Below are positions 1-64,000 of a stretch of DNA of 64,000 nt, one piece after another; position 1 is the stretch's first letter, and the number at the start of each line of letters is the position of its first letter. The notes under the pieces are model-generated. The model saw only the letters and a list, made by a program, of their open reading frames with translations. It was not told the origin of the DNA and did no database searches. The stretch spans positions 2,093 to 66,092 of the forward strand of contig CAZWZQ010000012.1 in assembly GCA_964638955.1 (NCBI GenBank). Direction: 5' to 3'. The translations under genes and the position numbers were made by a program. Source of the stretch: an uncultured Rikenellaceae bacterium (GTDB lineage Bacteria > Bacteroidota > Bacteroidia > Bacteroidales > VadinHA17).

Positions 1-2
1 GA

Positions 3-203
3 AATGATAAAATTGAAGATGCATTGATTTTTCATGGGTGCATTTCGTACCTGGGTATGAGAAATTGTAACCTGCAGCTTAAGGTAAATAATATTTTAAA
101 CCAGGAGTACTTTCACCCGTCAAATCGTTTTAATGGCCGATACAGGCAGCCGCAAAGGACTTTTTCAATAACCGGAACCTATAATTTTAACTGGAAAAAG
201 TAA
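3..203 (+). CDS. C-terminal end of a TonB-dependent receptor-like outer-membrane protein (5' truncated by the window, not in the ORF track)
   Basis: Frame 3 is open from base 3 to TAA at 201-203 and reads ...LQLKVNNILNQEYFHP...YRQPQRTFSITGTYNFNWKK, resembling the TBDR C-terminus (vxNlfxxxY...pgRtf..g.y.F). It lies directly upstream of YfiR. Confidence 0.7.
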   Translation, partial: NDKIEDALIFHGCISYLGMRNCNLQLKVNNILNQEYFHPSNRFNGRYRQPQRTFSITGTYNFNWKK

Positions 204-228
204 TAAATATTTCATCCGAAATTAATAA

Positions 229-807
229 ATGATAATCTGGAAAAGAATGAGGAGCCCCCGTTTTCATAATATTATACAAATAGTTTTCCTGATATTTATT
301 CTGACAGGAGTATTGAGTGAAAAGCAGTCATTCGGTCAGACCAGAGAATCACTGATTAAAGCCGGATATATCGAAAAATTCACACACTTTGTGCAATGGC
401 CTGAAACGAATAACAGTGATTCAAGAAATACATTCACGATAGCACTGATAGGGAAGAACACTTTCGGTTCTGATCTGGAAGATTTATTCATGCGGACTAA
501 AGTAAAGAACAATACGGTTAAGATAACTTATATATCCTCAGTTGATGAAATTGATAATTGCATGATCTTATTTATTTCCGGATCAGAAAAAAACAATCTT
601 GATAATATTCTTAAGTATACAACAGGTAAACCTGTATTGACAATAAGCGATACTAAAGACTTTGGCGAAATGGGAGTAATTATTAACATGTTCCTGGAAG
701 GGAATTATGTCCGCTATGAAATTAACCGGCAGTCCCTGGATAAATCCGGTCTTAAAATAAACAGTTTATTATTAAGCTACGCAGTAATAATCGGATCAAA
801 TGATTAA
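229..807 (+). CDS. YfiR-family (DUF4154) periplasmic protein
   Basis: Signal-like N-terminus; LIKAGYIEKFTHFVQWP, ILFIS, VLTISD, INMFLEGNYVRYEIN and LKINSLLL are YfiR-family motifs. Confidence 0.85.
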   Translation: MIIWKRMRSPRFHNIIQIVFLIFILTGVLSEKQSFGQTRESLIKAGYIEKFTHFVQWPETNNSDSRNTFTIALIGKNTFGSDLEDLFMRTKVKNNTVKITYISSVDEIDNCMILFISGSEKNNLDNILKYTTGKPVLTISDTKDFGEMGVIINMFLEGNYVRYEINRQSLDKSGLKINSLLLSYAVIIGSND

Positions 808-3800
808 TCTGAAGTTCATAAGGAATCTGTCTATTAAGAATAAAATAACGCTGATTATTTTATTTATAGCATTTACAGTGATTACTGTCGGTTTTATTTT
901 AATCTCAGTCTGGGATACTAAAAGGCTGAAAACTGAAATTGAATCTCAATTATCCCTTAATGCAAAATTAGTTGGTGATTACTGCATTGTTCCTCTCGTT
1001 TTTACTGATAATCAGCAGGCATCCATGGCATTATCACGTTTGAAATTTGTTGAATCTGTAGAAGAAGGATACCTCCTCGACGAATATGGATCTGTTTTTT
1101 CTGTTTACCCTGATTCAATTGAAACAGACTCGGCTGATATTCCGGCAGAAAGCAAAAAAGCTGTTTTCAGGGACAATTATTTTTATATAACTGAACCTGT
1201 AAGTTTTGAAGGCCGTAATATAGGGACACTTGTACTTAAAGCAAATTCAAACATGATGAGAGAACAGAATCAAAAGCTCGTGATAATAATGTCATCCGTC
1301 TTTTTTCTTATGCTTGTTATCTCGTTTTTTCTTGCCTCCAGATTACGGAAACTAATTACAACTCCCATTTTAAAGCTGGCAGAAACAACTGCTTCAATTT
1401 CGAAAAATCAGGATTTTACTGTCCGGCTTGAGCAATATGGAACTGATGAAGTGGGAATTCTGTACCAGCAGTTTAATAACTTTCTGTCACAGATTTTGAA
1501 GCGTCAGCAAGAAAGGGACGAAGCTGAAAAGGAGATCGCATTCCTTGCCCAGGTACTGAAAAACATCAATGAATTTGTGAGTATTACAGACCTGGAGAAT
1601 AATATAATTTTTGTAAACCAGGCATGGTCGAAAGTGTTCGGATATACACAGGAAGAGGCGGTTGGTAAAAACATTAAAATGATTGTTTCACATGACAATC
1701 CACCGGAGCTTGTGGCGGATATACTTTCGGCCACCCTAAAAGGCGGCTGGCAGGGGGAGGTGATGAACAGGAAAAAAGACGGTTCCGAGTTTCCGGTAAT
1801 GCTCTTTACTACAATTATTTATGATAATTCCAACAAGCCAAAATCCCTTGTAGGTATCAGTTCAGATATAACCGAGCGTAAAAAGATTGAGAAAGAACTG
1901 AATGAGCATCGCAAACATCTTGAGAAATTGGTAAGTGAACGAACCGAGAAGCTCAAAATTGCCATGGCGGAGACACAGGATCTTTATGATAATGCTCCCT
2001 GCGGCTATCATTCACTTGATAAAGACGGGATAATTATCCGTATAAACAATACAGAACTTAAATGGCTTGGCTACACTCGAGAGGAAGTAATTAATAAGAT
2101 GGGGACAGCGGATTTTATTACACCGGAAAGCAAAGAACTGTTTAAAAAAGTGTTCCCGGAATTCATAAAGAGCGGTGCTGCCAATAATGTGGAATATGAA
2201 TACATACGTAAAGACGGAACAACCTTTTTTGGTTCACTTAATGCAACCTCAGTTCTTGATCAGGAGGGGAATTTTTTGATGAGCCGTTCTACATTATTTG
2301 ATATTACAGATCGTAAGCGTATTGAGGTTGCTCTGAACAAAGCAACTGAAGAAGCTGAAAAAGCAAACAAAGCAAAAAGTGAATTTCTTGCCAATATGAG
2401 TCATGAGATACGTACTCCGATGAATGCAGTTCTGGGTTATACTGAACTATTAAGCTCTTTGATTACTGAACAAACTCAGAAGAATTATATTGAATCAATA
2501 GAATCGAGCGGTCGCAGTCTTTTAATACTGATAAATGATATTCTCGACCTATCAAAAATTGAATCCGGAAAACTTGAACTGCAATATGACTTTGTAGATT
2601 CAAATTTTTTCTTTAAAGAATTCGAAAGGATATTTGCGTTAAAAGCCGCCGAAAAAGGAATAGAGTTAATTGTTGATATCAAATCGGGAACCCCTGCCGG
2701 GATATATATTGATGAACCCAGGCTTCGCCAGATAGTTTTCAACCTCATTGGTAACGCAATTAAATTTACTAATCAGGGCTATGTAAAGCTAAAAGTAAAT
2801 ACTGAGAACTTACAGGTTGTTTCTTACAAAAAAGAAAAGAATGAAGAATTTTTAGATTTATTGATTGAAGTTGAAGATACCGGTATTGGGATATCTAAAG
2901 AAATAATGGAAGAGATCTTTGATCCTTTTATCCAGGCCAGAGACCAAAAAAACATCGGTGGAACAGGTCTGGGACTTGCAATAACCCGCCGGCTTACCAC
3001 TCTTATGAACGGTACCATAAGTCTTAAATCTGAGATGGGAAAAGGTAGCACTTTCACGATAAAGATACCCGATATAGCTTTTAAAAGAGATTTTATAAGC
3101 TCTAAAATAACTGTTCAGATAGACCCTTCCGATATAATATTTGAATCAGCGACAATTCTTGTTGTCGACGATGTTGAACATAACATAAGCTTTATCAGAG
3201 ATACCCTGAAGAATACAAACATAACAGTTGTAGAAGCTGAAGAAGGATTTAAAGCTTTTGACCTGGCAAAAAAAATAATTCCGGATCTGATAATAACTGA
3301 TATCAGGATGCCGAATATGGACGGTTTTGAACTATTAAACAGGCTTAAAGCAATTAAAAAACTTAAAGATATTCCGGTACTGGCATATTCAGCATCGGTT
3401 TTGAAGGATCAGAAAGAAAGGATTCATAATAGTCCATTTTCAGGATTGCTAACAAAGCCTTTAAACATTACAGAGCTTTACCTGGAATTAATAAATCATT
3501 TGCCATATAAGGAGGTCCTGAAAGATAAGCCTGATCTGGAGTCAAAAGATGATGGAAGTGATATTGCAGATCTGCCGGGCCTGATAAGATCCCTTGAGTC
3601 AGAATTCACGAAAACCTGGAAGAGCTTTGAACTAAGACAACCTATCAGCGAAATAAAAAAATTCGGGGAAGAACTGGTTAAACTTGGAACAGATCATAAT
3701 TCGGCGTTGATAATTAAATACGGAAAGGAATTACAAACTGCCGCAGAAAGCTTCAACATTGAGGCAATACTGATGCTTTTAAAACAATACTCTGCACATA

Positions 3801-3826
3801 TAGAAAATCTCAAAACCTTTTTATAA
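800..3826 (+). CDS. Membrane hybrid sensor kinase: TM-CHASE8-like-TM-HAMP-PAS-PAS-HisKA-HATPase-REC-helical tail
   Basis: Two TM helices, HAMP (DEVGILYQQFN), two PAS/PAC ending DITERK/DITDRK, H-box MSHEIRTPMN, N-box NLIGNAIKFT, G-boxes DTGIGI and GTGLGL, REC VVDD...DIRMP...K. Confidence 0.92.
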   Translation: MINLKFIRNLSIKNKITLIILFIAFTVITVGFILISVWDTKRLKTEIESQLSLNAKLVGDYCIVPLVFTDNQQASMALSRLKFVESVEEGYLLDEYGSVFSVYPDSIETDSADIPAESKKAVFRDNYFYITEPVSFEGRNIGTLVLKANSNMMREQNQKLVIIMSSVFFLMLVISFFLASRLRKLITTPILKLAETTASISKNQDFTVRLEQYGTDEVGILYQQFNNFLSQILKRQQERDEAEKEIAFLAQVLKNINEFVSITDLENNIIFVNQAWSKVFGYTQEEAVGKNIKMIVSHDNPPELVADILSATLKGGWQGEVMNRKKDGSEFPVMLFTTIIYDNSNKPKSLVGISSDITERKKIEKELNEHRKHLEKLVSERTEKLKIAMAETQDLYDNAPCGYHSLDKDGIIIRINNTELKWLGYTREEVINKMGTADFITPESKELFKKVFPEFIKSGAANNVEYEYIRKDGTTFFGSLNATSVLDQEGNFLMSRSTLFDITDRKRIEVALNKATEEAEKANKAKSEFLANMSHEIRTPMNAVLGYTELLSSLITEQTQKNYIESIESSGRSLLILINDILDLSKIESGKLELQYDFVDSNFFFKEFERIFALKAAEKGIELIVDIKSGTPAGIYIDEPRLRQIVFNLIGNAIKFTNQGYVKLKVNTENLQVVSYKKEKNEEFLDLLIEVEDTGIGISKEIMEEIFDPFIQARDQKNIGGTGLGLAITRRLTTLMNGTISLKSEMGKGSTFTIKIPDIAFKRDFISSKITVQIDPSDIIFESATILVVDDVEHNISFIRDTLKNTNITVVEAEEGFKAFDLAKKIIPDLIITDIRMPNMDGFELLNRLKAIKKLKDIPVLAYSASVLKDQKERIHNSPFSGLLTKPLNITELYLELINHLPYKEVLKDKPDLESKDDGSDIADLPGLIRSLESEFTKTWKSFELRQPISEIKKFGEELVKLGTDHNSALIIKYGKELQTAAESFNIEAILMLLKQYSAHIENLKTFL

Positions 3827-3835
3827 TACATAATT

Positions 3836-5023
3836 ATGGATACTTACAATAATCCCACACATGTTCCTGTCATTCTGATTGTTGACGATAATCCTCAGAA
3901 CCTGCAGATCCTGGGTAAGCAGCTTCAGGAACAGAATTATGATATTGAATTCGCGATCAATGGACCCGCTGCCCTTGAATGGATTGATATAAAACAGTTC
4001 GACTTAATTTTGCTTGATATTAATATGCCGGAAATGTCAGGTTTTGATGTCTGTAAGAAAATCCGTTCAAATCAGGATATGAATAATGTTCCCATAATAT
4101 TTTTATCGGCCGAAACTGAAAGGGAAAGCATTCTCAGGGGATTTGAACTGGGTGCCCAGGATTATATTACAAAACCTTTCGACAGCAGGGAACTTATTGT
4201 AAGAGTCAAAACGCATATTACACTTAAAGAAACACTCGAAGAGCTTGTAAATCTTAACAGATCGCTTGAGGAAAGAGTTCTTGAAAGAACTAATCAGCTT
4301 AAAGAAGCAAATGATAAACTTGAAGCAATTAACAACAAATTGATCGATCTGGACATGGCGAAAACGGAATTTTTAAGTCTTATAAGTCACGAAATCCGGA
4401 CGCCTCTGAATGGAATTATAGGACCCTTGGAACTGCTCAAAGGACCGATAAATACCAGTGAAATTAGTAATCTGGTCGGAATGCTTGACACTTCTGTCAA
4501 AAGGCTTGAACGCTTTTCACTTGATGCCTTGCTGATAACCAGGCTCAAAACAAAACAAGCAGAAATCAAGAAGGAAAGTATTTCACTTTCAAAACTATTT
4601 AATGAGGTATTGAATGAAAGAAAAGAAGAAATTAAGTTAAAAGGAATAAAAGTCAACATGGAGTTTGACCTGAAGCACGATTTTATTCTTGGCGAGACAG
4701 AACTGGTAAAAAAATCAATCATTAATATTCTGGATAATTCAATCTTTTACTCTCCTGAAAAAGGATCTGTCACAATAAGAACTTATTTAGCTGATGATTT
4801 CAATGTTTTTGAACTTTGTGACCGGGGAAGCGGTTTTACCCCTGAGACAAAAGAACATCTGACTGAATTGTTTACCTATGCTGATAAATTCAGAGACAAT
4901 AGTAAAGGAATCGGATTGCCGATTGTTAAAATGATTATGGAGTCGCACGGAGGAGACATTATACTTGATAACCATCCTGACGGTGGAGCACTGGTGAAGC
5001 TTAAATTTTTAATGAATACTTAA
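3836..5023 (+). CDS. REC-HisKA-HATPase hybrid kinase / response regulator
   Basis: N-terminal REC (IVDDNP, LLDINMP, KPF), H-box SHEIRTPLN, DRGSGF, GIGLPIV. Confidence 0.9.
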   Translation: MDTYNNPTHVPVILIVDDNPQNLQILGKQLQEQNYDIEFAINGPAALEWIDIKQFDLILLDINMPEMSGFDVCKKIRSNQDMNNVPIIFLSAETERESILRGFELGAQDYITKPFDSRELIVRVKTHITLKETLEELVNLNRSLEERVLERTNQLKEANDKLEAINNKLIDLDMAKTEFLSLISHEIRTPLNGIIGPLELLKGPINTSEISNLVGMLDTSVKRLERFSLDALLITRLKTKQAEIKKESISLSKLFNEVLNERKEEIKLKGIKVNMEFDLKHDFILGETELVKKSIINILDNSIFYSPEKGSVTIRTYLADDFNVFELCDRGSGFTPETKEHLTELFTYADKFRDNSKGIGLPIVKMIMESHGGDIILDNHPDGGALVKLKFLMNT

Positions 5024-5069
5024 GACTGAAGACATGAGATTCTATTATTGCTAATCAGTTCTTTTTGTT

Positions 5070-6263
5070 ATGAATCATTTTGAAGTTAATAATTCCACAT
5101 CAATCCTTGTTGTTGATGATAATCCGAAAAATCTTCAGGTTTTAGGAGGACTATTGCAGAAAGAAAGGATGGATGTAGAATTTGCATTGGATGGGAAGAC
5201 TGCTTTAAGCTGGCTTGATAAAAGAAGCTTTGATCTGGTTCTGCTGGATATTATGATGCCCGGGATGGATGGATTTGAGGTCTGTTCTATTATTAAAGAA
5301 AATCCTGTATATAAGGATGTACCTGTAGTTTTTATCACTGCAAAAACAGATTCTGAAAGTATTATTAAGGGTTTTGAGATTGGGGGAGTCGATTATATTA
5401 CGAAACCATTTATTCCAAGTGAACTAATTGCGCGGGTCCGGACTCAGGTACATATAAAAAAGTCAAAAGAGAAAATAATATCATATCTTAATGAAATAGA
5501 GCTGCGGAACAGAAATATCAGAGATAGTATTGAATATGCAGGGAATATTCAAAAAGCAGTTTTGAATACATCCTTATCCAAAATCGGATCTTATCCTGAA
5601 AGCTTTATACTGTATCTTCCAAAAGATATCCTCAGCGGTGATTTCTACTGGTATTATAAAATGGATGACAACTTTATTCTGGCTGTTATGGATTGTACGG
5701 GACATGGTGTTCCGGGCGCACTAATGAGCATTCTCGGAATGACTCTCCTTAATGAAATTGTACTGCATGACAGGATATTCAGATCTGATAAAATCCTTGA
5801 AAATCTGCGAACTAAAATAATAAATACACTGGGGCAGGATCAGGAAAAAATGAGAATAAAAGATGGTATTGAGGGAGCAATAATAGACTTTAATCAGCGT
5901 ACCATGAAACTCAATTATTCAGGAGCTTTCAATCCTCTTCTTTACAATCATAATCACGAAATGGTTGTGATAAGAGCTGATAGAATCCCTATTGGTTATT
6001 ACGAAAAAGAACAAAAATTTACATTGAAAACAATCAATATTGAAAAAGGAGATATAATATATCTATTTTCTGACGGATATATTGATCAATTTGGCGGCTC
6101 GGAGAAAAGAAAAATAATGTCGAAGGGATTGACAGATTTGCTTCAGAAAATTCATAATCTGCCAATGGCTGATCAAAAAACAGAATTATTTGATTTTGTC
6201 AGTCTCTGGAGGGGGGATATGGAACAAACAGATGATATCCTGGTTGTTGGAATCCGTTTCTGA
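5070..6263 (+). CDS. REC-PP2C (SpoIIE/RsbU-like) Ser/Thr phosphatase
   Basis: REC followed by SGDFYW, DCTGHGVPGA, FSDG and DDILVV PP2C motifs. Confidence 0.9.
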   Translation: MNHFEVNNSTSILVVDDNPKNLQVLGGLLQKERMDVEFALDGKTALSWLDKRSFDLVLLDIMMPGMDGFEVCSIIKENPVYKDVPVVFITAKTDSESIIKGFEIGGVDYITKPFIPSELIARVRTQVHIKKSKEKIISYLNEIELRNRNIRDSIEYAGNIQKAVLNTSLSKIGSYPESFILYLPKDILSGDFYWYYKMDDNFILAVMDCTGHGVPGALMSILGMTLLNEIVLHDRIFRSDKILENLRTKIINTLGQDQEKMRIKDGIEGAIIDFNQRTMKLNYSGAFNPLLYNHNHEMVVIRADRIPIGYYEKEQKFTLKTINIEKGDIIYLFSDGYIDQFGGSEKRKIMSKGLTDLLQKIHNLPMADQKTELFDFVSLWRGDMEQTDDILVVGIRF

Positions 6264-6375
6264 TCAGACTATGTTTCCTGCAACCGGATAACTGAAGATT
6301 GAGTAATATTAACTATACCTGTTTGGGTATATTGGATTGAGATAAAGAGTGTTATGTGTATAATCCAAAGTAAGA

Positions 6376-7551
6376 ATGAAAAGTCAGGATGATCAATTGA
6401 AAAGGAAACTTAAAGAGCAGGCAATAGCTGAGGCTACATTACGTCTTAGTGAAGAGAAATACCGTTTCCTGTTTGAGCGGAATCCTGCATCAATGCTGAT
6501 CTATGACCGTAGTACTCTGGCTCTGTTGGCTGTAAATGAGGCATTTCTGAAACAGTATGGATATTCAAATGAAGAAGCATTGTCGTTATCTCTTCCCGAT
6601 TTATATCCCATGGAAGAGAAAGCATCTATTGTTGAACTTGTTGAAAAAATCAAAGAGCACTCCAGTGCAGGTGAATGGCATCACATTAAAAAAGATGGTT
6701 CGATAATAACCATAATAGCAAATTCTAACGATCTGGTTTATCATGGGAAAAAAGCCCGTATTGCTGTCGTAACAGATATTACAGACCGAAAGAAAGCCGA
6801 GGAGGAAATAAAACGGTTGAATCAGGCTCTGGAAGAACGTGTTGCAGAAAGGACAGCCCAACTGATCTCAATAAACAAGGAGCTCGAATCTTACAGTTAC
6901 TCTATTTCACATGATCTGAGAGCCCCTTTAAGGGCAATTCACGGTTTCTCCCAAATCCTTTCAGTCCGGCACAGATTATCACTGAATATGGAAGGACAAC
7001 AGTATATTGATTATATTGTTGAAGCCAGTGTCAGAATGGAACAGCTTATTAACGACCTGCTTGATTATTCCAGGCTCGGACGAAAATCTCTTAAAATACG
7101 CCCGGTTTCGCTTTCTGCCCTGCTTGACAGCATTTACAGCGATTTTAGCAAAAAACTGGAAGAGATTGATGCTAAGCTGTTTATAGAAAACGAATTGCCG
7201 GAAATCCTCGGAGATGATTCCCTGCTCCGTCAGATATTCATTAACCTGATCGAAAACTCCATTACCTACAGACGGACCGGAATTCAATTAGTGATAAAAA
7301 TCGGATGCTCCGGGAATTCTGATAGATATATTGTCTCAATCTCAGATAACGGGATAGGTATTCCTGAGGAGCACTGGGAGAAGATATTTGATATCTTCCA
7401 GCGACTTCATAGCGAAGAAAAATATCCCGGAACAGGAATAGGTTTGGCGACAGTAAAAAAAGCCGTCACTATGCTCAATGGGAAAGTCTGGGTTAATTCC
7501 ATCATCGGCGAAGGAAGTACTTTTTATATCCAGCTACCTGCTAATTTATAA
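6376..7551 (+). CDS. Cytoplasmic PAS histidine kinase (Cph1-like kinase core)
   Basis: One PAS, H-box SISHDLRAPLRAI, IFINLIENSI, DNGIGI, FQRLHS, GTGIGL. Confidence 0.88.
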   Translation: MKSQDDQLKRKLKEQAIAEATLRLSEEKYRFLFERNPASMLIYDRSTLALLAVNEAFLKQYGYSNEEALSLSLPDLYPMEEKASIVELVEKIKEHSSAGEWHHIKKDGSIITIIANSNDLVYHGKKARIAVVTDITDRKKAEEEIKRLNQALEERVAERTAQLISINKELESYSYSISHDLRAPLRAIHGFSQILSVRHRLSLNMEGQQYIDYIVEASVRMEQLINDLLDYSRLGRKSLKIRPVSLSALLDSIYSDFSKKLEEIDAKLFIENELPEILGDDSLLRQIFINLIENSITYRRTGIQLVIKIGCSGNSDRYIVSISDNGIGIPEEHWEKIFDIFQRLHSEEKYPGTGIGLATVKKAVTMLNGKVWVNSIIGEGSTFYIQLPANL

Positions 7552-7575
7552 TTATTAAAAGCAAAAATAATTAAG

Positions 7576-10500
7576 ATGAAAACAAAAATAAAAATTCTTC
7601 ATGTTGATGACAATATACATGACAGAATTCTGGTAAAGGATGCTCTGCTCCGGGAACATGACGGATTTGAGATTACTGAAGCCGATAACAGGGAAAAATT
7701 TGAAAAGCTTCTCGAAAAAGGGAAATTTGATCTGGTACTCAGCGATTTTAATATCCTGGGATTTGACGGATTACAGGTACTGGAAATGGTTAAAGAAAAG
7801 CAACCTGATTTACCGGTGATTATTGTTACCGGTACAGGTTCTGAAGAGGTTGCGATTCAGGCGATGAAAATGGGAGCTTCGGATTATGTAATAAAGTCAG
7901 TTAAACATATCCGGGGTCTGGTCCCCACGATTAATACTGTCCTTGAACATAAAAAAGCTAAGGAAGATCGCAATGAAGCCCTCAAATCTTTGAAGGAAAG
8001 CGAGGAAATGTATCGCTCCATTTATGAAAATTCAAGTGTCGCAATTCTTCTTACCACACCCGACGGAAATATCCTTTCTGCTAATGATTACGCCTGCAGG
8101 CTGTTCGGAAGAACTGAAAGAGAATTATGTCAGGGGAAGAGAGAGGGACTGGTTGATACTGAAGATCCCAGGCTGCAGGTGTTACTGGATGAAAGAACAA
8201 GAACAGGTAAAGCCAGGGGGGAATTGACTTTACGGAAGAAGGATGGTTCAAAATTCCAGTGTGAAGTATCCTCCGTAATTTTCCCGGATAAGGATGGAAA
8301 CAAGAAGACCAGCATGGTGATCCGTGATCTTACTGAACAACATAAAGCAGAGATTGAATTACGCGAAAGTGAAGAATATAATCGTTTGCTCTTCAATACG
8401 TCGCTAATAGGACTGGCTGTAAGCAAAATGGATGGGTCAATGGTTGACATCAACCCGGCATTTGCAAAAATTATAGGCAGGACTATTGAAGAAACATTGA
8501 AGCTCAGCTTTAAGGATATAACCCCGGAAAAATATACAGCAGAAGATGAGAAACAATTAAAAAGCATGGAAAAAACAGGGTATTTCGGAAAGTATGAAAA
8601 GGAATATATTCACAAAGACGGGCATCTTGTTCCGGTTATATTACAGGGGATTATTCTGGAACGTAAAGGTGAACGCTTCATATGGTCAAGCACTGAAGAT
8701 ATTACCGAAAGAAAAAAAGCTGAAATAGCCCTGCAAGAAAGTCAGCGCTTATTTCAGACGCTGGCCCAGGTTTCTCCTGTCGGGATTTTCAGAACCGATT
8801 CCGATGGTAATACTAATTATGTTAATCCGAAATGGGAAGAGCTTTCAGGATTATCGGCAAAGGATGCATCGGGAAATGGCTGGTTGAAAGCGGTACATCC
8901 TGAGGATAGGGAAAAGCTTTCTGAGGCATGGTTAAACAATGTGAAATCCAAAAATGAATCAAGTGCGGAGTACCGCTTTCTAAGACCTGACGGAAGTATA
9001 GTCTGGGTTATTGGTAAAGCTGTGCCGGAATTAACTGGTAATAAAGTAATCGGATATATCGGGACTATTACCGATATTACCGAACGCAAACAGGCGGAAG
9101 AAGATTTAATAGAGAGTGAAAAAAAATACCGGCAACTTGTAATCCATAGTCCTGACGGGATTTTCGTTAATGATTTGTCAGGAAAGTTTATTTCCGTAAA
9201 CAGGTCAATTTGTGAAAATCTGAAGTACACTGAGAAAGAACTTCTTTCAATGAAGATGAAGGATATTATACCTGATCAATGTCATTCTCTTCATAAGCAG
9301 AGATTAATGGCTATCCTGAACGGAGAAGGCACAAATACGTATGCTGAATATGAAGTAACAGGGAAAGATGGAATTCCACACTTCGTGGAGATTATATCTG
9401 TACCATATTATAAAGGAAAGGAAATAATTGGTTTTCAGAGTATTACCCGGGATATAACTGAACGCAAGCTTGCGGAAGAGGAACTGAAAAAGAACCAGTC
9501 CCAGCTTATTAATGCACTCAAGATTGCGCACCTTGGCTCATGGGAATATGATGTGGAAAATGATATCTTTATTTTTAATGATTTATTTTATGAAATTTTC
9601 CGCACTACCGCTGAACAGGTTGGAGGATATACCATGAGCTCGGCAGATTATGCAAAACGCTTTGTCCATCCGGAAGATATAGATATTATTAGAACAGAAA
9701 TCAGTAAGTCTTTTGAAACTGATGATCCGAATTTCAGCCGGCAACTGGAGCACCGAATTATTTATGCTGACGGGGAGACAGGTTATATTAATGTCCGGAT
9801 TTTCGTCGTAAAAGATGAAACGGGAAAAACTGTGAGAACTTATGGAGTAAACCAGGATATAACTGAACGCAAGCGGATAGAAGCTGAGCTTATTAAAGCT
9901 ACTGAATTGATGAAACTTGCAAAGGAAAAAGCCGAAGCCAGCGATAGACTTAAAACTACATTCCTGAACAATATCTCCCATGAGGTTCGTACACCTCTGA
10001 ACGGTATCCTGGGCTTTGCTGAAATAATGTCTCAGACTGGCCTTTCTGAAGAAGAAAAAAACCTGTCGCGTTCAATGCTTTTAGAAAGCAGTGACCGTCT
10101 GCTGACTACCATTACAAACTATATGGATATATCATTGATAACTTCGGGTAGCATTATTGTGAACAGGAAAGATTTTGTCCCCGGGCAGATTATGAAGGAG
10201 CTTTTTGGAAAATATAATACAATATGCTCAGGCAGAAATATTGAATTATTGTTAAAATCACCTGAACATTCCGACAATTTATCAATCAACTCAGATCCAG
10301 AGATTTTAAATAAAATAATATCTCAGTTGCTGAGCAACGCAATAAAGTATACAGAGAAAGGGAGTATTCAATATGGGTTTACAATCCGGGAAAATGAACT
10401 TGAGTTTTTTGTGAAAGATACCGGCATTGGAATAGGTAAAGAATCGTTTAAAAGTATATTCGAACATTTTATCAAGGAAGATCGCGGACCTTTAAAGATC

Positions 10501-11049
10501 ACTGAAGGAAGTGGGCTTGGTCTGTCTATTTCAAAGGGGCTGGTTGTACATCTTGGCGGAAAGATATGGGTAGAATCAGAAAAGGGGAAAGGATCATGCT
10601 TCTATTTCACAATACCAGTCGAAAAGAAAATTGCGGAACATATATTAATTCCGACTGCAGTCAGACAAACAAAGAATATGAAAACTAATTCCATTCTTGT
10701 TGCAGAAGATGACGAAATAAACTTCTTTTATCTTAAGGCTCTGCTAAAACAAAATACATCAGCAGAGATCATTCATGCATCAAATGGTAAAGTTGCATTG
10801 GAAAAATATCTTCAAAATCCTGATATAAGCCTGATATTGATGGATATAAAGATGCCTGTAATGGACGGGCTTGAAGCTACGCGGCAAATAAAAGCAATTA
10901 ACAGGAGTGTCCCGATTATAGCAATAACGGCATATGCTATGCCAGGTGACGAAAACAGGATTACAGAGGCAGGATGCGATTATTATCTCGTCAAACCTAT
11001 AAATAAAAAGTTACTGCTGGATAAAATAGCAGAATACACTGTTCTATAA
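7576..11049 (+). CDS. REC-(PAS)x5-HisKA-HATPase-REC hybrid kinase
   Basis: N-terminal REC (VDD, LSD, K), five PAS/PAC units ending DLTEQH or DITERK, H-box SHEVRTPLN, GSGLGL, C-terminal REC (AEDD, LMDIKMP, KP). Confidence 0.9.
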   Translation: MKTKIKILHVDDNIHDRILVKDALLREHDGFEITEADNREKFEKLLEKGKFDLVLSDFNILGFDGLQVLEMVKEKQPDLPVIIVTGTGSEEVAIQAMKMGASDYVIKSVKHIRGLVPTINTVLEHKKAKEDRNEALKSLKESEEMYRSIYENSSVAILLTTPDGNILSANDYACRLFGRTERELCQGKREGLVDTEDPRLQVLLDERTRTGKARGELTLRKKDGSKFQCEVSSVIFPDKDGNKKTSMVIRDLTEQHKAEIELRESEEYNRLLFNTSLIGLAVSKMDGSMVDINPAFAKIIGRTIEETLKLSFKDITPEKYTAEDEKQLKSMEKTGYFGKYEKEYIHKDGHLVPVILQGIILERKGERFIWSSTEDITERKKAEIALQESQRLFQTLAQVSPVGIFRTDSDGNTNYVNPKWEELSGLSAKDASGNGWLKAVHPEDREKLSEAWLNNVKSKNESSAEYRFLRPDGSIVWVIGKAVPELTGNKVIGYIGTITDITERKQAEEDLIESEKKYRQLVIHSPDGIFVNDLSGKFISVNRSICENLKYTEKELLSMKMKDIIPDQCHSLHKQRLMAILNGEGTNTYAEYEVTGKDGIPHFVEIISVPYYKGKEIIGFQSITRDITERKLAEEELKKNQSQLINALKIAHLGSWEYDVENDIFIFNDLFYEIFRTTAEQVGGYTMSSADYAKRFVHPEDIDIIRTEISKSFETDDPNFSRQLEHRIIYADGETGYINVRIFVVKDETGKTVRTYGVNQDITERKRIEAELIKATELMKLAKEKAEASDRLKTTFLNNISHEVRTPLNGILGFAEIMSQTGLSEEEKNLSRSMLLESSDRLLTTITNYMDISLITSGSIIVNRKDFVPGQIMKELFGKYNTICSGRNIELLLKSPEHSDNLSINSDPEILNKIISQLLSNAIKYTEKGSIQYGFTIRENELEFFVKDTGIGIGKESFKSIFEHFIKEDRGPLKITEGSGLGLSISKGLVVHLGGKIWVESEKGKGSCFYFTIPVEKKIAEHILIPTAVRQTKNMKTNSILVAEDDEINFFYLKALLKQNTSAEIIHASNGKVALEKYLQNPDISLILMDIKMPVMDGLEATRQIKAINRSVPIIAITAYAMPGDENRITEAGCDYYLVKPINKKLLLDKIAEYTVL

Positions 11050-11053
11050 ATAA

Positions 11054-11073
11054 GACCCCGCCGAAGCGGGGTC
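11054..11073. terminator. GC-rich hairpin between convergent genes (probable bidirectional terminator or REP-like)
   Basis: GACCCCGC-CGAA-GCGGGGTC, perfect 8-bp stem. Confidence 0.65.
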
Positions 11074-11091
11074 AACGAACGATCATAATGC

Positions 11092-13134
11092 TTACTTTTT
11101 ATATTGAGCCAGGTAACCGGTTACCTGGCGGTAAACATTCTCGGCGGTGAATCCTAGTTTCTCATCAAGCACATTATAGGGGGCAGAGTATCCGAAGCTG
11201 TTAACTCCCCATATCCGGCCTTTTGGACCGACTAAACCCTGTAATGTGACCGGTAATCCGGCAGTTAACCCAAAAACCGGTACATTGTCCGGGATAATTG
11301 ACTTTCTGTATCCTTCGGGCTGGATTCTGAAAAGTCCTTCGGAGGGTACAGATACTACTCTTACCTTGATATTTTCCCGTGTAAGAAGGGCTGATCCTTC
11401 CACCAGAGTAGATACTTCGGAGCCGCTTGCTATAAGTATGATATCGGGATCACCGTTACAATCCTGTATAATATATGCTCCGTTCCGTGCCTGCAGGGCA
11501 TCGTTGTATCTCTCATTTATGCCGGAGGGAAGATCTTTGATATTCTGCCGTGACAGGATAAGAGCCGTCGGGGTATTCTTATTTTCGAGCGCCATCTGCC
11601 ATGCAACTGTTGTTTCGGCAGCATCGGCAGGGCGGAGTACAAGGATGCTGTTTTCCCCGTGATGGTTTTTAAGATGCTCCATAAGTCTTATCTGTGCTTC
11701 CTGTTCTACAGGCTGGTGTGTAGGGCCATCTTCGCCGACACGAAAAGCATCATGAGTCCATATATATTTTACAGGCAGACCCATAAGACAGGCCAGCCGT
11801 AAAGCCGGTTTCATATAATCGGAGAAGACAAAGAATGTTCCGCATGCCGGTATGACGCCTCCGTGAAGAGCCATGCCATTCATGATTGCCGCCATTGTCA
11901 GTTCTGCGACTCCGGCCTGGAGGAAGGAACCGGTGAAATCACCCTTGCTAAAAGGTTTTGTGTTTTTCAGGAATCCGTCTGTTTTATCAGAGTTAGATAG
12001 ATCTGCAGATGCGACTATCATATTTTCAATCTTCCCGGCCAGCGTACTGAGTACTGCCGATGATGCTGCCCTTGTGGCAATTCCCTCTTTTTGCCGGATA
12101 GCTTTAAAATCTATTTCGGGAATGTTGCCCGAATAGTAAAGATGCAGTTTATGATCCAGATCGCTGTTTTCAGCGGCCCATTCGGCTTTCCTGTTTTTCC
12201 ATTCGGCAGCCAGCCTGCGTTTTTTATCTAAAACCTTTTTATAATGTACCTTGACCTCATCAAATATCCGGAAAGGATCAGAAATATCTCCCCCCAGGTT
12301 TACCAGTGATTTTTCAAATGACCCGCCAGCCTCGCTCACCGGCATTCCATGAGTTGAAGTCTTTCCTTCAAAGCTTTTTCCATCATTGTCAACAAGACCT
12401 TTACCCATTGTAGTTTTACCGATAATCAAAACAGGTTTCTCGGTTGATTGAGTGGCTGCTGTCAGGGCTTCCCTGATATTGTCCCGGTCATTTCCATTAA
12501 TAGTGATTACATCCCAACCCCAGGAACGGTACTTCATTGCAGTATCCTCTGATGTTACCGCTTTGGTTTCAGTAGAGAGCTGTATATCATTCGAATCATA
12601 AAACATTATCAGATTATTGAGCCCGAGGAAACCTGCAAGACGTCCTGCCCCCTGCGATATCTCTTCCTGAATCCCGCCATCTGATATTAGTGTGTATGTT
12701 TTATGTACGAACAGCTCACCTAATCGGGCGGCGAGGAATCTCTCGGCTATGGCTGATCCTACTGCCATTACGTGACCCTGTCCCAGGGGACCAGAGGTGT
12801 TCTCTATGCCTCTTGTCACATCAAGTTCAGGATGTCCCGGAGTAGGACTTCCCCATTGCCTGAACTGCATTAATTCCTCAATTTTGAAGTGGCCTGTTAA
12901 TGTCAATACCGAATAAAGCATGGGCGACATGTGTCCCGGATCCAGGAAGAACCTGTCACGGTTGATCCATTTTGGATTGGCAGGATCAAAGTTCAGGAAC
13001 TCGGAAAAGAGGATATGTATAAAGTCAGCACCACCCATTGCACCACCGGGATGACCTGATTTAGCTCTTTCTACCATCGACATCGCCAGAATACGTATAT
13101 TATCAGCAGCCAGTTTATTTACATCATTATTCAT
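11092..13134 (-). CDS. tkt: Transketolase (ORF track starts at GTG 13152; ATG 13134 more likely)
   Basis: SGHPGG, TPGHPE, TSGPLGQG, SDGGIQEE ThDP motif, THDAFRVGEDGPTHQPVEQ. Confidence 0.95.
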   Translation of the reverse strand: MNNDVNKLAADNIRILAMSMVERAKSGHPGGAMGGADFIHILFSEFLNFDPANPKWINRDRFFLDPGHMSPMLYSVLTLTGHFKIEELMQFRQWGSPTPGHPELDVTRGIENTSGPLGQGHVMAVGSAIAERFLAARLGELFVHKTYTLISDGGIQEEISQGAGRLAGFLGLNNLIMFYDSNDIQLSTETKAVTSEDTAMKYRSWGWDVITINGNDRDNIREALTAATQSTEKPVLIIGKTTMGKGLVDNDGKSFEGKTSTHGMPVSEAGGSFEKSLVNLGGDISDPFRIFDEVKVHYKKVLDKKRRLAAEWKNRKAEWAAENSDLDHKLHLYYSGNIPEIDFKAIRQKEGIATRAASSAVLSTLAGKIENMIVASADLSNSDKTDGFLKNTKPFSKGDFTGSFLQAGVAELTMAAIMNGMALHGGVIPACGTFFVFSDYMKPALRLACLMGLPVKYIWTHDAFRVGEDGPTHQPVEQEAQIRLMEHLKNHHGENSILVLRPADAAETTVAWQMALENKNTPTALILSRQNIKDLPSGINERYNDALQARNGAYIIQDCNGDPDIILIASGSEVSTLVEGSALLTRENIKVRVVSVPSEGLFRIQPEGYRKSIIPDNVPVFGLTAGLPVTLQGLVGPKGRIWGVNSFGYSAPYNVLDEKLGFTAENVYRQVTGYLAQYKK

Positions 13135-13191
13135 AATATTAATATTATTCACTTCTAAAAATAATGACAGTAAAAATACAAATAAAATATC

Positions 13192-13219
13192 GTAGGGACG
13201 TTACATGCAACGTCCCTAC
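13192..13219. repeat. GTAG-type REP palindrome
   Basis: GTAGGGACGTT-ACATGC-AACGTCCCTAC, perfect 11-bp arms starting with GTAG. Confidence 0.8.
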
Positions 13220-13249
13220 CACAAAAATATGACTAACATTCAAAAAATG

Positions 13250-13669
13250 TCACAGGTATTTCCTGTCCTCCTCAGGAACTTCAAAGTATTTGTCATAGAT
13301 TTTAACATCAGGTCCGGTCTTTTCTTCCACCATACTGCCCCTTATTTTATAAGTACATTTTTCACCTGCGATCCCGGAGAAGTAGATATTGAATTCCTTA
13401 CCCTCTTCATCTTTCATGAGTATCCTTACAAGGTGAAGATACTTCATACTGTTGAGCTGAGCGCCACAGATAGGACAATTATAAATATATTCTTCCCCTT
13501 CCTTGATCTCAAATGACGGATGCGTGGTAGAAGTATAGTTACCTAACTCGGGATTCAGGTAAACCAGTCCTCTCTGCATACGGTCATGGATATTCGTGGC
13601 TGAAAGGATAATGGAAGTCTTTACGTTAAGATGCCCCTTGCATACTTTACAAAGATATTCTACAGCCAT
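13250..13669 (-). CDS. Hypothetical protein with two CxxC motifs (putative Zn-binding)
   Basis: CKVC at the N-terminus, CPIC centrally; last gene of the hydrogenase operon. Confidence 0.75.
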   Translation of the reverse strand: MAVEYLCKVCKGHLNVKTSIILSATNIHDRMQRGLVYLNPELGNYTSTTHPSFEIKEGEEYIYNCPICGAQLNSMKYLHLVRILMKDEEGKEFNIYFSGIAGEKCTYKIRGSMVEEKTGPDVKIYDKYFEVPEEDRKYL

Positions 13670-13679
13670 AATACGCCTC

Positions 13680-14126
13680 CTATAAATTTATTTGATTAAT
13701 AATTTTATCAGCAATATTTCTTACAAGATATGAAATATTTTCCCCGAAATCAACTTTTTCAGGTTGAATCCCGAGGATATACACGGGCATGGTGAAGAAA
13801 TCTGACAGCCTGTTTAAAGAAATGTTGTGAGTATTAAATGTTATATCCTGTATCTGATTTAATTCCAGTAATTTAAATGTACCCGGATCAGATTGCAGTT
13901 CCATACAATCCAGAAGCACCAGTAAATCGGGATTTAGACTGTTGATTTTTCCGATATAATTTTCAATGCTCGTTTCAACCGTCAGTGATGCTATATTATC
14001 CCTGTTCATAATCCGGTTGCTTATATAAACACCAACACCATCATCTCGTTTTAGAAGATTACCAATACCGACAAAAAGAATTTTCTTATCTTTTTGGGAA
14101 AGAAGATGATCCAGGTATTTAAGCAC
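13680..14126 (-). CDS. hycI: Hydrogenase maturation endopeptidase (HycI-like)
   Basis: VGIGNLLKRDDGVG, LLDC, THNISL motifs. Confidence 0.85.
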   Translation of the reverse strand: MLKYLDHLLSQKDKKILFVGIGNLLKRDDGVGVYISNRIMNRDNIASLTVETSIENYIGKINSLNPDLLVLLDCMELQSDPGTFKLLELNQIQDITFNTHNISLNRLSDFFTMPVYILGIQPEKVDFGENISYLVRNIADKIINQINL

Positions 14127-14739
14127 CTTTATACAAATATTTTACAAGGATTTGTCTCAGACAGTTGGGACAAATAATGTTGAACATGTCTTTTCTCTTG
14201 AGGTCATCCAGTATTTCAACATCGACATCCTGTTCCTCCGCCAGTTTTAATTTTTCATTAAGGAGGTTCAGGTTAATAATAGATGAGAATGCTTTGGGCC
14301 CGAGTTTCCTGTGTAAAAAATGCAGATGTTCTTTTGTTGTTATAACCGCGCCGCAATTCTTACAGATTAGAAGTTCCTTCTCCTGGTACTCGACATTATT
14401 CTGCCTGTCAAATGTCGCAATATCGTAAATTTTATCTGATAATATAACCCCCTTTCCGGTAATGCAATGTTCCTGACACATACCGCAAAAAATACATTTG
14501 CCGTAGTCTCTTTTAATTATCCTTATACCTTTTTCCTTATTATCAGTGACTGTAATAGCATAAGGAGGACAAACATTTGCACATGTTTCACAACCAACGC
14601 AGTTATCATTATCCACAACAGGTTTACCCCTGTAATTCTCAAAAGGCACATGCGGCTTCGCGGGGAATTTTGAGGTATATGCCGGAGTAACAAGTGATAC
14701 GACTGCTTCTTTAATCTCTCTTATCTTAGGGTATTTCAT
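14119..14739 (-). CDS. 2x[4Fe-4S] subunit of the membrane hydrogenase (MbhN/HycF/NuoI-like) with an extra Cys-rich tail
   Basis: YRGKP, CVGCETCANVCP, CIFCGMCQEHC; further CKNC and CPNC. Confidence 0.88.
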   Translation of the reverse strand: MKYPKIREIKEAVVSLVTPAYTSKFPAKPHVPFENYRGKPVVDNDNCVGCETCANVCPPYAITVTDNKEKGIRIIKRDYGKCIFCGMCQEHCITGKGVILSDKIYDIATFDRQNNVEYQEKELLICKNCGAVITTKEHLHFLHRKLGPKAFSSIINLNLLNEKLKLAEEQDVDVEILDDLKRKDMFNIICPNCLRQILVKYLYKGA

Positions 14740-15062
14740 TTTACTACCTCCTTATAATCATCTTTAACGCTTTTATCGTAAAGCTTTGTGCCAAAATGAT
14801 AAGCACCCCGTATTAGAGCATGTGCTGCCACAGTTGAGCTGAAGAACAGTATAGGGATCGCGATCAGGGCTTTAAATCCGGCGTCGTTGAATCCATAGTG
14901 AAAAATGACTGCGAGAAGAATACTGCAACAACCTAGTGTAACACATTTTGTGGCCGACTGAAGCCTGTTATAAACATCCGGAAGACGTATTAATCCAATA
15001 CATCCGAAGATATTGAACAATACACCTATACATATTAATATAATTGTAATCATATTACTCAT
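14736..15062 (-). CDS. mnhG: Mrp antiporter subunit G
   Basis: GLIRLPDVYNRLQSATK, AAHALIRGA. Confidence 0.9.
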   Translation of the reverse strand: MSNMITIILICIGVLFNIFGCIGLIRLPDVYNRLQSATKCVTLGCCSILLAVIFHYGFNDAGFKALIAIPILFFSSTVAAHALIRGAYHFGTKLYDKSVKDDYKEVVK

Positions 15063-15321
15063 TTAATTTTTTCCCGCTAAGATATTTTGCCAGTGTCAGG
15101 GTTCCTATAAAACTCAGAATAATCCATGCTATACCGATGTCGAGGATAAATGATTTTTCAGTTTGTATTGATATTATAGCACATATACCTACTACCAGTA
15201 TCCCGAAAATGTCAATTCCCACCATCCTGTCAGGAATTGTCGGTCCGCGAATTATCCTGAAAAGGCAGACAGCACTCAGCCCTATCTGGATATAAAGCAG
15301 TATTGTAAGAAAATCAGTCAT
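15055..15321 (-). CDS. mnhF: Mrp antiporter subunit F
   Basis: RIIRGPTIPDRMVGID, three TM helices. Confidence 0.9.
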   Translation of the reverse strand: MTDFLTILLYIQIGLSAVCLFRIIRGPTIPDRMVGIDIFGILVVGICAIISIQTEKSFILDIGIAWIILSFIGTLTLAKYLSGKKLNE

Positions 15322-15803
15322 TCCGCAAATCTTTTAATGTATTTCTCAAATTTTCCTGTAATCCTTTTGGTATAGACATCAGGATCTTCGGAACTTACAT
15401 AGATCCAGTGAATATAAAAGTCATCATCGATAATGTCAACGGTTATCGTACCAGGTGTCATTGTAATAGAGTTGGCAAGCATTGTTTTTGCAAACCCCGA
15501 TTTTAATGTTGTTTTTACTTTGACAATCCCGGGTCTAATCGGCATTGCAGGATGCAATACCCTGTATGCAACATCAAAATTAGCTTTTATACATGCCCAG
15601 ATGAAAATTACCAGATAGACAAGAAACCAGAAATAACGTTGTGGTTGAAGGAATTTATAAACTCTATGAAAATAATATTTTGCAAAGATTACAGAGCATA
15701 GAGCAGCTGCAACAGAGCCGACAATAAGATTAGGGACAGTGATTCTGAAGGTTATGAGCAACCAGAAGACCAGGGATAATATGAATACTGCTGCATATCT
15801 CAT
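15318..15803 (-). CDS. mnhE: Mrp antiporter subunit E
   Basis: ANFDVAYRVL, LANSITMTPGTITVD. Confidence 0.9.
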   Translation of the reverse strand: MRYAAVFILSLVFWLLITFRITVPNLIVGSVAAALCSVIFAKYYFHRVYKFLQPQRYFWFLVYLVIFIWACIKANFDVAYRVLHPAMPIRPGIVKVKTTLKSGFAKTMLANSITMTPGTITVDIIDDDFYIHWIYVSSEDPDVYTKRITGKFEKYIKRFAE

Positions 15804-15804
15804 T

Positions 15805-17343
15805 TTACATGCCTGTTATAATTGAAGAATACTTTGAAGGATCCATTAATATATCTGTTGCCGGGCTCAGGATTATATCTCTTATTCCCGGGAAGGCCAG
15901 TATACTTAGAAGAAGACAAACAATGCTCAGGATGATCATGCTGAACAGCATCGGGAAAGGTACTTCCCTGATCTTTATTTTATTTCCTGCGTCAGTTTTG
16001 TTAAAGAAGGCATACCGTTGAAATTTCATGAATGAAGCCAGAGTTATTATACTGACAATAACTGCCAGAAGCGCCAGAAGGTAAAATCTGGCCAGAATAG
16101 CTGCAACTATGATGATCAGCTTGCTGAAGAATCCATTGAACGGCGGTATGCCGGAAATTGACATAGATGCAACAAATGAAGTTGCAGATGTTACAGGCAT
16201 TGATTTAGACAGTCCTCCCATTTCCTGCAGATTACGTGTACCAATAGCATATTCTATAGCACCGGCATTCAGGAATAATAATCCCTTAAATGCTGCATGG
16301 TTAATCAGATGAAAAATACCACCGGCTATTGCCAGGGCCGCAATTTCAGTCCTGATACCTCTTGAAATAAGTATCATCCCGATGCCGACCGACAGAACAA
16401 CATATCCCATCTGACTTATGCTGTGATAGGCCAGCAATCTTTTTATATCCCATTGACCGATTGCAAGAAAAACACCGACAACCATGGATAATGTTCCCAG
16501 AGTGGTAATAAGAATGGCCATGCCTTCGCTTATTGCAAACATATTGAAGAAGAGCCGTATGATGACATAAATACCGACCGCTTTTATAAGCACCCCCGAC
16601 AGCATTGCAGATATCGGCGATGGTGCCGATGAATGTGCATCGGGGAGCCAGGCATGAAAAGGCATTATGGCAGCTTTCAAACCGAATCCGCTTAATAGCA
16701 GAATCTGAACCAGGAGATAATATTTTCTGTCGTATCCCGAGCTAAAAACATTTCTTATATCGGCAATATTGAGAGTTTTTGCTTTCCAGTAAAGGAATGC
16801 TATTCCTGTCAATATCAGGAATGAGGCAAGTCCGCCCAGTACCTGGTACTTGAATGTTGCCTCCAGTTCATTTTTCTCAACTCCGAATGCAACAAGAGCA
16901 TAAGAAGAAATAGCGGAAATTTCGACAAAGACAAAAATATTGAACATATCACCGCTCAGAACCACTCCGTTCATGCCTGCAATCATCAGGCAGAAAAGTG
17001 AATAGAAATTATTTTCGGCAGTATATCTGCTTATATAAGATATAGAATAGAAGACTGACAGGAAACCAATAAGATTTATAATACAAAGAACTATCACTGT
17101 AAACCCGTCAAGGACCATATAAATACCGACAGGGATGTTGTTCACGGCTTCCCATCCTCCGACTTTGTATACTGATACTTTACTGCCTGTTGTAAAAAGG
17201 AAATAGAAGCTGACAGTAACCAGGAACAGAAGAACGAGAGAGGCAAGATATTTGTTCAAATGCCTGATAAAACTGCCGAGAATCATTATCAGGAAAGCTC
17301 CTGCGAGAGGAATAACAACAAATAAAGGTATCAGCGGATTCAT
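15805..17343 (-). CDS. mnhD: Mrp subunit D / antiporter-like proton-conducting membrane subunit
   Basis: GDMFNIFVFVEI, KAAIMPFHAWLPDAH, IKRLLAYHSISQMG, NHAAFKGLLF. Confidence 0.9.
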   Translation of the reverse strand: MNPLIPLFVVIPLAGAFLIMILGSFIRHLNKYLASLVLLFLVTVSFYFLFTTGSKVSVYKVGGWEAVNNIPVGIYMVLDGFTVIVLCIINLIGFLSVFYSISYISRYTAENNFYSLFCLMIAGMNGVVLSGDMFNIFVFVEISAISSYALVAFGVEKNELEATFKYQVLGGLASFLILTGIAFLYWKAKTLNIADIRNVFSSGYDRKYYLLVQILLLSGFGLKAAIMPFHAWLPDAHSSAPSPISAMLSGVLIKAVGIYVIIRLFFNMFAISEGMAILITTLGTLSMVVGVFLAIGQWDIKRLLAYHSISQMGYVVLSVGIGMILISRGIRTEIAALAIAGGIFHLINHAAFKGLLFLNAGAIEYAIGTRNLQEMGGLSKSMPVTSATSFVASMSISGIPPFNGFFSKLIIIVAAILARFYLLALLAVIVSIITLASFMKFQRYAFFNKTDAGNKIKIREVPFPMLFSMIILSIVCLLLSILAFPGIRDIILSPATDILMDPSKYSSIITGM

Positions 17344-17346
17344 AAT

Positions 17347-17685
17347 TTATCCTCTTAAATTTTTTATCTCTCTTATATCAAAGGTTCCGTACTTCCTGTA
17401 TATCCTTATTATAACAGACATTATCATTGCTGTAGTGGCAAGTCCGATAACAATTGCCGTCAAAACCATTGCCTGGGGCAAAGGATCAACATATGTTTTG
17501 ACCGGATCGGCAGGATCAACTATTGGGGCCACACCACCTTCGACAAATCCAATAAGTGCAAAAAACAGGAAGATGCTGAATTCCATTATTGATAGTGAAA
17601 TAGCAATCTTGACCAGGTTTCTTCTGGTTATCACTCCGTAGAGTCCCACAAGAAATAATATAAAGCACAATAAGTAAGGTATCAT
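17347..17685 (-). CDS. mnhC: Mrp antiporter subunit C
   Basis: NLVKIAI, DPLPQAMVLTAIVIGLA. Confidence 0.92.
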   Translation of the reverse strand: MIPYLLCFILFLVGLYGVITRRNLVKIAISLSIMEFSIFLFFALIGFVEGGVAPIVDPADPVKTYVDPLPQAMVLTAIVIGLATTAMIMSVIIRIYRKYGTFDIREIKNLRG

Positions 17686-18119
17686 TCCGACATTTCTTCT
17701 TTAAATATTACCAGCGCTAAAAATATTGAAAGTATCGAAGCGGCTACCTCAATACCTATAAATATATTATAAAGGGGCAGCATTCCGGCACTTACAAGTT
17801 CACCAGGGGTTCCTTTCGGGAGCCAGTTTAGGAAAAAGATCTTTGCCCCGAAGAGCATACCGGAAACAGCCAGGAAAACAGCAACAAGAATAGCAAGATT
17901 CTCATAGATCGTAGAGCCAGTCTCTTCTTTCGTCAGCTTCATGAAGTCGCTTCCGTTGGCAAGGATCAGTAGTATGAAAGATCCCGCTATAAGAACACCA
18001 CCGGCAAAGCCGCCACCCGGTGTAAGATGACCATGTATTATAACATATATACCGTAAAGAAATATCAGCCCTGCAATGAGCTGTGTCGTTTTCTTTACTA
18101 TGAGCGTCATACCTTTCAT
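17682..18119 (-). CDS. mnhB: Mrp antiporter subunit B
   Basis: HGHLTPGGGFAGG. Confidence 0.9.
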   Translation of the reverse strand: MKGMTLIVKKTTQLIAGLIFLYGIYVIIHGHLTPGGGFAGGVLIAGSFILLILANGSDFMKLTKEETGSTIYENLAILVAVFLAVSGMLFGAKIFFLNWLPKGTPGELVSAGMLPLYNIFIGIEVAASILSIFLALVIFKEEMSE

Positions 18120-18143
18120 TTATTCAATTGATTTAAGAACAAG

Positions 18144-18640
18144 GATTAACGATTTTTGATTTTTGAAGTTTGACTTATATTTTAATAGATAGATTCTTTT
18201 GAGCTGTTTCTGCACTTTTTACAAAAATTGAAATAAGTTCATTGTTTTCATTTAACGCTATCTTGATTTTCTCTTCCGATTTATAAAGCCCTGAACGAAA
18301 AATAATCTTAAGACAAACATAGCTTTCTCTAAGTTCTTTAAGTACTATTTTAATTTTGTGAATGAAATCTTTTCTGGATTCTCCACTTTGTGCTTCTCCA
18401 TAATTTAACGCTGGAGATGTTCCAGAACGTATTAATTGTCCGGCAAGATGATTTGAAGCTCTTGTATCAGGCATATTTTCACATATTTCAATAATCATCA
18501 CCGCAAAATTTATTAATCGTTCCTCAAGATCATGTTTATTCATCTTATTAATAGTCATACAAATATTATTACAAACTCACTTCTTAAATCATAAATCGTT
18601 AATCATAAATCATAAATCGTTAATCATCATTCATCATTCA
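18144..18640. mobile_element. Cassette of a four-helix-bundle gene between inverted heptamer tandem arrays, inserted in the mrp genes
   Basis: Left array 18144-18178 (GATTAAC GATTTTT GATTTTT...) and right array 18585-18640 (8 heptamers, with a 21-bp unit repeated twice) are inverted, 18/19 identical. Mobility is inferred. Confidence 0.6.
18175..18558 (-). CDS. Four-helix-bundle protein (23S rRNA IVS / S23 family)
   Basis: LEERLINFA, QLIRSGTSPALNYGEA, DFIHKIKIVLKELRES, ENNELISIF. Confidence 0.9.
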   Translation of the reverse strand: MTINKMNKHDLEERLINFAVMIIEICENMPDTRASNHLAGQLIRSGTSPALNYGEAQSGESRKDFIHKIKIVLKELRESYVCLKIIFRSGLYKSEEKIKIALNENNELISIFVKSAETAQKNLSIKI

Positions 18641-18650
18641 AAAAAGACCA

Positions 18651-19178
18651 TTATTTTTTCCCTTTGATTCTTAATATTGTAAGAACACCCAGTACAGCAG
18701 TAATAAGCACTGTTGCTTCGCCCAGTGTATCGTATCCTCTGAAGTCAAAGATAACACCCGTAACAAGGTTGGCACTTCCTGTCTTCGCAGTTGCCCCCTC
18801 AATATAATGGGCAGCCATGCGAAGAGTACCATGTCCGAAAGCATCAAGAGTCTCTATTGAAATTTTAAAAAAGTAAAACAATACCACAACCAGCAATATA
18901 GCTGTAACTGATGACACATATCCCTGTGCATCAGGCTTTGAAAACAATTCTTCCCTGGAGCTGTCAAGTACAACAGCCACCATTATGATTAGAGAGATTG
19001 TTTCAACAACTATCTGGACAATTGCCAGGTCGGGAGCCTTAAGAAGAAGGAAACAAATCACAAGTCCATAGCCTACAATGCCGCATGCAATAACCGCTGA
19101 AAGCAGGTCTTTTGCATGGATTGCATATAATGCCCCAAGGATCATCAGTCCTGTTATTATGGATATGGTAATTTCCAT
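18651..19178 (-). CDS. DUF4040 + MnhB-N membrane subunit (split MrpA C-terminus; MbhD/E-like)
   Basis: [15 protein letters not shown] and [19 protein letters not shown]. Confidence 0.85.
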
Positions 19179-19192
19179 TTAAGTCAGGTTAT

Positions 19193-21091
19193 TTATATCA
19201 TAATGAGCAACATAATAATCAATCCGGCACAGACCCAGATAATATAGCCCGGCAATACCCCTGTATGAGCCTCACTGAACAGGTGGCTCACCCAGAGTAC
19301 AAACTTTTTTGACAGGTCATAAATATCAAACCACTTCTCTTCAGCTTTTTTATATATCCATGAAAAGAACCTGAATTCTCCTATAGTCTTATAAAATTCG
19401 GATGTGGTGTAACTTGTCCGTTCCTGGAATTTCTCCCCGCCGATAAAGCTGTCCTCCCTTCTGAATTTCTTAAGATTAAGAGCAAGGTAAAGGATAATTC
19501 CGAGGATCAATGATATAATTACAAGGAATGATACAAGTGATGAGTTCCAGAATCCCATAAACTGAAATTCACCTGTCACGGGCATTATTAATTTTGGCAC
19601 GATGTAATTTGTGGCAAAAATACCGAAGCCGATACATGACAGTGCAAGTACAACCAGGGGTGTCCACATTAAAAAGGGAACTTCGCGTACATTCTCAAGA
19701 GAAGCTTTACGGCGGCCCAGAAATATGCCACCGATGAACTTGATAAGGCTTGCCAGGGTCATAGCTGATCCCAGTACAGCCAGGCCAAGCCATATTACCC
19801 AGAGTTTATTTGCAATGTCCGGCCCGGAGCCAAAATCAATTATTCCCTGGTAGATCATCCATTTTGAAGCGAATCCGTTAAATGGCGGCACACCGGAGAT
19901 TGACATAGCAAAAATAATAGCTGCAAAGAATGTTACAGGCATAACTTTCGAAAGGCCGCCGAGCTCATCGAAATTTTCTTCGTTTGTTCTGTGTTCTACA
20001 CAGCCGGCGGAAAGAAACAGTCCGCTTTTGTAAAGAGCATTGTTGATCATGTGAAAAAGACCGGCAGCAATACCAATAATTGAACCGAGCCCGAATCCAA
20101 GTATCATATATCCTACCTGAGATACCGTACTGAATCCCAACAGGCGTTTGTAATTATTCTGGACAAGCGCCATCATACCTGCACCGATAATTGTTATTAC
20201 TCCTGTTATCAGTAACAGCAATCTCATCCATTCATTAAGGATAAAGATATCCATGGTTATCCTTGCCAGAAAATATATTCCAAGCAATTTATCAAGTGAA
20301 GCAGGCAGCAGGGCAGAAGAAGAAGCCGGAGCATCCTTTGTGTAATCCGGAACCCAGGAATGAAAAGGGAAAGCGCCCGCCTTTGTGAAGCTTCCGACAA
20401 GAAGCGCAAGGAATGCAGTTACGACAAGGATATTGGTTGTGGGCAAACTGATAGAATCCATGCTGAGAGAACCGGTCAGCCTCCATAACATTGCAATTCC
20501 GATTATCATTATTGAGTCTGATGCTCCTATGAGAATAAGAGTTTTTTTTGCTGTGGCCGAGCTCTCTTCATCACGGCCCGGTATCAGTTTGTAAAGGGTA
20601 ATTCCGAGTATTCCCCAGAAGGTGAGAAATAAAATAAGATTATCAGCCAATACAGCACCATAAGAACAACCAATCGTGATAAGAAACCAGGGGTAGTAAT
20701 TTTTTGCTCTGCCGCCCTTTATATATACGAGTGAATATAATAATATAAGAACTGCGAAAATGCTGATAGACAATGTTATGAGCTTACTGATATTATCAAT
20801 TGTGAAGGTAAAGTATTTTTCAGCACCCTGCAGCAGGTTTGAACCAAACAACATTGTACACGATTTTCCGATCATTCCATCAAGTACTACCATCTGGGCC
20901 GATGTAGTGAAAAGTGAAAGAGTCATGAATCCGGTCACCAGGCTTATCAGAAGGGCAAATATCCCCTTGGCTGTTATGAACTTATCAGGAATCAGAAACA
21001 GGAGAACTCCTGCAGCAAGAGGCACAAGTATCAGAAATTGCAGAAAACCGCAAATAGATGGCTGTGATATTATGGATATAAACTCATTCAT
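19193..21091 (-). CDS. MrpA/NuoL/HyfB-like antiporter-type membrane subunit
   Basis: TKAGAFPFHSWVPD, YKRLLGFSTVSQVG, SGVPPFNGFASKW; about 16-17 hydrophobic segments. Confidence 0.88.
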   Translation of the reverse strand: MNEFISIISQPSICGFLQFLILVPLAAGVLLFLIPDKFITAKGIFALLISLVTGFMTLSLFTTSAQMVVLDGMIGKSCTMLFGSNLLQGAEKYFTFTIDNISKLITLSISIFAVLILLYSLVYIKGGRAKNYYPWFLITIGCSYGAVLADNLILFLTFWGILGITLYKLIPGRDEESSATAKKTLILIGASDSIMIIGIAMLWRLTGSLSMDSISLPTTNILVVTAFLALLVGSFTKAGAFPFHSWVPDYTKDAPASSSALLPASLDKLLGIYFLARITMDIFILNEWMRLLLLITGVITIIGAGMMALVQNNYKRLLGFSTVSQVGYMILGFGLGSIIGIAAGLFHMINNALYKSGLFLSAGCVEHRTNEENFDELGGLSKVMPVTFFAAIIFAMSISGVPPFNGFASKWMIYQGIIDFGSGPDIANKLWVIWLGLAVLGSAMTLASLIKFIGGIFLGRRKASLENVREVPFLMWTPLVVLALSCIGFGIFATNYIVPKLIMPVTGEFQFMGFWNSSLVSFLVIISLILGIILYLALNLKKFRREDSFIGGEKFQERTSYTTSEFYKTIGEFRFFSWIYKKAEEKWFDIYDLSKKFVLWVSHLFSEAHTGVLPGYIIWVCAGLIIMLLIMI

Positions 21092-22293
21092 TTCTGCCGG
21101 ATAAGGTTTTTCTTGAGTTCAGATGTTTTATCTGATGATATATTAATGAGGTCATTTGCACTCCAGATCTTCCTGCCCGATTTATGATCATAGGCAACAG
21201 CCATACGCTCGGTACAGCAATAGCATGGATCGACAGCTGCAAGTGAAATTGTAGCATCTGAAATTGTTTGTCCGATACATGATTTTTTAAATGTTGCAAT
21301 ATTGACGTAACTGGGAGCCCTTATTTTATGTCTTACCGGTGAGTTTGACCCGTCTGAGACTACAAAGTGAAATACTTCACCCCTGGGAGCCTCAGCACGT
21401 CCTGTTCCGGAACCTTCAGGTATCTCTTTTACAACGATGTTTATATCACCCTCCTTTGTTTTTTCTAGTCCATTCAGACACTGGTCAATGATGGATATTG
21501 ATTCATACATTTCCAGTAATCTGACCTCAGCTTTAGCGAATACATCACCCTCTTCAGCTGTGATCACCTTCCAGTCTACAAGCGGGTAAGCAGCATAGGG
21601 GTCATCCTTTCTAATATCAATTGCCACACCTGAAGCCCGTGCTGTGGGACCTACAGCAGCATAATCAATAATGTCCTGTTTCGTAAGAATGCCTACGCCT
21701 TTGGTCCTTGCATGTATTACAGGATCATCCATCACAGCTCCTGTGAGGATATCATTTTTCTTTTTGAACTCGTAGATAGTTTTTCTTATGGCAGGTATCT
21801 TACTGTTCTCAATATCGCGACGAACTCCTCCGACCCTGAACATGGCATAGCTGTTCCTGTTCCCGGTGATCATTTCAAAAAGATCAAGAATGGGTTCACG
21901 GTATTTCCATGCCCACATAAATACCGTGTTGTATCCCAGAAAATGTCCGGCAAGACCAACCCAGAGAAGATGACTGTGAATACGTTCAAGTTCACCGATG
22001 ATCGACCTGATATATTTTGCCCTGTCAGTGATCTCCTTTCCCACAATCTCCTCAACAGCATTGGCAAAAGCAAAGGGATGTGAGGTTGAACATATGCCGC
22101 AAATACGTTCCACAAGAAAGAATACCTGCTCATAGGTCTTCGATTCACTCAACTTTTCAATGCCCCTGTGATTATAGCCTGTTTCCCATTTAATATCCCT
22201 TACTATCTCTCCGTCGCAGTAGAGCTTGAATAACTCAGGTTCCTCCTGCAGCGGGTGATAGGGTCCGATTGGTATGAGTGTATGTTTGCTCAT
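21088..22293 (-). CDS. Group 4 [NiFe]-hydrogenase large subunit
   Basis: L1 ERICGICSTSH, L2 DPCYCCTER followed by a C-terminal extension, GYNHRGIEK, EAPRGE. Confidence 0.92.
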   Translation of the reverse strand: MSKHTLIPIGPYHPLQEEPELFKLYCDGEIVRDIKWETGYNHRGIEKLSESKTYEQVFFLVERICGICSTSHPFAFANAVEEIVGKEITDRAKYIRSIIGELERIHSHLLWVGLAGHFLGYNTVFMWAWKYREPILDLFEMITGNRNSYAMFRVGGVRRDIENSKIPAIRKTIYEFKKKNDILTGAVMDDPVIHARTKGVGILTKQDIIDYAAVGPTARASGVAIDIRKDDPYAAYPLVDWKVITAEEGDVFAKAEVRLLEMYESISIIDQCLNGLEKTKEGDINIVVKEIPEGSGTGRAEAPRGEVFHFVVSDGSNSPVRHKIRAPSYVNIATFKKSCIGQTISDATISLAAVDPCYCCTERMAVAYDHKSGRKIWSANDLINISSDKTSELKKNLIRQK

Positions 22294-22308
22294 CTTCTGC
22301 TCAGGTTA

Positions 22309-22746
22309 TTATTTAAATTCTTTCCTGTATGGATAAACACCTTCTGCCCAGTTGCCTTCTGATAGCAGTTTCTCCAGGTTGGGGTGATTGATAAAGTTGA
22401 TACCAAATAATTCATGCATTTCCCTCTCAATCCAGTTGGAGGCATTGAACATATTTGAAAGTGATTCAATCTGAGGATTCTCCTTGTCGAGTATAACATG
22501 AATATTCAGTATCAACTCTGTTTTATCCAGACTGAAATGATAATGTATTTCAAATCCATGTTTTGTATGTAATGCTGAAGCAATTATAAATCTGAATCCG
22601 GCTGTTTTGTACATGTACTCTGCAGCCTTCAGGATAATATCCGGTTTTACAGAGATAGTTGCACGTTTCTCACTTTTTTTGATAACCTCAATTATATCGG
22701 AATCAAAGTTCTCCTTAAAATTTTTTATGACCAGATCTGTATCCAT
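22309..22746 (-). CDS. NuoC-like (MbhK-like) hydrogenase subunit
   Basis: ASNWIEREMHELFGINFINHP. Confidence 0.88.
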   Translation of the reverse strand: MDTDLVIKNFKENFDSDIIEVIKKSEKRATISVKPDIILKAAEYMYKTAGFRFIIASALHTKHGFEIHYHFSLDKTELILNIHVILDKENPQIESLSNMFNASNWIEREMHELFGINFINHPNLEKLLSEGNWAEGVYPYRKEFK

Positions 22747-22805
22747 CTATTATAGTATCATCTCATTACTTTTTTCTTATCTTTTTTCATTTCGCCGTTC
22801 GCCGT

Positions 22806-23216
22806 TTATTTATTCACAAGTTTCACAATTCCCGCAATTATTGCTTCAGGTTTTGGAGGACATCCCGGGATATATGCATCAACCGGTATTATTTTATCTA
22901 CCGGGCCTGCAAATGGAATACCCTCAGCAAAGATACCTCCTGTACATCCACAAGCCCCTATAGCAACTACGAGCACAGGCTTGGGAGCCTGATTATAAAT
23001 CTCCAGAAGTCTCTCTTTATCCCGCTTATTAATTGATCCGTTCACCAGTAATACATCTGCATGGCGTATGCTTCCAACAAGAAGAATCCCGAACCGTTCC
23101 AGATCGTGTCTTGGTGTAAGACAGTCAAGTATCTCAATGTCACAGTTATTGCAGGATGCTCCACCGAAGTGGAAGACCCAGAGAGATTTTTTGAAGCAAT
23201 AATTCTTAAAACCCAC
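22806..23216 (-). CDS. Group 4 hydrogenase small subunit (MbhJ/HycG/NuoB-like), GTG start
   Basis: SCNNCDIE, RHADVLLV, GACGCTGG, IPGCPPKP. Confidence 0.92.
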   Translation of the reverse strand: MGFKNYCFKKSLWVFHFGGASCNNCDIEILDCLTPRHDLERFGILLVGSIRHADVLLVNGSINKRDKERLLEIYNQAPKPVLVVAIGACGCTGGIFAEGIPFAGPVDKIIPVDAYIPGCPPKPEAIIAGIVKLVNK

Positions 23217-23230
23217 AATTAATATATTTA

Positions 23231-23329
23231 GAGTGTGTAATAGGACTTCCTATATAGCACTCATTCATAATTAAATTATTTTAATCTATATGTTTAATAA
23301 AACTCATATCTCGTATTTATTACACACTC
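23231..23329. mobile_element. 99-bp MITE-like element with 12-bp terminal inverted repeats and a TTA target duplication
   Basis: TTA|GAGTGTGTAATA ...75 bp AT-rich... TATTACACACTC|TTA. GAG ends with a 3-bp TWA duplication match IS5-family IS1031-group rules. Confidence 0.75.
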
Positions 23330-24262
23330 TTAATAGCCAAATGCAATCAATATCAAAGCAATAACAGCAAGCAGGTTCATCCAGATCATAAAGAAGCTGA
23401 TGGCCTGCTTTATCTTAATCCTGGGATTGGTATTTCTTATCAGGGTAAGAATAAGCACCACCAGGAGAACTTTTAGCACCGCCCATAAAATATTTATCCC
23501 TTCCAGTCTGAATCCATTCATTAACAGGGCAATCAGAAAAGCAGGAAGAATGAAGAGCATGATATATTTTGCAAGCTTGATCAATGCATAAGCCGACCCG
23601 GAATATTCAATAAAGATACCTTCGGTTATTTCAGCTTCAGCTTCCGGTATGTCGAACGGAACGAGCGCCAGTTTTGCCTGGATACAGAATATTCCTACAA
23701 TAAATAATAATACACCCGAGATACTACCGATAAAGGGTGTGCCAGCTTGCTGGGTCTGTATAATAGTGTAAAGATCAAACTGTTGCCCGCATTTCATAAT
23801 GATACCGGCTATGACAAGAAGGAACGTGAGCTCGTAGCTGAGAATCAATTTCATTTCTCTTGAGCCTCCAACGGCTGCGAGAGGATTGCCCGAGGCCAGA
23901 GAGCCCATGATGTATGAGAATGAAGGTATAGTAAGCAGGTAGAAAATTACAATGAGATCACCTTTGAATCCGGTAGTGATATTAAACAGGGGCAGGAGAA
24001 TAAAGACTCCGGCCATTACAGCACCGAAAACAGCGAAAACAGGTGCAAGAAGGAACATAAGGGGAGAACCATGCTTTGGAAGGATAGTCTCCTTTACCAG
24101 CAGTAATTTGAAGAAATCGTAAAAGGGTTGTAATATAGGTGGTCCTTTGCGGAACTGCACCCTGGCAGTAATTTTCCTGTCGAACCATGATAGAAAAGCA
24201 CCAGTTACTGCTACAAAAAGCAGCCCGGGAAAGATAAAGAAATAAAACAGGTAATCTGCCAT
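23330..24262 (-). CDS. NuoH/HycD/MbhM-like membrane anchor
   Basis: DRKITARVQFRKGPP, QPFYDFFKLL, PFDIPEAEAEI, EYSG. Confidence 0.92.
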   Translation of the reverse strand: MADYLFYFFIFPGLLFVAVTGAFLSWFDRKITARVQFRKGPPILQPFYDFFKLLLVKETILPKHGSPLMFLLAPVFAVFGAVMAGVFILLPLFNITTGFKGDLIVIFYLLTIPSFSYIMGSLASGNPLAAVGGSREMKLILSYELTFLLVIAGIIMKCGQQFDLYTIIQTQQAGTPFIGSISGVLLFIVGIFCIQAKLALVPFDIPEAEAEITEGIFIEYSGSAYALIKLAKYIMLFILPAFLIALLMNGFRLEGINILWAVLKVLLVVLILTLIRNTNPRIKIKQAISFFMIWMNLLAVIALILIAFGY

Positions 24263-24263
24263 A

Positions 24264-24761
24264 TTACATGTTTTCAGTGATATATAAATATTCTTTTACA
24301 AGCACTCTGTCGTTCAGGCTGTAAATATTTTTTTCAGGCGACTCATCCTCATCAGTAAGGGTAACTATTCCCGGAGGACATGCTTCAATGAACTTTCTCA
24401 ATTCGTTTTCATCCGTAAGATCATAAAACATGTCTTTGTTCCTTTGATGTTTGAAGAAGTCAGTCATCATGGTTCCGAAAGGGCAGATTGCAACACACGA
24501 TTTACAGGATACGCAAAGGTTGGTATGACGGTTTATCACTCCTTCCTCATCCTTTTCGAGAGCATCTGCCGGGCAAACAGCTATACAGGGCGCATCTTCA
24601 CATTTCCTGCATGTAAACCTGAATATTGCCAGCTCACGGATACTCTTCAACCCATTCGAATTTACTGATGGATAAAACATTGCCTCCGGTAGAGCAATAT
24701 TTGAATCTTCAACCATTGCAGCCCTGAGTTTTATCATATCTATCAATATCTTCTGTCCCAT
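24264..24761 (-). CDS. [4Fe-4S] ferredoxin-like electron-transfer subunit (HycB/HydN-like)
   Basis: CRKCEDAPCIAVCP and CVSCKSCVAICPFG. Confidence 0.85.
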   Translation of the reverse strand: MGQKILIDMIKLRAAMVEDSNIALPEAMFYPSVNSNGLKSIRELAIFRFTCRKCEDAPCIAVCPADALEKDEEGVINRHTNLCVSCKSCVAICPFGTMMTDFFKHQRNKDMFYDLTDENELRKFIEACPPGIVTLTDEDESPEKNIYSLNDRVLVKEYLYITENM

Positions 24762-24805
24762 GACTCTGTATAAACAAAATATATAGTTGCCCTGTGTGTT
24801 TTGCC

Positions 24806-25261
24806 TTATAACATCAGCTGGTTCATCAGCTGGAATCTTGTGTCGCTAAGTCTTTGAGATATTGTCTGAGCAATTTTTGACATAGTTTTAAAACCAAAAT
24901 TGCAGTCTTTGATAAATTCTTCGTTAAGCTTAGCTGAATCCATAACCATAACCTTTGCTGGTGTAACTGCCATTACCCATGCTGTTGAAATGTGCGGTTT
25001 GAAGATAGCTGACCATGAAAAGAGTTGTCCCTCCTCAACGGTTCCGAGATGTATTCTTTTTTCTGATGGCAGACTTATGCCAAGTGAAAGAGTTCCTTTA
25101 AGAAGAACTGAAATATAGTTAAGTTCATCATATTGTTCAAAAAGCATCTCTTTTACTTTATACTCTCTCACCGAACTGGTCGATATGATTGTTTGCAGCT
25201 GCTTATCAGTATAGCTGTCAAAAAACCTTATATTCTTAAGATCATTAATAGTTATTTTCAT
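24806..25261 (-). CDS. Stand-alone cyclic-nucleotide-binding-domain protein (no HTH)
   Basis: LFEQYD, ISVLLKGTL, GQLFSWSAI, STAWVMA beta-roll pattern; 151 aa, ends before any DNA-binding domain. Confidence 0.8.
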   Translation of the reverse strand: MKITINDLKNIRFFDSYTDKQLQTIISTSSVREYKVKEMLFEQYDELNYISVLLKGTLSLGISLPSEKRIHLGTVEEGQLFSWSAIFKPHISTAWVMAVTPAKVMVMDSAKLNEEFIKDCNFGFKTMSKIAQTISQRLSDTRFQLMNQLML

Positions 25262-25310
25262 CGTTTATTTCATGGTTGATTAAATAAATCAAATTACCAA
25301 GATATCCCTT

Positions 25311-26135
25311 TTATTTCCAGATATCCGGTGTATTCTTCAATTCGCTGTAAGTAAATACCGGTCCATCCTTACATACAAAATATTCACCCAACATGCAATG
25401 TCCGCATTTTCCAAGGCCGCATGACATATTCCTTTCCATTGAAAGATAAATCTGGTGGTCATCGTATCCCATTTCAAGTAGTCTTAAAGTACCAAATTTC
25501 ATCATAATGGGCGGACCGCAAACAACAGTCACTGATTCTTTTATATTGATATCTATCTTATTCAGCAGGCTTGTTACTACACCCACTGATTCATTCCATT
25601 CTTCGTCAGGCTTATCTACTGTTCTGTGTGTTTCAAATTTCTCAATCTTATTAAGTCTTGAGAAGAGAGGTTTGTAAACACAGTCCGAGGGTGTTTTTGC
25701 CCCGTAGCATAATATGACTCTTTTAAGTTTGTCGGTGATACTTTCCAGTGTATAAAGAAGTGACCTTATCGGGGCCAGGCCACAACCGCCGCCAAGGATG
25801 AGAACCTCTTTCCCGTGGAATTTCTCTACAGGATATCCCCTGCCATAAGGTCCCCTTATACCCATGAATGAACCCGGTTCCAATGCATGCATATATTCTG
25901 TTACATACCCTGTTTTCATTACCGTTACTTCAATCTGATCTTTCACCAGGGGTGATGATGAGGGTGTAAAAGGTGCTTCACCTATGCCATCAACTGATAG
26001 TTCTATAAATTGTCCTGTCTTAAATGAAAACTCTTCTTCAGGTTCAAGCACAAATGTTTTTATTACCGGCGATTCGGCAATCACTTCGGTTAATTTAGCT
26101 CTTATGGGTTTATATATATTATTATTGTGTCCCAT
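25311..26135 (-). CDS. FAD/NAD(P)-binding [2Fe-2S] subunit, AsrB / sulfhydrogenase-gamma / PyrK family
   Basis: GQFIEL, RGPYG, GGGCGLAP, CGPPIMM, CGLGKCGHC...C. Confidence 0.9.
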   Translation of the reverse strand: MGHNNNIYKPIRAKLTEVIAESPVIKTFVLEPEEEFSFKTGQFIELSVDGIGEAPFTPSSSPLVKDQIEVTVMKTGYVTEYMHALEPGSFMGIRGPYGRGYPVEKFHGKEVLILGGGCGLAPIRSLLYTLESITDKLKRVILCYGAKTPSDCVYKPLFSRLNKIEKFETHRTVDKPDEEWNESVGVVTSLLNKIDINIKESVTVVCGPPIMMKFGTLRLLEMGYDDHQIYLSMERNMSCGLGKCGHCMLGEYFVCKDGPVFTYSELKNTPDIWK

Positions 26136-26143
26136 TCATTTTA

Positions 26144-27133
26144 TCATGAGAGTTCCATGAAAAGTTCATTTTTATTTATCTTTCCGATACAGGCTTCGAT
26201 ACATCTTCCGCATCCTGTGCATGCAAGAGAATTGAATTTCAGTGGTTTCCATACATACTTGCACATATATCTGTTCCTGAAGCGGTCGGGAAGTTCAAAA
26301 AGAGCATCTTCGCCACCGGCCACTTTTTCAAAGCCCGGATACTGACAGGCATCCAGCAGCTTAACCTTTTCAAAACCGGGCTTATCGATAAGCAGAAAAC
26401 ATGTACATGTGGGGCATATAGTCGCACAGGCTCCACATGAAACACAGCGTTTTGAATATTTTTCCCATATTTCCCTGCTTGCCCCGACAACAATCTTACC
26501 TGTCTTTTCATAATCGGGCAAACCTTTATTTGATTCAGTAAGAAGAGCCTCAGTTGTTTGATGTTCTTTTTCTATTGTATCAAGAATATTCTTGTCATCA
26601 CATGTTGTAACTTCAGGTATTGTTTTCAGGAAATCTTCTCCTTTCTTAGTTACTATCCTGAAAATTATTTTCCCATTTAGATTTATGATAGCCAGATCAC
26701 ATTTATTAACTGAATATGGCTTTATATTATATGATAGACAATGACAATGGTCCAGTATACCAAAGCAATCGGAGGATATAAGCAGGGTGTTCTCTCTTCT
26801 TTTTTTATAGAAGGTATCAGTGAAATCTTTGTCCAGATATATCTCATCAAGAATTGATAATCCTTCAATATCACAATTAGGGGCACCGATAATGATCCAG
26901 GGTCTGATGTCGGTTTTTTCTGCAGATACATTTTCCTTGACAGGAAGGAAAATGCTTTTCAACGATGTGGCAGGTTTAGGTTTATTATATGTTATTCTTG
27001 CTATGTCAGCCGACTTTATCAACTCATAATCCTGGCCAAAATCATTACTGACAGTTGCAAAAATGGTATGGGACGACAATAATCTTTCAATGGCCTTGTC
27101 CCACTTTTCCTTTCCTATGCTTTTGTACTGCAT
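26144..27133 (-). CDS. [4Fe-4S] subunit, AsrA / sulfhydrogenase-beta family
   Basis: PNCD, CVSCGACATICPTCTC, RFRNRYMCK, CTGCGRCIEAC. Confidence 0.88.
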   Translation of the reverse strand: MQYKSIGKEKWDKAIERLLSSHTIFATVSNDFGQDYELIKSADIARITYNKPKPATSLKSIFLPVKENVSAEKTDIRPWIIIGAPNCDIEGLSILDEIYLDKDFTDTFYKKRRENTLLISSDCFGILDHCHCLSYNIKPYSVNKCDLAIINLNGKIIFRIVTKKGEDFLKTIPEVTTCDDKNILDTIEKEHQTTEALLTESNKGLPDYEKTGKIVVGASREIWEKYSKRCVSCGACATICPTCTCFLLIDKPGFEKVKLLDACQYPGFEKVAGGEDALFELPDRFRNRYMCKYVWKPLKFNSLACTGCGRCIEACIGKINKNELFMELS

Positions 27134-27134
27134 T

Positions 27135-27154
27135 TATGTGAGAGGATTCACATA
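27135..27154. promoter_or_regulatory. Rex-like operator just upstream of the hydrogenase operon start codon
   Basis: TATGTGA-GAGGAT-TCACATA palindrome (TGTGA-N6-TCACA core). Confidence 0.65.
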
Positions 27155-27205
27155 TAAAAGTATAATCTACTTATCAAAAAATCAATAGTCCTCAACCTGT
27201 TTTTA

Positions 27206-27223
27206 ACATGATAAAAATCATGT
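27206..27223. promoter_or_regulatory. Palindrome, candidate Crp/Fnr-family site
   Basis: ACATGAT-AAAA-ATCATGT, perfect 7-4-7. Confidence 0.4.
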
Positions 27224-27318
27224 ATTTTATAAGTGTCAATATATCAATAATATAGTATCGTATTTATTTTTCAGAAAGTTTTAACTAACTTGCAAGAATA
27301 ACAAATAACACTCATTTG

Positions 27319-27336
27319 TTGTGAAACAATTCACAA
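27319..27336. promoter_or_regulatory. Perfect Rex operator overlapping the rex start codon
   Basis: TTGTGAA-ACAA-TTCACAA equals the established consensus TTGTGAA-N4-TTCACAA. Confidence 0.88.
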
Positions 27337-28007
27337 AAAGCATCAGAAAAAACAGTCTGAAAAGAATATTTATTTACCGTTCCTGTCTGCAACGGATGAG
27401 TATGAAAGGAGTGGAAAAGGTATTCTCATACACTCTTGCAAACGAAGCTGGTGTGACAGCTGATCAGGTACGAAGAGATTTTTCGGAATTCAATATAAAA
27501 GGAAGGAAACGAGGTGGTTATATAATAAGTGATCTTCTTGAAAATATGGAGACCATATTGCACCGCAATAAGGATCACAGCCTTATCCTTGTCGGTATCG
27601 GCAATCTTGGGCTGGCGCTGACAAAATACAGCAAATTTATTCAGCCCAACATGAAGATAGTTGCAGCTTTCGATATAGACCCTTCAAAACATAAACGAAA
27701 AGCATCTGACATCCCTGTATACAGTATGGACAGACTGCAGGAGATCATTTCAAAGTACAGGGTAAGTGTGGCAATTATTGCTGTTCCGGAAATTTCCGCC
27801 CGGGAAGTCGCTGAAGATCTTGTGCGTTCAGGAATAAAAGGGATTGTTAACTTTGCCCCGGTACCTCTGAAAATGTCTCCTGATATTGTAATTAATAATA
27901 TGAATCTAGGCGATGAGCTTGAAAGTGTGATCTATTATGTTCACAAACAATATAGAGTAAACGGTCTTAAAAACATTGAGCTATTATACAAGGATATGAA
28001 ATACTGA
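27321..28007 (+). CDS. rex: Redox-sensing transcriptional repressor Rex
   Basis: LKRIFIY, QVRRDFSEF...GRKRGGY winged HTH, GIGNLG Rossmann motif, GIVNFAP; an in-frame TAA upstream makes GTG 27321 the first possible start. Confidence 0.92.
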   Translation: MKQFTKSIRKNSLKRIFIYRSCLQRMSMKGVEKVFSYTLANEAGVTADQVRRDFSEFNIKGRKRGGYIISDLLENMETILHRNKDHSLILVGIGNLGLALTKYSKFIQPNMKIVAAFDIDPSKHKRKASDIPVYSMDRLQEIISKYRVSVAIIAVPEISAREVAEDLVRSGIKGIVNFAPVPLKMSPDIVINNMNLGDELESVIYYVHKQYRVNGLKNIELLYKDMKY

Positions 28008-30238
28008 TTAAAGGCCTGGTTCAGGGGGTTGGATTCCGTCCTTTTATTTACAGAATGGCTGTGAAACATGGACTATTCGGAGAGGTGGATAACAGGTCCG
28101 ACGGAGTCACAATTACTGTAGATGGTGATCCTAAATCGATTGACAGGTTCAGTAATGACATACTTCAGCTGGCTCCTCCAGCATCACAGATAAAATCGAT
28201 AGAGATAAATCAGGTGATGATTAACGGGTATGACTGCTTCCAAATTACAGCGAGCAAAACTATTGATAATCAGATTACCGAGGTAAGCCCTGATATTGCT
28301 GTTTGTGATGAATGCCTTGAGGATATGGAAAAAGATCCTGCCAGGATTAATTACCCTTTTATAAACTGCACCAACTGTGGCCCCAGATTCACAATCATTG
28401 AGCGATTGCCATACGATCGCCCCAGGACAACCATGAAAAGCTTCAGGATGTGTCCGGATTGTAAATCGGAATATAACGATATTCTTGATCGTCGTTTTCA
28501 TGCCCAGCCAATTGCCTGTAATTCATGTGGACCTGTGTATAACTATTCAGATCGCGGTAAAAAGCTAAGCAGGATTGACGAAATTATCAGTGAGATATCC
28601 AACCGGGTAGCCTCCGGCAGAACAGTTGCCATAAAAGGTCTTGGTGGTTACCACCTGATGTGTGACGCTCTGAATAACAGCGCCGTAAGTGAGCTGAGAA
28701 ATAAGAAGCATCATGATGCAAAACCCTTTGCCGTGATGTTCAGAGACTTCCTCGCAGCCAGAGAATATTGTTTTATCGATGATGCAGAGGAAAAAGAACT
28801 CACCTCATGGCGCAGACCAATATTGATCCTGAAACAGAAAAAAGAATTGGCAGCAGCTGTAAGCGACGGATTAAATACAATTGGTGCAATGCTGCCTTAT
28901 ATGCCCGTACATTATATGCTGTTTAAAGTTCTTGAGACTCCTGCTATAGTTCTTACCAGCGGGAATATTTCCGATGAGCCTATTATTATCAACGATGCGG
29001 AGGCGGAAAAACAGCTTATGCGTATTGCTGATTCGCTTGTAAGTTATAACCGCCAGATACTTAACCGGACAGACGATTCGGTAATAAGGTTCATCGATAG
29101 AAAGGTTTCACTGATACGTCGGTCGAGAGGATTTGTACCGCGGCCTGTTGATCTTAAATTCAATGTTGAAGGTATACTTGCACTGGGAGCAGAACAGAAG
29201 AACAGCTTTTGTATCGGCAAGGAAAATCAGGCTGTGATGAGCCAATATATAGGCGATCTTAAAAATCAGGCAACATATGATTTTTTGATCGAGTCTGTTA
29301 ACAGGTTTTCAAAGCTCTTCAGGTTTAAACCCAAATGCATCGCATGTGATCTTCATCCCGATTATTTATCTACAAGATATGCTGAAGCTCTTGAAAAAGA
29401 ACTAAATATACCACTGGTCAGAGTACAGCATCATCATGCCCATATTGTATCATGCATGGCTGAAAACGGGATTGATGAAGAGGTAATAGGAGTGAGTCTC
29501 GACGGGACAGGTTACGGAACAGACGGAAATATATGGGGAGGAGAGTTCCTGATCGCTGGTCTGAGGGATTTTAAAAGATATGCAAATTTTGATTATGTAC
29601 CATTGCCCGGCGGCGACAAAGCCATTGAAGAACCCTGGAGGATGGCATTCTCTTATCTTTATAAGTATTTTGGAAGTGATTTTGATTATAATTCCCTGCC
29701 ACTCTTCAGAATGGTTGAAAAAGGAAAGTTAAGAATGATAAGAGAGGCTCTTGATAAAAAAATAAATACACCGCTCTCTTCAGGAGCCGGACGTCTGTTT
29801 GATGCAGTATCAGCAATCCTTGGTCTCTGTATAATGGCCAGGTTTGATTCTGAAGCCCCGATGCGGCTCGAGTCAGTAATCAATTATGAAACGGATGAAT
29901 TTTATCCGTTCCGGGCAAATAAGACAATTGATTTTTCAACGGCATTACTGGCGATTATTGCAGATCTTAACCGCCAGACAGCTTCGGTAATTTCGGTAAA
30001 ATTCCATAATACAATTGCCAGGGTAATTCTTGAGGTTTCCATGCAGATAAGAAAAGAAACATCGCTTAATAAGGTTATTCTTTCTGGCGGGGTCTTCCAA
30101 AATAAGTATCTTCTGGAGAAATCTTTATACCTTTTAAAACGGAATAAGTTTAAGATCTTTACAAATCATTTTGTTCCGGCCAATGATGGAGGAATATCAC
30201 TTGGTCAGCTTGTAATTGCTTCAAAAACAATAAGATAA
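27983..30238 (+). CDS. hypF: Carbamoyltransferase HypF (first ATG 28055; coding clearly extends upstream)
   Basis: Upstream in-frame YEILIKGLVQGVGFRPFIYR acylphosphatase motif, two zinc fingers, KGLGGYHL, QHHHAH, DGTGYG, PANDGG; true start uncertain. Confidence 0.9.
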   Translation: MIQGYEILIKGLVQGVGFRPFIYRMAVKHGLFGEVDNRSDGVTITVDGDPKSIDRFSNDILQLAPPASQIKSIEINQVMINGYDCFQITASKTIDNQITEVSPDIAVCDECLEDMEKDPARINYPFINCTNCGPRFTIIERLPYDRPRTTMKSFRMCPDCKSEYNDILDRRFHAQPIACNSCGPVYNYSDRGKKLSRIDEIISEISNRVASGRTVAIKGLGGYHLMCDALNNSAVSELRNKKHHDAKPFAVMFRDFLAAREYCFIDDAEEKELTSWRRPILILKQKKELAAAVSDGLNTIGAMLPYMPVHYMLFKVLETPAIVLTSGNISDEPIIINDAEAEKQLMRIADSLVSYNRQILNRTDDSVIRFIDRKVSLIRRSRGFVPRPVDLKFNVEGILALGAEQKNSFCIGKENQAVMSQYIGDLKNQATYDFLIESVNRFSKLFRFKPKCIACDLHPDYLSTRYAEALEKELNIPLVRVQHHHAHIVSCMAENGIDEEVIGVSLDGTGYGTDGNIWGGEFLIAGLRDFKRYANFDYVPLPGGDKAIEEPWRMAFSYLYKYFGSDFDYNSLPLFRMVEKGKLRMIREALDKKINTPLSSGAGRLFDAVSAILGLCIMARFDSEAPMRLESVINYETDEFYPFRANKTIDFSTALLAIIADLNRQTASVISVKFHNTIARVILEVSMQIRKETSLNKVILSGGVFQNKYLLEKSLYLLKRNKFKIFTNHFVPANDGGISLGQLVIASKTIR

Positions 30239-30462
30239 TGTGTTTAAGTATTCCTGCGAAAATAGTATCAATTGATGGCAGCATGGCAGAAGTTTCTGTT
30301 GGGGGAAGCCTGTTTAAAGCAGGCTTGCATATGATTAAAGATGCAAAGATCGGAGATTATATTCTTCTCCATGCCGGGTTTGCAATTCAGAAGATAAGCG
30401 AGCAGGAGGCGACTGACACTCTAAAAATCCTTCGTGAAATGGATGATGCCCTGAATAAATAA
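30238..30462 (+). CDS. hypC: HypC chaperone
   Basis: MCLSIPAK, LLHAGFAI. Confidence 0.95.
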   Translation: MCLSIPAKIVSIDGSMAEVSVGGSLFKAGLHMIKDAKIGDYILLHAGFAIQKISEQEATDTLKILREMDDALNK

Positions 30463-30464
30463 TC

Positions 30465-31550
30465 ATGAAGTACATTGACGAATACAGAGACAGGGAATTG
30501 ATTATGAAGCTGGCAGGCAGGATAACTGAATCAGTGAACCGCGATTACACTTTTATGGAGGTATGCGGGGGGCACACTGCAGCAATACACCGGTTTGGTA
30601 TTCCGGACTTGCTGCCTCAGAATATTAAACTTATCTCAGGTCCCGGATGTCCTGTCTGTGTTACGGGCACTGATTTCATCGACAGGGCAATAGCCTGTTC
30701 AAAAATAGATAATGTTATAATAACAACCTTCGGGGATCTTATCAGGGTTCCGGGATCAGTAACATCTCTTGAGAAAATGAATGAGAAAGGTGCCGATGTC
30801 AGGATTGTATTTTCAGGACTTGAGGCTCTTGAAATTGCAAAGCTTAATACTCAAAAAAAGGTTATTTTCCTGGGAATAGGATTTGAAACAACAGCTCCCG
30901 GCACCGCAGTCACAATAAAACAAGCTGAAAAAGGGGCTGTTGATAATTTCTTTTTGTTGAGCGCCCATAAGGTAATGCCTCCTGCAATGGAGACAATTGT
31001 ACAGGAAGGAACCAGGCTCGACGGATTTATCTGCCCGGGTCATGTTGCAGCCATTACCGGCTCATCGATGTTTAACTTTCTTCCTGAAGATTACGGCATC
31101 GGTTGTGTGATAACAGGTTTTGAACCAACCGATCTGCTGCAGGCTCTTTTGATGTTAATAAAACAGGTAAACAATAAAAAACCGGAGGTTGAAATACAAT
31201 ATAACAGGGCAGTTACGGTTAATGGAAACCAGGAAGCCCAACTTTATATGAGGGAGGTTTTTAAAGAATGCGATGCATACTGGCGAGGTTTTGGTGTGAT
31301 TAAATCAAGCGGACTTACTCTTACAAAGGAATTTGAGAGATTCAATGCCGGGAACTTTATACCTGTTACGGTAAGCCACCATGAGGATGATGAACTGTGT
31401 ATATGTCCCGAGATCCTTAGGGGACTTAAGGAACCCGGTGATTGTCCGCTTTTTGCTAAAACCTGTTCTCCTGAAAATCCTGTGGGAGCATGCATGGTAT
31501 CGCCGGAAGGATCGTGTAATACCTGGTACAAATACAGAGTTGACAAATGA
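30465..31550 (+). CDS. hypD: HypD
   Basis: MEVCGGHT, GPGCPVC, PGHV, GACMVSPEGSC. Confidence 0.95.
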   Translation: MKYIDEYRDRELIMKLAGRITESVNRDYTFMEVCGGHTAAIHRFGIPDLLPQNIKLISGPGCPVCVTGTDFIDRAIACSKIDNVIITTFGDLIRVPGSVTSLEKMNEKGADVRIVFSGLEALEIAKLNTQKKVIFLGIGFETTAPGTAVTIKQAEKGAVDNFFLLSAHKVMPPAMETIVQEGTRLDGFICPGHVAAITGSSMFNFLPEDYGIGCVITGFEPTDLLQALLMLIKQVNNKKPEVEIQYNRAVTVNGNQEAQLYMREVFKECDAYWRGFGVIKSSGLTLTKEFERFNAGNFIPVTVSHHEDDELCICPEILRGLKEPGDCPLFAKTCSPENPVGACMVSPEGSCNTWYKYRVDK

Positions 31551-32554
31551 TTGAAAATATTTCATTGAATCATGGCGGTGGAGGTAAGCAGACTCATGAG
31601 CTTATTAAAAATGTGTTTGTGACAAAGTTCGGAATGACTGAACCCCTGACTGATTCTGCAATACTCGAAGGACAAGGTAATACCCTTGTATTTACTACAG
31701 ATGCCCATGTTGTCGATCCGATCTTTTTCCCGGGAGGCAATATCGGCAAACTTTCTGTTTGCGGTACGGTGAACGACCTTGCGGTATCAGGAGCAACACC
31801 TCAATATATTGCCTGTTCTTTTATTATTGAAGAAGGATTTCCTGTTAATGACCTTTTGATGATAGTGGATTCAATGTCCGAAGAGGCATCAAAAGCCGGT
31901 GTGAGGATAGTCGCTGGCGATACTAAAGTTGTTGGAAAGGGTAAATGTGACAAGCTGTTCATAACTACTTCCGGGACGGGTATACTGGATAATGATAAAA
32001 AGCATATCAGCACAGGTACTCTCATAAAACCCGGAGATAAGCTTATCCTGAGCGGTCCACTGGGGAATCATGCCATAGCTGTGTTAGGTGCACGTAACAA
32101 GCTAAGCTTTACGACTCCGGTCTTTTCGGACTGTGCATCATTGAACCATATGATTGCTGCAGTGTTAAATAATTGCAGCGAGGTATGTTTCATGCGCGAT
32201 CTTACAAGAGGAGGTCTCGGAGGTGTATTGAACGAGCTTGCAGAGATTATCGGAAAAGGTATTGCCATAAATGAATCATTAATTCCTGTCGATGAGCCTG
32301 TAAGAGGAGTGTGCGAGATACTTGGATTTGACCCGATATACCTGGCTAATGAAGGTAAAATATTGATAGTATGCAGCAAAGGAGCAGAAACAAAGGTACT
32401 TGACCTGCTCATGAATGATCCTCTTGGGAAGGATTCTGCAATTATAGGCGAGGTTACCGGGGATAAGCGAAAAAAAGTAATTTTAAACACAGCAACCGGA
32501 GGCAGACGCATACTTGATATGCCGTCAGGTGTTCAGCTTCCCAGGATCTGTTGA
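31547..32554 (+). CDS. hypE: HypE
   Basis: HGGGG, GTVNDLAV, RDLTRGG, C-terminal PRIC. Confidence 0.95.
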   Translation: MIENISLNHGGGGKQTHELIKNVFVTKFGMTEPLTDSAILEGQGNTLVFTTDAHVVDPIFFPGGNIGKLSVCGTVNDLAVSGATPQYIACSFIIEEGFPVNDLLMIVDSMSEEASKAGVRIVAGDTKVVGKGKCDKLFITTSGTGILDNDKKHISTGTLIKPGDKLILSGPLGNHAIAVLGARNKLSFTTPVFSDCASLNHMIAAVLNNCSEVCFMRDLTRGGLGGVLNELAEIIGKGIAINESLIPVDEPVRGVCEILGFDPIYLANEGKILIVCSKGAETKVLDLLMNDPLGKDSAIIGEVTGDKRKKVILNTATGGRRILDMPSGVQLPRIC

Positions 32555-32564
32555 TGAATAGGGT

Positions 32565-32906
32565 ATGCATGAAATAAGAATAGCGCAGGATCTGTCAGTA
32601 ATTGTTCTGGAAGCAGCAAAACGGGAAAAGCTGGCCAGGGTAACGAAGGTGAATATCAGTTTCGGACAGCTGATACAGATAGTGCCTGATATCTTCAGGT
32701 TTGCATTCAGTGAGGCGGTTAGGGATTCGGTTGCCGAAGAGGCTGAAATAGATATTGAAATATTGCCTGTAAAAATGAAATGTATAAAATGCCAGAACGA
32801 TTTTCAGGTTATTGATAACCGGTTTGCTTGTAATGTCTGCGGATCAACCGACCTGGAAATCATTCAGGGGAAGGAATTGTTTATAAAAAGTATTGAAGGA
32901 GAATAG
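32565..32906 (+). CDS. hypA: HypA nickel metallochaperone
   Basis: MHE N-terminus, CIKC and CNVC. Confidence 0.93.
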   Translation: MHEIRIAQDLSVIVLEAAKREKLARVTKVNISFGQLIQIVPDIFRFAFSEAVRDSVAEEAEIDIEILPVKMKCIKCQNDFQVIDNRFACNVCGSTDLEIIQGKELFIKSIEGE

Positions 32907-32908
32907 CA

Positions 32909-33568
32909 ATGGAAATAAAGATAATGAAGAACATCCTTGACAGGAATCAGAACAAAGCTGATGAAGTGAGGAACCTGATCAAGTCAAAGAAAATCCTGAT
33001 GGTGAACATAATAAGCTCACCCGGAGCCGGTAAGACAACATTCCTGGAAAAAACCTGCGAAGCACTTACTTCAAAGTTCAGGATAGGTATAATTGAAGGC
33101 GATGTCACAACTGACAGGGATGCCCGGCGGCTTCAGAAATACAATATTCCCATTGTTGTTATCAATACCGAGGGAGGTTGTCATCTTGATTCTCACAGCA
33201 TATCGAAGGTACTTGATTCATTTGATCTTGATAACCTCGATATATTGTTTATTGAAAATGTAGGAAACCTTATTTGCCCGGCGGAATTTGATCTTGGTGA
33301 AGCCTTCAAGCTGGCATTTGTCAGCACAGCCGAGGGTGATGATAAGCCTGCAAAATACCCGCTCCTGTTCAGGGAGGCAGAAGCAGTTATTCTCAACAAG
33401 GTTGATCTTATACCTTATACAAATTTTAATTACAACAACTTCATGCACGATCTGAAAAAAATTAAACCAGGAGTGCCCTTTTTCAAAGTCTCATGTACAC
33501 GAGGCGATGGCCTTGATGAGTGGTACAGGTGGATATCAGATCAGAGATTATTATTGACGGACAAGTAA
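32909..33568 (+). CDS. hypB: HypB GTPase (short form, no His-rich N-terminus)
   Basis: SSPGAGKT, GGCHLD, ENVGNLICPAEF, NKVD. Confidence 0.95.
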   Translation: MEIKIMKNILDRNQNKADEVRNLIKSKKILMVNIISSPGAGKTTFLEKTCEALTSKFRIGIIEGDVTTDRDARRLQKYNIPIVVINTEGGCHLDSHSISKVLDSFDLDNLDILFIENVGNLICPAEFDLGEAFKLAFVSTAEGDDKPAKYPLLFREAEAVILNKVDLIPYTNFNYNNFMHDLKKIKPGVPFFKVSCTRGDGLDEWYRWISDQRLLLTDK

Positions 33569-33570
33569 TT

Positions 33571-35316
33571 TTAACTCACTATTTCATGTCCTTCAGCAAA
33601 ACCTTTAAAGAAAGATTTTGCATTTAATCCCAGTGTTTGTGTTCTGTAGCCGCCCTCCTGGACGATCAGTGTAGGCAGCTTAAGTTCACCAATCATCCTT
33701 CCGTTAATTTCAAGATCTTTATATATCATGCTCCATGTGCCCGTTGGATCTCTTTTTGTAGTATCAAAACCGAGAGCCACTATTAAGAAGGATGGTTTAA
33801 ACTGTCTGATTCTTAAAAGTGCCTTTTTTAATGTTTTGCGGTATTCCTCTCCATCGATGACTTCTTCAAGCGGATAATTAACATTATATCCCAATCCTTC
33901 TCCTTCACCTTTCTCTTCGCTGAATCCGGAAAAATAGGGATATGCAAAGGAGGGATGGCCATGTATCGATATAGTCAGTACATCATCTCTTGAATAGAAA
34001 ATCTGCTGCTGACCGTTACCATGATGATAATCAATATCGAGTATTGCCACCTTGCCGTATCGTGACAGGTAATTGGCAGCTATCGCATTATTGTTGAAAT
34101 AGCAAAACCCACCGAATACATTTGTTTCTGCATGATGGCCGGGAGGCCGGGTTAGAACATATACTGCTCCGGCATCGGTCAAAATTGTGTTAGCTGCAGT
34201 AAGTACACAGTTAACTCCTTCGCGAGCAGCAAGATAAGCATTGATATTTAAAGGGGTGAAGGTGTCTATACAGTAATAACCTGCCCTTACTGATAATTCT
34301 ACCGGAGGACGTGCAATATTCCTTATCGGGAAGACATAGGGATATACGGATTTACCCTGGGGCAGGTTGCTGCATACTTTTTTGAAATATTTTACATACT
34401 CTTTGTTGTGCACCTGAAGAATATACTTTTCAGGAAATTCCTTCGCTTTTATGGTACGGAATAGCCCAGTCTGCTCAATATCGTTCCTTATTGCAGGAAT
34501 CCTGACAGGTGCCTCAACATATCCTCTTTGATGAATATTATGTATTGAATGCTTGTCATTTACAACAAGTAATATCTTGTCCTTACCCGATATGTCGACT
34601 CTGGATGTTTTACTTTTCTGTAACTTGTGATATTTTAAGGGTCTCAGTTTTACAGGGTTGTCTTTAATACTGGCAACCACTTTTTTTATATAATCTTCGG
34701 AACAATAATCACCGTATATTCTTTCTAATATGGCTCTCACTATCTTACGGACCTGTGTTCTGGATAATGAATCAGTAATTCCGAGACCGTCAAAAACCAG
34801 ATAGGGAGGAGCGTCGTCTTCTGGTTTTACAGGAGTCTCATAAAGTGTGTTGATAATGGGTCTTGCGCCGAAACGTTCATAAAATGCAAGTCTCTTGGCA
34901 TTCTGCTCCACGAGATTCTTGTTTCTGCATAATGCGGGGTCATCCGGGAGACATTCAAAAAAAAGACCGGCTGAACCTAATGCCCTGGCTTCCTCCCTTA
35001 CTCTCTGGTAAAGAGCACCTCCGAGCCCGCCCGAAGTTTTTCCGGGAGAGGCAGCAATGAAGTCGAGTAAACAAAACTTAAGATCCGGCATGTACTTCAG
35101 CAAAGCAAATCCAAGTATTGTCTCATGTATATTTTCTGCTAAAAGAAGAATCGACTGGTACCTGAATTTCAAAGGATTTATAAGTTGTTCATCTATCAAT
35201 TCGATCTTGTACTCAGGGATCTGTGAGAATTGGCTGGCCATTATCTTCTTGACATTGGCTATCGCTCCCTTGTTTGATTCGAGAAACGGATTGCTTATTT
35301 TACGGATCCTGATCAT
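33571..35316 (-). CDS. GNAT domain fused to a histone-deacetylase / acetylpolyamine amidohydrolase domain
   Basis: N-terminal LDFIAASPGKTSGGLGGALY (GNAT motif A); C-terminal RPPGHH, GFCYFNN, DIDYHHGNG, GFD, QEGGY. Confidence 0.85.
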   Translation of the reverse strand: MIRIRKISNPFLESNKGAIANVKKIMASQFSQIPEYKIELIDEQLINPLKFRYQSILLLAENIHETILGFALLKYMPDLKFCLLDFIAASPGKTSGGLGGALYQRVREEARALGSAGLFFECLPDDPALCRNKNLVEQNAKRLAFYERFGARPIINTLYETPVKPEDDAPPYLVFDGLGITDSLSRTQVRKIVRAILERIYGDYCSEDYIKKVVASIKDNPVKLRPLKYHKLQKSKTSRVDISGKDKILLVVNDKHSIHNIHQRGYVEAPVRIPAIRNDIEQTGLFRTIKAKEFPEKYILQVHNKEYVKYFKKVCSNLPQGKSVYPYVFPIRNIARPPVELSVRAGYYCIDTFTPLNINAYLAAREGVNCVLTAANTILTDAGAVYVLTRPPGHHAETNVFGGFCYFNNNAIAANYLSRYGKVAILDIDYHHGNGQQQIFYSRDDVLTISIHGHPSFAYPYFSGFSEEKGEGEGLGYNVNYPLEEVIDGEEYRKTLKKALLRIRQFKPSFLIVALGFDTTKRDPTGTWSMIYKDLEINGRMIGELKLPTLIVQEGGYRTQTLGLNAKSFFKGFAEGHEIVS

Positions 35317-35539
35317 AAATTCAGTTGTTTCTGTTATATGGAAAAAAGTCAGTGGTATTCTAACAAGATAATGAAAAAATCGGGATTATGCAAATGGTCT
35401 TGTTTATTCTCATTCTAAATTAGAAACCATGACATTTGTAAGTTTTTTTTAAATAGTAATCTTGCTAATTTAGCATCGCTTTTTACGGGGCTTATAACTG
35501 TAAACAAAATCATATTAATTACTTAAAAATCAGATAGAA

Positions 35540-36007
35540 ATGTACCAAGTAGGAGATCTTGTCAAGGAGCTGTCCGACACATATGGTCGTACCAGAGAGA
35601 GTCTTATGCCTATTCTGCAGGGTATAGTTGAAAGACATAATTACCTTACGGATGAAGCTATGGTAGAGGTTGCCAAAGAGCTTGATATTTCGGCGGCTGA
35701 GGTTTATGGAACAGCTTCATTTTATACTTTTCTCGATACAAAAGTCAGAGGTAAATATGTGATAAGAGTCTGTAAGACAATAACATGCTCAATGAAAGGC
35801 AAGGGTGAAATAATTCAGCTCCTCGAGGATATGCTTAAAATAAAAGTAGGAGAGACTACTTCAGATATGCAGTTCAGCCTGATTGAGACCAACTGTATCG
35901 GATGGTGTCATAAAGCTCCGGCAATGCTTATCAATGATATACCATATACTGAGCTTACTCCGGAAAAAGTTGTTGAGATTATTAAAGGTTACATGCAAAA
36001 CAAATAA
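35540..36007 (+). CDS. hydC: [FeFe] hydrogenase gamma subunit (NuoE-like [2Fe-2S])
   Basis: VYGTASFY, CKTITC, CIGWC. Confidence 0.88.
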   Translation: MYQVGDLVKELSDTYGRTRESLMPILQGIVERHNYLTDEAMVEVAKELDISAAEVYGTASFYTFLDTKVRGKYVIRVCKTITCSMKGKGEIIQLLEDMLKIKVGETTSDMQFSLIETNCIGWCHKAPAMLINDIPYTELTPEKVVEIIKGYMQNK

Positions 36008-36019
36008 TACCCTGACGAG

Positions 36020-37180
36020 ATGGAAAACAGAGGATTAAATAAGGTAGACCTGATCTTTGAGAAAGTAGATCCCAAGGAGGTTCTGACAAGTGCTTATAAG
36101 ATGAAGAATAATGAAATCATCCAGCAGATTCTTGAATCAGGACTAAAAGGAAGGGGAGGAGCCGGTTTCCCTACAGGACTAAAATGGAAATACACTGCAG
36201 CAGTGAAGGAACCCGAGAAGTATATTGTATGTAATGCTGATGAAGGCGAGCCCGGAACATTCAAAGACCGGGAAATACTCGACAGGGTGGCATACAAGGT
36301 TTACGGCGGAATGGCTATAGCAGGAAAAGCTATAGGTGCAAAAAACGGAATTGTTTACCTGCGTGGAGAGTACAGGTACCTTCTGCCGAAGCTTCTTAAG
36401 GAACTTGAATCGTTTCACAGGCTTATTAAAGGGATCGGCTACGATTTTAAAATAAGATACTGTATGGGAAGCGGAGCTTATATATGCGGTGAAGAAAGTG
36501 CATTGTTTGAATCAATTGAGGGTGGACGCGGTGAGCCACGAAATAAACCTCCATACCCGACTACTTCAGGAGTTTTTAATAAACCCACATCGATAAACAA
36601 CGTGGAGACTCTTGTTACGGCAATGGCGATAATCAAGCATGGTCCTGAATCATACAGCCACCTGGGAACCAAGGATTCAAGAGGTTCCAAGGTGTTCTCT
36701 ATTTCCGGTGATACGCCAACACCAGGGATATTCGAACTTGAGCTCGGAATGTCAGTTCAGGAGTTTGTAGATGAATTTGGTGACGGTGATACAAAAGCGG
36801 TACAGGTTGGAGGCGCTTCAGGCTTCTGCGTGCCACGAAAGAAATTTCAATTTACGGTCATCGGCTTTGAAGGTGTTCCGACCGGTGGATCAATGAAACT
36901 GTTCAACAGTTCAAGATCAATGTATAATGTTCTTCATAACTATCTCGATTTCTTCGCTGAAGAATCATGCGGACAATGTACTCCCTGCCGGGTTGGCTGC
37001 CAGCAGCTGCTCAAGGGTGTGGAGAAGGTAAAAAAAGGGGAAGTGAAAACAACATATCTGAACGAGTTGTTGAAGCTTGCCGATACTATGAAGGTAGCCT
37101 CCAAGTGTGGCCTTGGACAATCGGTAGGTAATGCATTCAGAACCATCGTTGAGAACTTCAGGGAAGAGATCATTTACTAA
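36020..37180 (+). CDS. hydB: [FeFe] hydrogenase beta subunit, short NuoF-like form (FMN/NADH, one [4Fe-4S])
   Basis: GRGGAGFPTG, NADEGEPGTFKDR, GAYICGEE, ESCGQCTPCRVG...CGLG. Confidence 0.9.
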   Translation: MENRGLNKVDLIFEKVDPKEVLTSAYKMKNNEIIQQILESGLKGRGGAGFPTGLKWKYTAAVKEPEKYIVCNADEGEPGTFKDREILDRVAYKVYGGMAIAGKAIGAKNGIVYLRGEYRYLLPKLLKELESFHRLIKGIGYDFKIRYCMGSGAYICGEESALFESIEGGRGEPRNKPPYPTTSGVFNKPTSINNVETLVTAMAIIKHGPESYSHLGTKDSRGSKVFSISGDTPTPGIFELELGMSVQEFVDEFGDGDTKAVQVGGASGFCVPRKKFQFTVIGFEGVPTGGSMKLFNSSRSMYNVLHNYLDFFAEESCGQCTPCRVGCQQLLKGVEKVKKGEVKTTYLNELLKLADTMKVASKCGLGQSVGNAFRTIVENFREEIIY

Positions 37181-37205
37181 CAAAATAAAATAACACAGAA
37201 TAATA

Positions 37206-38987
37206 ATGATAAGTTTGAGCATTAATAACCAAAGAGTTACGGTTCAACCGGGAGCAACAGTTCTTCAGGCTGCCCGAAAACTTAATATCAATATTCCGAC
37301 ATTGTGTAATCATCCCGACCTTTGCGTGGCAGGTAACTGCCGTGTTTGCGTTGTTGAACAAACAGGTGCGAAGACTCTTATCGCCGCCTGTGCCATGCCG
37401 GCAGCTGAAGGGATGGATATACATACAAATACGCTGAAGGTAAGGAACGCGCGAAAGCATATTGTTGAGCTGCTTCTTTCGGAGCACAGGTCCGACTGTA
37501 CAAAATGTTACAAAAACCAGAAATGTGAACTGCAGGCCCTTGCAAATGAATTTGCTTTCGGAGATACTATTTTTCATGATCTTGTTGAGGATCATTCGTA
37601 TACTATAGACGCATCGTCTCCTGCATTTATTAAGGACGACAGCAAATGTATCCGTTGCCAGCGGTGTGTAAGAACCTGTGCTGAACTGCAGCATATCTCG
37701 GCAATAGCTGTAGCCAATAAAGGTATGCATCAGAAGATATCCTCCTTCCACGACAGGCCAATGAGCCATGTGGTCTGTACAAATTGCGGCCAGTGTGTTG
37801 TTCGCTGTCCGACCGGAGCCCTGGTGGAAAAGACAGCTATTGACCAGGTGTGGGATGCTATATACGACTCTGATAATCATGTTGTTGTACAGACCGCCCC
37901 GGCAGTAAGAGTAGCCCTGGGAGAGGATCTTGGTTATGATCCCGGTGAAAGAGTAACAGGAAAAATGGTTACAGCTCTCCGGCAGCTTGGTTTTGATTCA
38001 GTTCTCGATACCGACTTCAGTGCCGATCTAACCATTATGGAGGAGGGAACAGAGTTACTTACACGACTGAAGAAAGCACTTGTTGACGGTGACACGAAAA
38101 TATCTTTCCCGATGTTCACCTCATGCTCACCAGGATGGATAAAATTCATTGAACATAAATATCCTGAATTTCTGCCTAATGTGTCTACATGCAAATCGCC
38201 GCAGCAGATGTTTGGAGCTCTTGCCAAGACATATTATGCTCAGAAAAAAAGAATTGATCCTGCAAAAATGGTGTCAGTATCGGTTATGCCGTGCACAGCA
38301 AAAAAATATGAAGCCGACAGACCGGAAATGCGGGCAAGCGGGTTCAAGGATGTTGATTATGTGCTTACTACCCGCGAACTGGCAGTAATGATCAAGCAGG
38401 CAGGTATCGATTTCAGGAACCTTGAGCCGACACATCATGATTCAATAATGGGTGAATCAACAGGCGCAGCTATAATTTTCGGTGCTACCGGAGGTGTTAT
38501 GGAGGCAGCTTTGCGTACAGCCTATGAGATAGTGACAGGACGGGAAGTTCCATTCAAAAATCTTAATATTACTCCTGTCCGCGGTATGGATGGTGTAAAA
38601 GAAGCAGCGATTAAGATAGAAGGCTGTAAAGAGGAATGGAAATTCCTTGAGGGAGTTACCCTTAAAGTAGCAATCGCTCACGGACTTACAAATGCCAATA
38701 AAATACTAAAACAGGTAAGAAAAGGGAAATCACCTTACCATTTTGTTGAGATCATGGCATGTCCGGGCGGATGTCTCGGAGGCGGAGGCCAGCCCATTCC
38801 TACAAGTCTGGAGATCAGGATAAAACGTATGAAAGCTATTTATGCCGAAGATGAACATATGCAATTCCGTAAATCACATGAAAATCCTGAGATAGTTGCT
38901 ATCTATAAGGAATTCCTTGGCCAACCAAACAGTCATGTTTCCCATGAACTTCTGCATACACATTATGTGGAACGCGAAAGCTATTGA
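37206..38987 (+). CDS. hydA: Group A [FeFe] hydrogenase catalytic subunit
   Basis: N-terminal [2Fe-2S], His-ligated and 2x[4Fe-4S] motifs; H-cluster FTSCSPGW, MPCTAKKYE, EIMACPGGCLGGGGQP. Confidence 0.95.
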   Translation: MISLSINNQRVTVQPGATVLQAARKLNINIPTLCNHPDLCVAGNCRVCVVEQTGAKTLIAACAMPAAEGMDIHTNTLKVRNARKHIVELLLSEHRSDCTKCYKNQKCELQALANEFAFGDTIFHDLVEDHSYTIDASSPAFIKDDSKCIRCQRCVRTCAELQHISAIAVANKGMHQKISSFHDRPMSHVVCTNCGQCVVRCPTGALVEKTAIDQVWDAIYDSDNHVVVQTAPAVRVALGEDLGYDPGERVTGKMVTALRQLGFDSVLDTDFSADLTIMEEGTELLTRLKKALVDGDTKISFPMFTSCSPGWIKFIEHKYPEFLPNVSTCKSPQQMFGALAKTYYAQKKRIDPAKMVSVSVMPCTAKKYEADRPEMRASGFKDVDYVLTTRELAVMIKQAGIDFRNLEPTHHDSIMGESTGAAIIFGATGGVMEAALRTAYEIVTGREVPFKNLNITPVRGMDGVKEAAIKIEGCKEEWKFLEGVTLKVAIAHGLTNANKILKQVRKGKSPYHFVEIMACPGGCLGGGGQPIPTSLEIRIKRMKAIYAEDEHMQFRKSHENPEIVAIYKEFLGQPNSHVSHELLHTHYVERESY

Positions 38988-39030
38988 TTACAGAATAACT
39001 AAGTATAACCGCCCATTGAAAAACTCAAGG

Positions 39031-39495
39031 ATGGAAACACATTTCACCTGGAAAACAAAGCTATTCAGCAGAAAATATGAGATTTTTAAATATGATACAA
39101 GAACCGGGGAAGTGACAAATAGGAATTGGTCAAAAACATCGGTCTGTGAGCTGAATAATAAGAAAATCATGTTTGAAACGAAAGGACTTTTTAAAGCTGC
39201 GACCCGGATCGTTGATTTATCTGATAATACTGAAATAGGGAACATTATTTACACTACATGGAAAAGGAAACCGGTAATAAATCTGCGTAACATTGATTAT
39301 AAATGGCAATTTGACAATTTTTTCAATACCAGATGGAGTGTAAGCAACGAAAACGGATTCCTGGTAAAATATCATTCCCGTGCTTTTAAAGGGACAATCG
39401 ATTCATACACTGATGATGAAGCCCTGATACTGGCAGGATTCTATATAAGAAATTATTACAAACAGAAGTCTGAAGCAGCGGCGGCATCGACTTGA
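39031..39495 (+). CDS. Hypothetical protein (possible LURP-one/tubby-like beta fold); start moved from the ORF track to ATG 39031
   Basis: METHFTWKTKLFSRKYEIF..., aromatic-rich beta pattern; the longer ORF-track start overlaps hydA. Confidence 0.6.
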   Translation: METHFTWKTKLFSRKYEIFKYDTRTGEVTNRNWSKTSVCELNNKKIMFETKGLFKAATRIVDLSDNTEIGNIIYTTWKRKPVINLRNIDYKWQFDNFFNTRWSVSNENGFLVKYHSRAFKGTIDSYTDDEALILAGFYIRNYYKQKSEAAAAST

Positions 39496-39533
39496 GACTG
39501 TCATGCAAGTCATGCAAGACAGCCTTTATGCCA

Positions 39534-40148
39534 TTATGTCTTTGCGCCGTTTCTCCGCCGAAGCTTCAACGAAGGCGGATTAAGCCGTTTTAACAACCAT
39601 GCCATATTCTCACCCAGTACTCTCATTGTATTCATACCCTCCTCATCATTAGACACTTCGCCTTTTCCCCCGGCGACGCCTATGTTCCAGTAGGATGATC
39701 CGGGAATGATCATCTCATTTATTAAAAAGAAATGATTTATACTGTCGAAGGCATGTATTGCACCTGCTCTTCTTACCGAAATTACTGCTGCTCCCGGTTT
39801 CCTTTTCAATGGATTTCCTGTACCGCGAAGCGCGTAACCGGCAACATCGATCAATGCTTTTGCTACTGTAGAGAGATCCGAAAAATAGGTGGGGGAACCT
39901 ATTATGATTGCATCGGCTTCAACCATTTTTTTTATACACTTATTCAGTACCTCATTATCCTGGTGACATTGCCCGTCCTTTGCTTTTCTGCATTTCATGC
40001 ATGCAATGCAACCATTCACTTTCTTCCCGCCAAGCTGAAAAAATTCAGTTTTAATTCCGTTCTCTTCAAGTGATTTAAATACTTCTCTTATAAGTATTTC
40101 AGTGTTGCCCTTCTTCCTGGGACTGCAGTTTATTCCAAGTACCTTCAT
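39534..40148 (-). CDS. Multimeric flavodoxin / iron-sulfur flavoprotein (Isf/WrbA-like)
   Basis: SPRKKGNT, CIACMKC...C cluster motif, GSPTYF. Confidence 0.85.
   Translation of the reverse strand: MKVLGINCSPRKKGNTEILIREVFKSLEENGIKTEFFQLGGKKVNGCIACMKCRKAKDGQCHQDNEVLNKCIKKMVEADAIIIGSPTYFSDLSTVAKALIDVAGYALRGTGNPLKRKPGAAVISVRRAGAIHAFDSINHFFLINEMIIPGSSYWNIGVAGGKGEVSNDEEGMNTMRVLGENMAWLLKRLNPPSLKLRRRNGAKT
39554..39579. repeat. REP-like palindrome inside the 3' end of the flavoprotein gene
   Basis: TCCGCC-GAAGCTTCAACGAA-GGCGGA; shares CCGCCGAAGC with the 11054 hairpin. Confidence 0.55.
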
Positions 40149-40260
40149 TTCAGTATTTTTTTACGAATTTAATAAAAGATGGGAATTGTGGAAGTATTTA
40201 TAGTGAGGGCGGGAGAGCGAGAAGGGGAGAGAGGGTGAAAAAACTTACTATAATATATAA

Positions 40261-40309
40261 CTTTAAGCTTAAAACCCTGTACCTTGTACCTTATGCCCTG
40301 TGCCGTGTA
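40261..40309. repeat. Degenerate heptamer tandem array upstream of dinB
   Basis: CTTTAAG CTTAAAA CCCTGTA CCTTGTA CCTTATG CCCTGTG CCGTGTA. Confidence 0.6.
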
Positions 40310-40312
40310 ATA

Positions 40313-41377
40313 ATGAGAAAGATCATACATATCGACATGGACGCCTTTTTCGCTTCCGTTGAACAACTCGATAATCCTGATTTGAGGGGTAAACCAGTTG
40401 CTGTCGGCGGGAGCGGTGAGAGGCATGTTGTTGCAGCTGCAAGCTATGAGGCCAGGAAATTCGGTGTGAGGTCGGCTATGCCATCAGTTACGGCAAAGAG
40501 GTTGTGTCCGGAACTGATATTCGTAAAGCACAGGTTTGACAGATATGTGGAGATATCGGAACAGATACTTGAAATATTCAGAGAATATACCGATGCTGTT
40601 GAACCTCTGTCAATTGATGAAGCATTTCTGGATGTGACCTCCGATAAAAAAGGGATAGGATCGGCAACATTAATAGCTAAAGAAATAAAAAAAATAATTA
40701 AGGAACGAATGGGACTCACGGCATCGGCCGGGGTCTCTTTCAATAAATTTCTTGCCAAAATCGCTTCAGATATAAAAAAGCCGGATGGCCTTTTTATTAT
40801 TAAACCCGGTGATGCAGAAAAATTTATCGATGAGCTGCCAATAGAGAAATTTTATGGTATAGGGAAAGTGACTGCTGATAAGATGCATAAGCTTGGGATA
40901 CATAAAGGTGGTGACCTTAAAAAGTGGGATATACCTGATCTGATCAGAAATTTCGGTAAGGCGGGCAAGTTTTTTTATGATATTGTAAGAGGTATTGATG
41001 ACCGTCCTGTAGAAACTGAAGCTGAACGCAAATCTGTAGGTACGGAATTAACATATGAAAAGGATCTTACCACAGAATTTGAAATTGTAGCAGAGCTTTA
41101 TAAAGTTGAGAAAGGGCTAATGAGAAGGCTTAAAGATGCCGGTACTACGGGAAGAACTGTCACATTAAAAGTGAAGTTTTCCGATTTCAGACAGATAACG
41201 CGGAGCAAAACCGTTCCCTGTTATATTCGTGATTTTGAGACTCTTCACAAAGAGGTTACAGATATCAGAAAGTCACTGAACCTCAAGGGGGAAAGAATAA
41301 GGTTAATGGGAGTTACCCTGTCTAACCTTGAATCAGAGGATTCTGAGGAGAAGCAGCTTGATCTGTTCGGAGAGTAA
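40313..41377 (+). CDS. dinB: DNA polymerase IV (start moved to ATG 40313)
   Basis: RKIIHIDMDAFFASVE, SIDEAFLD, KFLAKIASD. Confidence 0.95.
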   Translation: MRKIIHIDMDAFFASVEQLDNPDLRGKPVAVGGSGERHVVAAASYEARKFGVRSAMPSVTAKRLCPELIFVKHRFDRYVEISEQILEIFREYTDAVEPLSIDEAFLDVTSDKKGIGSATLIAKEIKKIIKERMGLTASAGVSFNKFLAKIASDIKKPDGLFIIKPGDAEKFIDELPIEKFYGIGKVTADKMHKLGIHKGGDLKKWDIPDLIRNFGKAGKFFYDIVRGIDDRPVETEAERKSVGTELTYEKDLTTEFEIVAELYKVEKGLMRRLKDAGTTGRTVTLKVKFSDFRQITRSKTVPCYIRDFETLHKEVTDIRKSLNLKGERIRLMGVTLSNLESEDSEEKQLDLFGE

Positions 41378-41434
41378 GAGAGAGAGAATAGGAGAAGTGA
41401 CCAACTTAGTAGTTAACTCCGTGTAAGTCCATGG

Positions 41435-42070
41435 TTAATAATTGTTTTTAAAGTAGTTAACCAGTACCAGGTATCTCTTTTGGTGCTTTGCTACCAGCTC
41501 CGGATATCTTCCAAAAAACCTTTCAAAATTCTCAAATCTTTTCCTGGCATTATCCCTGACAGCAATCCCAATCTTATTCTTTTCAATGCTCCTCTCCCGA
41601 TATATTTCAAGGTACCTCGATATTCCGGTTTCTCCGAATGCATCCAGATCATCCGCAACTGATAATATCATCTGAAGATTATAGCCGGTGATATTATCAC
41701 TATATTCTTTATTGTCATGACTTTCAATTGCCTGCAGAAGATCTTGGTAATCAGATTCATTCAGGTTGTTCTCTCTTAGAAATTTTCTGCAGATTTCCCG
41801 GCTATACCGGCCATGCCTTTCTCCGGTATCGATTGACATGCCAATATCATGAAGGTAACATGCTATCAATAGCTTATTGATATAGATTTGCTCAAATGAA
41901 TCCTTTTTTTCAATATACTGAAGCAACTCTTTTGCATATTTCCACACTCTCCTGTGATGATCGAGTCCGTGCGATGTTAATTGTCCTTTTTTATAGATTT
42001 TGTTAAAAAATGTTTCCAGAGCCGGAATAAGATCTTTTTCAGAAGTTTCGATAATAGCTGCAATTTGCAT
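41435..42070 (-). CDS. HD-domain phosphohydrolase
   Basis: HGLDHHRRV, LHDIG, ADDLDA. Confidence 0.8.
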   Translation of the reverse strand: MQIAAIIETSEKDLIPALETFFNKIYKKGQLTSHGLDHHRRVWKYAKELLQYIEKKDSFEQIYINKLLIACYLHDIGMSIDTGERHGRYSREICRKFLRENNLNESDYQDLLQAIESHDNKEYSDNITGYNLQMILSVADDLDAFGETGISRYLEIYRERSIEKNKIGIAVRDNARKRFENFERFFGRYPELVAKHQKRYLVLVNYFKNNY

Positions 42071-42183
42071 TATGGATCCCTTATTATTTGTTTTTCCCTA
42101 AGTATTACTTTATGTTGCACTTTGTGCTCCCTGGTGGTTAAATTTTTATTACCACAAAGGACTTTATCATAATCAGGAACAAA

Positions 42184-42212
42184 AAAAGCAAAAGACCGGG
42201 CCTTTTGCTTTT
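42184..42212 (-). terminator. Intrinsic terminator of the 81-aa gene
   Basis: AAAAGCAAAAG-7 nt-CTTTTGCTTTT stem followed by a U-tract on the minus strand. Confidence 0.7.
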
Positions 42213-42233
42213 AAACAGGTTTAAGTTCATAAT

Positions 42234-42479
42234 TCAACTTTTAATCATTCCCATGGCCATATCAAGAATGGTCGTATCATCAAAAGTGACAATTCCACCA
42301 TCGGGCCCCTGTTCAAAATGAATACCAATGCTTTGCCCCTTGTCAAAATTTCTCCCTCCGAAGTAGTTCCTTACTGTCTCTTCATTAAGATCCAGCTTTT
42401 CTGCTATTCTTTTCATACTTCCGGAGGGTAACTGGTCTTTTATCTTCCGGAGCTCGTTGAAGGTGATTGTCTTTCTCAT
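42234..42479 (-). CDS. Small HTH-like DNA-binding protein of a Bacteroidota-conserved type
   Basis: ITFNELRKIKDQLPSGSMKRIAEKLDLNEETVRNYFGG; TAACTTTG -7 element at 42522-42529. Confidence 0.75.
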   Translation of the reverse strand: MRKTITFNELRKIKDQLPSGSMKRIAEKLDLNEETVRNYFGGRNFDKGQSIGIHFEQGPDGGIVTFDDTTILDMAMGMIKS

Positions 42480-42625
42480 CTTTATTATTATTTAAGTTTT
42501 TACAATTGCAGATACAGACTTCAAAGTTAATCAATTATCCATTAATATTATAAAGTGTCAATCTAATTGAAAGCAAAATATACTATATACAAAGTATTTT
42601 AGTTCCCCCCTTGCAGGGCAGGGGG

Positions 42626-43387
42626 TCAAAGTTCCCTCATCATCTCAAGAAACAACTTTATCGCTTTTCGTTTTTCATCGTTAAGTTCAAAATCCATGTT
42701 CTCTGTAAGGTAGATTCTAAGATCTTCACCTCTTATTATTCCTGTTTTGCCATATTTTTCAACAACTGCAGAAATGTTATTTACTCCTGTTGACAGGGCC
42801 TTATTGAATTCTACAAGAAAATCATCATCAAGCTTTTTGTTGGCTGTCCAGCAGGCAAAAGCAAAGGGCAGCCCGGTCAGTGTATTCCATTCTTCGGCCA
42901 GGTCAATTTTAACCACGAACCGGCCTTCATATTCGTAACATTGATCACCTATTAATACAACAGCTTCATTATAAGGTATATGTAAAAAATCAAATCCTTC
43001 AAATGTATTGTTCCAGTTGAATTCTCTTTTCCAGGCATGTTTGGCAAGAATTTTAGCAAGATTGACGGAGGATAAGGATCTGTAATCAAGGTTTATGGAT
43101 AGTACATTATCAAGGGGACAATTACTTAGAAGCATTACCGTTTTTACTTTTCCATAGGCGCCCAGGCAGTAATCGGTTATGATATAAGGCTCTTTAAGCA
43201 TTGGGATTGCTGCAATAGGTATAAGCCCGATATCAACTTTATCATTAATAAGTTTTTCAGCACACTGAGCCGGATGATCGGTTACAATATCATATTTTTT
43301 ATCAAAACCTGTTTCTGTCAATCCATACATAAAAGGGTATGTATTGGCATATCTCACTGCCGAAATTCTTATTTTACCTGTAGCCAT
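42626..43387 (-). CDS. mqnA: Chorismate dehydratase MqnA-like (futalosine menaquinone pathway)
   Basis: VRYANTYP, SLSSVNLAKIL, LIGD, DLAEEW...LPFAFACW. Confidence 0.8.
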   Translation of the reverse strand: MATGKIRISAVRYANTYPFMYGLTETGFDKKYDIVTDHPAQCAEKLINDKVDIGLIPIAAIPMLKEPYIITDYCLGAYGKVKTVMLLSNCPLDNVLSINLDYRSLSSVNLAKILAKHAWKREFNWNNTFEGFDFLHIPYNEAVVLIGDQCYEYEGRFVVKIDLAEEWNTLTGLPFAFACWTANKKLDDDFLVEFNKALSTGVNNISAVVEKYGKTGIIRGEDLRIYLTENMDFELNDEKRKAIKLFLEMMREL

Positions 43388-43499
43388 AAATGCTTTTTTC
43401 TATTACTTTTTATAAGACGGAATCCAGTTTTTTTACAACGTCTAAAATACTACATTTGTATATACCGTTTTAATTAGTTGAAAACTCAAGCAAAATGTA

Positions 43500-44843
43500 A
43501 TGGATTTAAATTCTCTTACAGCCATCTCTCCGCTCGACGGAAGATACAAACAGAAGGTAAATGAGCTTGACCTCTATTTCTCCGAGTTCGGACTTATTAA
43601 ATATCGTCTGATGGTGGAAATAGAATATTTTATTGCTCTTTGCGATATTCCTCTTCCTCAGTTGAGTGATTTCAGGAAGGATAATTACAAGGATCTTCGC
43701 TCAATATATGAAGAGCTGACTATTCTTGATGGAGAAAAAATTAAGGAACGGGAAAAGACGACCAATCATGATATCAAGGCGATTGAATATTTTCTCAAGG
43801 AAAAATTCTTCCATTCAGGCTGGGGAAAGTGGAGTGAGTTCATCCATTTCGGACTAACATCTCAGGATATAAACAATACAGCTGTTCCATTATCACTGAA
43901 GGATGCTCTTACCAATGTGTATTTTCCATTGCTGTTTGAATTGCGAGAGTCACTGGCTTCATTGGCCGATGAGTGGAAAGACATTCCCATGCTCGCAAGA
44001 ACCCATGGACAACCGGCTACACCAACCCGTCTTGGTAAAGAAATTTCAGTTTTCATTGCCAGAATTGACGAACAATCAAAATACTTCGGACAGATTCCTT
44101 ATTCAGCCAAATTCGGTGGAGCAACTGGTAATATGAATGCCCATAAAGCTGCTTATCCTGATATTGACTGGGTAACTTTTGCTGATAATTTTGTTAACGA
44201 GGAGCTTGGATTGCAGCGGTCACATCCCACAACACAGATAGATCATTACGACAATCTGGCGGCTTTATTTGATAACATGCGGAGGATCAATGTAATACTT
44301 ATTGATCTGGCAAGGGATATGTGGACCTATATTTCGATGGATTATTTCAGGCAAAAGATTAAAAAAGGTGAGATAGGATCCTCTGCAATGCCTCATAAGG
44401 TTAACCCGATAGATTTTGAAAATGGTGAAGGCAATCTTGGATATGCAAATGCCATTTTTGGCCATTTTTCGGAAAAATTACCCATCTCCAGACTGCAACG
44501 CGACTTATCCGATTCGACAGTATTACGAAATATAGGCATCCCCGTAGGACATTCGGTACTGGCCTTCAATTCCATTCTTAAAGGGCTGCATAAGCTTATT
44601 GTAAATACAGATAAGATAAAAAGCGATCTCGACAATAACTGGGTAGTGGTAGCTGAAGCTATCCAGACAATTTTACGTAGAGAGGGTTACCCTAAACCAT
44701 ATGAGGCATTGCTCGATCTCACCCGTACCGGTCAGATGATTACAAAAGAAGCGATACATTCCTTTATTGATAATTTGGATGTAAGTGAGACGGTAAAGGA
44801 GGAGTTAAAGGCTATAACTCCGTTTAACTTTACGGGTTTCTAA
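43500..44843 (+). CDS. purB: Adenylosuccinate lyase
   Basis: AISPLDGRY, ARTHGQPA, GSSAMPHKVNPIDFEN; TACATTTG -7 element at 43451-43458. Confidence 0.96.
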   Translation: MDLNSLTAISPLDGRYKQKVNELDLYFSEFGLIKYRLMVEIEYFIALCDIPLPQLSDFRKDNYKDLRSIYEELTILDGEKIKEREKTTNHDIKAIEYFLKEKFFHSGWGKWSEFIHFGLTSQDINNTAVPLSLKDALTNVYFPLLFELRESLASLADEWKDIPMLARTHGQPATPTRLGKEISVFIARIDEQSKYFGQIPYSAKFGGATGNMNAHKAAYPDIDWVTFADNFVNEELGLQRSHPTTQIDHYDNLAALFDNMRRINVILIDLARDMWTYISMDYFRQKIKKGEIGSSAMPHKVNPIDFENGEGNLGYANAIFGHFSEKLPISRLQRDLSDSTVLRNIGIPVGHSVLAFNSILKGLHKLIVNTDKIKSDLDNNWVVVAEAIQTILRREGYPKPYEALLDLTRTGQMITKEAIHSFIDNLDVSETVKEELKAITPFNFTGF

Positions 44844-44858
44844 ACCGACGATATTACA

Positions 44859-46679
44859 ATGAACAAAATAAAACTGCTGCTGAAATATATCAGGCCCTAT
44901 AAAAGGCCTGCTTTTAATAGTGTAATATTCAATATTCTCAGTGCTCTGTTTGCTCTTGTATCATACACCCTTGCAATTCCATTTCTGAAAATCCTGTTTA
45001 ACAGGGTGGAGAGTGTGTCCTATCCCGGAGAATTTCAGATGACATTTGAATACGCAAACGAATTCTACAGATACTATTTATCAATGTTCATTGAGAAGAA
45101 CGGACAGGTAGGAGCTTTACTACTGGTGAGCCTTGTTTTTATTGTAGCCAGCCTTCTGAAAAATGGCTTCGTCTTTCTTGCAAACAACAGCATGGCATAT
45201 ATAAGATCCTGTACGGTCCGGGACCTGAGGAAAAAAATGTATAACAAGGTGCTTAATCTGTCATTATCATATTTCACGGATGCCCGTAAGGGAGATATAA
45301 TGACCAGGGTTTCGAATGATGTACAGGAAATAGAAATATCAGTAATGTCTTCATTAACAATGATTTTCAGGGACCCTATGTACATCATAATTTTTGTTGT
45401 ATACCTGTTTGTCAGCAGTTACCAGCTTACATTGTTCGCACTTATGCTGTTACCTGTCAGCGGCTGGCTCATAGGACGGGTTAGCCGGACATTACGGTCA
45501 TCATCAATTATTCAGCAGGAGAATCTGGGACGTCTCTTGTCGGTGGTGGAAGAAACTCTTACGGGGCTAAGAATCATAAAGGGATTCAATGCCGAAAAAA
45601 AGATGAAGGAACAATTCGATACAACGAACAAAAAGTACTCAAAAACATTCAAGAGAGTAATACGCAGGCATTACATGGCACTCCCGCTCAGTGAGTTCCT
45701 GTCAACGATAGTGATCATTGTTCTGATGTATATCGGGGGGATACTTGCCCTCAGGGGGGGAGGAAATATGACACCTGACAGGCTTATAGCCTATCTTATT
45801 ATCTTTTCACAGATCATACAGCCTGCAAAAAATATTACAACGGCATGGTTCAGCATACAGAAGGGAATGGCATCGATCGACAGGGTAGATCAGATACTTG
45901 AAGCCGAGGTAAAGATCAACGAAAAAGAAAATGCACTTCCGATAAAGGAATTCAATGATTCAATAGAGTTCAGAGGAATATGGTTTGCATATAACAGCGA
46001 ACCGGTTCTTCAGGATATTAATCTGGTGATAAAGAAAGGACAGACAGTAGCTGTGGTTGGTAAGTCGGGAGCCGGTAAATCGACGCTGGCTGACCTTCTT
46101 CCACGGTTTATTGACCCTGACAATGGCTCTATACTCGTTGACGGTAAAGATATCAGTGATCTCAAAATAAAAGACCTTCGTCATCTGCTCGGAATTGTGA
46201 GCCAGAATCCTATCCTTTTCAATACGTCATTCACTGAAAACATAGCTTTTGCTCTTGATACATTCGATATGAAGGATGTCGAAAATGCTGCCTGTATTGC
46301 AAATGCTCATGAATTTATTATGGAAACTGAACATGGATATGACAATACGGTTGGAGAGGGTGGAAATAAGCTGAGCGGAGGGCAGCGGCAGAGGATTAGC
46401 ATTGCAAGGGCAATAATGGCAAATCCGCCTATCCTTATCCTCGATGAGGCAACATCTGCCCTGGATACCGAATCGGAACGTCTTGTTCAGGATGCAATAC
46501 TGAAACTGATGGAAAACAGAACATCAATTGTTATAGCACACAGGTTGTCAACAATTCAGCATGCTGATGTTATAGTCGTTATTGATGAAGGCAAAATTGT
46601 TGAAAAGGGTACACATGACGAACTGATTGGAAAAGAGGATGGATTTTATGCAAAACTGCATAGTTTTCAGGCTATCTGA
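44859..46679 (+). CDS. MsbA-like ABC exporter (TMD+NBD)
   Basis: GKSGAGKST, LSGGQRQR, ILDEATSALD. Confidence 0.9.
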   Translation: MNKIKLLLKYIRPYKRPAFNSVIFNILSALFALVSYTLAIPFLKILFNRVESVSYPGEFQMTFEYANEFYRYYLSMFIEKNGQVGALLLVSLVFIVASLLKNGFVFLANNSMAYIRSCTVRDLRKKMYNKVLNLSLSYFTDARKGDIMTRVSNDVQEIEISVMSSLTMIFRDPMYIIIFVVYLFVSSYQLTLFALMLLPVSGWLIGRVSRTLRSSSIIQQENLGRLLSVVEETLTGLRIIKGFNAEKKMKEQFDTTNKKYSKTFKRVIRRHYMALPLSEFLSTIVIIVLMYIGGILALRGGGNMTPDRLIAYLIIFSQIIQPAKNITTAWFSIQKGMASIDRVDQILEAEVKINEKENALPIKEFNDSIEFRGIWFAYNSEPVLQDINLVIKKGQTVAVVGKSGAGKSTLADLLPRFIDPDNGSILVDGKDISDLKIKDLRHLLGIVSQNPILFNTSFTENIAFALDTFDMKDVENAACIANAHEFIMETEHGYDNTVGEGGNKLSGGQRQRISIARAIMANPPILILDEATSALDTESERLVQDAILKLMENRTSIVIAHRLSTIQHADVIVVIDEGKIVEKGTHDELIGKEDGFYAKLHSFQAI

Positions 46680-46704
46680 TAGTTGAAATGGATTGAATTC
46701 TAAA

Positions 46705-46734
46705 AGTTCCCCTCCTGGGAGGGTAGGGGTGGGT
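46705..46734. repeat. G/C-rich REP-like hairpin, related copy at 42601-42626
   Basis: AGTTCCCCTCCTGGGAGGGTAGGGG vs AGTTCCCCCCTTGCAGGGCAGGGGG. Confidence 0.5.
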
Positions 46735-46778
46735 TCAGTTTTAAAAGACTATAAGATATTTATTTGATATACAGTAAG

Positions 46779-48596
46779 ATGATTAAAAAAATTACTATTA
46801 TTCTGATCATTCTGAGTATGATTCTTACCTCTGCTTCTTTCAAGGATAAGAAGGCAAAGCATACATTTAAATTCAGCGAGACGGAATTCCTGCTCGATGG
46901 CGATCCATTTCAGATAATAAGCGGGGAGCTGCATCCTGCCAGGATACCTTCTGAATACTGGAGGCACAGAGTTAAAATGGCAAAGGCAATGGGATGCAAT
47001 ACAATATCAGCATATATTTTCTGGAATTACCACGAACAGGAAGAGGGAGTATATGATTTTTCGACCGGTAGCCATAATATCAGGGAGTTTATTGAAATAG
47101 TGAAGGATGAAGGGATGTGGCTTATTGTAAGACCCGGCCCCTATGTATGTGCTGAATGGGAGCTTGGAGGAATACCTCCATACCTCCTCCGCATTCCTGA
47201 TATAAAACTGAGGAGTACAGATACACGATATATGGCTGCCGCTGAGAGATATATGGCAAGGCTGGCGGAAGAGATAAAACCTTATGTGATTACGAATGAC
47301 GGTCCTATTCTGATGATCCAGATCGAAAATGAATACGGCAGCTATGGCAATGATAAGGATTATATATCCAGACTAAGGGAAATATGGCTTGAGAACGGAA
47401 TAAATGTTCCTGCATTTACCGGTGACGGTCCCTCAATAAAAATGCTGGAAGCAGGAACTCTTCCGGGTTGTGCTGTTGGACTTGATTCAGGAAGTTCTGA
47501 GAGTGACTTTGAACTTGCCATGAAAATAAATCCGGGAGTGCCTGTATTCAGCAGCGAAACATATACCGGCCGGCTTACACACTGGGGTGAGGAGTGGGCC
47601 AACCCTGATACTACTGAACTTCTAAAAGAGGTTAAGTTCCTGATGGACAACAGGAAATCATTTAACCTGTATGTTATTCACGGAGGCACCAACTTTGGGT
47701 TCACTGCGGGAGCCAATTCGGGACGAAAAGGTTATGAACCCGCTGTTACAAGCTATGACTACAATGCACCGATAAATGAACAGGGAAAGCCGACATCAAA
47801 ATATATGTCACTACGCAAATTGATAGGGTCCTATCTTCCGGGGAAGGAAAAACTACCTCCAATACCTGACTCCATACCGGCAATAGAAGTCCAGCTGATA
47901 TTTCCTACCCATTTTACATCAATATGGGACAATCTCCCGCAACCTGTTAATTCGGAAAAGCCACTGACATTTGAAGCCTGTGGTCAGGATTATGGTTTTA
48001 TTCTGTACAGGACTGAACTAACAGATAAGAAATGCGGAAAACTTACTGTGACCGGTATCCATGATTATGCAACGGTCTTTATTGATGGTAAGTACCTGGG
48101 TAATCTTGACCGGAGGGAAGATATTGATACAATAACTATCCCCGAAACCTCTTCGGCCAGTCCGGTTCTTGAATTGCTTGTAGAAGGTATGGGAAGAATC
48201 AACTATGGTCCTGAGTTGTATGACAGGAAAGGTATAACCGGCAGTGTCAAACTTGATGAGATGACCCTTGATAACTGGCAGATTTATAATCTGCCAATGG
48301 ACCATAAATTCATTTACGAACTTCGTTCTTCAAGTAAAATTGTTAATAAGCCCGGTATTTTCTTCAAGGGAAATTTTTCACTTGCTTATACAGGCGATAC
48401 GTATATTGATATTGCAAATTACAAAAAGGGTATTGTCTGGGTTAACGGGCACAATCTTGGTCGCTACTGGGATGTAGGTCCACAGAAAAGACTCTTTTGT
48501 CCTGCATCATTCATAAGGCCGGGAATAAACGAGATAATTATACTTGACCTGCATCTGACTCAGCCTAAACCTGTTGCGGGAATGCCTGCAATGTGA
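46779..48596 (+). CDS. Secreted GH35 beta-galactosidase
   Basis: Signal peptide, SGELHPARIP, QIENEYG (acid/base), SETYTG (nucleophile), YVIHGGTNFG. Confidence 0.9.
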   Translation: MIKKITIILIILSMILTSASFKDKKAKHTFKFSETEFLLDGDPFQIISGELHPARIPSEYWRHRVKMAKAMGCNTISAYIFWNYHEQEEGVYDFSTGSHNIREFIEIVKDEGMWLIVRPGPYVCAEWELGGIPPYLLRIPDIKLRSTDTRYMAAAERYMARLAEEIKPYVITNDGPILMIQIENEYGSYGNDKDYISRLREIWLENGINVPAFTGDGPSIKMLEAGTLPGCAVGLDSGSSESDFELAMKINPGVPVFSSETYTGRLTHWGEEWANPDTTELLKEVKFLMDNRKSFNLYVIHGGTNFGFTAGANSGRKGYEPAVTSYDYNAPINEQGKPTSKYMSLRKLIGSYLPGKEKLPPIPDSIPAIEVQLIFPTHFTSIWDNLPQPVNSEKPLTFEACGQDYGFILYRTELTDKKCGKLTVTGIHDYATVFIDGKYLGNLDRREDIDTITIPETSSASPVLELLVEGMGRINYGPELYDRKGITGSVKLDEMTLDNWQIYNLPMDHKFIYELRSSSKIVNKPGIFFKGNFSLAYTGDTYIDIANYKKGIVWVNGHNLGRYWDVGPQKRLFCPASFIRPGINEIIILDLHLTQPKPVAGMPAM

Positions 48597-48645
48597 TAAA
48601 TAGTGGCTCAGAACAGAGAGCGCAGAGCAGAAGGTAGTATATTGC

Positions 48646-49899
48646 TTAGTTGATTTCGAACAATCTGCAGATGTGCCTCTCGTAAATATTTTCATATACA
48701 CATTGTCCTATTCTCTTTTCATTTGTTTCCAGCAGGTTCAGGTACTCATCTTTTTTCATGGCAGCAAGCTTGTATGCAACGTGCATAAGTTGTCTCAAAT
48801 TGGGATTATAATACCTGCTTTCAGGATTATGTTTCAGGGCAGCGGCAAATTTTCTTCCATTCCATCTGGCAACATCCTGTTTTTTTGGCAGTAATGATGT
48901 ATTAATATTTATCACATCGGCATATGGCGCACAGAGCTCTTCAATTCTTTTCAGTGCTTCATAATAAAGAGATTTTACAAATGACAGGGCTTTTTCCCCT
49001 GATTCCGTGAGCCCGATAACCTCTTCAAGCCATGTGGTGCCGGCAGTTTTAAGATGAATACCCTTATCGTGCTTTCTTATTATTGATCCTATAAAAGGAT
49101 AGATAGAAAACTTATCTGAACCGGAATGAACACTAATCTTGAGATTCTGAGGAAGTCCAAATTCCTTAACAGCAAAATCAATTACCATCAGGTCTGCTTC
49201 AAACTCATCTGCAAAATCCTCCGGGTCACCAACATAGTCAATACCTTTATTGAATCTACCTGAAAATCTGGGAGCAATAGTCTGAACAGGAATACCTTCT
49301 TCACCAAGCATTTTAAGGATGAAAAATAACTCTGCAGGTGTCTGTGGTTGTGGCACTTCATCCATGGATACTTCAGTAATGAAATTCCCTTTACCTCTTA
49401 ACTTTTCTATTTTTCTGTATATTTCCCGGGCCTTGATCATTGCAAAGAGATATTTTTCAGCAATGGCAGCTATCTGGTTGATACTGATATCCAGAGACCT
49501 TTTTAATCCCGGAATTTTCAACTTCCCGGAGTATTTTTCAGCTCCTGTAAGAAATGTCTGTATTTCATCGTTTCCGGCTCTCTGACCTATGGAGGATGCA
49601 ACATCTATTGTAAAGAAATCAGAACTTTTGATGAACCTGTCAACCGTTTCAAAATTAATATGGTCCGCATCCACATAATAGGATTTTTTGAAGCCTGCTT
49701 TTTTTATTACCTCATCAACCTCTCTCCTCACATCGTCCGGTTGCGATCCGATAATGATATGTTCCCTGTTTGATTTGTTCCAGACCGGGGTTATTTCAAT
49801 CCCGTGTCTGCCGGCTTCAATTATTGCATTAAGCTGAGCAGATCCCTGACGGCCGAACCTGTCACCTATGCCAAGTGAATATTTCCCCAGTTTAATCAT
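48646..49899 (-). CDS. uxaE: Tagaturonate-fructuronate epimerase family
   Basis: DADHIN, ISVHSGSDKFSIY, HLKTAGTTWLEE. Confidence 0.85.
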   Translation of the reverse strand: MIKLGKYSLGIGDRFGRQGSAQLNAIIEAGRHGIEITPVWNKSNREHIIIGSQPDDVRREVDEVIKKAGFKKSYYVDADHINFETVDRFIKSSDFFTIDVASSIGQRAGNDEIQTFLTGAEKYSGKLKIPGLKRSLDISINQIAAIAEKYLFAMIKAREIYRKIEKLRGKGNFITEVSMDEVPQPQTPAELFFILKMLGEEGIPVQTIAPRFSGRFNKGIDYVGDPEDFADEFEADLMVIDFAVKEFGLPQNLKISVHSGSDKFSIYPFIGSIIRKHDKGIHLKTAGTTWLEEVIGLTESGEKALSFVKSLYYEALKRIEELCAPYADVININTSLLPKKQDVARWNGRKFAAALKHNPESRYYNPNLRQLMHVAYKLAAMKKDEYLNLLETNEKRIGQCVYENIYERHICRLFEIN

Positions 49900-49928
49900 C
49901 GCTGATAGTTTAATATATTAATAGTCAT

Positions 49929-50984
49929 TTATATAAAGAAATCAACATTTTCCGAAGTAACAATATCTACAGGTAAATATTCCATTTTTGCCGGTACTTT
50001 ATTAAGCGAAAGAAAGTCAAAGAGTTTTCTGATTCCTTTATATGCTTGTTCTTCAGGCCTTTGTCCAATGAGGAACTTAATTGTACCTGATTTAAGGTAT
50101 TCCACATTTTTATCAAGAAGGTCATACCCTATCAGATTTAAAGAACCAGTGCCTTCCGATTCAATAAAGTCAGCTATCTTGTACGATTTGGAGCCTGTTA
50201 CAAATATTGTGCGTATTTCAGGATTTTTCATCAGTGTTTTACCGGCTTCCTTCCTTATGTTTTCGGGCACAGGGTCTGAGATACGGAGTTTAACTATCTT
50301 TCCCTTGTTATTGGCTGATCCGGAAAAATAGCTCAGGAATCCTTCTGTTCTGATGTTGAGATGCTGGACATTCTTTAGGTTCTTAACCATATTTACGATA
50401 AGAATATCATTGTTGACTGGTGTTATCATATCTGTAAGCTGACCTGCCACGCGGGCGCTCTGAAAGATATCCTCACCGGTATATGAAAGAAATTCGGATT
50501 CTTTAAGATAGCCATCAAGAAAAACGAAAGGAATATGCTTTCTTGTAAGATTGTTGCAGAAATATATTGATTCGGCTTTAAAGAGGGGTGCAAGAATAAC
50601 ACCGTCAGGATTCATTTCAATGATATCGCCTGCTTTTTGCTGGAAATGTTTCTCATTGAGCATATCATAAGTAACCTGGCTCAATCTTACCGGAAATGGA
50701 TCGAGTTCATTCATTGCCCTTTGTAACCCCAGTGAATGTTTTATCCAGAAAGCATTATCTTCATCTGGTTCAGGAAGAAGTGATACCAGGTGGAATTTCT
50801 TCGTGGATTTAAGTGCTCTTGCAATATAATTCGGGGAATATTTAAGGTCTTGCACGATTTTCAATATTTTCTCCCGGGTTCTTTCTGCCACTTCACCTCT
50901 CTCATGCAGAACCCTGTCAACAGTTCCTATCGAGACACCTGCACGTACTGCAATATCCTTTATCCTTGCTTTTTTTGAAGGCAT
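49929..50984 (-). CDS. LacI-family regulator of the uronate cluster
   Basis: IKDIAVRAGVSIGTVDRVL HTH followed by a periplasmic-binding-protein fold. Confidence 0.9.
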   Translation of the reverse strand: MPSKKARIKDIAVRAGVSIGTVDRVLHERGEVAERTREKILKIVQDLKYSPNYIARALKSTKKFHLVSLLPEPDEDNAFWIKHSLGLQRAMNELDPFPVRLSQVTYDMLNEKHFQQKAGDIIEMNPDGVILAPLFKAESIYFCNNLTRKHIPFVFLDGYLKESEFLSYTGEDIFQSARVAGQLTDMITPVNNDILIVNMVKNLKNVQHLNIRTEGFLSYFSGSANNKGKIVKLRISDPVPENIRKEAGKTLMKNPEIRTIFVTGSKSYKIADFIESEGTGSLNLIGYDLLDKNVEYLKSGTIKFLIGQRPEEQAYKGIRKLFDFLSLNKVPAKMEYLPVDIVTSENVDFFI

Positions 50985-50986
50985 TG

Positions 50987-52285
50987 TTAGTCAAGAACTA
51001 CCTTTTTGTTTTTTGGTGCAAAAACCGTCAGTATTATCCATGCCAGAAGATAAGCGCTTCCTGCAATGGAAAACATCACGACATAGCCTGTTTCAATAGA
51101 TCCCAGGTTCTTGAAGTGTTGGAGTATGCCGCCTGCTATATATGAAATAAATGCGCCGCCGATAGCACCTGCCATTCCACCGATTCCTGTAGCTGAGCTG
51201 ATAGCTTTCTTGGGGAATGCGTCTGAGACAGTTGTAAAGAGGTTAGCTGACCAGGCCTGGTGTGATGATGCTGCCAGGGCAATCAGACAAACAGCTCCCC
51301 AGTTGCCTATCGAAGGTGATTGGGCAAACACTATTGGTATGACCAGCAGTGCAAAGATAAGCATAGTCATTTTTCTTGCTTTGTATGGAGTCATTCCCTT
51401 TTTTATCATATAGCCTGAGACCCATCCTCCACCTATGCTCCCTACTGTGGTCATTGTATAAATGAAGGCAAGAGGCAATCCGAATGATGATACAGTGAGA
51501 CCTGCACCTCGTACAGTTGAAAGCCAACCAGGTATCCAGAACAGGTAAAACCACCAGATCGGGTCAGTTAGTCCTTTCCCTATAAAGAAGAGCCATGTCT
51601 GGCGATACTTGAGAAGCTTCAGCCATGAGACCTTTTCTTTAGTTTCTGCCTGTTCATCTGCATCACTATTAATATAAGCAAGTTCTCCTGCTGATACCTT
51701 TTTATGTTTTTCCGGTACTTCATAGAAAATGAACCAGAGAATTACCCAAAGGAAGCCTAATGCTCCAGTGATGATAAATGCTGCCTGCCATCCCCATGCA
51801 ATAACCATTGCAGGAATAGCCAGTGGTGCCAATATTGCCCCAACATTTGTTCCTGAATTGAATATACCAAAAGCAAGAGCCCGCTCTTTCTTCGGGAACC
51901 ATTCGGCGACCGACTTATTACCTGCAGGAAAGTTACCAGCCTCACTTATTCCGAGGAAACCTCTCCAGAATCCGAAACCCCACACACCTTTGGCCAGAGC
52001 ATGCCCCATTGCTGCAATACTCCATAAAATAACGGTAACACCATATCCAATTTTAGTCCCGAATTTATCTATCAGGCGACCGGCTATGACCATACCAACA
52101 CCATATAAGAGTTGAAAGGCCATGATGATATGCGAATAATCTTTTTCACCTATGCCGAGATCTGACTCCAGCAGGGGTTTTAATATCCCTATTACCTGCC
52201 TGTCGAGGTAGTTCACAGTCGTGGCAAAAAATATAAGTGCACAGACTGTCCATCTGTAGTTACTGAGTTTTTTTATTTCAGACAT
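50987..52285 (-). CDS. exuT: MFS hexuronate transporter
   Basis: VNYLDRQ, EAGNFPA, EWFPKKERA, DPIWWFYLFW. Confidence 0.88.
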   Translation of the reverse strand: MSEIKKLSNYRWTVCALIFFATTVNYLDRQVIGILKPLLESDLGIGEKDYSHIIMAFQLLYGVGMVIAGRLIDKFGTKIGYGVTVILWSIAAMGHALAKGVWGFGFWRGFLGISEAGNFPAGNKSVAEWFPKKERALAFGIFNSGTNVGAILAPLAIPAMVIAWGWQAAFIITGALGFLWVILWFIFYEVPEKHKKVSAGELAYINSDADEQAETKEKVSWLKLLKYRQTWLFFIGKGLTDPIWWFYLFWIPGWLSTVRGAGLTVSSFGLPLAFIYTMTTVGSIGGGWVSGYMIKKGMTPYKARKMTMLIFALLVIPIVFAQSPSIGNWGAVCLIALAASSHQAWSANLFTTVSDAFPKKAISSATGIGGMAGAIGGAFISYIAGGILQHFKNLGSIETGYVVMFSIAGSAYLLAWIILTVFAPKNKKVVLD

Positions 52286-52309
52286 AATCTATTATTTAAT
52301 AAAGAGATA

Positions 52310-53770
52310 TCAGACATTATATGTTGATGATGAGGTCGTTCCGCCACGGCCTGTCCAGTTGGTATGGAAAAACTCACCCCTCGGTTTATCGATACGTTCA
52401 TAGGTGTGTGCCCCGAAATAATCCCTCTGGGCCTGGAGCAGGTTTGCCGGGAGTCTTTCACAGCGATATCCGTCAAAATATCCCAGGGCAGAAGATATTG
52501 CCGGTACAGGAATGCCGTTTGCCACCGAAGCAGAAACAACATTTCTCCAGCCTTTTTGTGCATTCTCGACCTTCTGTTTGAAGAATGGATCAAGCAGCAG
52601 ATTGGTGATGGAAGGATTATTGTCAAATGCCTCCTTTATCTTACCCAGAAATGCAGAACGTATTATACAGCCTCCACGCCACATCAGTGCAATTCCACCG
52701 TAATTCAGATCCCAATTATACTCCTGTGCAGCAGCTCTCATCAGGGTATAACCCTGTGCATATGAGACTATTTTTGAAGCATAGAGAGCCTCCTTAAGAT
52801 CATTTATGAAACCAGCCTTTTCCCCTTCGAATGAGGGAGACGGCCCTCTGAGAATCTTTGACGCTTTTACCCTTTCCTCCTTTACTGCCGACAGGCATCT
52901 TGAAAAAACAGCCTCACCGATGAGGGTGAGAGGTATCCCAAGGTCAAGTGCAGCAACTCCCGTCCATTTGCCTGTTCCCTTTTGTCCGGCAGTGTCAAGT
53001 ATCTTATCCACAAGAGGTTGTCCATCAGTATCCTTAAATGCAAGAATGTCTCTCGTTATCTCAATCAGGTAACTGTTAAGTTCACCTTCATTCCAGTCTT
53101 TAAAAACGCGATGCATCTCATCGGCACTCATATGAAGAAGATCTTTCATGATCTGGTATGCTTCACATATAAGCTGCATATCACCATATTCAATCCCATT
53201 ATGAACCATTTTAACAAAATGACCTGCTCCGTTTTCTCCAACCCAGTCGCAGCATGGTGTGCCATCTTCTACCTTAGCGGCAATTGCCTGGAATATTGGT
53301 TTCACATGAGGCCAGGCTTCCTTAGAACCTCCGGGCATTATTGAGGGTCCGAGCAATGCACCCTCTTCTCCTCCCGAGACCCCTGTTCCGATATACAGAA
53401 GACCTTTGCTTTCAACCAGAGCGTTCCGTCTATTGGTGTCAGGAAAATGAGTGTTGCCTCCGTCGATTATAATATCACCTTTTTCCAGGTGCGGGATAAG
53501 GGAGCTGATCATAACATCGACTGCACTTCCGGCTTTTACCATAATCATAACTATCCTTGGCTGTTTAAGAGACTTTATAAGTTCCTCTATTGAATGAACC
53601 CCGGCAATATTTTTCCCTTTTGCCCTTCCCTCAATAAAATTGTCAACTTTCTTTAATGTACGGTTATAAACAGTTACACGGAAACCTTTGCTCTCCATGT
53701 TGAGGACAAGATTCTCCCCCATAACTGCAAGCCCTATTAGTCCGATGTCAGATAATGTATTCATAATCAA
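52310..53770 (-). CDS. gnd: NADP-dependent 6-phosphogluconate dehydrogenase
   Basis: GLAVMG, YNRT, KMVHNGIEY, QAQRDYFGAH. Confidence 0.96.
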   Translation of the reverse strand: MIMNTLSDIGLIGLAVMGENLVLNMESKGFRVTVYNRTLKKVDNFIEGRAKGKNIAGVHSIEELIKSLKQPRIVMIMVKAGSAVDVMISSLIPHLEKGDIIIDGGNTHFPDTNRRNALVESKGLLYIGTGVSGGEEGALLGPSIMPGGSKEAWPHVKPIFQAIAAKVEDGTPCCDWVGENGAGHFVKMVHNGIEYGDMQLICEAYQIMKDLLHMSADEMHRVFKDWNEGELNSYLIEITRDILAFKDTDGQPLVDKILDTAGQKGTGKWTGVAALDLGIPLTLIGEAVFSRCLSAVKEERVKASKILRGPSPSFEGEKAGFINDLKEALYASKIVSYAQGYTLMRAAAQEYNWDLNYGGIALMWRGGCIIRSAFLGKIKEAFDNNPSITNLLLDPFFKQKVENAQKGWRNVVSASVANGIPVPAISSALGYFDGYRCERLPANLLQAQRDYFGAHTYERIDKPRGEFFHTNWTGRGGTTSSSTYNV

Positions 53771-53818
53771 ATGAGTATATTATGATAGTCCATTTATTCT
53801 ATTAATTCCTTCATTTAT

Positions 53819-55090
53819 CTATATGAGTCTCTCTTTTGAACTCCACAGTCCTACTGCCGGATTAGAAATATAGAATATTTCCTCTTCATCATCCATTTTA
53901 TTAAAGCCGTCTCTCAGTTTTTTGGAATCATATTTTCTTGTTGTCTCTTCAAGTCCGGCATATTTGAATCCTACGGACTCAATCTCCTCTTTTGTCAGAT
54001 GTCCCGGGCAATATGTAACTGAAAATCTTCCTTCGGTGCTGCCATGAATGAGATGAGCCGCAGCGCTAAGGTTATTCCTGAGATCTTCATTATCTTTTAG
54101 TGCTTCAAGTGTTGCCGGTGTTCCGAAGTAACCATATTTTCTGATCAGTCTGTCAATCTCCTTATCTTCACTAAATTCTTTCAGTCCGGGAGCAAGGACG
54201 ATCAGCTCACCGTTGTCAGCCATTGCCATGCGGGTTCTGTAAATGCTTTTATTACCCAGCCATGTGCTCTTGAATTCTGAAGGATCGAGGTACACAACAA
54301 CCTTCTTCAAAGGCTTTTCAAATAGTGTGAAATTAACCTTAATGGATAATTCGGCAGCCAGTCTGAATACCTCCTCATCATCGCCTATATAAAGACCCCG
54401 GATCACAAGCCTGTCTTTTTCATCATAGCCGATTACGGTATGTACATATACAACAGGCAGGTGAGTAATAAAATGAGATGATGCATAATTAAGCATTGCT
54501 CTTAACGGATTATCAGCCTTTCCCAGGATCCTTTCAATACCGTAAATAGCACCCACAAAATGGCTTTTATTGATCCCCTCAGCACCTCCGGTACCGACAA
54601 AAAGATTCTTATTATAATTTGCCATTCCAGCCACTTCATGCGGAACTACCTGGCCAACAGACAGAATCAAATCATGACCGCCATTGTAAACCAGGTTGTT
54701 GAGCTGGGCCGGCCATGAATAATCCAGAGCTCCGTTTGTTATTTCCGAAATATATTCACCAGGCACGGTACCTGCAGTTACTACATCTTTTCTCCAGTCG
54801 TGGACACGAAACAGATCTTTCGGTACTCCTTTGAACATCTCGCTGATCTGAATATCCGTCATAGGAGCGTGTGTACCCAGGGCCGGGAGGATATCTTTTA
54901 ATCTCTTTCCATAATATTTGTAAAGAAGAACAGTAATATCACCTGCCCTGGAGTGAAACCGTGTAAAGTCAGGAGGAATGATGAGTACTTTTCTCTTTCT
55001 GCCAAGTTTAACAAGGGCAGAATAGAGTCCATATTCGAGGTCGGCAGGACTTATCACCGTATCAGGCGAACCAGTTTGATAGTATGTCAT
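53819..55090 (-). CDS. LarA-superfamily (nickel-pincer) epimerase, probably D-mannonate/D-gluconate 2-epimerase (GntE-like)
   Basis: PDFTR, ALGTH, PHEVAGMANYNKN, SH align by eye with LarA D72/R75, H108, H174/K184, H200; sits between uxuB and gnd. Confidence 0.72.
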   Translation of the reverse strand: MTYYQTGSPDTVISPADLEYGLYSALVKLGRKRKVLIIPPDFTRFHSRAGDITVLLYKYYGKRLKDILPALGTHAPMTDIQISEMFKGVPKDLFRVHDWRKDVVTAGTVPGEYISEITNGALDYSWPAQLNNLVYNGGHDLILSVGQVVPHEVAGMANYNKNLFVGTGGAEGINKSHFVGAIYGIERILGKADNPLRAMLNYASSHFITHLPVVYVHTVIGYDEKDRLVIRGLYIGDDEEVFRLAAELSIKVNFTLFEKPLKKVVVYLDPSEFKSTWLGNKSIYRTRMAMADNGELIVLAPGLKEFSEDKEIDRLIRKYGYFGTPATLEALKDNEDLRNNLSAAAHLIHGSTEGRFSVTYCPGHLTKEEIESVGFKYAGLEETTRKYDSKKLRDGFNKMDDEEEIFYISNPAVGLWSSKERLI

Positions 55091-55169
55091 TGTTAATCAA
55101 TGAATTATTATGATGTTATTCTTATATGTTGATGTATATGGCATATCGCATATCATAAATTGCCTATCT

Positions 55170-56006
55170 CTATACTCCGCTGTACGCACTGAACCCTCCA
55201 TCGACAGGTATGACCACACCAGTCACAAATTTCGACAGATCAGAAGCAAGATATATCAATGTCCCTGTAAGTTCATCCGGCGTACCGTATCTTTCCATGG
55301 GTGTACTGTTTATGATCTTCATTCCCCTTGGTGTTGATTCACCTGTCTTTTCGTCAACCAGAAGGAACCTGTTCTGATCAGTAAGAAGAAAACCGGGTGC
55401 TATTGCATTTACCCTGACACCTGTTTTGGAAAAATGTACAGCGAGCCATTGTGTGAAATTATTGACAGCCGCTTTAGCTGCAGAATACGCAGCAATTTTT
55501 GTCAGCGGCCGGTATGAATTCATCGAAGAGATATTTATTATCACGCCAGATCTCTTCTTAACCATGTCTTCACCAAACACCATTGAGGGTATCAGGGTTC
55601 CCTTGAAGTTCAGATCAAAGACCTTGTCAAAACCTTCCAGCCTGAGACCGAAAAAGGTATCTTCAGGATTTTCTTCTCCCTCTATTCTTTCAACTTTGGT
55701 TGTGGCGTCAGGTGAGTTGCCACCTGCGCCGTTTACAAGAATATCCACCATGCCAAATTTGCTGTTCACATCTCTTTTTGCCGCTTCAAGGGTATTCCTG
55801 TCAAGGACATCAGCTGAAATTCCCAGGCACGGAATTCCATATTCTTTTTCGATTTCTGAGGCTGTTACAACAGCTTTGTCTGTATTTCTATCAAGGATGA
55901 CAATCTTCACTCCATGTGCGGCCATCGATCTGGCCATCGCTGAGCAAATAACTCCGGCGCCTCCGGTAATTACTGCTACTTTATCTTTAAGGTTCAATTC
56001 ATTCAT
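55170..56006 (-). CDS. uxuB: SDR D-mannonate oxidoreductase (fructuronate reductase)
   Basis: TGGAGVIC, YSAAK, NAIAPGFLLTDQNRFLL; directly after uxaC. Confidence 0.82.
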   Translation of the reverse strand: MNELNLKDKVAVITGGAGVICSAMARSMAAHGVKIVILDRNTDKAVVTASEIEKEYGIPCLGISADVLDRNTLEAAKRDVNSKFGMVDILVNGAGGNSPDATTKVERIEGEENPEDTFFGLRLEGFDKVFDLNFKGTLIPSMVFGEDMVKKRSGVIINISSMNSYRPLTKIAAYSAAKAAVNNFTQWLAVHFSKTGVRVNAIAPGFLLTDQNRFLLVDEKTGESTPRGMKIINSTPMERYGTPDELTGTLIYLASDLSKFVTGVVIPVDGGFSAYSGV

Positions 56007-56095
56007 TAATTTATTTCTAATTTCTTATTTGAATTCTTATACCTCTCCCCGGGCGGGAGGCATTTTTAATATTTTGCATAAGAGGAGGTGAGGCA

Positions 56096-57493
56096 TCAAA
56101 ATCCAAAATACTCCTTTGCATTTTTGTAAGATATTCCTTCTATCAATGGTTTAAGAAGCTCTTCCTCATCGGGTATGAGTCCCTTTTCAACCTGCTCTCC
56201 GACATAGTTGCATACGAGACGTCTGAAGTATTCGTGGCGGGGGTAGGAGAGAAAGCTTCTGGAATCAGTCACCATTCCCACAAATCTTCTTAACAGACCA
56301 AGGGACGAAAGATCTCTTAAATGCTTTTCCAAACCGTTTTTCTGATCAAGAAACCACCAGGCAGCACCATACTGAACCTTTCCGGGCGATGAACCATCAT
56401 TAAAATTGCCGGCCATCGTAATAAACATCTCGTTATCGGAGGGATTAAGGTTGTATAGTATGCTCTTCGCAAGCTGATCTGTTTCATCCAGGCTGTTTAA
56501 AAATCCTGACATTTTAAGGGCATCCTGGGGAGCTCCGATTGAATCCCATCCGGTATCGGGACCCATTTGTCTGAACAAGCGGCTGTTGTTATTTCTTATT
56601 GCTCCTGCATGAAATTGTTGTGTCCAGCCTCTCTTGTGATTCATACGGCATAATTCTGTCATTATCGCAGTCCTGTATTTCTCTGACTCCTCGCATGATA
56701 CTGCTTTTCCTGCGAGCAGTTTTTTGAATATACTGTCAGCCTCCGAGGCAGTAAAAGGAGCAAAATAGAAACGATCAAGACCATGATCCGACAACCTTGT
56801 ACCCATATCATGAAAAAACTGATGCCTCCGGTCAACCATTTCAATAAGGTCATCGAAGGTTTGGATCTGCTTCCCGCAAGCTTCTCCCAACTTTTCAATA
56901 TATGACCTGAATTTCACAGTATCATCTGTTTTTATCAGGTTGTCGGGACGGAATGCAGGCAGTACTTTTACCTCAAATGAGTCTTTTAGTCTTTTGTGAT
57001 GTTCAAGATTATCTGCCGGATCATCAGTGGTGCATACAATTTCGACATTCATCTTCCTTAGCAGTGCTCTGATGCTGTATTCTTCAGACTGAAGGAGTGT
57101 ACTTGCTTTTTCGTAAATCCCTTTTGCCGTTGACGGGGACAGAAGTTCGAAGATCCCAAAGTACCTTGCAAGTTCAAGATGTGTCCAGTGATATAACGGA
57201 TTCCCGACAGCTGCCGGCACTGTTTCTGCCCATTTACCGAATTTGTCGGGATCGGAAGCATTCCCCGTGCAGTATTTTTCGTTGACCCCGTTTGTCCTCA
57301 TTGCACGCCACTTATAATGATCGCCTTCAAGCCATGCCATGGTAAGGTTTTCAAACCGGCGGTCGTCTGCTATCATTTCAGGAGAGAGATGACAATGGAA
57401 ATCAATTACAGGCTGATTATCAGAGTATTGATGATATAATCTTATTGCTGTTTCGTTGTCAAGGAGGAAATTTTCATGAATGAACGGTCTCAT
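56096..57493 (-). CDS. uxaC: Uronate isomerase (start moved to ATG 57493)
   Basis: IDFHCHL, DHYKWRAMR, GAAWWFLDQ, TDSRSFLSYPRHEYFRR. Confidence 0.95.
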   Translation of the reverse strand: MRPFIHENFLLDNETAIRLYHQYSDNQPVIDFHCHLSPEMIADDRRFENLTMAWLEGDHYKWRAMRTNGVNEKYCTGNASDPDKFGKWAETVPAAVGNPLYHWTHLELARYFGIFELLSPSTAKGIYEKASTLLQSEEYSIRALLRKMNVEIVCTTDDPADNLEHHKRLKDSFEVKVLPAFRPDNLIKTDDTVKFRSYIEKLGEACGKQIQTFDDLIEMVDRRHQFFHDMGTRLSDHGLDRFYFAPFTASEADSIFKKLLAGKAVSCEESEKYRTAIMTELCRMNHKRGWTQQFHAGAIRNNNSRLFRQMGPDTGWDSIGAPQDALKMSGFLNSLDETDQLAKSILYNLNPSDNEMFITMAGNFNDGSSPGKVQYGAAWWFLDQKNGLEKHLRDLSSLGLLRRFVGMVTDSRSFLSYPRHEYFRRLVCNYVGEQVEKGLIPDEEELLKPLIEGISYKNAKEYFGF

Positions 57494-57542
57494 ACGGGAA
57501 AAGTTTTTAAGATGACAAGTCAATTCTGCAATATAACAAATA

Positions 57543-57568
57543 TATTTTCGTTAACGATAACGAAAATA
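57543..57568. promoter_or_regulatory. Candidate operator overlapping the uxaC promoter
   Basis: TATTTTCGTTA-ACGA-TAACGAAAATA (11-4-11); TATATTTG -7 element on the minus strand at 57537-57544. Confidence 0.55.
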
Positions 57569-57654
57569 AAAATTAGCTGTCATTCTTTAAATAAATATCA
57601 ACAGGATTTGATAATCCGGAAAAGGACTCCGGTTAAAAAGGGTTTAATCATTAA

Positions 57655-57705
57655 TTGTCTATCCGGTCAAAGATTGTATTTTTGTCTAATACGGATAACC
57701 GGTTA
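57655..57705 (+). promoter_or_regulatory. Bacteroidota-type promoter of kduI with a downstream palindrome
   Basis: TTG-N19-TATTTTTG (57677-57684), then TAACCGGTTA at 57696-57705. Confidence 0.5.
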
Positions 57706-57769
57706 GCGGCTTCCGGCTGCCGGCCAACTGCGAGTAAAAATGTAAAACATAATATTTAAATGCTATATC

Positions 57770-58606
57770 ATGAAAGTTGAGTTACGATACGCTTCACATC
57801 CCATTGATTTTAAGAGTTATCACACAGATAAGATCAGAAAGGAATTCCTGATTGAAAAGATATTTGATACAGATGAGATTTTACTGGTTTATTCATTATA
57901 TGACCGTTATATTGTTGGCGGAGCTATGCCTGTAAACAGGTCTCTTGTTCTTGAATCAGCAGATGATCTTAAATCAGGTTATTTCCTTGAGAGAAGGGAG
58001 ATGGGTATAATAAATGTAGGTGGCAAGGGAATAATTGAAACTTCAGAAGGAAATTATGAACTTGCCTACAAAGAGGCATTATATCTCGGAAAAGAGATTA
58101 AGGAGGTTGTTTTCAGATCGGCCGATCCGCTCAAACCATCCAGGCTGTATATCAACTCTGCCCCGGCTCATCATAAATACCCGACAAAAAAAGTGACTCT
58201 TAAAGATGCTGAAGTTGCAATATTGGGAACTCCGGAAAAATCGAACCATCGAACAATAAATAAATTACTGGTTAACAGTGTTTTACCTACATGCCAGATG
58301 CAAATGGGTATGACTGAGCTTAAACCGGGAAGTGTATGGAACACGATGCCTGTTCATACTCATAACAGAAGGATGGAGGCTTATTTCTACTTTGAAATAC
58401 CAGAGCAACAGGCTGTTTGTCATTTCATGGGAGATCCGGATGAAACTCGTCATATCTGGTTGAGAAATGAACAGGCCGTACTTTCTCCTTCATGGAGTAT
58501 TCACAGTGCAGCCGGCACATCAAATTATACATTTATATGGGGAATGGCAGGTGAGAATCTCGATTACAGCGATATGGATGTCAGATATCCGGACACACTG
58601 AAATAA
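57770..58606 (+). CDS. kduI: 5-keto-4-deoxyuronate isomerase
   Basis: FLERREMG, WNTMPVHTHNRRMEAY, SPSWSIH, MAGEN. Confidence 0.93.
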   Translation: MKVELRYASHPIDFKSYHTDKIRKEFLIEKIFDTDEILLVYSLYDRYIVGGAMPVNRSLVLESADDLKSGYFLERREMGIINVGGKGIIETSEGNYELAYKEALYLGKEIKEVVFRSADPLKPSRLYINSAPAHHKYPTKKVTLKDAEVAILGTPEKSNHRTINKLLVNSVLPTCQMQMGMTELKPGSVWNTMPVHTHNRRMEAYFYFEIPEQQAVCHFMGDPDETRHIWLRNEQAVLSPSWSIHSAAGTSNYTFIWGMAGENLDYSDMDVRYPDTLK

Positions 58607-58616
58607 AAGATTATTT

Positions 58617-59411
58617 ATGAAAGAACTATTTGATCTTACCGGAAAGGTTGCTCTTGTAACAGGAGGAACGCATGGTATCGGACTGGCGATCGGCCTTGTT
58701 CTTGCAAAAGCAGGAGCAAAAGTATGCGTCAATGATATCATGGGTGAAAAACTGGATAGCTGCAAGGCAGAATTTACAAAGAAAGGACTTGATGTTTATA
58801 CTCTGGAATTCGATGTGACTGTTGAAGCAGATGTTGACAGGGGAATATCACAGATAGAGAAAAATATAGGCACAATTGATATCCTGGTCAATAATGCAGG
58901 GATCATAAAACGCATTCCGATTTTGGAAATGCCTCTCTCCGATTACAAACAGGTAATTGATGTAGACCTTGTTGCACCACTGATTGTATCGAAACGTGTA
59001 GTACCGGGTATGATCGAAAAAAGAAGCGGCAAGATCATCAATATGTGTTCAATGATGAGCGTATATGGAAGGAATTCGGTATCTGCATATGCTTCAGCTA
59101 AGGGAGGACTTAAACTTCTGACACAAAATATGACATGTGAATGGGCAAAATATAATATACAGATTAACGGCATTGGTCCCGGATATATTGAAACTGCCCA
59201 AACAGCTGCGATCCGGGAGGATGCTCATCCCTTCAATGATCTGGTCATGACCCGTACCCCGGCAGGCAGATGGGGTAAACCTGAAGATGTAGCCTATGCG
59301 GCACTTTTTCTTGCTTCAAAAGCTTCAGACTTTGTTAACGGCCATATATTATATGTTGATGGCGGTATACTTGCCAATTTCGGTTACATAAAAGGTGAAA
59401 ACGAAGTCTAG
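58617..59411 (+). CDS. kduD: KduD / gluconate 5-dehydrogenase-type SDR
   Basis: TGGTHGIG, NNAGIIKR, YASAK, RTPAGRWG; follows kduI. Confidence 0.82.
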   Translation: MKELFDLTGKVALVTGGTHGIGLAIGLVLAKAGAKVCVNDIMGEKLDSCKAEFTKKGLDVYTLEFDVTVEADVDRGISQIEKNIGTIDILVNNAGIIKRIPILEMPLSDYKQVIDVDLVAPLIVSKRVVPGMIEKRSGKIINMCSMMSVYGRNSVSAYASAKGGLKLLTQNMTCEWAKYNIQINGIGPGYIETAQTAAIREDAHPFNDLVMTRTPAGRWGKPEDVAYAALFLASKASDFVNGHILYVDGGILANFGYIKGENEV

Positions 59412-59421
59412 GATTTTCTCA

Positions 59422-60297
59422 TTACTTTTCAGGAACGTCACCACCCGTAAAATGTACCGATCCTGTTTCTGTTCCTGTTCCTTCTTCCTCTTTTGCCCTG
59501 CCATTGAAATAAAGAATGGTTGCATATATCGGTAGCAGAGGGAAAACGATCGCGTTGGCCAGTGCACCAAGAATTATATAGAGAGGATTGGTTATAAAGT
59601 TTGTAACATTGGCTGCGTCCACAGGATTTGCAAACATTTTAAAAAAACTACCTGAGAATGGGATCATTATCAGCATTGAAAGGATCAATGATATGACTAT
59701 AAGGATAAGGATAAAGACTGCTGTCCATCCCATATTTGACCAGAAACCTTTGTGAGTCAGGTTGAAAGAGCGCCTTATTGCATGTCCTATATTAGTGCCC
59801 TCTACCATAAGTACAGGTAAAAAGAACAGATATAATGTGACCATGTAAAGAGCAACAAAAAAGATACCGATGATTAGTGCAAAAAGTCCCAGTATCAGCG
59901 CAATAGATCCGAAAAAGGCAAAGAGTATTATTATGATCAGGTAGGGTATGAAATATTTCAACGCTTTATAGGATGAAACGAAAATAGTCTCTTCACAGTC
60001 AATCGGATTATAAATGATATAATAATGCAGGATTGTTGTAAAAAGAAGATTTAACAGTGACACTATAATTATCGGCCAGATAAAATCCCTCATTTTATTA
60101 AGCATTTCCTCCGGATCAGTAATATAAGTCAACTCACTGAAATCAATGGATGAAGAGATAAACTGCATGATTAAAGACATGACGAGGGAGATAATGAAGA
60201 GAATGATAAATCTTCCTCTGTAAAAATTCCATAATGAACTCATTGCACTGTCGAGATTGTGCCTGCTGTATAATGGGTGACTGCTAATATTTTCCAT
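59422..60297 (-). CDS. Hypothetical multi-pass membrane protein (start probably ATG 60297)
   Basis: Five to six TM segments; RRSFNLT..FW motif typical of GDPD-membrane-domain-like proteins. Confidence 0.65.
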   Translation of the reverse strand: MENISSHPLYSRHNLDSAMSSLWNFYRGRFIILFIISLVMSLIMQFISSSIDFSELTYITDPEEMLNKMRDFIWPIIIVSLLNLLFTTILHYYIIYNPIDCEETIFVSSYKALKYFIPYLIIIILFAFFGSIALILGLFALIIGIFFVALYMVTLYLFFLPVLMVEGTNIGHAIRRSFNLTHKGFWSNMGWTAVFILILIVISLILSMLIMIPFSGSFFKMFANPVDAANVTNFITNPLYIILGALANAIVFPLLPIYATILYFNGRAKEEEGTGTETGSVHFTGGDVPEK

Positions 60298-60428
60298 GAT
60301 ATTATTCTTATAATATATCAAATCTAAAAAATAATCTTTACAACGACCATCTTTAACTTATCTTTTATTAATTATTCTTTCCAAATAACTAATAACCAAG
60401 AACTAATTACTAATTACAATAATCCCCT

Positions 60429-61028
60429 TCATTTTCCTTTTCTCCACCGTCTCGTCACATTTCCTAATTGCAGTCCAGGACCTGTTTTTTTAGGCGGGAA
60501 AATACCCTCATTCACCCTCTTGATATCTTCAATGGTATAAAATGCTTTTGGATTGAACTTATTGATTATATTGATAACCTCTTCCAGCTCATGACGTTGA
60601 ACAATAGTATAAATAATATGTATTTTTTCCTTTGCACCATGTGCCTCAATACTTGTGGCACCAAAGCCATTGATGTTAAGGTTGTGTACCAGGTCAGGTC
60701 CGTTAAGATGAGCAAAAACCCTTATCATCTGGATGCCCAATGCCAGCCTCTCTTCTATTATCATTCCTATAAAATTGCCTGTTGCAAAGCCTGCAGCATA
60801 GGCAAAATAATTAATGTAATTATCAAGATTCTGCATTATTTTGCTTACAGCTACGATCCAGATAAACACTTCAAAAAAACCCAGTAAAGGTGCAATGCTT
60901 TTTCTTCCTTTTGAAACAAAAATAATTCTCATCGTACCCAATGATACATCACATATACGTGCCAGAAAGATTAAAAATGGCAATATTCCATAGCTGAAAA
61001 GATTTGAGTCAAAGAATGAGGTTTCCAT
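60429..61028 (-). CDS. UPF0316 / DUF2179 membrane protein
   Basis: ARICDVSLGTMR, GFFEVFIW, YAAGFATGN, IEERLALG. Confidence 0.85.
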   Translation of the reverse strand: METSFFDSNLFSYGILPFLIFLARICDVSLGTMRIIFVSKGRKSIAPLLGFFEVFIWIVAVSKIMQNLDNYINYFAYAAGFATGNFIGMIIEERLALGIQMIRVFAHLNGPDLVHNLNINGFGATSIEAHGAKEKIHIIYTIVQRHELEEVINIINKFNPKAFYTIEDIKRVNEGIFPPKKTGPGLQLGNVTRRWRKGK

Positions 61029-61069
61029 GGTGATCAGAGTTTAATTTTATGTGAAGCAAATATAACTAG

Positions 61070-61125
61070 AATGGTGTAATGGTACAATGGTATAATGGTT
61101 CGACGGTGTTGAGGTATTGGAGCGT
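61070..61125. repeat. Degenerate octamer tandem array
   Basis: AATGGTGT AATGGTAC AATGGTAT AATGGTTC GACGGTGT TGAGGTAT... Confidence 0.65.
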
Positions 61126-61203
61126 TAAGTGTGCCTTTCACAAAATCCTTTGTTCAGATACAGTGCCTTAAAGAATATTTAGTCCAGCCTCTAAAGCACT
61201 GAC

Positions 61204-62016
61204 TCAGGAAATATTATTGTTATCATCGTTGATAAGACTCTGAAACTTCCTGGACCAGGCAGTTCCGACCAGCTTTTGTTTTACAAAAAAAAGATTCTCC
61301 TCATCAGGGTTATTGCTATCGATATACCATGGTAAATGACGTGCCTCGTAAGGATAAGCAGTACGATACATCTCAATATTATAATTTGCATGCCTCCGCT
61401 TTGCTCTTGGTCTGTAAAGAGCGAATGTAGTATCAATAGGAGCAAAGTAAAGAAGATCACTCACCTTGTGCTTATAGAAGAACTGTTCATATGAGATTAC
61501 CTCCTGTTTCATGGAATAGCAGTCGGGAAGATCATCAATTTTTAATGAAAATCCAACCTTCTGTGCAAATTTGTGACTCTTTAAAACCTTCAAAAAAAAT
61601 AGCAGGAAATCGTCAGGACATTCATCTATCGGAACAATATCTGAATCGGAATAAACAAAAAAATCATCTTTGAACCTGTTGTAAATACCTGACAACCACA
61701 GGGCATTCTTCCCCAGATTCTTTTCAAGCCTGAAAATCGGATATTTACAGTTATCATAGTACTGTAGCAGCGGAGGATAAGTGGAAAGATTATCTATTAT
61801 AGATATGTTTTTATATCCTCTTTTTTCGAGACTGGCAATCAGTTTCTTAACTGATTCGAGCCTGTTAAAATTATTGATGATAATAGGAATTTCCTTATAA
61901 TCAGTGATTTTTGGAGGTTTTACAAGTTCACAGAGAAAGTTAAAGAAACCCAATAAACGATAGTAGGCATATTTGAAGGAATTCTTAGGAATAATTTTGT
62001 TATTAATGGTGTTCAT
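61204..62016 (-). CDS. GT-A fold (family 2-like) glycosyltransferase
   Basis: IIINNFNR, IIDN.STY, YSDSDIVP DxD motif. Confidence 0.75.
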   Translation of the reverse strand: MNTINNKIIPKNSFKYAYYRLLGFFNFLCELVKPPKITDYKEIPIIINNFNRLESVKKLIASLEKRGYKNISIIDNLSTYPPLLQYYDNCKYPIFRLEKNLGKNALWLSGIYNRFKDDFFVYSDSDIVPIDECPDDFLLFFLKVLKSHKFAQKVGFSLKIDDLPDCYSMKQEVISYEQFFYKHKVSDLLYFAPIDTTFALYRPRAKRRHANYNIEMYRTAYPYEARHLPWYIDSNNPDEENLFFVKQKLVGTAWSRKFQSLINDDNNNIS

Positions 62017-62444
62017 CTGGTATATTTTAATCGCAGGTCAACCTTCCTGTCATAAACATAGTAACAAGATTCATCACAGGAGACCTCATCGTATAAAACC
62101 CTGGGTGTAACAGAATTGATGACAATATATTTTGCATCGCTGGAATATGTTGCAGTTATAGTATATAGTTTATTTACCGGAACATTATGGGTAATAGTAG
62201 CCGATAGTGTGGAGAATGATTCAACTAATATAGAGTCTTCAAGATAACCGTCGTATATATTGACCGTTATAAATGTTGGAGATTTATCAAGTTTGATATT
62301 AAGTATTGCAGTAACAGGTTCATCAGAGGTACATTCAGAACATTTAATGAACCCTGTTACCGGCTTTTCGCAGGAGAAGAATACCACCAGTATTATAAAT
62401 ACAAGAGTATTTCTGAGTTTTCCTATATTGCCTCCTAGTACCAT
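62013..62444 (-). CDS. Hypothetical lipoprotein
   Basis: Hydrophobic stretch ending FFSC, a Bacteroidota-type lipobox; CIKCSEC and CDESC Cys motifs. Confidence 0.65.
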   Translation of the reverse strand: MVLGGNIGKLRNTLVFIILVVFFSCEKPVTGFIKCSECTSDEPVTAILNIKLDKSPTFITVNIYDGYLEDSILVESFSTLSATITHNVPVNKLYTITATYSSDAKYIVINSVTPRVLYDEVSCDESCYYVYDRKVDLRLKYTR

Positions 62445-63874
62445 TTGATTATTTTTACCGGTGCTCTTTCATTATCAAAAAAGAAGTTATAGGAGACTCC
62501 AAATCTGCCCCATACTGGTCCTATCCTGTGAAAATCAGTATTCATGAATTCAACGCCCGATATTAAAATAATGTTGTTCTTTATCCATTTGAGGCTGATA
62601 CACGGGATCACTTTGAAGCAGTTATCTGGCCTGATTAAGGTACCTTTAAACTTGCTTCCGAATGAATAAGCTGCAGATAATGAAGGAGAAAGGAGAATGT
62701 TGCTTTTAAACATATTATCGGTAAGGGGAAAATCTTTAAACACCCCTGCATGTACTATTGAACTCCTGTCAAGGTACTGGTAATACAGATAATCGCTTTC
62801 CTTTACCAGTACCCGTGTATGCCATAATTTGGTATCAAGGCCTGCAATGAATCCAAGGTTCAGGAGAGGCTCCTTGAATGCGAAACTGATACCGGTGAAT
62901 ATATCCCTGAAATCCGACTTGAATGATAATGTTAATGCCAGCTGATCTACCTCAAGTTTCTTGTTTGTAGGAAATTCATTCCTTTCCAGGAGTTTAATAA
63001 TATCCTTTCGGCTGTATCTGACTGCTATATTATAAGGATTTATAGCTTTTCTTTCAGGGTCGGTCCACCTGTCACCGGATTTAATAAGTATCTCTGCTGC
63101 ATTTTCCTGGTCGGCCCTTATGGTTATATCCAATGCATCCCATCGGTACTTGTTTTGAGTATATATATCGACTCCTTTTTGCCTGAGAAGATTCATTATG
63201 AGTGTATCTCCGTTTTGTGCGGCGATCAGAAATGGTGTAAATCCCTCATTATCCCTTGCTTCCATATTTGCGCCATTCTGGATAAGAAGATCGGCAACAT
63301 TAGCATGACCAGCCCATATTGCAGCCATCAGGGGAGTTGTGCCATCAAATGCCTTTTGATCAGTTTCAGCCCCATAGTATAGAAGAAGATCGGTGATATA
63401 TATGTATCCGTATATAGATGCATAGTGTAGTGGTGCAGCCCCGTAATTATCTATATAATTTACTTCGGCCCCATATCGTATCAGGGTTTCTGCTATTTCA
63501 AAGTTTTGATTCCTGACAGCTATTGTCAGAGGTGTTTCGTACCTGTTTGTAATCCTGTTTACATCGGCACCATATTTAATAAGTATATATGCACTTTTCG
63601 TCTTGTCGTTTTGAACAGCGAAAATAAGCGGAGTGGCACCCTCTTCTGTCTCAATATCAATATCAGCTCCCATAAGGGCCATTCTTTCTATCTCTGTGTC
63701 GTATCCTTTTGAGGCTGCAATCATCAGGTTGTATTCAAGAGCACCGAATGAGGAAAGAGGAAGATATTCTGAAGTATCGATATTAACTATTTCAGCCTGT
63801 GGTAATACCTTTAAAGATATAACCATAAAGTCTATAAGCAGAAAAATGTGCTTTAATGACATTTTTTTTGACAT
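62435..63874 (-). CDS. Exported ankyrin-repeat protein with a C-terminal beta-strand-rich domain
   Basis: Signal peptide; about seven ankyrin repeats (GATPLIFA, ETPLTIA, AAPLHYA, GTTPLMAA, GFTPFLIA); TAACTTTG -7 element at 63883-63890. Confidence 0.8.
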   Translation of the reverse strand: MSKKMSLKHIFLLIDFMVISLKVLPQAEIVNIDTSEYLPLSSFGALEYNLMIAASKGYDTEIERMALMGADIDIETEEGATPLIFAVQNDKTKSAYILIKYGADVNRITNRYETPLTIAVRNQNFEIAETLIRYGAEVNYIDNYGAAPLHYASIYGYIYITDLLLYYGAETDQKAFDGTTPLMAAIWAGHANVADLLIQNGANMEARDNEGFTPFLIAAQNGDTLIMNLLRQKGVDIYTQNKYRWDALDITIRADQENAAEILIKSGDRWTDPERKAINPYNIAVRYSRKDIIKLLERNEFPTNKKLEVDQLALTLSFKSDFRDIFTGISFAFKEPLLNLGFIAGLDTKLWHTRVLVKESDYLYYQYLDRSSIVHAGVFKDFPLTDNMFKSNILLSPSLSAAYSFGSKFKGTLIRPDNCFKVIPCISLKWIKNNIILISGVEFMNTDFHRIGPVWGRFGVSYNFFFDNERAPVKIIKWY

Positions 63875-64000
63875 CGTGGCTACAAAGTTAATTCTTTGAA
63901 CTTAATCCGGCATATCTGCCAGTTGCGTTTTTTTATGAGGCCAGTCGAATTGTGTATTTCTTTTCATAAAATTTAATATTTTATTTTACTCCTGAAAAGA

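Follow-up and report, generated by a model that had tools for sequence, protein, structure and literature searches.

Identity and conservation of the operon

An operon for a membrane-bound [NiFe] hydrogenase in the window (the whole 64,000-nucleotide stretch of DNA that was analysed) opens with two genes resembling asrA and asrB, which raises the question of what this pair does there and from which donor the complex would take electrons. The operon is real and intact, running on the minus strand from 27133 to 13680 with all genes co-oriented and tightly packed (by their coordinates, seven junctions have a 4-8 nt overlap or a 1-3 nt gap), and it encodes a large membrane-bound [NiFe] hydrogenase together with a Na+/H+ antiporter and an input module. 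Every gene named in the preliminary description was found on that strand and within those limits.

The gene order A-P and the CGIC...CYCC metal-site motifs are those of Hun, a 16-subunit hydrogenase-Na+/H+ antiporter supercomplex (HunA-P, HydDB group 4g) recorded in Bacteroidetes among others, for which CGIC-CYCC was given as the HunG signature and HunAB was explicitly likened to AsrAB (Glass et al. 2021, bioRxiv 10.1101/536078). Because gene order, motifs and cross-phylum order all agree with the published cluster, the operon is identified from its sequence as hun. Similar Mbh-Mrp-oxidoreductase clusters have been recorded in Saganbacteria (PMC6349859) and Elusimicrobia (10.1101/765248), and Hun-related clusters also in Atribacteria. 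The locus had been put forward as an undescribed system, which it is not, as the 16-gene cluster was already published and named (10.1101/536078); the accompanying statement that there is no biochemical description holds, none having been found in the literature. Hun is a known, named, biochemically uncharacterised type of cluster.

The Hun architecture is present in all genomes of Bacteroidales species that offered sufficient flank (approximately 80) and in Marinilabiliaceae bacterium JC017, the record of which is named like an isolate; the same order occurs in Spirochaetes, Cloacimonadota, Omnitrophica, Elusimicrobia, Latescibacteria, Aerophobetes and Mcinerneyibacterium. A synteny survey of asrAB with group 4 and mrp genes, suggested by the preliminary description, returned the same order at all eligible loci: counting those with enough flank for the gene in question, order was retained for AsrB at 77/77, the ferredoxin at 73/73, NuoH at 67/67, the large subunit at 59/59 and MbhDE at 55/55. 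This arrangement is far beyond chance.

Hydrogenase core, maturation genes and antiporter module

The core would consist of HunD-G and HunP, the equivalents of NuoH, NuoB, NuoC, the large subunit and HycF. The genes hunD (23330..24262, like all hun genes on the minus strand; Pfam NADHdh, 2e-64), hunE (22806..23216; Oxidored_q6) and hunF (22309..22746; Complex1_30kDa) encode a NuoH/MbhM-like membrane subunit, a NuoB-like hydrogenase small subunit with one [4Fe-4S] cluster and a NuoC-like subunit, respectively. HunE retains four cysteines (CxxC, GACGC, GCPP) and has a median identity of 91% among loci. The group 4 large subunit, HunG (21088..22293; Complex1_49kDa and NiFeSe_Hases), has a C-terminal extension of 35 residues and the intact Ni ligands ascribed to it earlier, its L1 (RICGICSTSH) and L2 (DPCYCCTER) motifs being invariant in 66 sequences; its best PDB matches are MbhL (6cfw_L, 1e-83) and HycE (7z0s_E, 4e-78). 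HunP (14119..14739, 206 aa; Fer4_7) is a NuoI/HycF-like 2x[4Fe-4S] subunit extended at its C terminus by CxxC...CxxC; it matches the NCBIfam model for the Fe-S subunit of formate hydrogenlyase (96.8 bits) and, in the PDB, HycF best (7z0s_F, 5.7e-18, versus 8.4e-10 for MbhN).

A HycI-type maturation endopeptidase for the large subunit (13680..14126, minus strand; Pfam HycI, TIGR00142, TIGR00072) comes after hunP wherever a metagenome locus reaches the 3' end of hun (approximately 27 loci). The [NiFe] maturation genes hypF-hypC-hypD-hypE-hypA-hypB (28055..33568, plus strand, with hypC at 30238-30462; assigned by Pfam) adjoin rex here and, as a conserved feature, in related loci.

The antiporter module would be formed by HunH-O, with two antiporter-like subunits. 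HunH (19193..21091, 632 aa; Proton_antipo_M) resembles the MrpA N-terminal domain, NuoL and MbsH', with PDB matches to MbhH, MrpA and MbsH' (the last aligned at residues 111-627), and HunI (18651..19178; MbhD and MbhE) is an MbhD+MbhE fusion (DUF4040) equivalent to the MrpA C-terminal domain, aligning with the 600-790 region of the MrpA C terminus in NCBIfam. The hunJ-O block (14736..18119, one Pfam family per gene, minus strand) comprises genes for MnhB (17682-18119), an MnhC/NuoK-like protein (17347-17685), an MrpD/MbhH-like protein (15805-17343; best PDB matches MbhH, 1e-80, and MrpD, 7qru_D), MnhE (15318-15803), MrpF (15055-15321) and MnhG (14736-15062). Its order is kept in genome loci as far as the flanks extend and, in metagenome loci, right through to where the operon ends. 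With hunG on one side and hunP on the other, the mrp genes are enclosed by the hydrogenase gene set. Between mbhDE and mnhB there is also an ORF absent from the earlier gene list, encoding a four-helix-bundle protein of the 23S_rRNA_IVP family (18175..18558, minus strand; PF05635, TIGR02436), a sporadic insert rather than a Hun subunit, found at the same position in only 2/54 other Bacteroidales genomes (L016 and L035) and two metagenome loci (L095 and L117).

The AsrAB-like pair and the input arm

HunABC would form the input arm. HunA (26144..27133, minus strand, 329 aa; Fer4_22) is an AsrA/sulfhydrogenase-beta-like Fe-S subunit with NCBIfam scores of 135 bits for ShyB, 117 bits for AsrA and 114 bits for HydB, all far under the cut-offs; its best PDB match is the beta subunit of Pyrococcus furiosus sulfhydrogenase I (SHI; 9nez_B, 4.6e-31, full-length alignment), and its CxxCxxCxxxCP and CxxCxxCxxxC motifs are kept across 85 sequences. 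HunB (25311..26135, minus strand, 274 aa; FAD_binding_6, NAD_binding_1, DHODB_Fe-S_bind) is an AsrB/sulfhydrogenase-gamma-like flavoprotein with predicted FAD, NAD(P)H and [2Fe-2S] sites, matching SHI gamma best (9nez_C, 5.6e-50, residues 4-272 aligned); across 84 sequences drawn from several phyla, the motifs GEAPFTPSSSP, GGGxGxAPxRS, K147, CGPP and CGxGKCGHC...C show no or almost no variation. HunC (24264..24761, minus strand, 165 aa; Fer4_11), which ends 1 nt before hunD, is a HycB/CooF/HydN-like 2x[4Fe-4S] connector ferredoxin with PDB matches that include HycB3/HycB4 of HDCR (7qv7) and E. coli FHL HycB (7z0s_B). An optional accessory gene between hunB and hunC (24806..25261, minus strand, 151 aa) encodes a protein with a cNMP-binding domain only (Pfam cNMP_binding) and no DNA-binding domain; it is present in 43/76 Bacteroidales loci and in none of the non-Bacteroidales hun loci examined, and hunB and hunC are directly adjacent in the 35/78 loci that do not have it (gap typically approximately 8 nt, range 3-63 nt).

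The resemblance of HunAB to AsrA/B and to sulfhydrogenase beta and gamma, relatives of which are labelled "sulfhydrogenase subunit beta (sulfur reductase)" in the sources, would allow the pair to serve an AsrC or group 3b enzyme encoded elsewhere, or to reduce sulfur or polysulfide itself. This is very improbable: the pair scores under every curated AsrA, AsrB, ShyB, ShyC, HydB and HydG cut-off, and it stands in strict synteny with hunC-P at all loci and phyla examined. As the preliminary description had stated, neither asrC (NIR_SIR domain) nor group 3 hydrogenase subunits were found among the scanned main ORFs of the window, a scan that excludes short nested ORFs. Since, in all genomes examined, from at least eight phyla, the pair keeps strict synteny with the genes for the ferredoxin and NuoH, its earlier placement in the membrane hydrogenase stands, and the data support a dedicated module of that enzyme rather than a stray piece of a sulfite reductase or group 3b hydrogenase.

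HunAB is likely an NAD(P)H-binding electron-input module. The names of all characterised HunB relatives found (SHI gamma, PyrK, an NfnA homologue, NqrF and cytochrome b5 reductase) are pyridine-nucleotide-linked; group 3b enzymes are NADP-coupled (HydDB), and NADH had already been named as a possible donor in 2019. Coupling to NAD(P)H is a reasonable inference because the dedicated pair has invariant NAD(P), FAD and [2Fe-2S] motifs. The sequence does not separate NADH from NADPH, although the invariant lysine of HunB, which aligns with an arginine of SHI gamma, hints at NADPH.

The single paper in which the complex is named (10.1101/536078) proposed instead that HunABC gather electrons from reduced ferredoxin for the Ni-Fe site, H2 evolution pumping H+ or Na+ as in Pyrococcus MBH; the FAD/NAD domain of HunB would then be structural or vestigial. 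The HydDB entry for group 4g ("ferredoxin-coupled (putative)") concurs, the large and MrpD-like subunits are nearest those of the ferredoxin-dependent MBH, and the several [4Fe-4S] clusters of HunA, HunC and HunP, where solvent-exposed, could accept electrons from a docked ferredoxin. However, MBH takes ferredoxin electrons without an extra module, whereas three more proteins are strictly conserved here; the flavin and NAD(P) motifs are invariant across phyla, unlike those of a vestigial site; the published premise of electron flow from ferredoxin to AsrAB disagrees with the domain content; and the names of the HunB relatives also speak against ferredoxin. We regard this proposal as possible but rather unlikely, and coupling to NAD(P)H as plausible and the better supported of the two.

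The two donors might also meet, if Hun were an ion-coupled ferredoxin:NAD(P)+ oxidoreductase able to vent hydrogen. The long Fe-S chain has several entry points, and at Omnitrophica and Aerophobetes loci hun adjoins Wood-Ljungdahl genes, a setting in which the pools of ferredoxin, NAD(P)H and H2 need balance. In NfnAB, however, the PyrK/FNR-type flavin domain is not the bifurcating site, and the domains of this type in HunB are the only flavin-binding ones found in the input arm; the scans gave no sign of a bifurcating flavin and no sequence feature for a dedicated ferredoxin site, which makes such a junction unlikely.

Rex and the direction of the reaction

Divergent from hunA lies rex (27321..28007, plus strand; Put_DNA-bind_N and CoA_binding), encoding a redox-sensing (NADH/NAD+) transcriptional repressor (NCBIfam NF003996, 208.8 bits versus a curated cut-off of 138). 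The gene is divergent from hunA in 67/73 Bacteroidales loci, whereas in Omnitrophica, Elusimicrobia and Latescibacteria loci it immediately precedes hunA and points the same way, so that it stands beside hunA in at least four phyla; it is not next to hun in 6/10 non-Bacteroidales or divergent loci with upstream flank. Two candidate Rex-type operators matching TGTGA-N6-TCACA flank the rex-hunA spacer and are the only such sites in the window, versus 0.06 expected: TGTGAGAGGATTCACA (27137..27152) ends 4 nt short of the hunA start codon, and a second (27320..27335, with flanks TTGTGAAACAATTCACAA) lies at the start of rex. Most Bacteroidales loci have such sites approximately 19 nt and 202 nt upstream of hunA, and their positions are conserved in 72/78 loci; an Omnitrophica locus (L166) has a 13/14 match to the Rex consensus at -23 of hunA, and no exact operator turned up in five of the non-Bacteroidales or divergent loci.

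Rex leaves DNA as NADH/NAD+ climbs. In this Bacteroidales lineage, hun and rex would be under Rex control, so that a rise in NADH/NAD+ would switch hun on. The recurrence of rex near hunA with Rex-type operators strengthens the case for NAD(P)H coupling, but it does not discriminate the direct donor, since Rex also regulates ferredoxin-dependent hydrogenases in other bacteria. That Rex senses NADH contrasts with the hint of NADPH from the HunB lysine.

The window also encodes a separate NuoEF-linked [FeFe] hydrogenase, NADH-dependent by NCBIfam name, beside which a second NADH outlet would be partly redundant. Its gene content resembles that of a sugar and uronate fermenter with an H2-evolving [FeFe] hydrogenase.

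Operation mainly in the uptake direction, with H2 oxidation reducing NAD(P)+ and building the ion gradient, was the second option of the preliminary description. In its favour, the reaction lies close to equilibrium, reversibility is possible for group 4 enzymes (HydDB table), and Wood-Ljungdahl genes adjoin hun in some phyla. This direction is nevertheless improbable: derepression at high NADH would turn on an NADH producer at the wrong time, and the window looks like that of a fermenter, with an [FeFe] hydrogenase that evolves H2.

Proposed mechanism and comparison with known systems

We infer the physical assembly, donor, translocated ion and direction of Hun from sequence, and on balance consider it probable that a hydrogenase with an Mrp-type antiporter is fed by NAD(P)H through the HunABC arm and makes H2, here under Rex control. 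Electrons would pass from NAD(P)H to the FAD of HunB, its [2Fe-2S] cluster, the [4Fe-4S] clusters of HunA and the HycB-like connector HunC, and then through the two HunP clusters and the single small-subunit cluster to the Ni-Fe site, where protons would be reduced to H2. With E0' of -320 mV for NAD+/NADH and -414 mV for H+/H2, H2 formation from NADH is exergonic once H2 is below approximately 60-70 Pa. Because the reaction is near equilibrium, the Mrp-type membrane arm may couple it to the Na+/H+ gradient, which would drive H2 formation at high H2; where partners hold H2 at a few pascal, Hun could conserve a small gradient. Hun may thus act as a redox valve in a fermenter.

Several features speak for an input arm wired to the hydrogenase: the short hunB-hunC and hunC-hunD gaps, the mrp genes enclosed by the hydrogenase gene set, and a parallel in E. 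coli FHL, where HycB and HycF join the donor enzyme to the hydrogenase and of both of which Hun has lookalikes in HunC and HunP. HunB aligns from one end to the other with the P. furiosus sulfhydrogenase I gamma subunit. Pyrococcus MBH has one antiporter-like subunit, whereas the Hun operon here has two, HunH and the MrpD-like protein by their PDB matches, as had been noted from the first inspection.

Gene content of the hun operon

An unbroken run of co-oriented open reading frames occupies the minus strand from 27133 to 13680, and ORF, Pfam and NCBIfam analysis recovered in it every gene that the preliminary description had listed. The operon begins with an Fe-S protein similar to AsrA and the sulfhydrogenase beta subunit (hunA) and a flavoprotein similar to AsrB and the gamma subunit, with FAD_binding_6, NAD_binding_1 and [2Fe-2S] domains (hunB). 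A 151-aa cNMP-binding domain protein (24806-25261, minus strand) without a helix-turn-helix or other DNA-binding domain comes next, followed by a HycB/CooF-like ferredoxin (hunC), NuoH-, NuoB- and NuoC-like subunits (hunD-hunF), the [NiFe] large subunit (hunG), an MrpA/NuoL-like subunit (hunH), an MbhD+MbhE fusion (hunI), and MnhB, MnhC, MrpD, MnhE, MrpF and MnhG (hunJ-hunO); the 3' end consists of a NuoI/HycF-like subunit (hunP) and a HycI protease. Many of the gene junctions overlap by 4-8 nt or leave a gap of 1-3 nt. No molybdopterin or CODH gene was found in the operon by Pfam.

The nickel ligands of the large subunit, previously reported as intact, are contained in the motifs RICGICSTSH and DPCYCCTER, both of which are invariant in 66 relatives. 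The 35-residue C-terminal extension that follows DPCYCCTER is consistent with the presence of HycI. The small subunit HunE retains all four cysteines, and the cluster as a whole has the composition of a group 4 [NiFe] hydrogenase: the large subunit is NuoD-like and supplies four cysteine ligands, the small subunit is NuoB-like and holds one [4Fe-4S] cluster, and the partners are NuoH-, NuoC- and NuoI-like. The Mrp (CPA3) module is complete, with homologs of all seven subunits MrpA-G, MrpA being split into NuoL-like and MbhD/E parts, and matches in the PDB support the earlier count of two antiporter-like subunits, one resembling MrpA and MbsH' and the other MrpD.

Relation to published Hun clusters

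The cluster had been put forward as an undescribed system, a claim that cannot stand: it has been published as Hun, with Bacteroidetes among its hosts (Glass et al. 2021, bioRxiv 10.1101/536078). [quoted passage not shown] Its hosts were Atribacteria, Firmicutes, Omnitrophica, Elusimicrobia, Bacteroidetes and Kosmotoga isolates (10.1101/536078). The present cluster matches this prediction gene for gene and motif for motif, having the 16 genes in the order hunA-P with two extra non-core inserts (the cNMP-binding gene and a gene of the IVP family), and the L1 and L2 motifs of its HunG are the CGIC...CYCC of the Hun signature of Glass et al.

Similar clusters have appeared under other names: an "enigmatic" Mrp-Mbh of Saganbacteria with cooF, asrA, asrB and a molybdopterin protein (Carnevali et al. 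2019, PMC6349859), and a "Mbh-Mrp-oxidoreductase type" of unknown function (Meheust et al., 10.1101/765248). Some Hun variants elsewhere include a molybdopterin protein (PMC6349859; 10.1101/536078). Group 4g is listed in HydDB as uncharacterized and "ferredoxin-coupled (putative)"; Mrp-linked Mbh hydrogenases of Cloacimonadota are also termed 4g in the literature, and one hun operon was found in Cloacimonadota in this analysis. A literature search on Hun returned no biochemical study, in agreement with the preliminary description, and nothing later than Glass et al. 2021; separate searches gave nothing specific to Bacteroidales or Bacteroidetes on group 4, Mrp or Mbh hydrogenases and nothing further on Kosmotoga, and Carr 2015 offered no pertinent passage. 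The architecture, its name and its occurrence in Bacteroidetes are already known, and the idea of a link to NADH has been raised before. New here are the extent to which the operon is conserved, both in Bacteroidales and in other phyla, the invariant nucleotide and flavin motifs of HunB, the wiring of HunC and HunP as in formate hydrogenlyase (FHL), the optional cNMP-binding gene, and a recurrent rex gene with operators, which is absent from the Hun paper (10.1101/536078).

Distribution and conservation

A homolog scan with HunA as query and one genome per species identified 168 genomes with a HunA relative, the best 80 of which all belong to uncultured Bacteroidales/Bacteroidota. When these 80 were searched by tblastn with all window proteins, the synteny of asrAB with group 4 hydrogenase and mrp genes, proposed earlier as a check, was found in the same order wherever the flank reached: among loci with enough flank, the AsrB-like gene is present in 77 of 77, the ferredoxin in 73 of 73, NuoH in 67 of 67, NuoB in 66 of 66, the large subunit in 59 of 59 and MbhDE in 55 of 55. 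The hun operon occurs in approximately 80 Bacteroidales species and in at least seven further phyla, and HunA relatives make up at least 1,400 protein clusters. Distant HunA relatives (34-47% identity) lie in the same operon in Spirochaetes, Cloacimonadota, two further large genomes, Omnitrophica, Candidatus Mcinerneyibacterium, Elusimicrobia, Latescibacteria and Aerophobetes, and in Marinilabiliaceae bacterium JC017 (locus L084, GCA_004296775.1), a record with an isolate-like name. Two JGI metagenome contigs (Ga0315537_1009064 and Ga0315539_1027221) cover the 3' end of the operon with proteins 97-100% identical to those of the window, which places its source organism or a very near relative in the sampled material.

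The resemblance of HunA and HunB to AsrA and AsrB might suggest a partner encoded elsewhere (by asrC or hyhSL) or a role in sulfur reduction, but this is very improbable, being effectively excluded by the strict synteny together with family scores that fall below every curated NCBIfam equivalog cut-off: 117 bits against a cut-off of 323 for AsrA and 207 against 289 for AsrB, and, for the group 3b families, 135 against 690 for ShyB, 114 against 750 for HydB, 177 against 600 for ShyC and 168 against 650 for HydG. Neither asrC nor any group 3 hydrogenase subunit occurs among the scanned main ORFs of the window, as first noted for asrC and group 3b, and a NIR_SIR protein is absent both from these ORFs and from the related loci; the [NiFe] subunits near HunAB are of the group 4 type only.

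Several loci depart from the common pattern. In one variant (locus L169, 5606-8883) the large-subunit and MrpA-like genes are separated by a gene for an additional antiporter-like subunit of 464 aa, making three in all. In an Omnitrophica locus (L166, 1688-7991) and an Aerophobetes locus (L171, 1-9895), hun directly follows Wood-Ljungdahl genes (acetyl-CoA synthase/CdhC-D, RACo and formate-THF ligase), which hints that Hun may be linked to acetogenesis or its reversal in these lineages. Just upstream of hun in a Latescibacteria locus (L170, 802-6042), a group 1/2-type [NiFe] hydrogenase pair precedes genes for a PAS histidine kinase and a response regulator of the sigma-54 type, which together may constitute an H2-sensing regulatory unit.

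Inserted and flanking genes

Of 76 Bacteroidales loci, 43 have the cNMP-binding gene between hunB and hunC, whereas it is missing there from every other phylum examined; in the 35 loci without it, hunB and hunC are adjacent, typically with a gap of about 8 nt (range 3-63 nt). Its absence from 33 of the 76 loci rules it out as a core subunit, and its product could be a lineage-specific regulatory subunit. A gene overlooked in the preliminary description encodes a four-helix-bundle protein (23S_rRNA_IVP, TIGR02436; 18175-18558, minus strand) between mbhDE and mnhB. It occupies the same position in a handful of related genomes (loci L016, L035, L095 and L117), and a member of the family is found inside the hyp cluster of the Cloacimonadota hun locus (L082, 4711-5067). 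It was rejected as a Hun subunit because few loci carry it, and it behaves like a sporadically inserted small gene.

Ten nucleotides downstream of hycI is a 139-aa ORF (13250-13669, minus strand) that matches no family and contains two CxxC pairs, followed by a strong terminator-like hairpin (13219-13192). It is highly conserved, with 261 relatives in total and 74-100% identity across the 80 top-scoring loci from metagenomes, and a transketolase gene always adjoins it whether or not the hun operon is upstream. This CxxC...CxxC ORF was rejected as an extension of the operon because about ten metagenome loci have it beside the transketolase without hun genes; a metagenome scan anchored downstream places the close of the operon at MnhG, the NuoI-like gene and hycI. 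HunP itself (14119-14739, minus strand) exceeds Pyrococcus MbhN by about 65 residues, and the extension, in its C-terminal third, carries CKNC...CPNC, which might form a zinc ribbon or an extra metal site that docks HunC.

Probable Rex control and neighboring genes

A rex gene (208.8 bits against a cut-off of 138, NCBIfam NF003996) is divergently transcribed from hunA, and beyond it lie hypF, hypC, hypD, hypE, hypA and hypB. The 186-nt spacer between rex and hunA contains the only two TGTGA-N6-TCACA palindromes of the 64-kb window, where 0.06 would be expected by chance. The first (27137-27152) ends 4 nt from the hunA start codon; the second (27320-27335) reads, with its flanks, TTGTGAAACAATTCACAA, a perfect match to the classical Rex operator consensus. 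The locus thus combines a Rex repressor gene above the family cut-off with candidate TTGTGAAnnnnTTCACAA-type operators upstream of hunA. Palindromes at about -19 and -202 from the hunA start recur, at least one being present in 72 of 78 loci and both in most, and rex is the divergent neighbor of hunA in 67 of 73 loci. In Omnitrophica, Elusimicrobia and Latescibacteria, rex is directly upstream of hunA and co-directional. Exact sites were not found in the non-Bacteroidales or divergent loci L081-L085, and a relaxed scan outside Bacteroidales gave one strong site, in Omnitrophica only (13 of 14 consensus positions at -23 of hunA, the sole such site in 20 kb).

This association recurs in at least four phyla and in two gene arrangements, and it indicates that hun would be expressed when the NADH/NAD+ ratio is high. 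Such control is easier to reconcile with a role in disposing of NADH and evolving H2 than with H2 uptake, which as the physiological function appears distinctly improbable. Rex also regulates ferredoxin-dependent hydrogenases in other bacteria, so the rex link cannot decide the electron donor.

Approximately 2 kb beyond the hyp genes is an [FeFe] hydrogenase locus (35540-38987, plus strand). Its HydA scores 879 bits, above the cut-off of 765, with the NCBIfam model "NADH-dependent [FeFe] hydrogenase, group A6", and is accompanied by a NuoE-like protein of 155 aa and a short NuoF-like one of 386 aa. Two hydrogenases within 12 kb, Hun and the [FeFe] enzyme, may therefore draw on NADH. No exact Rex palindrome precedes the [FeFe] hydrogenase genes. 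Between the hyp genes and this locus, a 581-aa protein (33571-35316, minus strand) has a domain of the histone-deacetylase family and, at its N terminus, a weak match to GNAT acetyltransferases. The remaining genes of the window encode sensor kinases, uronate and sugar catabolism, and housekeeping functions, and the gene content is consistent with an anaerobic fermenter. Two hybrid PAS histidine kinases of very large size (1008 and 1157 aa) are encoded in a dense signaling block (229-11049, plus strand), alongside a YfiR/HmsC-like protein, another PAS kinase, a receiver-kinase and a receiver-SpoIIE phosphatase. Neither Rfam nor tRNA scanning gave a match in the window, and sigma-70 promoter matches were no more numerous than in shuffled sequence.

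Electron donor and predicted mechanism

In HunB, the flavin motif GEAPFTPSSSP, the nucleotide motifs GGGxGxAPxRS and CGPP, and the [2Fe-2S] cysteines do not vary among 84 sequences drawn from several phyla, which argues for a functional NAD(P)(H) site. An invariant lysine of HunB aligns with an arginine of the gamma subunit of Pyrococcus furiosus sulfhydrogenase I (SHI), an alignment that does not separate NADH from NADPH. In FHL, HycB and HycF form the wire from donor to hydrogenase, and the same wire would here end in a flavoprotein. In the path favored here, electrons would pass from NAD(P)H to FAD, the [2Fe-2S] cluster of HunB and the clusters of HunA, and from there via HunC, HunP and the small subunit to the Ni-Fe site. 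The reaction is near equilibrium, and its coupling to the ion gradient would fall to the Mrp-type arm. At standard potentials of -320 and -414 mV, H2 production from NADH is uphill at 1 bar H2 and downhill below about 60-70 Pa; the gradient could therefore either drive the reaction or be fed by it, depending on H2.

The boldest reading, held at slightly less than an even chance, is that Hun works reversibly as an NAD(P)H:H+ oxidoreductase with coupling to a Na+/H+ gradient, functionally an H2-evolving counterpart of complex I whose input module (HunAB and the HycB-like connector) was acquired independently of NuoEFG. Its assembly, donor, ion and direction are all inferred here from sequence. 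A ferredoxin donor, as published for Hun, is rather unlikely while retaining a real share of the probability: it leaves the strictly conserved flavoprotein unexplained, and its premise concerning AsrAB is at odds with the AsrAB domains. The position of hun beside Wood-Ljungdahl genes in some loci would suit a dual donor or a ferredoxin:NAD(P)+ junction, which is nevertheless considered improbable.

Significance

Hun-type operons are very common in anoxic habitats, and metabolic reconstructions routinely label them as ferredoxin-dependent Mbh. Hun is widespread, uncharacterized and probably mislabeled in this respect. Were Hun coupled to NAD(P)H, fermenters and syntrophs in many phyla could pass electrons from NADH to H2 without ferredoxin or electron bifurcation, with the H2 threshold set by the membrane potential and expression by Rex, and the default "ferredoxin-coupled" label of group 4g/Hun in metagenome studies would be overturned. 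Models of redox balancing, H2 thresholds and syntrophy for sediments, digesters and the deep biosphere would then need revision, and no earlier membrane-bound hydrogenase of group 4 would have had a pyridine-nucleotide input, which would make Hun informative on how complex I-like machines acquire donor modules. The recurrent Rex link and the cultured-looking hosts (Kosmotoga isolates, according to Glass et al., and strain JC017) make the donor question directly testable.

Comparison with known systems

The cluster has the same 16 genes in the same order and the same CGIC...CYCC as the Hun of Glass et al., but this lineage adds the optional cNMP-binding protein, the 3' hycI gene and a divergent rex-hyp cluster with two Rex-type operators, and lacks a molybdopterin gene between hunB and hunC. 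Their functional prediction was a ferredoxin donor, whereas NAD(P)H is favored here.

By solved structures Hun is a mosaic. The P. furiosus MBH (group 4d, 6CFW) is closest in the large subunit (1e-83) and the MrpD-like subunit (1e-80), the second antiporter-like subunit resembles MrpA and MbsH', and HunC resembles HycB. Like MBH, Hun has an Mrp-derived membrane arm, and it would share the H2-evolving, ion-translocating logic. MBH, however, has 14 subunits, of which one is antiporter-like, lacks a HunABC arm and receives electrons from ferredoxin directly at MbhN; Hun falls outside group 4d by gene content, with two antiporter-like subunits and the additional HunABC arm, and HunP is closer to HycF than to MbhN. 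MBS (6U8Y) and stand-alone Mrp (7QRU, 6Z16) likewise have two antiporter-like subunits (MbsH'/MrpA-like and MbsH/MrpD-like) and the full Mrp A-G set, but in MBS, which acts on polysulfide as a reductase, the Ni ligands have been lost, and Mrp has no redox module.

[quoted passage not shown] Their donor is a molybdopterin formate dehydrogenase or CODH, in contrast to the flavoprotein/Fe-S pair of Hun, and with neither of the former Hun does not belong with the formate/CO complexes of groups 4a, 4b and 4c. HunA aligns end to end with the beta subunit of SHI (group 3b, 9NEZ) and HunB with the gamma subunit, and the FAD, NAD(P) and [2Fe-2S] motifs are the same, but their partner is a membrane-bound group 4 hydrogenase instead of the soluble group 3 dimer of SHI or the sirohaem AsrC of Salmonella AsrAB. 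If the donor is NAD(P)H, Hun would follow the logic of complex I, with pyridine nucleotide, flavin and an Fe-S chain leading to a NuoB/D site and coupling by antiporter-like subunits; the HunAB input, however, is of the PyrK/FNR type, non-homologous to NuoEFG, and the acceptor would be H+ at the Ni-Fe site, where that of complex I is quinone.

Follow-up and report, generated by a model that had tools for sequence, protein, structure and literature searches.

A four-helix-bundle gene between inverted heptamer arrays in a Bacteroidales operon: a candidate transposase-less cassette of the intervening-sequence type

Why a gene for a small four-helix-bundle protein should stand, enclosed by inverted heptamer arrays, within an otherwise compact operon is the question raised by one locus in a 64,000-nt stretch of DNA from an uncultured Rikenellaceae bacterium, the whole of which is called the window here. 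The host operon comprised 14 genes on the minus strand and was of the hydrogenase/Mrp-type antiporter kind. According to profile matches, the host gene upstream of the locus encoded an MbhD/MbhE-type DUF4040 membrane subunit of 175 aa (18651-19178, minus strand; PF13244 64.4 bits, PF20501 37.9 bits, NF009159 82 bits), and the host gene downstream an MnhB-type subunit of 145 aa (17682-18119, minus strand; PF04039 83.7 bits, NF006248 97 bits). The spacer between the two, 531 nt in length (18120-18650, minus strand), was filled entirely by the cassette, whereas the remaining genes of the operon overlapped or nearly abutted. This bears out an earlier note on the sequence, in which the gene had been described as interrupting a tightly coupled DUF4040-mnhB junction. 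The cargo gene itself (18175-18558, minus strand) encoded a protein of 127 aa, and inspection by eye found no exact match to the Bacteroidota-type -7 promoter box (TAnnTTTG) at a useful distance upstream of it.

The cargo gene was enclosed by two arms of tandem repeats. The 5′ arm (18579-18641, minus strand) consisted of about eight degenerate heptamers (GAWTNAT), which read in phase on the coding strand, here the minus strand, as GAATGAT GAATGAT GATTAAC GATTTAT GATTTAT GATTAAC GATTTAT GATTTAA, and its sense strand was purine-rich. The 3′ arm (18128-18169, minus strand) was pyrimidine-rich on the sense strand and had about five degenerate heptamers, AAATCAA AAATCGT TAATCCT TGTTCTT AAATCAA on the coding strand. 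Direct reading of the window placed the 19-mer AAATCATAAATCGTTAATC twice within the 5′ arm, at 18586-18604 and 18607-18625, and found GATTAACGATTTTTGATTT, at 18144-18162, to be its reverse complement at 18 of 19 positions. A pattern search allowing up to two mismatches returned these three sites and no others in the 64 kb, compared to 0.00 expected from 100 dinucleotide shuffles, so that the inverted repeat reported earlier around the ORF was confirmed in both ways. The repeat search also recovered a 21-nt unit present twice in the 5′ arm (18582-18623) and inverted arms of up to 58 nt (18128-18185 with 18584-18641, 72% match), with a 40-nt core matching at 80%, while TRF reported an array of period 7 and 6.1 copies at C12:20677-20719, equivalent to 18585-18627 of the window. 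The stop codon of the DUF4040 gene lay about 10 nt ahead of the outer end of the 5′ arm, and the ATG of the MnhB gene about 8 nt past the outer end of the 3′ arm. In the predicted minimum free energy fold of a 551-nt transcript segment the two arms were paired, in line with the earlier proposal that the flanks could form a stem looping out the ORF, with a modest fold z-score of -1.95.

The ORF matched TIGR02436 with 76.2 bits (cut-off 24) and PF05635 with 48.2 bits (cut-off 33.8). The motif of the family, GxxRxxxSxxxNxxE (PMC3936711), read QxxRxxxSxxxNxxE in the 127-aa protein, with Q rather than G at the first position, and the residues concerned (Q41, R44, S48, N52, and E55) were invariant among seven paralogues of the source genome (G000). 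The protein had a pI of 8.9, and its nearest solved structure was PDB 2rld (E 5.6e-12); from its likeness to solved relatives we infer a four-helix-bundle, pentamer-forming fold. Comparison with the orthologue in the related genome G010 gave a pN of 0.10 and a pS of 0.72, and this codon comparison showed the cargo ORF to be under purifying selection.

An orthologue of MnhB was found in 22 of 61 related genomes, and the DUF4040-MnhB spacer was measured in 21 loci. The cassette occurred at the junction in two of them only, those of G000 and G010. The junction was tight in five loci (overlap or 0-13 nt, including stop/start overlap), and 14 had other short spacers of 40-170 nt, with unrelated heptamer arrays, GC-rich hairpins, or a GGATTGCTTCGTCGTC...CGCAATGACGG element. 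The comparison of filled and empty sites thus showed that the cassette had been inserted where the stop of one operon gene meets the start of the next. The gene had been called an insert before, and its absence from 19 of the 21 loci runs counter to one part of the contrary case set out with that proposal, namely that it is fixed at this position in all relatives. Across the genus as sampled here, small insertions recur at the DUF4040-MnhB junction, which is a hot spot for them. The GGATTGCTTCGTCGTC...CGCAATGACGG repeat was present in two copies in L014 and in one copy in L017, and GC-rich hairpins of the CCCCCTTGGGGG type occupied the spacer in L016, L024, L028, and L029. It is not claimed that the spacers of relatives are remnants of the window's cassette; in 56 tests, a search for arm remnants, itself weak, picked out only L033 (p 0.01) and some borderline spacers.

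When the flanking proteins were placed on a tree (1096 columns), every cassette-bearing locus had a cassette-free sister, with support of 99 and 100, and therefore at least two gains or losses are needed. Synonymous sites were saturated between G000 and G010, with a pS of 0.72 in the cassette and of 0.73 and 0.83 in its flanks. The presence of the cassette at this junction is consequently old, and owing to the same saturation the data are compatible both with a single early gain followed by several losses and with two independent gains.

Copies of the same lineage occurred at other loci, where ORF and arms were again found together, consistent with the earlier suggestion that the cassette may spread. 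G029, a genome of the same genus, carried a copy with 81% protein identity and the same arms (GAACAAGGATTAACGATT / AATCGTTAATCCTTGTTC), 75 kb from its own MnhB junction, which was empty. This copy lay at the 3′ end of an unrelated gene, the stop codon of which fell within the arm. At L038/L155 of G029 (C1, ~575-578 kb) the unit of the 5′ arm was 57 nt long, was repeated four times and started in the last codons of an ASPIC/UnbV-like gene; there, a segment made up of the host tail, the arm and the 3′ end of the ORF was tandemly repeated at least two times downstream of the intact cassette. G060, which belongs to another family, had two copies with 92-96% nucleotide identity at unrelated loci (L148 and L149), and the similarity was bounded by TGAATAWCGAA...TTCGATATTCA, the tips of the terminal inverted repeat. 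One of the two sat between gldA-like and gldF-like genes, a site that was empty in three congeners (G062, G063, and G064) with flanks 91-95% identical. The empty site was a (GTTATAT)2-5 array, which in G060 was split around the insert. The insert brought 29 + 132 nt of additional sequence; a search for a donor of the 132 nt beside it found none, and neither target-site duplication nor direct repeat was evident at the three filled sites. As traced across these loci, ORF and arms were shown to have shared one fate in inheritance, in copying to other sites and in loss.

Two copies of this kind had been altered. L149 (G060:C71) was decaying, the 3′ third of its ORF having been lost by deletion between AAATTATTCA microhomologies, and had gained a 38-nt hairpin ahead of its 3′ arm. 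In L153 (G045:C231), a GC-rich hairpin, CCCTGCCTGACGGTAGGCAGGG, had been inserted at 250-275 in the 3′ arm of a same-lineage cassette, one element nested in another.

Set beside insertion sequences and MITEs, the cassette had terminal inverted repeats, near-identical copies at unrelated loci, and empty sites in relatives, as found in G060 and at the window junction. A transposase and a target duplication were both lacking, and the sole ORF encoded the four-helix-bundle protein, which agrees with the description of the cassette as transposase-free in the earlier note.

The source genome had 12 TIGR02436 genes, with a mutual identity of only 13-56%. In almost every case a heptamer or octamer particular to the paralogue lay upstream, with its reverse complement downstream, and the fully flanked copies reached an inverted-complementarity score of 17-20, compared to a control mean of 7.6. 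A catalogue of the four-helix-bundle genes and their flanks had been proposed as a check of the earlier note, with copies devoid of inverted flanks as the outcome that would speak against it, yet nearly all of the 12 genes proved to be armed with inverted arrays of their own. Two paralogues were interrupted (G000:C31:36402-36728 and G000:C112:3304-3432), one having an in-frame TGA and the other being truncated with a TAA; both had a heptamer array upstream, and the complement of that of the C31 copy was found downstream, ahead of the contig end. A 7-kb contig, G000:C83, carried three divergent four-helix-bundle genes (34-354, 4477-4797, and 6708-7028).

Beyond this genome, one paralogue was searched against species-representative genomes and gave 80 loci from more than 15 phyla, a sample biased toward one subfamily near the family consensus because a single paralogue served as the query. 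Flanks were compared by a complementarity score in place of RNAduplex energies, by which cassettes and control ORFs could not be distinguished, the arms being AT-rich and the control flanks coding. The inverted-flank score was at least 12 in 66 of the 80 homologues and in 1% of 291 shifted controls, the armed fraction being the figure for one subfamily and not for all PF05635 genes. The period of the arms was 7 in 41 of the armed homologues and 8 in 22, the median arm was 30 nt long and about 29 nt from the ORF on each side, and the 5′ arm was purine-rich in 65 of the 66. On a tree of 70 homologue proteins, the period required one change, compared to a shuffled mean of 16.5 and with none of 500 shuffles as low, while host phylum required 24 changes. 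The tree thus showed repeat period to be a property of the protein clade and not of the host. The idea that the heptamer period is a device for placing stops in three frames was dropped, the octamer class (AAGGCACA) being without stops.

Short repeats of this kind were also abundant apart from any gene of the family. TRF detected 263 short tandem arrays in the source genome (18 in the shuffled genome), 125 of which were heptamers. There were 193 arrays of period 7 or 8, with a modal copy number of 4, and 164 of them lay outside ORFs although 91% of the genome was coding. Some 180 arrays of 7 or 8 nt were orphans and mostly intergenic, for example those in the window at 60384-60422 (AATAACT-type, 5.7 copies) and at 61070-61099 (AATGGTAT-type, 3.8 copies). 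An exact unit was shared between orphan array and resident cassette arm in 45 of 181 cases, compared to 5.5 expected; exact-unit matching replaced single-linkage clustering of the units (≤1 mismatch, all rotations), which was dropped as too permissive because shuffled units clustered as well. The orphan arrays had no sense-strand polarity (20 purine-rich vs. 17 pyrimidine-rich), and 52 of them were located at contig ends and therefore probably break the assembly. Octamer families recurred, often side by side, with 20 arrays of the ATCATGCA type and 19 of the AATGGTAT type.

Two of the array-rich sites adjoined genes for stable RNAs. At L008 (G000:C70), a tRNA-Leu(taa) gene (1988-2072) stood between an octamer array (GCATGATC-type) and a hairpin of inverted heptamer arrays (GAGTGAT.../...CTCACTC) that enclosed no gene and lay directly upstream of a further four-helix-bundle gene. 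At G000:C21:707-778, arrays of AAGTCAATA (3.4 copies) and ACTTTCAG (4.5 copies) lay in the spacer directly preceding the 23S rRNA gene (833-3743), which was itself uninterrupted, with 2911 nt for 2925 model positions and no intervening sequence (IVS).

The explanation that we regard as reasonably probable is a minimal, transposase-less cassette of the IVS type, in which a single four-helix-bundle gene is carried between inverted arrays of tandem heptamers that constitute the ends of the unit. Such a cassette would have no promoter of its own and would be transcribed by read-through from the host operon. The arms would pair in the transcript into a long stem, looping out the ORF and bringing the stop and start codons of the host genes within about 20 nt of each other. 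By analogy with the 23S IVS of Coxiella, the stem may be a substrate of the genome's RNase III, the gene for which was recognized with 165.7 bits, and cutting by this enzyme would render the insertion tolerable in an operon, as in rRNA. The protein, being basic and with a presumed pentamer-forming fold related to Avd, would most likely bind its own arms.

How the homologous cassettes were placed bears on whether RNA or DNA is the level at which the arms act. Where the neighbours were co-directional, the cassette gene was co-oriented with them in 56 cases and antisense in none. The distance from the upstream stop to the start of the 5′ arm had a median of 2 nt, and that from the end of the 3′ arm to the downstream ATG a median of 22 nt, the corresponding distances in the window being about 10 and 8 nt. 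The 56:0 orientation and the polarity of the 5′ arm in 65 of 66 homologues point to the transcript, or at the least to expression by read-through, and would be unneeded by a symmetric DNA hairpin, and they weigh against what we judge to be a rather unlikely alternative, that the element works at the DNA level. According to this alternative, the heptamer arrays are hairpin or cruciform ends formed on single-stranded DNA at replication forks, recognized by the four-helix-bundle protein or a host factor or used in template switching; they would be sites of mobility and maintenance, comparable to REP/RAYT hairpins and integron attC, and the RNA stem would be incidental. No recombinase, nuclease, or target duplication was found, and the 29 + 132 nt of extra sequence of unknown origin in the G060 insert implies that this one event was no clean cut-and-paste.

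Other properties of the arms are nevertheless in its favour. The mismatches in the 66 arm pairs comprised 45 G.U and 63 A.C, without an excess of sense-strand wobble, a pattern that complementarity maintained in the DNA explains no less well than selection on RNA. A 35-nt block of the 3′ arm (18128-18162; sense AAATCAAAAATCGTTAATCCTTGTTCTTAAATCAA) was identical in G000, G010, and G029 despite the saturated synonymous sites, and alignment of the three showed one arm to be conserved far past neutral expectation. Pairing alone fails to explain this conservation because no more than the inner 19 of the 35 nt find good pairing in the 5′ arm of the window copy, which suggests sequence-specific recognition rather than mere pairing. 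The DNA-level alternative is also favoured by the homology of the G060 copies, which ends at the outer tips of the terminal inverted repeat, by the (GTTATAT)n array that forms the empty site in three congeners and is split around the insert, by the tandem partial duplications in G029, of the kind that slippage or template switching between arms would give, and by the exact units that orphan arrays share with resident arms at well above the expected number.

It is very improbable that the gene is simply an accessory gene of the Mbh/Mrp-type complex with ordinary vertical inheritance, or else a local regulator, surrounded by the heptamer arrays that are common between genes. Short tandem arrays are indeed far more numerous than in the shuffled genome, mostly intergenic and orphan, unrelated heptamer arrays are found in the same spacer of relatives, and the divergence of the ORF from the G010 copy is about that of the flanking genes. 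The gene is, however, missing from 19 of 21 loci of relatives, in five of which the host genes overlap or nearly do so, the same lineage stands with its arms beside unrelated genes in G029 and G060, and arm-to-arm complementarity, which chance arrays would not have, was seen at nearly all paralogues and in 66 of the 80 homologues from other phyla. The comparison of filled and empty sites has largely refuted this explanation.

A remnant or satellite of a diversity-generating retroelement (DGR), in which an Avd accessory gene would move by reverse transcription of RNA released by RNase III, is scarcely credible, for although PF05635 is homologous to Avd (PMC10053308) and an excised, stem-closed RNA would make a plausible template, no RVT_1 match was found anywhere in the 97.65%-complete assembly while control genomes gave matches, no TR/VR pair was found near the gene, and searches with PADLOC and PHROGs gave no match. 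Of the earlier note's link to DGR Avd, the homology therefore stands, and a reverse transcriptase to go with it was not matched in the genome. On the evidence of the assembly, spread is not by retrotransposition with a resident reverse transcriptase.

With the IVS-type cassette as the preferred explanation, three puzzles that have been separate are joined, i.e., the role of the S23p family, the origin of the IVS in rRNA, and the abundance of intergenic heptamers in sets of about four units. The locus and its relatives, compared at the level of sequence, indicate that these are parts of one single-gene cassette with inverted heptamer ends, which enters gene junctions in sense orientation and is gained, copied and lost. 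A broader and only tentative proposal is that there is one system across phyla, made up of four-helix-bundle genes and heptamer or octamer arrays, in which each protein clade reads its own repeat, possibly with one repeat unit per protomer of the pentamer. The cassette would be looped or cut out via the arm stem in sense transcripts at stop/start junctions, the IVS of 23S rRNA would be copies that landed in rRNA, and intergenic arrays, including those of Xanthomonas, Nostoc, and Geobacter and the ~180 orphans of the source genome, would largely be footprints or trans targets. Should the stem be processed in mRNA, as happens in rRNA, elements of this class would be tolerated by the host through being looped out of the transcript or removed from it, and would then resemble an intron without splicing. 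In the literature searched, a cassette of gene and inverted-heptamer arms was not found as a unit outside rRNA.

Among known systems, the IVS that carry an ORF in 23S rRNA are located in helix 25 or 45, that of Leptospira being an example besides that of Coxiella; they have no transposase and were long ago proposed to be mobile, now or formerly. The Coxiella IVS is 428 nt long and has an ORF of the PF05635 family (S23p), with three tandem heptamers upstream; its terminal stem of 28 bp is cleaved in vitro by RNase III, the ends having been mapped (PMC4990558). The cassette in the window has a protein of the same family, is of similar size (428 nt in Coxiella vs. the 531-nt spacer here), and combines tandem heptamers with terminal inverted repeats able to form a stem, there being no transposase in either; the IVS-like architecture that was first recognized in the window is thus matched in each part. 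It differs in its location, in the spacer of an mRNA operon between protein genes rather than in 23S rRNA, and in its ORF, which is clearly under purifying selection whereas S23p was considered to be decaying (PMC4990558). The cutting by RNase III, mapped in Coxiella, is by contrast a prediction for the window.

The Avd proteins of DGRs share a homologous four-helix-bundle fold, small and basic, and solved relatives form pentamers (PDB 4DWL and 2GSC, cited in PMC10053308). In contrast to DGRs, neither a reverse transcriptase nor template or variable repeats were present in the source genome, and the inverted heptamer arrays that flank the window gene are not a described DGR feature. Intergenic tandem heptamers are known as the GGGNATC repeats of Xanthomonas and Nostoc (PMC4692102) and the four-heptanucleotide elements of Geobacter metallireducens (PMC2700814). 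They have been read as G-quadruplex or regulatory sites, with no associated gene family (PMC4692102, PMC2700814), and 70-75 convergent (inverted) pairs were noted in Xanthomonas (PMC4692102). The period of 7, the preference for about four units, and the position between co-directional genes, where they are transcribed, are common to those arrays and the ones described here, although the latter are AT-rich, unable to form G4, and serve as the arms of a gene cassette.

REPIN/RAYT, IS200/IS605, and integron attC systems likewise have short inverted-repeat structures whose sequence is little conserved from one lineage to another, and occur as single-gene units between host genes along with many gene-less intergenic derivatives. 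The cassette differs from them in having neither HUH transposase nor integrase, in its arms of tandem heptamers on both sides of the gene, and in its cargo, which is always of one protein family. Finally, 23S_rRNA_IVP genes have been reported as CRISPR-associated, e.g., between cmr3 and cmr2 (PMC3936711; PMC10910872), and here too a gene of the PF05635 family is wedged between the genes of an operon. Those reports infer a functional link from adjacency, whereas the range of loci compared in this work suggests that CRISPR-adjacent members are inserts of a kind that lands in many unrelated operons, and family members inside cas, respiratory, or metabolic operons are accordingly not to be taken for functional partners of their neighbours.

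Follow-up and report, generated by a model that had tools for sequence, protein, structure and literature searches.

The window analysed here, 64,000 nucleotides from an uncultured Bacteroidales bacterium of salt-marsh origin, carries a seven-gene operon that is best explained, somewhat above even odds, as a LacI-repressed route of hexuronate catabolism in which a LarA homolog of LarAH group 18 (LarAH18), then a PfkB-family kinase and then 6-phosphogluconate dehydrogenase (Gnd) would act in turn. The conversion of mannonate to 6-phosphogluconate and on to ribulose-5-phosphate by these proteins is probable, and is inferentially well supported by synteny that is conserved among relatives, by the PfkB clade and kinase fusions, and by a PfkB contig whose coverage matches that of the window. 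That the epimerase would act before the kinase has an even chance.

Gene content, proposed route and candidate operator

Profile matches recovered, at the coordinates below, all seven genes that a preliminary description had named. They lie on one strand in the order uxaC-SDR-LarA homolog-gnd-MFS-lacI-uxaE, with 2-89 bp between neighbouring genes, and a kduI-kduD pair diverges from uxaC.

48646..49899, minus strand: uxaE, tagaturonate/fructuronate 3-epimerase, 417 aa (PF16257, 187 bits; PDB 6IL9, E 1e-25)
49929..50984, minus strand: lacI, putative LacI-family regulator of the operon (PF00356 and Peripla_BP_4)
50987..52285, minus strand: ExuT-like MFS transporter, anion:cation symporter family (MFS_1, E 6e-58; TIGR00893, 229 bits, under the model cut-off)
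52310..53764, minus strand: gnd, NADP-dependent decarboxylating 6-phosphogluconate dehydrogenase (TIGR00873, 783 bits, cut-off 427)
53819..55090, minus strand: LarA homolog, putative D-mannonate/D-gluconate (or 6-phospho-hexonate) 2-epimerase (NF052594, 643 bits, cut-off 500)
55170..56006, minus strand: SDR-type D-mannonate oxidoreductase (fructuronate reductase, UxuB function; PRK08277, 401 bits, cut-off 281)
56096..57493, minus strand: uxaC, glucuronate/galacturonate isomerase (PF02614, E 1e-199; NF002794, 607 bits)
57770..58606, plus strand: kduI, 5-dehydro-4-deoxy-D-glucuronate isomerase (NF002091, 421 bits)
58617..59411, plus strand: kduD-type SDR (best model PRK07097, gluconate 5-dehydrogenase, 427 bits; KduD models 230-256 bits)

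The uxaE product matches the Cohnella UxaE structure (PDB 6IL9) and is of a short-N-terminus subtype also found in 42 relatives, the median length among relatives being 417 aa. The start of gnd was placed at the ATG at 53764, as in JGI gene calls. The transporter falls in the anion:cation symporter/D-galactonate-transporter subfamily and is presumed from gene context to import hexuronates. The kduD-type SDR would make KDG in the unsaturated-uronate branch, as its adjacency to kduI suggests, and the order kduD<kduI<>uxaC is kept in 28 loci.

The earlier observation that uxuA, uxaA, uxaB, kdgK and eda are missing from the window agreed with our searches. A Pfam scan of the other window ORFs of at least 120 aa detected no uxuA, kdgK, eda, larB/C/E, GntK or PfkB, and tblastn of the window with references for the same proteins from relatives returned nothing at E <= 1e-3; uxaA and uxaB were likewise missing from the window. 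No uxuA, kdgK, eda, larB/C/E or kinase gene was present within 10 kb past either window end.

In the proposed route, glucuronate and galacturonate would be taken up by the ExuT-like transporter and converted by UxaC to fructuronate and tagaturonate, the latter would be turned into fructuronate by UxaE, and the SDR reductase would reduce fructuronate to D-mannonate. LarAH18, rather than dehydration by UxuA, would then take D-mannonate to D-gluconate by inverting C2, through a covalently bound nickel-pincer nucleotide (NPN) and transient hydride abstraction at C2. A PfkB-family hexonate kinase (clade 2), encoded beside pgi and off the window, would phosphorylate C6, and the Gnd of the operon would oxidatively decarboxylate 6-phosphogluconate to ribulose-5-phosphate, CO2 and NADPH, so that the passage from uronate to pentose phosphate would be redox-neutral in net.

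The adjoining kduI-kduD pair would take unsaturated uronates via KDG, and since these genes make KDG, KdgK and Eda must be encoded elsewhere. The KDG route, which had been described as bypassed, would thus be supplemented and not abolished, the step replaced being that of the mannonate dehydratase. The loss of C1 as CO2, put forward earlier as a tracer for the route, was in error, as the carbon released by Gnd would be the uronate C6 carboxyl; and because the KDG route ends with uronate C6 as C1 of pyruvate, 13CO2 release alone cannot separate the two.

Two candidate regulatory elements were seen upstream of uxaC. TAnnTTTG is the -7 consensus of Bacteroides promoters.

57537..57544, minus strand: candidate Bacteroidetes -7 promoter box TATATTTG, corresponding to TAnnTTTG, by sequence inspection, 44 nt upstream of the uxaC ATG
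57545..57566, no strand assigned: candidate LacI operator, the palindrome TTTTCGTTAACGATAACGAAAA, abutting the -7 box

The core pattern TTCGTTANNNNTAACGAA, with 14 specified bases, has one perfect match in the window, at 57547-57564. In 10 relatives, TTCGTGATCGTTAACGAA precedes the uxaC ORF by 57-77 bp; in 8 of these the cluster includes a LacI gene and the other 2 are truncated loci, while the operator was found in 0 of 13 complete clusters without a LacI gene. This correlation between the gene and the operator upstream of uxaC makes the LacI family protein a candidate regulator of the operon. No RNA run contained the locus.

Family and active-site residues of the LarA homolog

The LarA homolog is assigned by its sequence to LarAH group 18, and is a full-length member of NCBIfam NF052594, 'nickel-dependent putative hexonate epimerase'. 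Its sole sequence match in the PDB was 4NAR (E 5e-37), the structure of Thermotoga maritima GntE2 (TM0442, LarAH group 20), which was also the best Foldseek match of a low-confidence model. Residue mapping, which recovered the published GntE2 numbering, located all cofactor and catalytic residues (D41, R44, H74, H151, K161, H177 and K281), confirming their suspected retention. The E-V-A-H specificity signature of assayed mannonate/gluconate epimerases (PMC11770544) is also kept, as E152-V153...A345-H346, and D41, R44, H74, H151-E152-V153, K161, H177, W277, N280-K281 and A345-H346 are about invariant among 106 family members. In vitro epimerisation of D-mannonate is on record for GntE1, GntE2 and LarAH15 (PMC7583248, PMC11770544), and the Km of assayed GntEs for mannonate is high, at 4-120 mM. 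The earlier view of a GntE-type homolog holds for the signature residues, but the protein belongs to group 18 and not to the assayed groups 19, 20 or 15.

JGI pipelines label the protein 'nickel-dependent lactate racemase' and Pfam Lar_N gives a weak match, as would be expected of an ordinary lactate (or malate) racemase sitting by chance in a sugar-acid operon. Such an enzyme is very improbable here: the LarA equivalog model NF033504 had no match at E <= 0.001, malate racemase models scored 18-28 bits against cut-offs of 462-500, E-V-A-H stands in place of the lactate signature F-F-W-(E/Q), and the neighbours are hexuronate genes and not lactate genes. Lactiplantibacillus plantarum LarA (PDB 5HUQ) has the fold, and presumably the NPN proton-coupled hydride-transfer chemistry, in common with the window protein, which carries equivalents of LarA D72, R75, H108, H174, K184, H200 and K298. 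It differs in its substrate pocket, which has E-V-A-H where LarA has F-F-W-T/E/Q, and in having no larBCE operon beside it. As for cofactor supply, the isolate Saccharicrinis sp. FJH62 has larE, larC and larB 4.5 kb from LarAH18-gnd, and larB in the host population gave a single 95-nt match of 80% identity on coverage-matched contigs. The window encodes a [NiFe] hydrogenase with hypF, hypD, hypE and hypB, so the host organism handles nickel.

The closest characterised parallel is T. maritima, whose operon is aldH-pelB-gnd-uxaRED-gntEK (PMC3750489). GntE2, like the window protein, is an NPN-dependent member of the LarA superfamily, and the two agree in loop signature as well as in catalytic and cofactor residues; the GntE2 gene likewise clusters with gnd, uxaE and the gene for an SDR fructuronate reductase, and the same route from mannonate to pentose phosphate has been proposed, the mannonate/gluconate epimerase activity of GntE2 being shown in vitro. 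The two proteins are only about 24% identical, N280 and V153 of the window protein being G286 and S156 in GntE2. In contrast to T. maritima, the window operon has no FGGY gntK, its partner kinase being a putative off-window PfkB paralog, its regulator is LacI-type whereas UxaR is GntR-type, and its host is a mesophilic member of the Bacteroidales. T. maritima also keeps kdgAK-uxuBA.

Gene neighbourhoods in relatives and the substrate

Relatives of the LarA homolog are encoded in at least 593 species genomes, mostly of Bacteroidales. In 48 related loci the sequence extended 6 kb or more to either side, and there the genes within 6 kb of the epimerase included an SDR in 42, gnd in 38, uxaC in 33, uxaE in 31 and uxuA in 1, and the gnd-epimerase neighbourhood spans several phyla. 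Since it is conserved across related loci, the arrangement is more than chance.

These counts bear on whether LarAH18 might act on some other sugar acid, such as altronate/allonate, idonate/gulonate or an aldarate, or run in reverse, bringing gluconate into the UxuA/KDG route, with uronate flux going through uxuA and kdgK-eda elsewhere and gnd co-located for NADPH supply or shared regulation only. The function of LarAH18 is a putative one read from sequence, Corynebacterium glutamicum GntE1 is suspected of a different native substrate, the neighbouring kduI-kduD pair calls for a genome that also encodes KdgK and Eda, and uxuA shares an operon with LarAH18 in 3 of 82 relatives. We nevertheless consider this reading improbable, in either form, given the adjacency of gnd across phyla with uxuA nearly lacking, and the free-standing PfkB-LarAH18-gnd trios that occur (e.g. 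L057). Gluconokinase fusions suggest gluconate or mannonate as the substrate, mannonate is the predicted product of the operon's own reductase, and UxaE would divert tagaturonate from altronate.

The candidate kinase and the reaction order

No gluconate kinase was found anywhere in the window. The route as first outlined is still the best explanation at its core, given the synteny, the gluconokinase-epimerase fusions and the GntE signature, but it had no enzyme for gluconate to 6-phosphogluconate. A GntK/IdnK-type gluconokinase domain is fused to LarAH18 in four independent 50%-identity clusters, scoring 124-180 bits against TIGR01313 (cut-off 114). In 27 cases a PfkB gene adjoins LarAH18 or is one gene away, and in 23 of these it falls in a distinct clade (clade 2), about 77% identical within itself and sharing 27% identity with the KdgK clade that is linked to Eda; a separate KdgK-Eda pair is also present in several of the PfkB-LarAH18 loci.

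A PfkB of clade 2, with 74-77% identity to that clade, was located next to pgi on salt-marsh contigs L102 and L103 (GC 0.39-0.40). Over eight metagenome runs, the depth of the PfkB contigs (25.7, 15.7, 31.3, 27.8, 10.3, 9.9, 9.9 and 7.3) followed that of the window (25.6, 15.2, 31.9, 28.8, 10.1, 10.4, 10.6 and 7.0) with r = 0.999, compared to r = 0.68 for a control contig. This coverage covariance, together with GC content, suggests that the PfkB contig comes from the same genome as the window, and the missing kinase is likely a PfkB paralog encoded elsewhere in that genome.

The kinase could also come first, with the clade-2 PfkB (or the PFK-like or GntK-like partners of other lineages) as a D-mannonate 6-kinase and LarAH18 as a 6-phospho-D-mannonate/6-phospho-D-gluconate 2-epimerase feeding Gnd. 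Extracts of Lactobacillus suebicus need ATP and convert mannonate to 6-phosphomannonate and then to 6-phosphogluconate (PMC6978723). The kinase gene precedes LarAH18 in all 27 loci and the kinase domain is N-terminal in 4 of 4 fusions, although gene order is not proof of reaction order, and T. maritima has gntE before gntK. In 14 loci LarAH18 is separated from gnd by a PdxB-equivalog, whose substrate is a 2-hydroxy-acid phosphate, and the basic residues R287 and R355 are invariant in the LarAH18 group only, GntE2 having neither at those positions; inspection of the LarAH18 sequence, however, found no identifiable phosphate-binding site. The millimolar Km of assayed GntEs for free mannonate would fit this order and, with phosphorylation first in L. 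suebicus, leaves the free acid less than secure as the LarAH18 substrate, but the nearest assayed relatives, which also have E-V-A-H, reach turnover rates as high as 197 s-1 with free D-mannonate. By their scores the kinase domains in the fusions are GntK/IdnK gluconokinases, and mannonate is not a substrate of E. coli GntK, as cited in PMC6978723. On balance we regard phosphorylation first as rather unlikely.

The hybrid isomerase-phosphoketolase pathway of L. suebicus (Valk et al. 2020) shares with our preferred route UxaC, UxaE and UxuB leading to mannonate, the passage to 6-phosphogluconate and then 6PGDH, and the redox-neutral logic. It differs in that kinase followed by 6-phosphomannonate epimerase was established from extract biochemistry, whereas the window route is predicted from its genes. 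In E. coli and gut Bacteroides, the canonical Ashwell (isomerase) pathway runs through UxaC, UxuB/UxaB, UxuA/UxaA, KdgK and Eda. UxaC, fructuronate reductase and ExuT-like uptake are common to it and the window, with the KduI/KduD branch to KDG adjacent, but the window has UxaE, LarAH18 and Gnd in place of the UxuA/UxaA dehydratase, UxaB, KdgK and Eda.

The novelty claimed for the route in the preliminary description was overstated, as group 18 is already covered by Desguin et al. 2020, by NCBI names ('D-mannonate epimerase' on close homologs) and by the NCBIfam model. Desguin et al. 2020 hypothesised a hexonate epimerase for the group, giving the substrate as 'a hexonate' only, and listed in its context SDR (36%), 6PGDH (32%), ribokinase-family kinase (16%), MFS, UxaC and KduI; the window locus matches these statistics with no difference in kind. 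Public genomes show the arrangement often, and the idea had been predicted already, in 2012-2020. What the present analysis adds to the group 18 catalogue is the split of the PfkB clade, the fusions to gluconokinase, a neighbourhood almost free of uxuA, the candidate operator and the scale of the distribution.

Gene content and predicted regulation of the uronate operon

Seven co-directional genes lie on the minus strand at 48646-57493 with gaps of 2-89 bp, and profile matches bear out the uronate cluster that the preliminary description had recognized there. kduI and a kduD-type SDR, both missing from that description's list, stand next to uxaC in divergent orientation.

Genes of the uronate operon and its divergent neighbors, with supporting matches
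uxaC, minus: PF02614, E 1e-199
SDR matching a D-mannonate oxidoreductase model, minus: PRK08277, 401 bits (cut-off 281)
53819-55090, minus, LarA homolog: NF052594, 643 bits (cut-off 500)
gnd, minus: TIGR00873, 783 bits (cut-off 427)
MFS transporter of the anion:cation-symporter type, minus
LacI-family regulator, minus
uxaE, minus: PF16257, 187 bits; Cohnella UxaE structure, E 1e-25
kduI, divergent from uxaC: NF002091, 421 bits
kduD-type SDR, with kduI and divergent from uxaC

The canonical Ashwell genes UxuA/UxaA, KdgK and Eda were found neither in the window nor in its flanks. Pfam scans of the remaining window ORFs of at least 120 aa showed no relevant gene, tblastn of the window with the relatives' UxuA, KdgK, Eda, clade-2 PfkB (a kinase group described below), LarB/C/E, PdxB and GntK gave no match at E <= 1e-3, and the 10 kb past either window end were without the same gene set (larB/C/E, uxuA, kdgK, eda, kinases). 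These searches uphold the absences from the window reported in the preliminary description. They add one that it did not state, that of a kinase for converting gluconate to 6-phosphogluconate, since no gluconate kinase of the FGGY, SKI or PfkB type was found within the window.

A 22-bp palindrome, TTTTCGTTAACGATAACGAAAA, occupies 57545-57566 and abuts a candidate -7 box (TAnnTTTG, 57537-57544) located 44 nt before the uxaC start codon (ATG). Ten relatives have a related motif, TTCGTGATCGTTAACGAA, 57-77 bp ahead of their uxaC ORF; 8 of them also encode LacI within the cluster and 2 are truncated loci. The motif occurred in none of 13 complete clusters without LacI. The palindrome thus appears to be a phylogenetic footprint of the operon's LacI repressor, and we consider it a candidate operator.

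Other features of the window
229-11049, plus: signaling block with a YfiR-like DUF4154 protein, two large PAS-rich hybrid histidine kinases, a response-regulator/histidine-kinase fusion, a fusion of a response regulator to a SpoIIE-type phosphatase, and another PAS histidine kinase
11092-13152, minus: transketolase
13250-27133 (minus), 27321-33568 (plus) and 35540-38987 (plus): hydrogen-metabolism island with a group-4 membrane-bound [NiFe] hydrogenase with Mrp-antiporter-like subunits, HycI-like protease, Rex-like regulator, hypF, hypD, hypE, hypB and HydABC-type [FeFe] hydrogenase
33571-35316, minus: 581-aa protein whose C-terminal domain is of the histone-deacetylase family, encoded between the hyp and [FeFe] hydrogenase genes; its long N-terminal region has no Pfam match
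44859-46679, plus: ABC exporter-type gene
46764-48596, plus: GH35 beta-galactosidase, convergent with uxaE
62435-63874, minus: 479-aa ankyrin-repeat protein, followed by two small ORFs without a family match

The GH35 and ABC pair also follows uxaE in about ten relatives, pointing to a connection with the galactan side chains of pectin. Many Bacteroidales MAGs have the block Ank-f18-...-DUF5698-f10 in synteny with the kduD-kduI flank of the cluster. The transketolase, which would process the pentose phosphate produced, is about 40 kb from the operon and unlinked to the cluster. A TonB-dependent Plug protein is encoded immediately upstream of the window (contig L095).

The LarA homolog and its predicted nickel cofactor

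The LarA homolog belongs to the superfamily of 2-hydroxyacid racemases and epimerases that depend on the nickel-pincer nucleotide (NPN), and within it matches the NCBIfam model for a nickel-dependent putative hexonate epimerase (NF052594, NPN_18), compared with only 18-28 bits against malate-racemase models. Its sole sequence match in the PDB was 4NAR (E 5e-37), the Thermotoga maritima enzyme GntE2, for which NPN-dependent epimerization of D-mannonate to D-gluconate has been shown (PMC7583248). An AlphaFold2 model reached a mean pLDDT of 58 with active-site segments of low confidence, the underlying alignment being shallow (78-100% identity); with this low-confidence model, all 19 significant Foldseek matches were LarA-family structures, 4NAR being the top one (TM 0.57).

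Alignment with the window protein recovered the published GntE2 residue numbers. The NPN-binding positions K161, H177 and R44 (GntE2 K164, H180 and R41) are kept in 104-105 of 106 homologs and correspond to the tethering lysine (LarA K184), the nickel-ligand histidine (LarA H200) and LarA R75. The catalytic H74, H151, D41 and K281 (LarA H108, H174, D72 and K298) are present and nearly invariant across the 106. The cofactor residues therefore are retained, as the preliminary description had judged from the single sequence. Additionally, the pocket carries the signature E152-V153 ... A345-H346 together with W277, invariant throughout the family; the E, V(S), A and H positions equal LarA F175, F176, W358 and T359, LarA numbering having been reached through the GntE2 alignment, and W277 is the tryptophan of helix alpha11 in the signature of GntEs (D-gluconate/D-mannonate 2-epimerases). 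In a 2024 study, an "E, V, A, H" pocket was reported for GntEs versus F-F-W in lactate racemases (PMC11770544), so the window protein carries the GntE specificity signature. A lactate racemase in the strict sense was rejected, as NF033504 gave no match at E <= 0.001 and the pocket reads E-V-A-H, not F-F-W.

The window protein shares about 24% identity with GntE2 and is a member of group 18 (NF052594; hereafter LarAH18, for this protein and its relatives), outside the assayed GntE groups LarAH19, 20 and 15; for group 18, hexonate epimerase activity is a hypothesis of the 2020 authors (PMC7583248). R285, R287, H349, S351 and R355 are group-18 invariants that differ from GntE2. Comparison of LarAH18 with GntE2 gave no decisive phosphate-binding signature, and as judged from sequence the group-specific residues do not appear to discriminate a free from a phosphorylated substrate.

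Genes for making the cofactor were found in a relative. In the isolate Saccharicrinis sp. FJH62, larE (TIGR00268, 288 bits), larC (TIGR00299 and LarC2) and larB (NF033503, 301 bits) are located 4.5 kb from LarAH18-gnd, and LarC is common among related Marinilabiliales and Prolixibacteraceae among the matches listed. Searching the metagenome runs with the Saccharicrinis larBCE returned a single 95-nt larB-like piece, on contigs that track the depth of the window (23.5, 15.1, 30.9 and 25.7 versus 25.6, 15.2, 31.9 and 28.8), a suggestive sign that the window's population may have larB. As a membrane [NiFe] hydrogenase and hypF, hypD, hypE and hypB are encoded in the window, nickel acquisition is expected in this organism; the hydrogen island as a whole indicates, by its predicted gene products, an organism that handles nickel and sheds reductant as H2.

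Gene neighborhood in relatives and the candidate hexonate kinase

An identical LarAH18 protein is encoded on 22 JGI contigs, and the locus is present in at least 24 salt-marsh metagenome runs. A search for signs of co-transcription gave no RNA run containing it. The nearest species-level genomes are uncultured Bacteroidales with at most 82% identity, so the window comes from an uncultured member of the Bacteroidales living in salt marsh. When one genome was scanned for each species, relatives numbered at least 593, in environmental Bacteroidales and some Verrucomicrobiota, Ignavibacteria and Acidobacteriota. ORFs were called and clustered for the best 80 loci of these at least 593, plus two long metagenome contigs, and neighbors were counted in the 48 loci that extend at least 6 kb to either side.

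Loci (of 48) with each gene within 6 kb of the epimerase
SDR: 42
gnd: 38
uxaC: 33
uxaE: 31
MFS transporter: 27
candidate kinase: 23
uxuA: 1

A Pfam census of 120 other neighbor families found none recurrent, and UxaA, UxaB and FGGY were not among the families listed. That gnd so often accompanies the epimerase, and mannonate dehydratase almost never does, supports the central idea of the preliminary description, that mannonate is diverted to 6-phosphogluconate. Three architectures were distinguished.

Architectures of LarAH18 loci
A (window type): kduD<kduI<>uxaC-SDR-LarAH18-(GFO oxidoreductase)-gnd-MFS-(lacI)-uxaE
B: SDR-PfkB-LarAH18-(GFO)(PdxB)-gnd, often with a separate uxaC-PfkB-eda in the same locus
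C: SDR, PPi-PFK-like protein, HAD-like protein, LarAH18, gnd

The GFO_IDH_MocA oxidoreductase between LarAH18 and gnd occurs in 37 of 82 relatives (L011, L012, L027:11269-12264 and 34 others) and not in the window; it is possibly a sugar or sugar-acid dehydrogenase. In P0142, a cluster of 4 members (823 aa), LarAH18 is naturally fused to an AGE-family (cellobiose/mannose 2-epimerase-like) domain, which would join a second C2-epimerase chemistry to the nickel enzyme. uxuA was found within the same operon as SDR, PfkB and LarAH18 in three relatives (L048:8768-9988, L073:433-1602 and L082:6816-7985); in these genomes, the KDG and 6-phosphogluconate routes would truly diverge at mannonate.

The PfkB kinases near LarAH18 form two clades with 27% identity between them, and both can occur in one locus, e.g. 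L049 of Carboxylicivirga linearis. Clade 1 (about 345 aa) adjoins eda and scores as KDG kinase. Clade 2 (357-359 aa) has no match among curated equivalogs, and it includes 23 of the 27 PfkB genes that are adjacent to, or one gene away from, LarAH18. L023, L032 and L037, which are of the window type, have their clade-2 gene 1-4 ORFs beyond uxaE. In four salt-marsh runs, a match to the clade-2 gene at 80% likeness led to a contig with a depth equal to that of the window, and a 30-mer from the overhang of this contig led to the JGI salt-marsh contigs L099-L104. L102 and L103 (GC 0.39-0.40) encode a 359-aa PfkB, 74-77% identical to clade 2 and 33% to clade 1, beside pgi amid housekeeping genes. 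Over eight runs, the depths of the PfkB contig (25.7, 15.7, 31.3, 27.8, 10.3, 9.9, 9.9 and 7.3) followed those of the window (25.6, 15.2, 31.9, 28.8, 10.1, 10.4, 10.6 and 7.0) with r = 0.999, compared with r = 0.68 for a control contig. Binning by coverage and GC, as opposed to physical linkage, thus indicates that the window's organism owns the LarAH18-associated clade-2 kinase. The preliminary description had gluconate proceed through 6-phosphogluconate to Gnd; gnd is indeed in the operon, and the step before it finds no kinase in the window, the candidate PfkB being on the coverage-matched contig. There, the gene (L102:4385-5464, minus) is immediately downstream of pgi (L102:5644-6987, minus) and apart from the uronate operon. 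In several runs, the short-read assemblies are interrupted within this gene, which suggests strain-level variation. A multi-member JGI match to PfkB, P0325, was dropped because it came from an unrelated sample.

Other putative kinases accompany LarAH18 elsewhere. Natural fusions of a GntK/IdnK-type gluconokinase domain to LarAH18 form four separate 50%-identity clusters, on several independent contigs including one from Pirellulaceae, and the fused kinase domains score 124-180 bits with TIGR01313 (cut-off 114). In seven loci (L029, L054, L019, L028, L033, L034 and L064), a protein pair replaces PfkB upstream of LarAH18, namely a PPi-phosphofructokinase-like protein (PRK14072, 379 bits; e.g. 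L029:7722-9008) and a 293-aa HAD-like protein (e.g. L054:3115-3996) with no Pfam, NCBIfam or PDB match; the pair may be an alternative hexonate phosphorylation system.

The order of the two steps bears on what LarAH18 would act upon, and we put it at even chances that the epimerase precedes the kinase. In the reverse order, which is the main rival, a mannonate 6-kinase would act first and LarAH18 would be a 6-phospho-D-mannonate 2-epimerase, a reading we find rather unlikely, as we do its corollary that the kinase would be the LarAH18-linked PfkB clade, with PPi-PFK-like and GntK-like partners elsewhere. Such an order has been demonstrated in extracts of Lactobacillus suebicus, where the genes were unidentified (PMC6978723), and it is doubtful, at a similar level, that the enzymes considered here are the two "orphan" activities measured there in 2020. 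The order of kinase and LarAH18 genes and the order of domains in the fusions both favor a kinase-first sequence, although the fused domains are of the gluconokinase type. A gene for a PdxB equivalog lies between LarAH18 and gnd in 14 loci (L080:12328-13458 and 13 others), the L080 protein scoring 455 bits with the 4-phosphoerythronate dehydrogenase model NF001309 (cut-off 434). Enzymes of the PdxB type oxidize the C2 hydroxyl of a phosphorylated hydroxy acid, so this neighbor may hint at phospho-hexonate intermediates, in favor of an early kinase, or at mere synteny. The millimolar Km of the assayed GntEs also argues for phosphorylation first, and would be explained for free mannonate if GntE-type enzymes act on phosphorylated hexonates in vivo; against this stands the robust activity of GntE2 on free mannonate.

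Proposed route and its implications

With the epimerase placed before the kinase, uronates would be taken up and converted to D-mannonate by UxaC, UxaE and the SDR, LarAH18 would invert C2 of mannonate, the clade-2 PfkB would phosphorylate C6, and Gnd would yield ribulose-5-phosphate, CO2 and NADPH, this NADPH paying back the reductant used by the SDR. Overall, we regard a route from mannonate through 6-phosphogluconate to ribulose-5-phosphate as probable, its substrates and steps being those we infer from the genes. The preliminary description spoke of bypassing the KDG route. The dehydratase step would indeed be replaced; the whole KDG route would not, because kduI-kduD would still make KDG from unsaturated uronates, and KdgK and Eda must then exist elsewhere. 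Its expectation of C1 loss as CO2 has to be revised: the CO2 released by Gnd would be the C6 carboxyl of the uronate, and the KDG route also loses that carbon, via pyruvate, so 13CO2 release does not discriminate between the routes.

For T. maritima, the same route had been put forward in 2012. Its operon there, aldH-pelB-gnd-uxaRED-gntEK, is induced by pectin and does cluster uxaE, gntE, gntK and gnd as previously described (PMC3750489). As in the Thermotoga-type route, UxaC, UxaE, a fructuronate reductase and Gnd are clustered with the epimerase in the window, and the arrangement is kept in relatives; unlike Thermotoga, which has an FGGY GntK in the cluster, the window cluster is without gluconate kinase. 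GntE activity was shown in 2020, and Table S1 of that paper gives SDR, 6PGDH, ribokinase-family kinase, MFS, UxaC and KduI as the context of group 18 (PMC7583248). NCBI labels close Bacteroidetes homologs "D-mannonate epimerase". Full-text literature searches gave no experimental work on a mannonate-epimerase route in Bacteroidota, in agreement with the preliminary description. Both the hypothesis and the gene context are thus already in the literature and annotation databases, and the discovery is incremental; the present analysis contributes a dedicated clade of PfkB kinases, the kinase fusions, the rarity of uxuA at these loci, the candidate operator and how widely such loci are distributed.

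Pectin, alginate, hemicellulose and glycosaminoglycans contain uronic acids, which in anoxic sediments and in guts are among the main sources of carbon, and the textbook KDG route splits uronates to pyruvate and GAP. If the proposed route operates, at least 593 species genomes would encode the conversion of uronates into pentose phosphate and CO2 at no net reductant cost. A redox-neutral route of this kind was considered attractive by Valk et al. for engineering the conversion of pectin waste (PMC6978723). Gene candidates would also be gained for a hexonate kinase and for a nickel-pincer epimerase group, and "incomplete" galacturonate modules in metabolic reconstructions would read differently. 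Predicted fermentation balances would change, in an organism that also has [NiFe] and [FeFe] hydrogenases, and its use of uronates would depend on nickel and the larBCE cofactor pathway.
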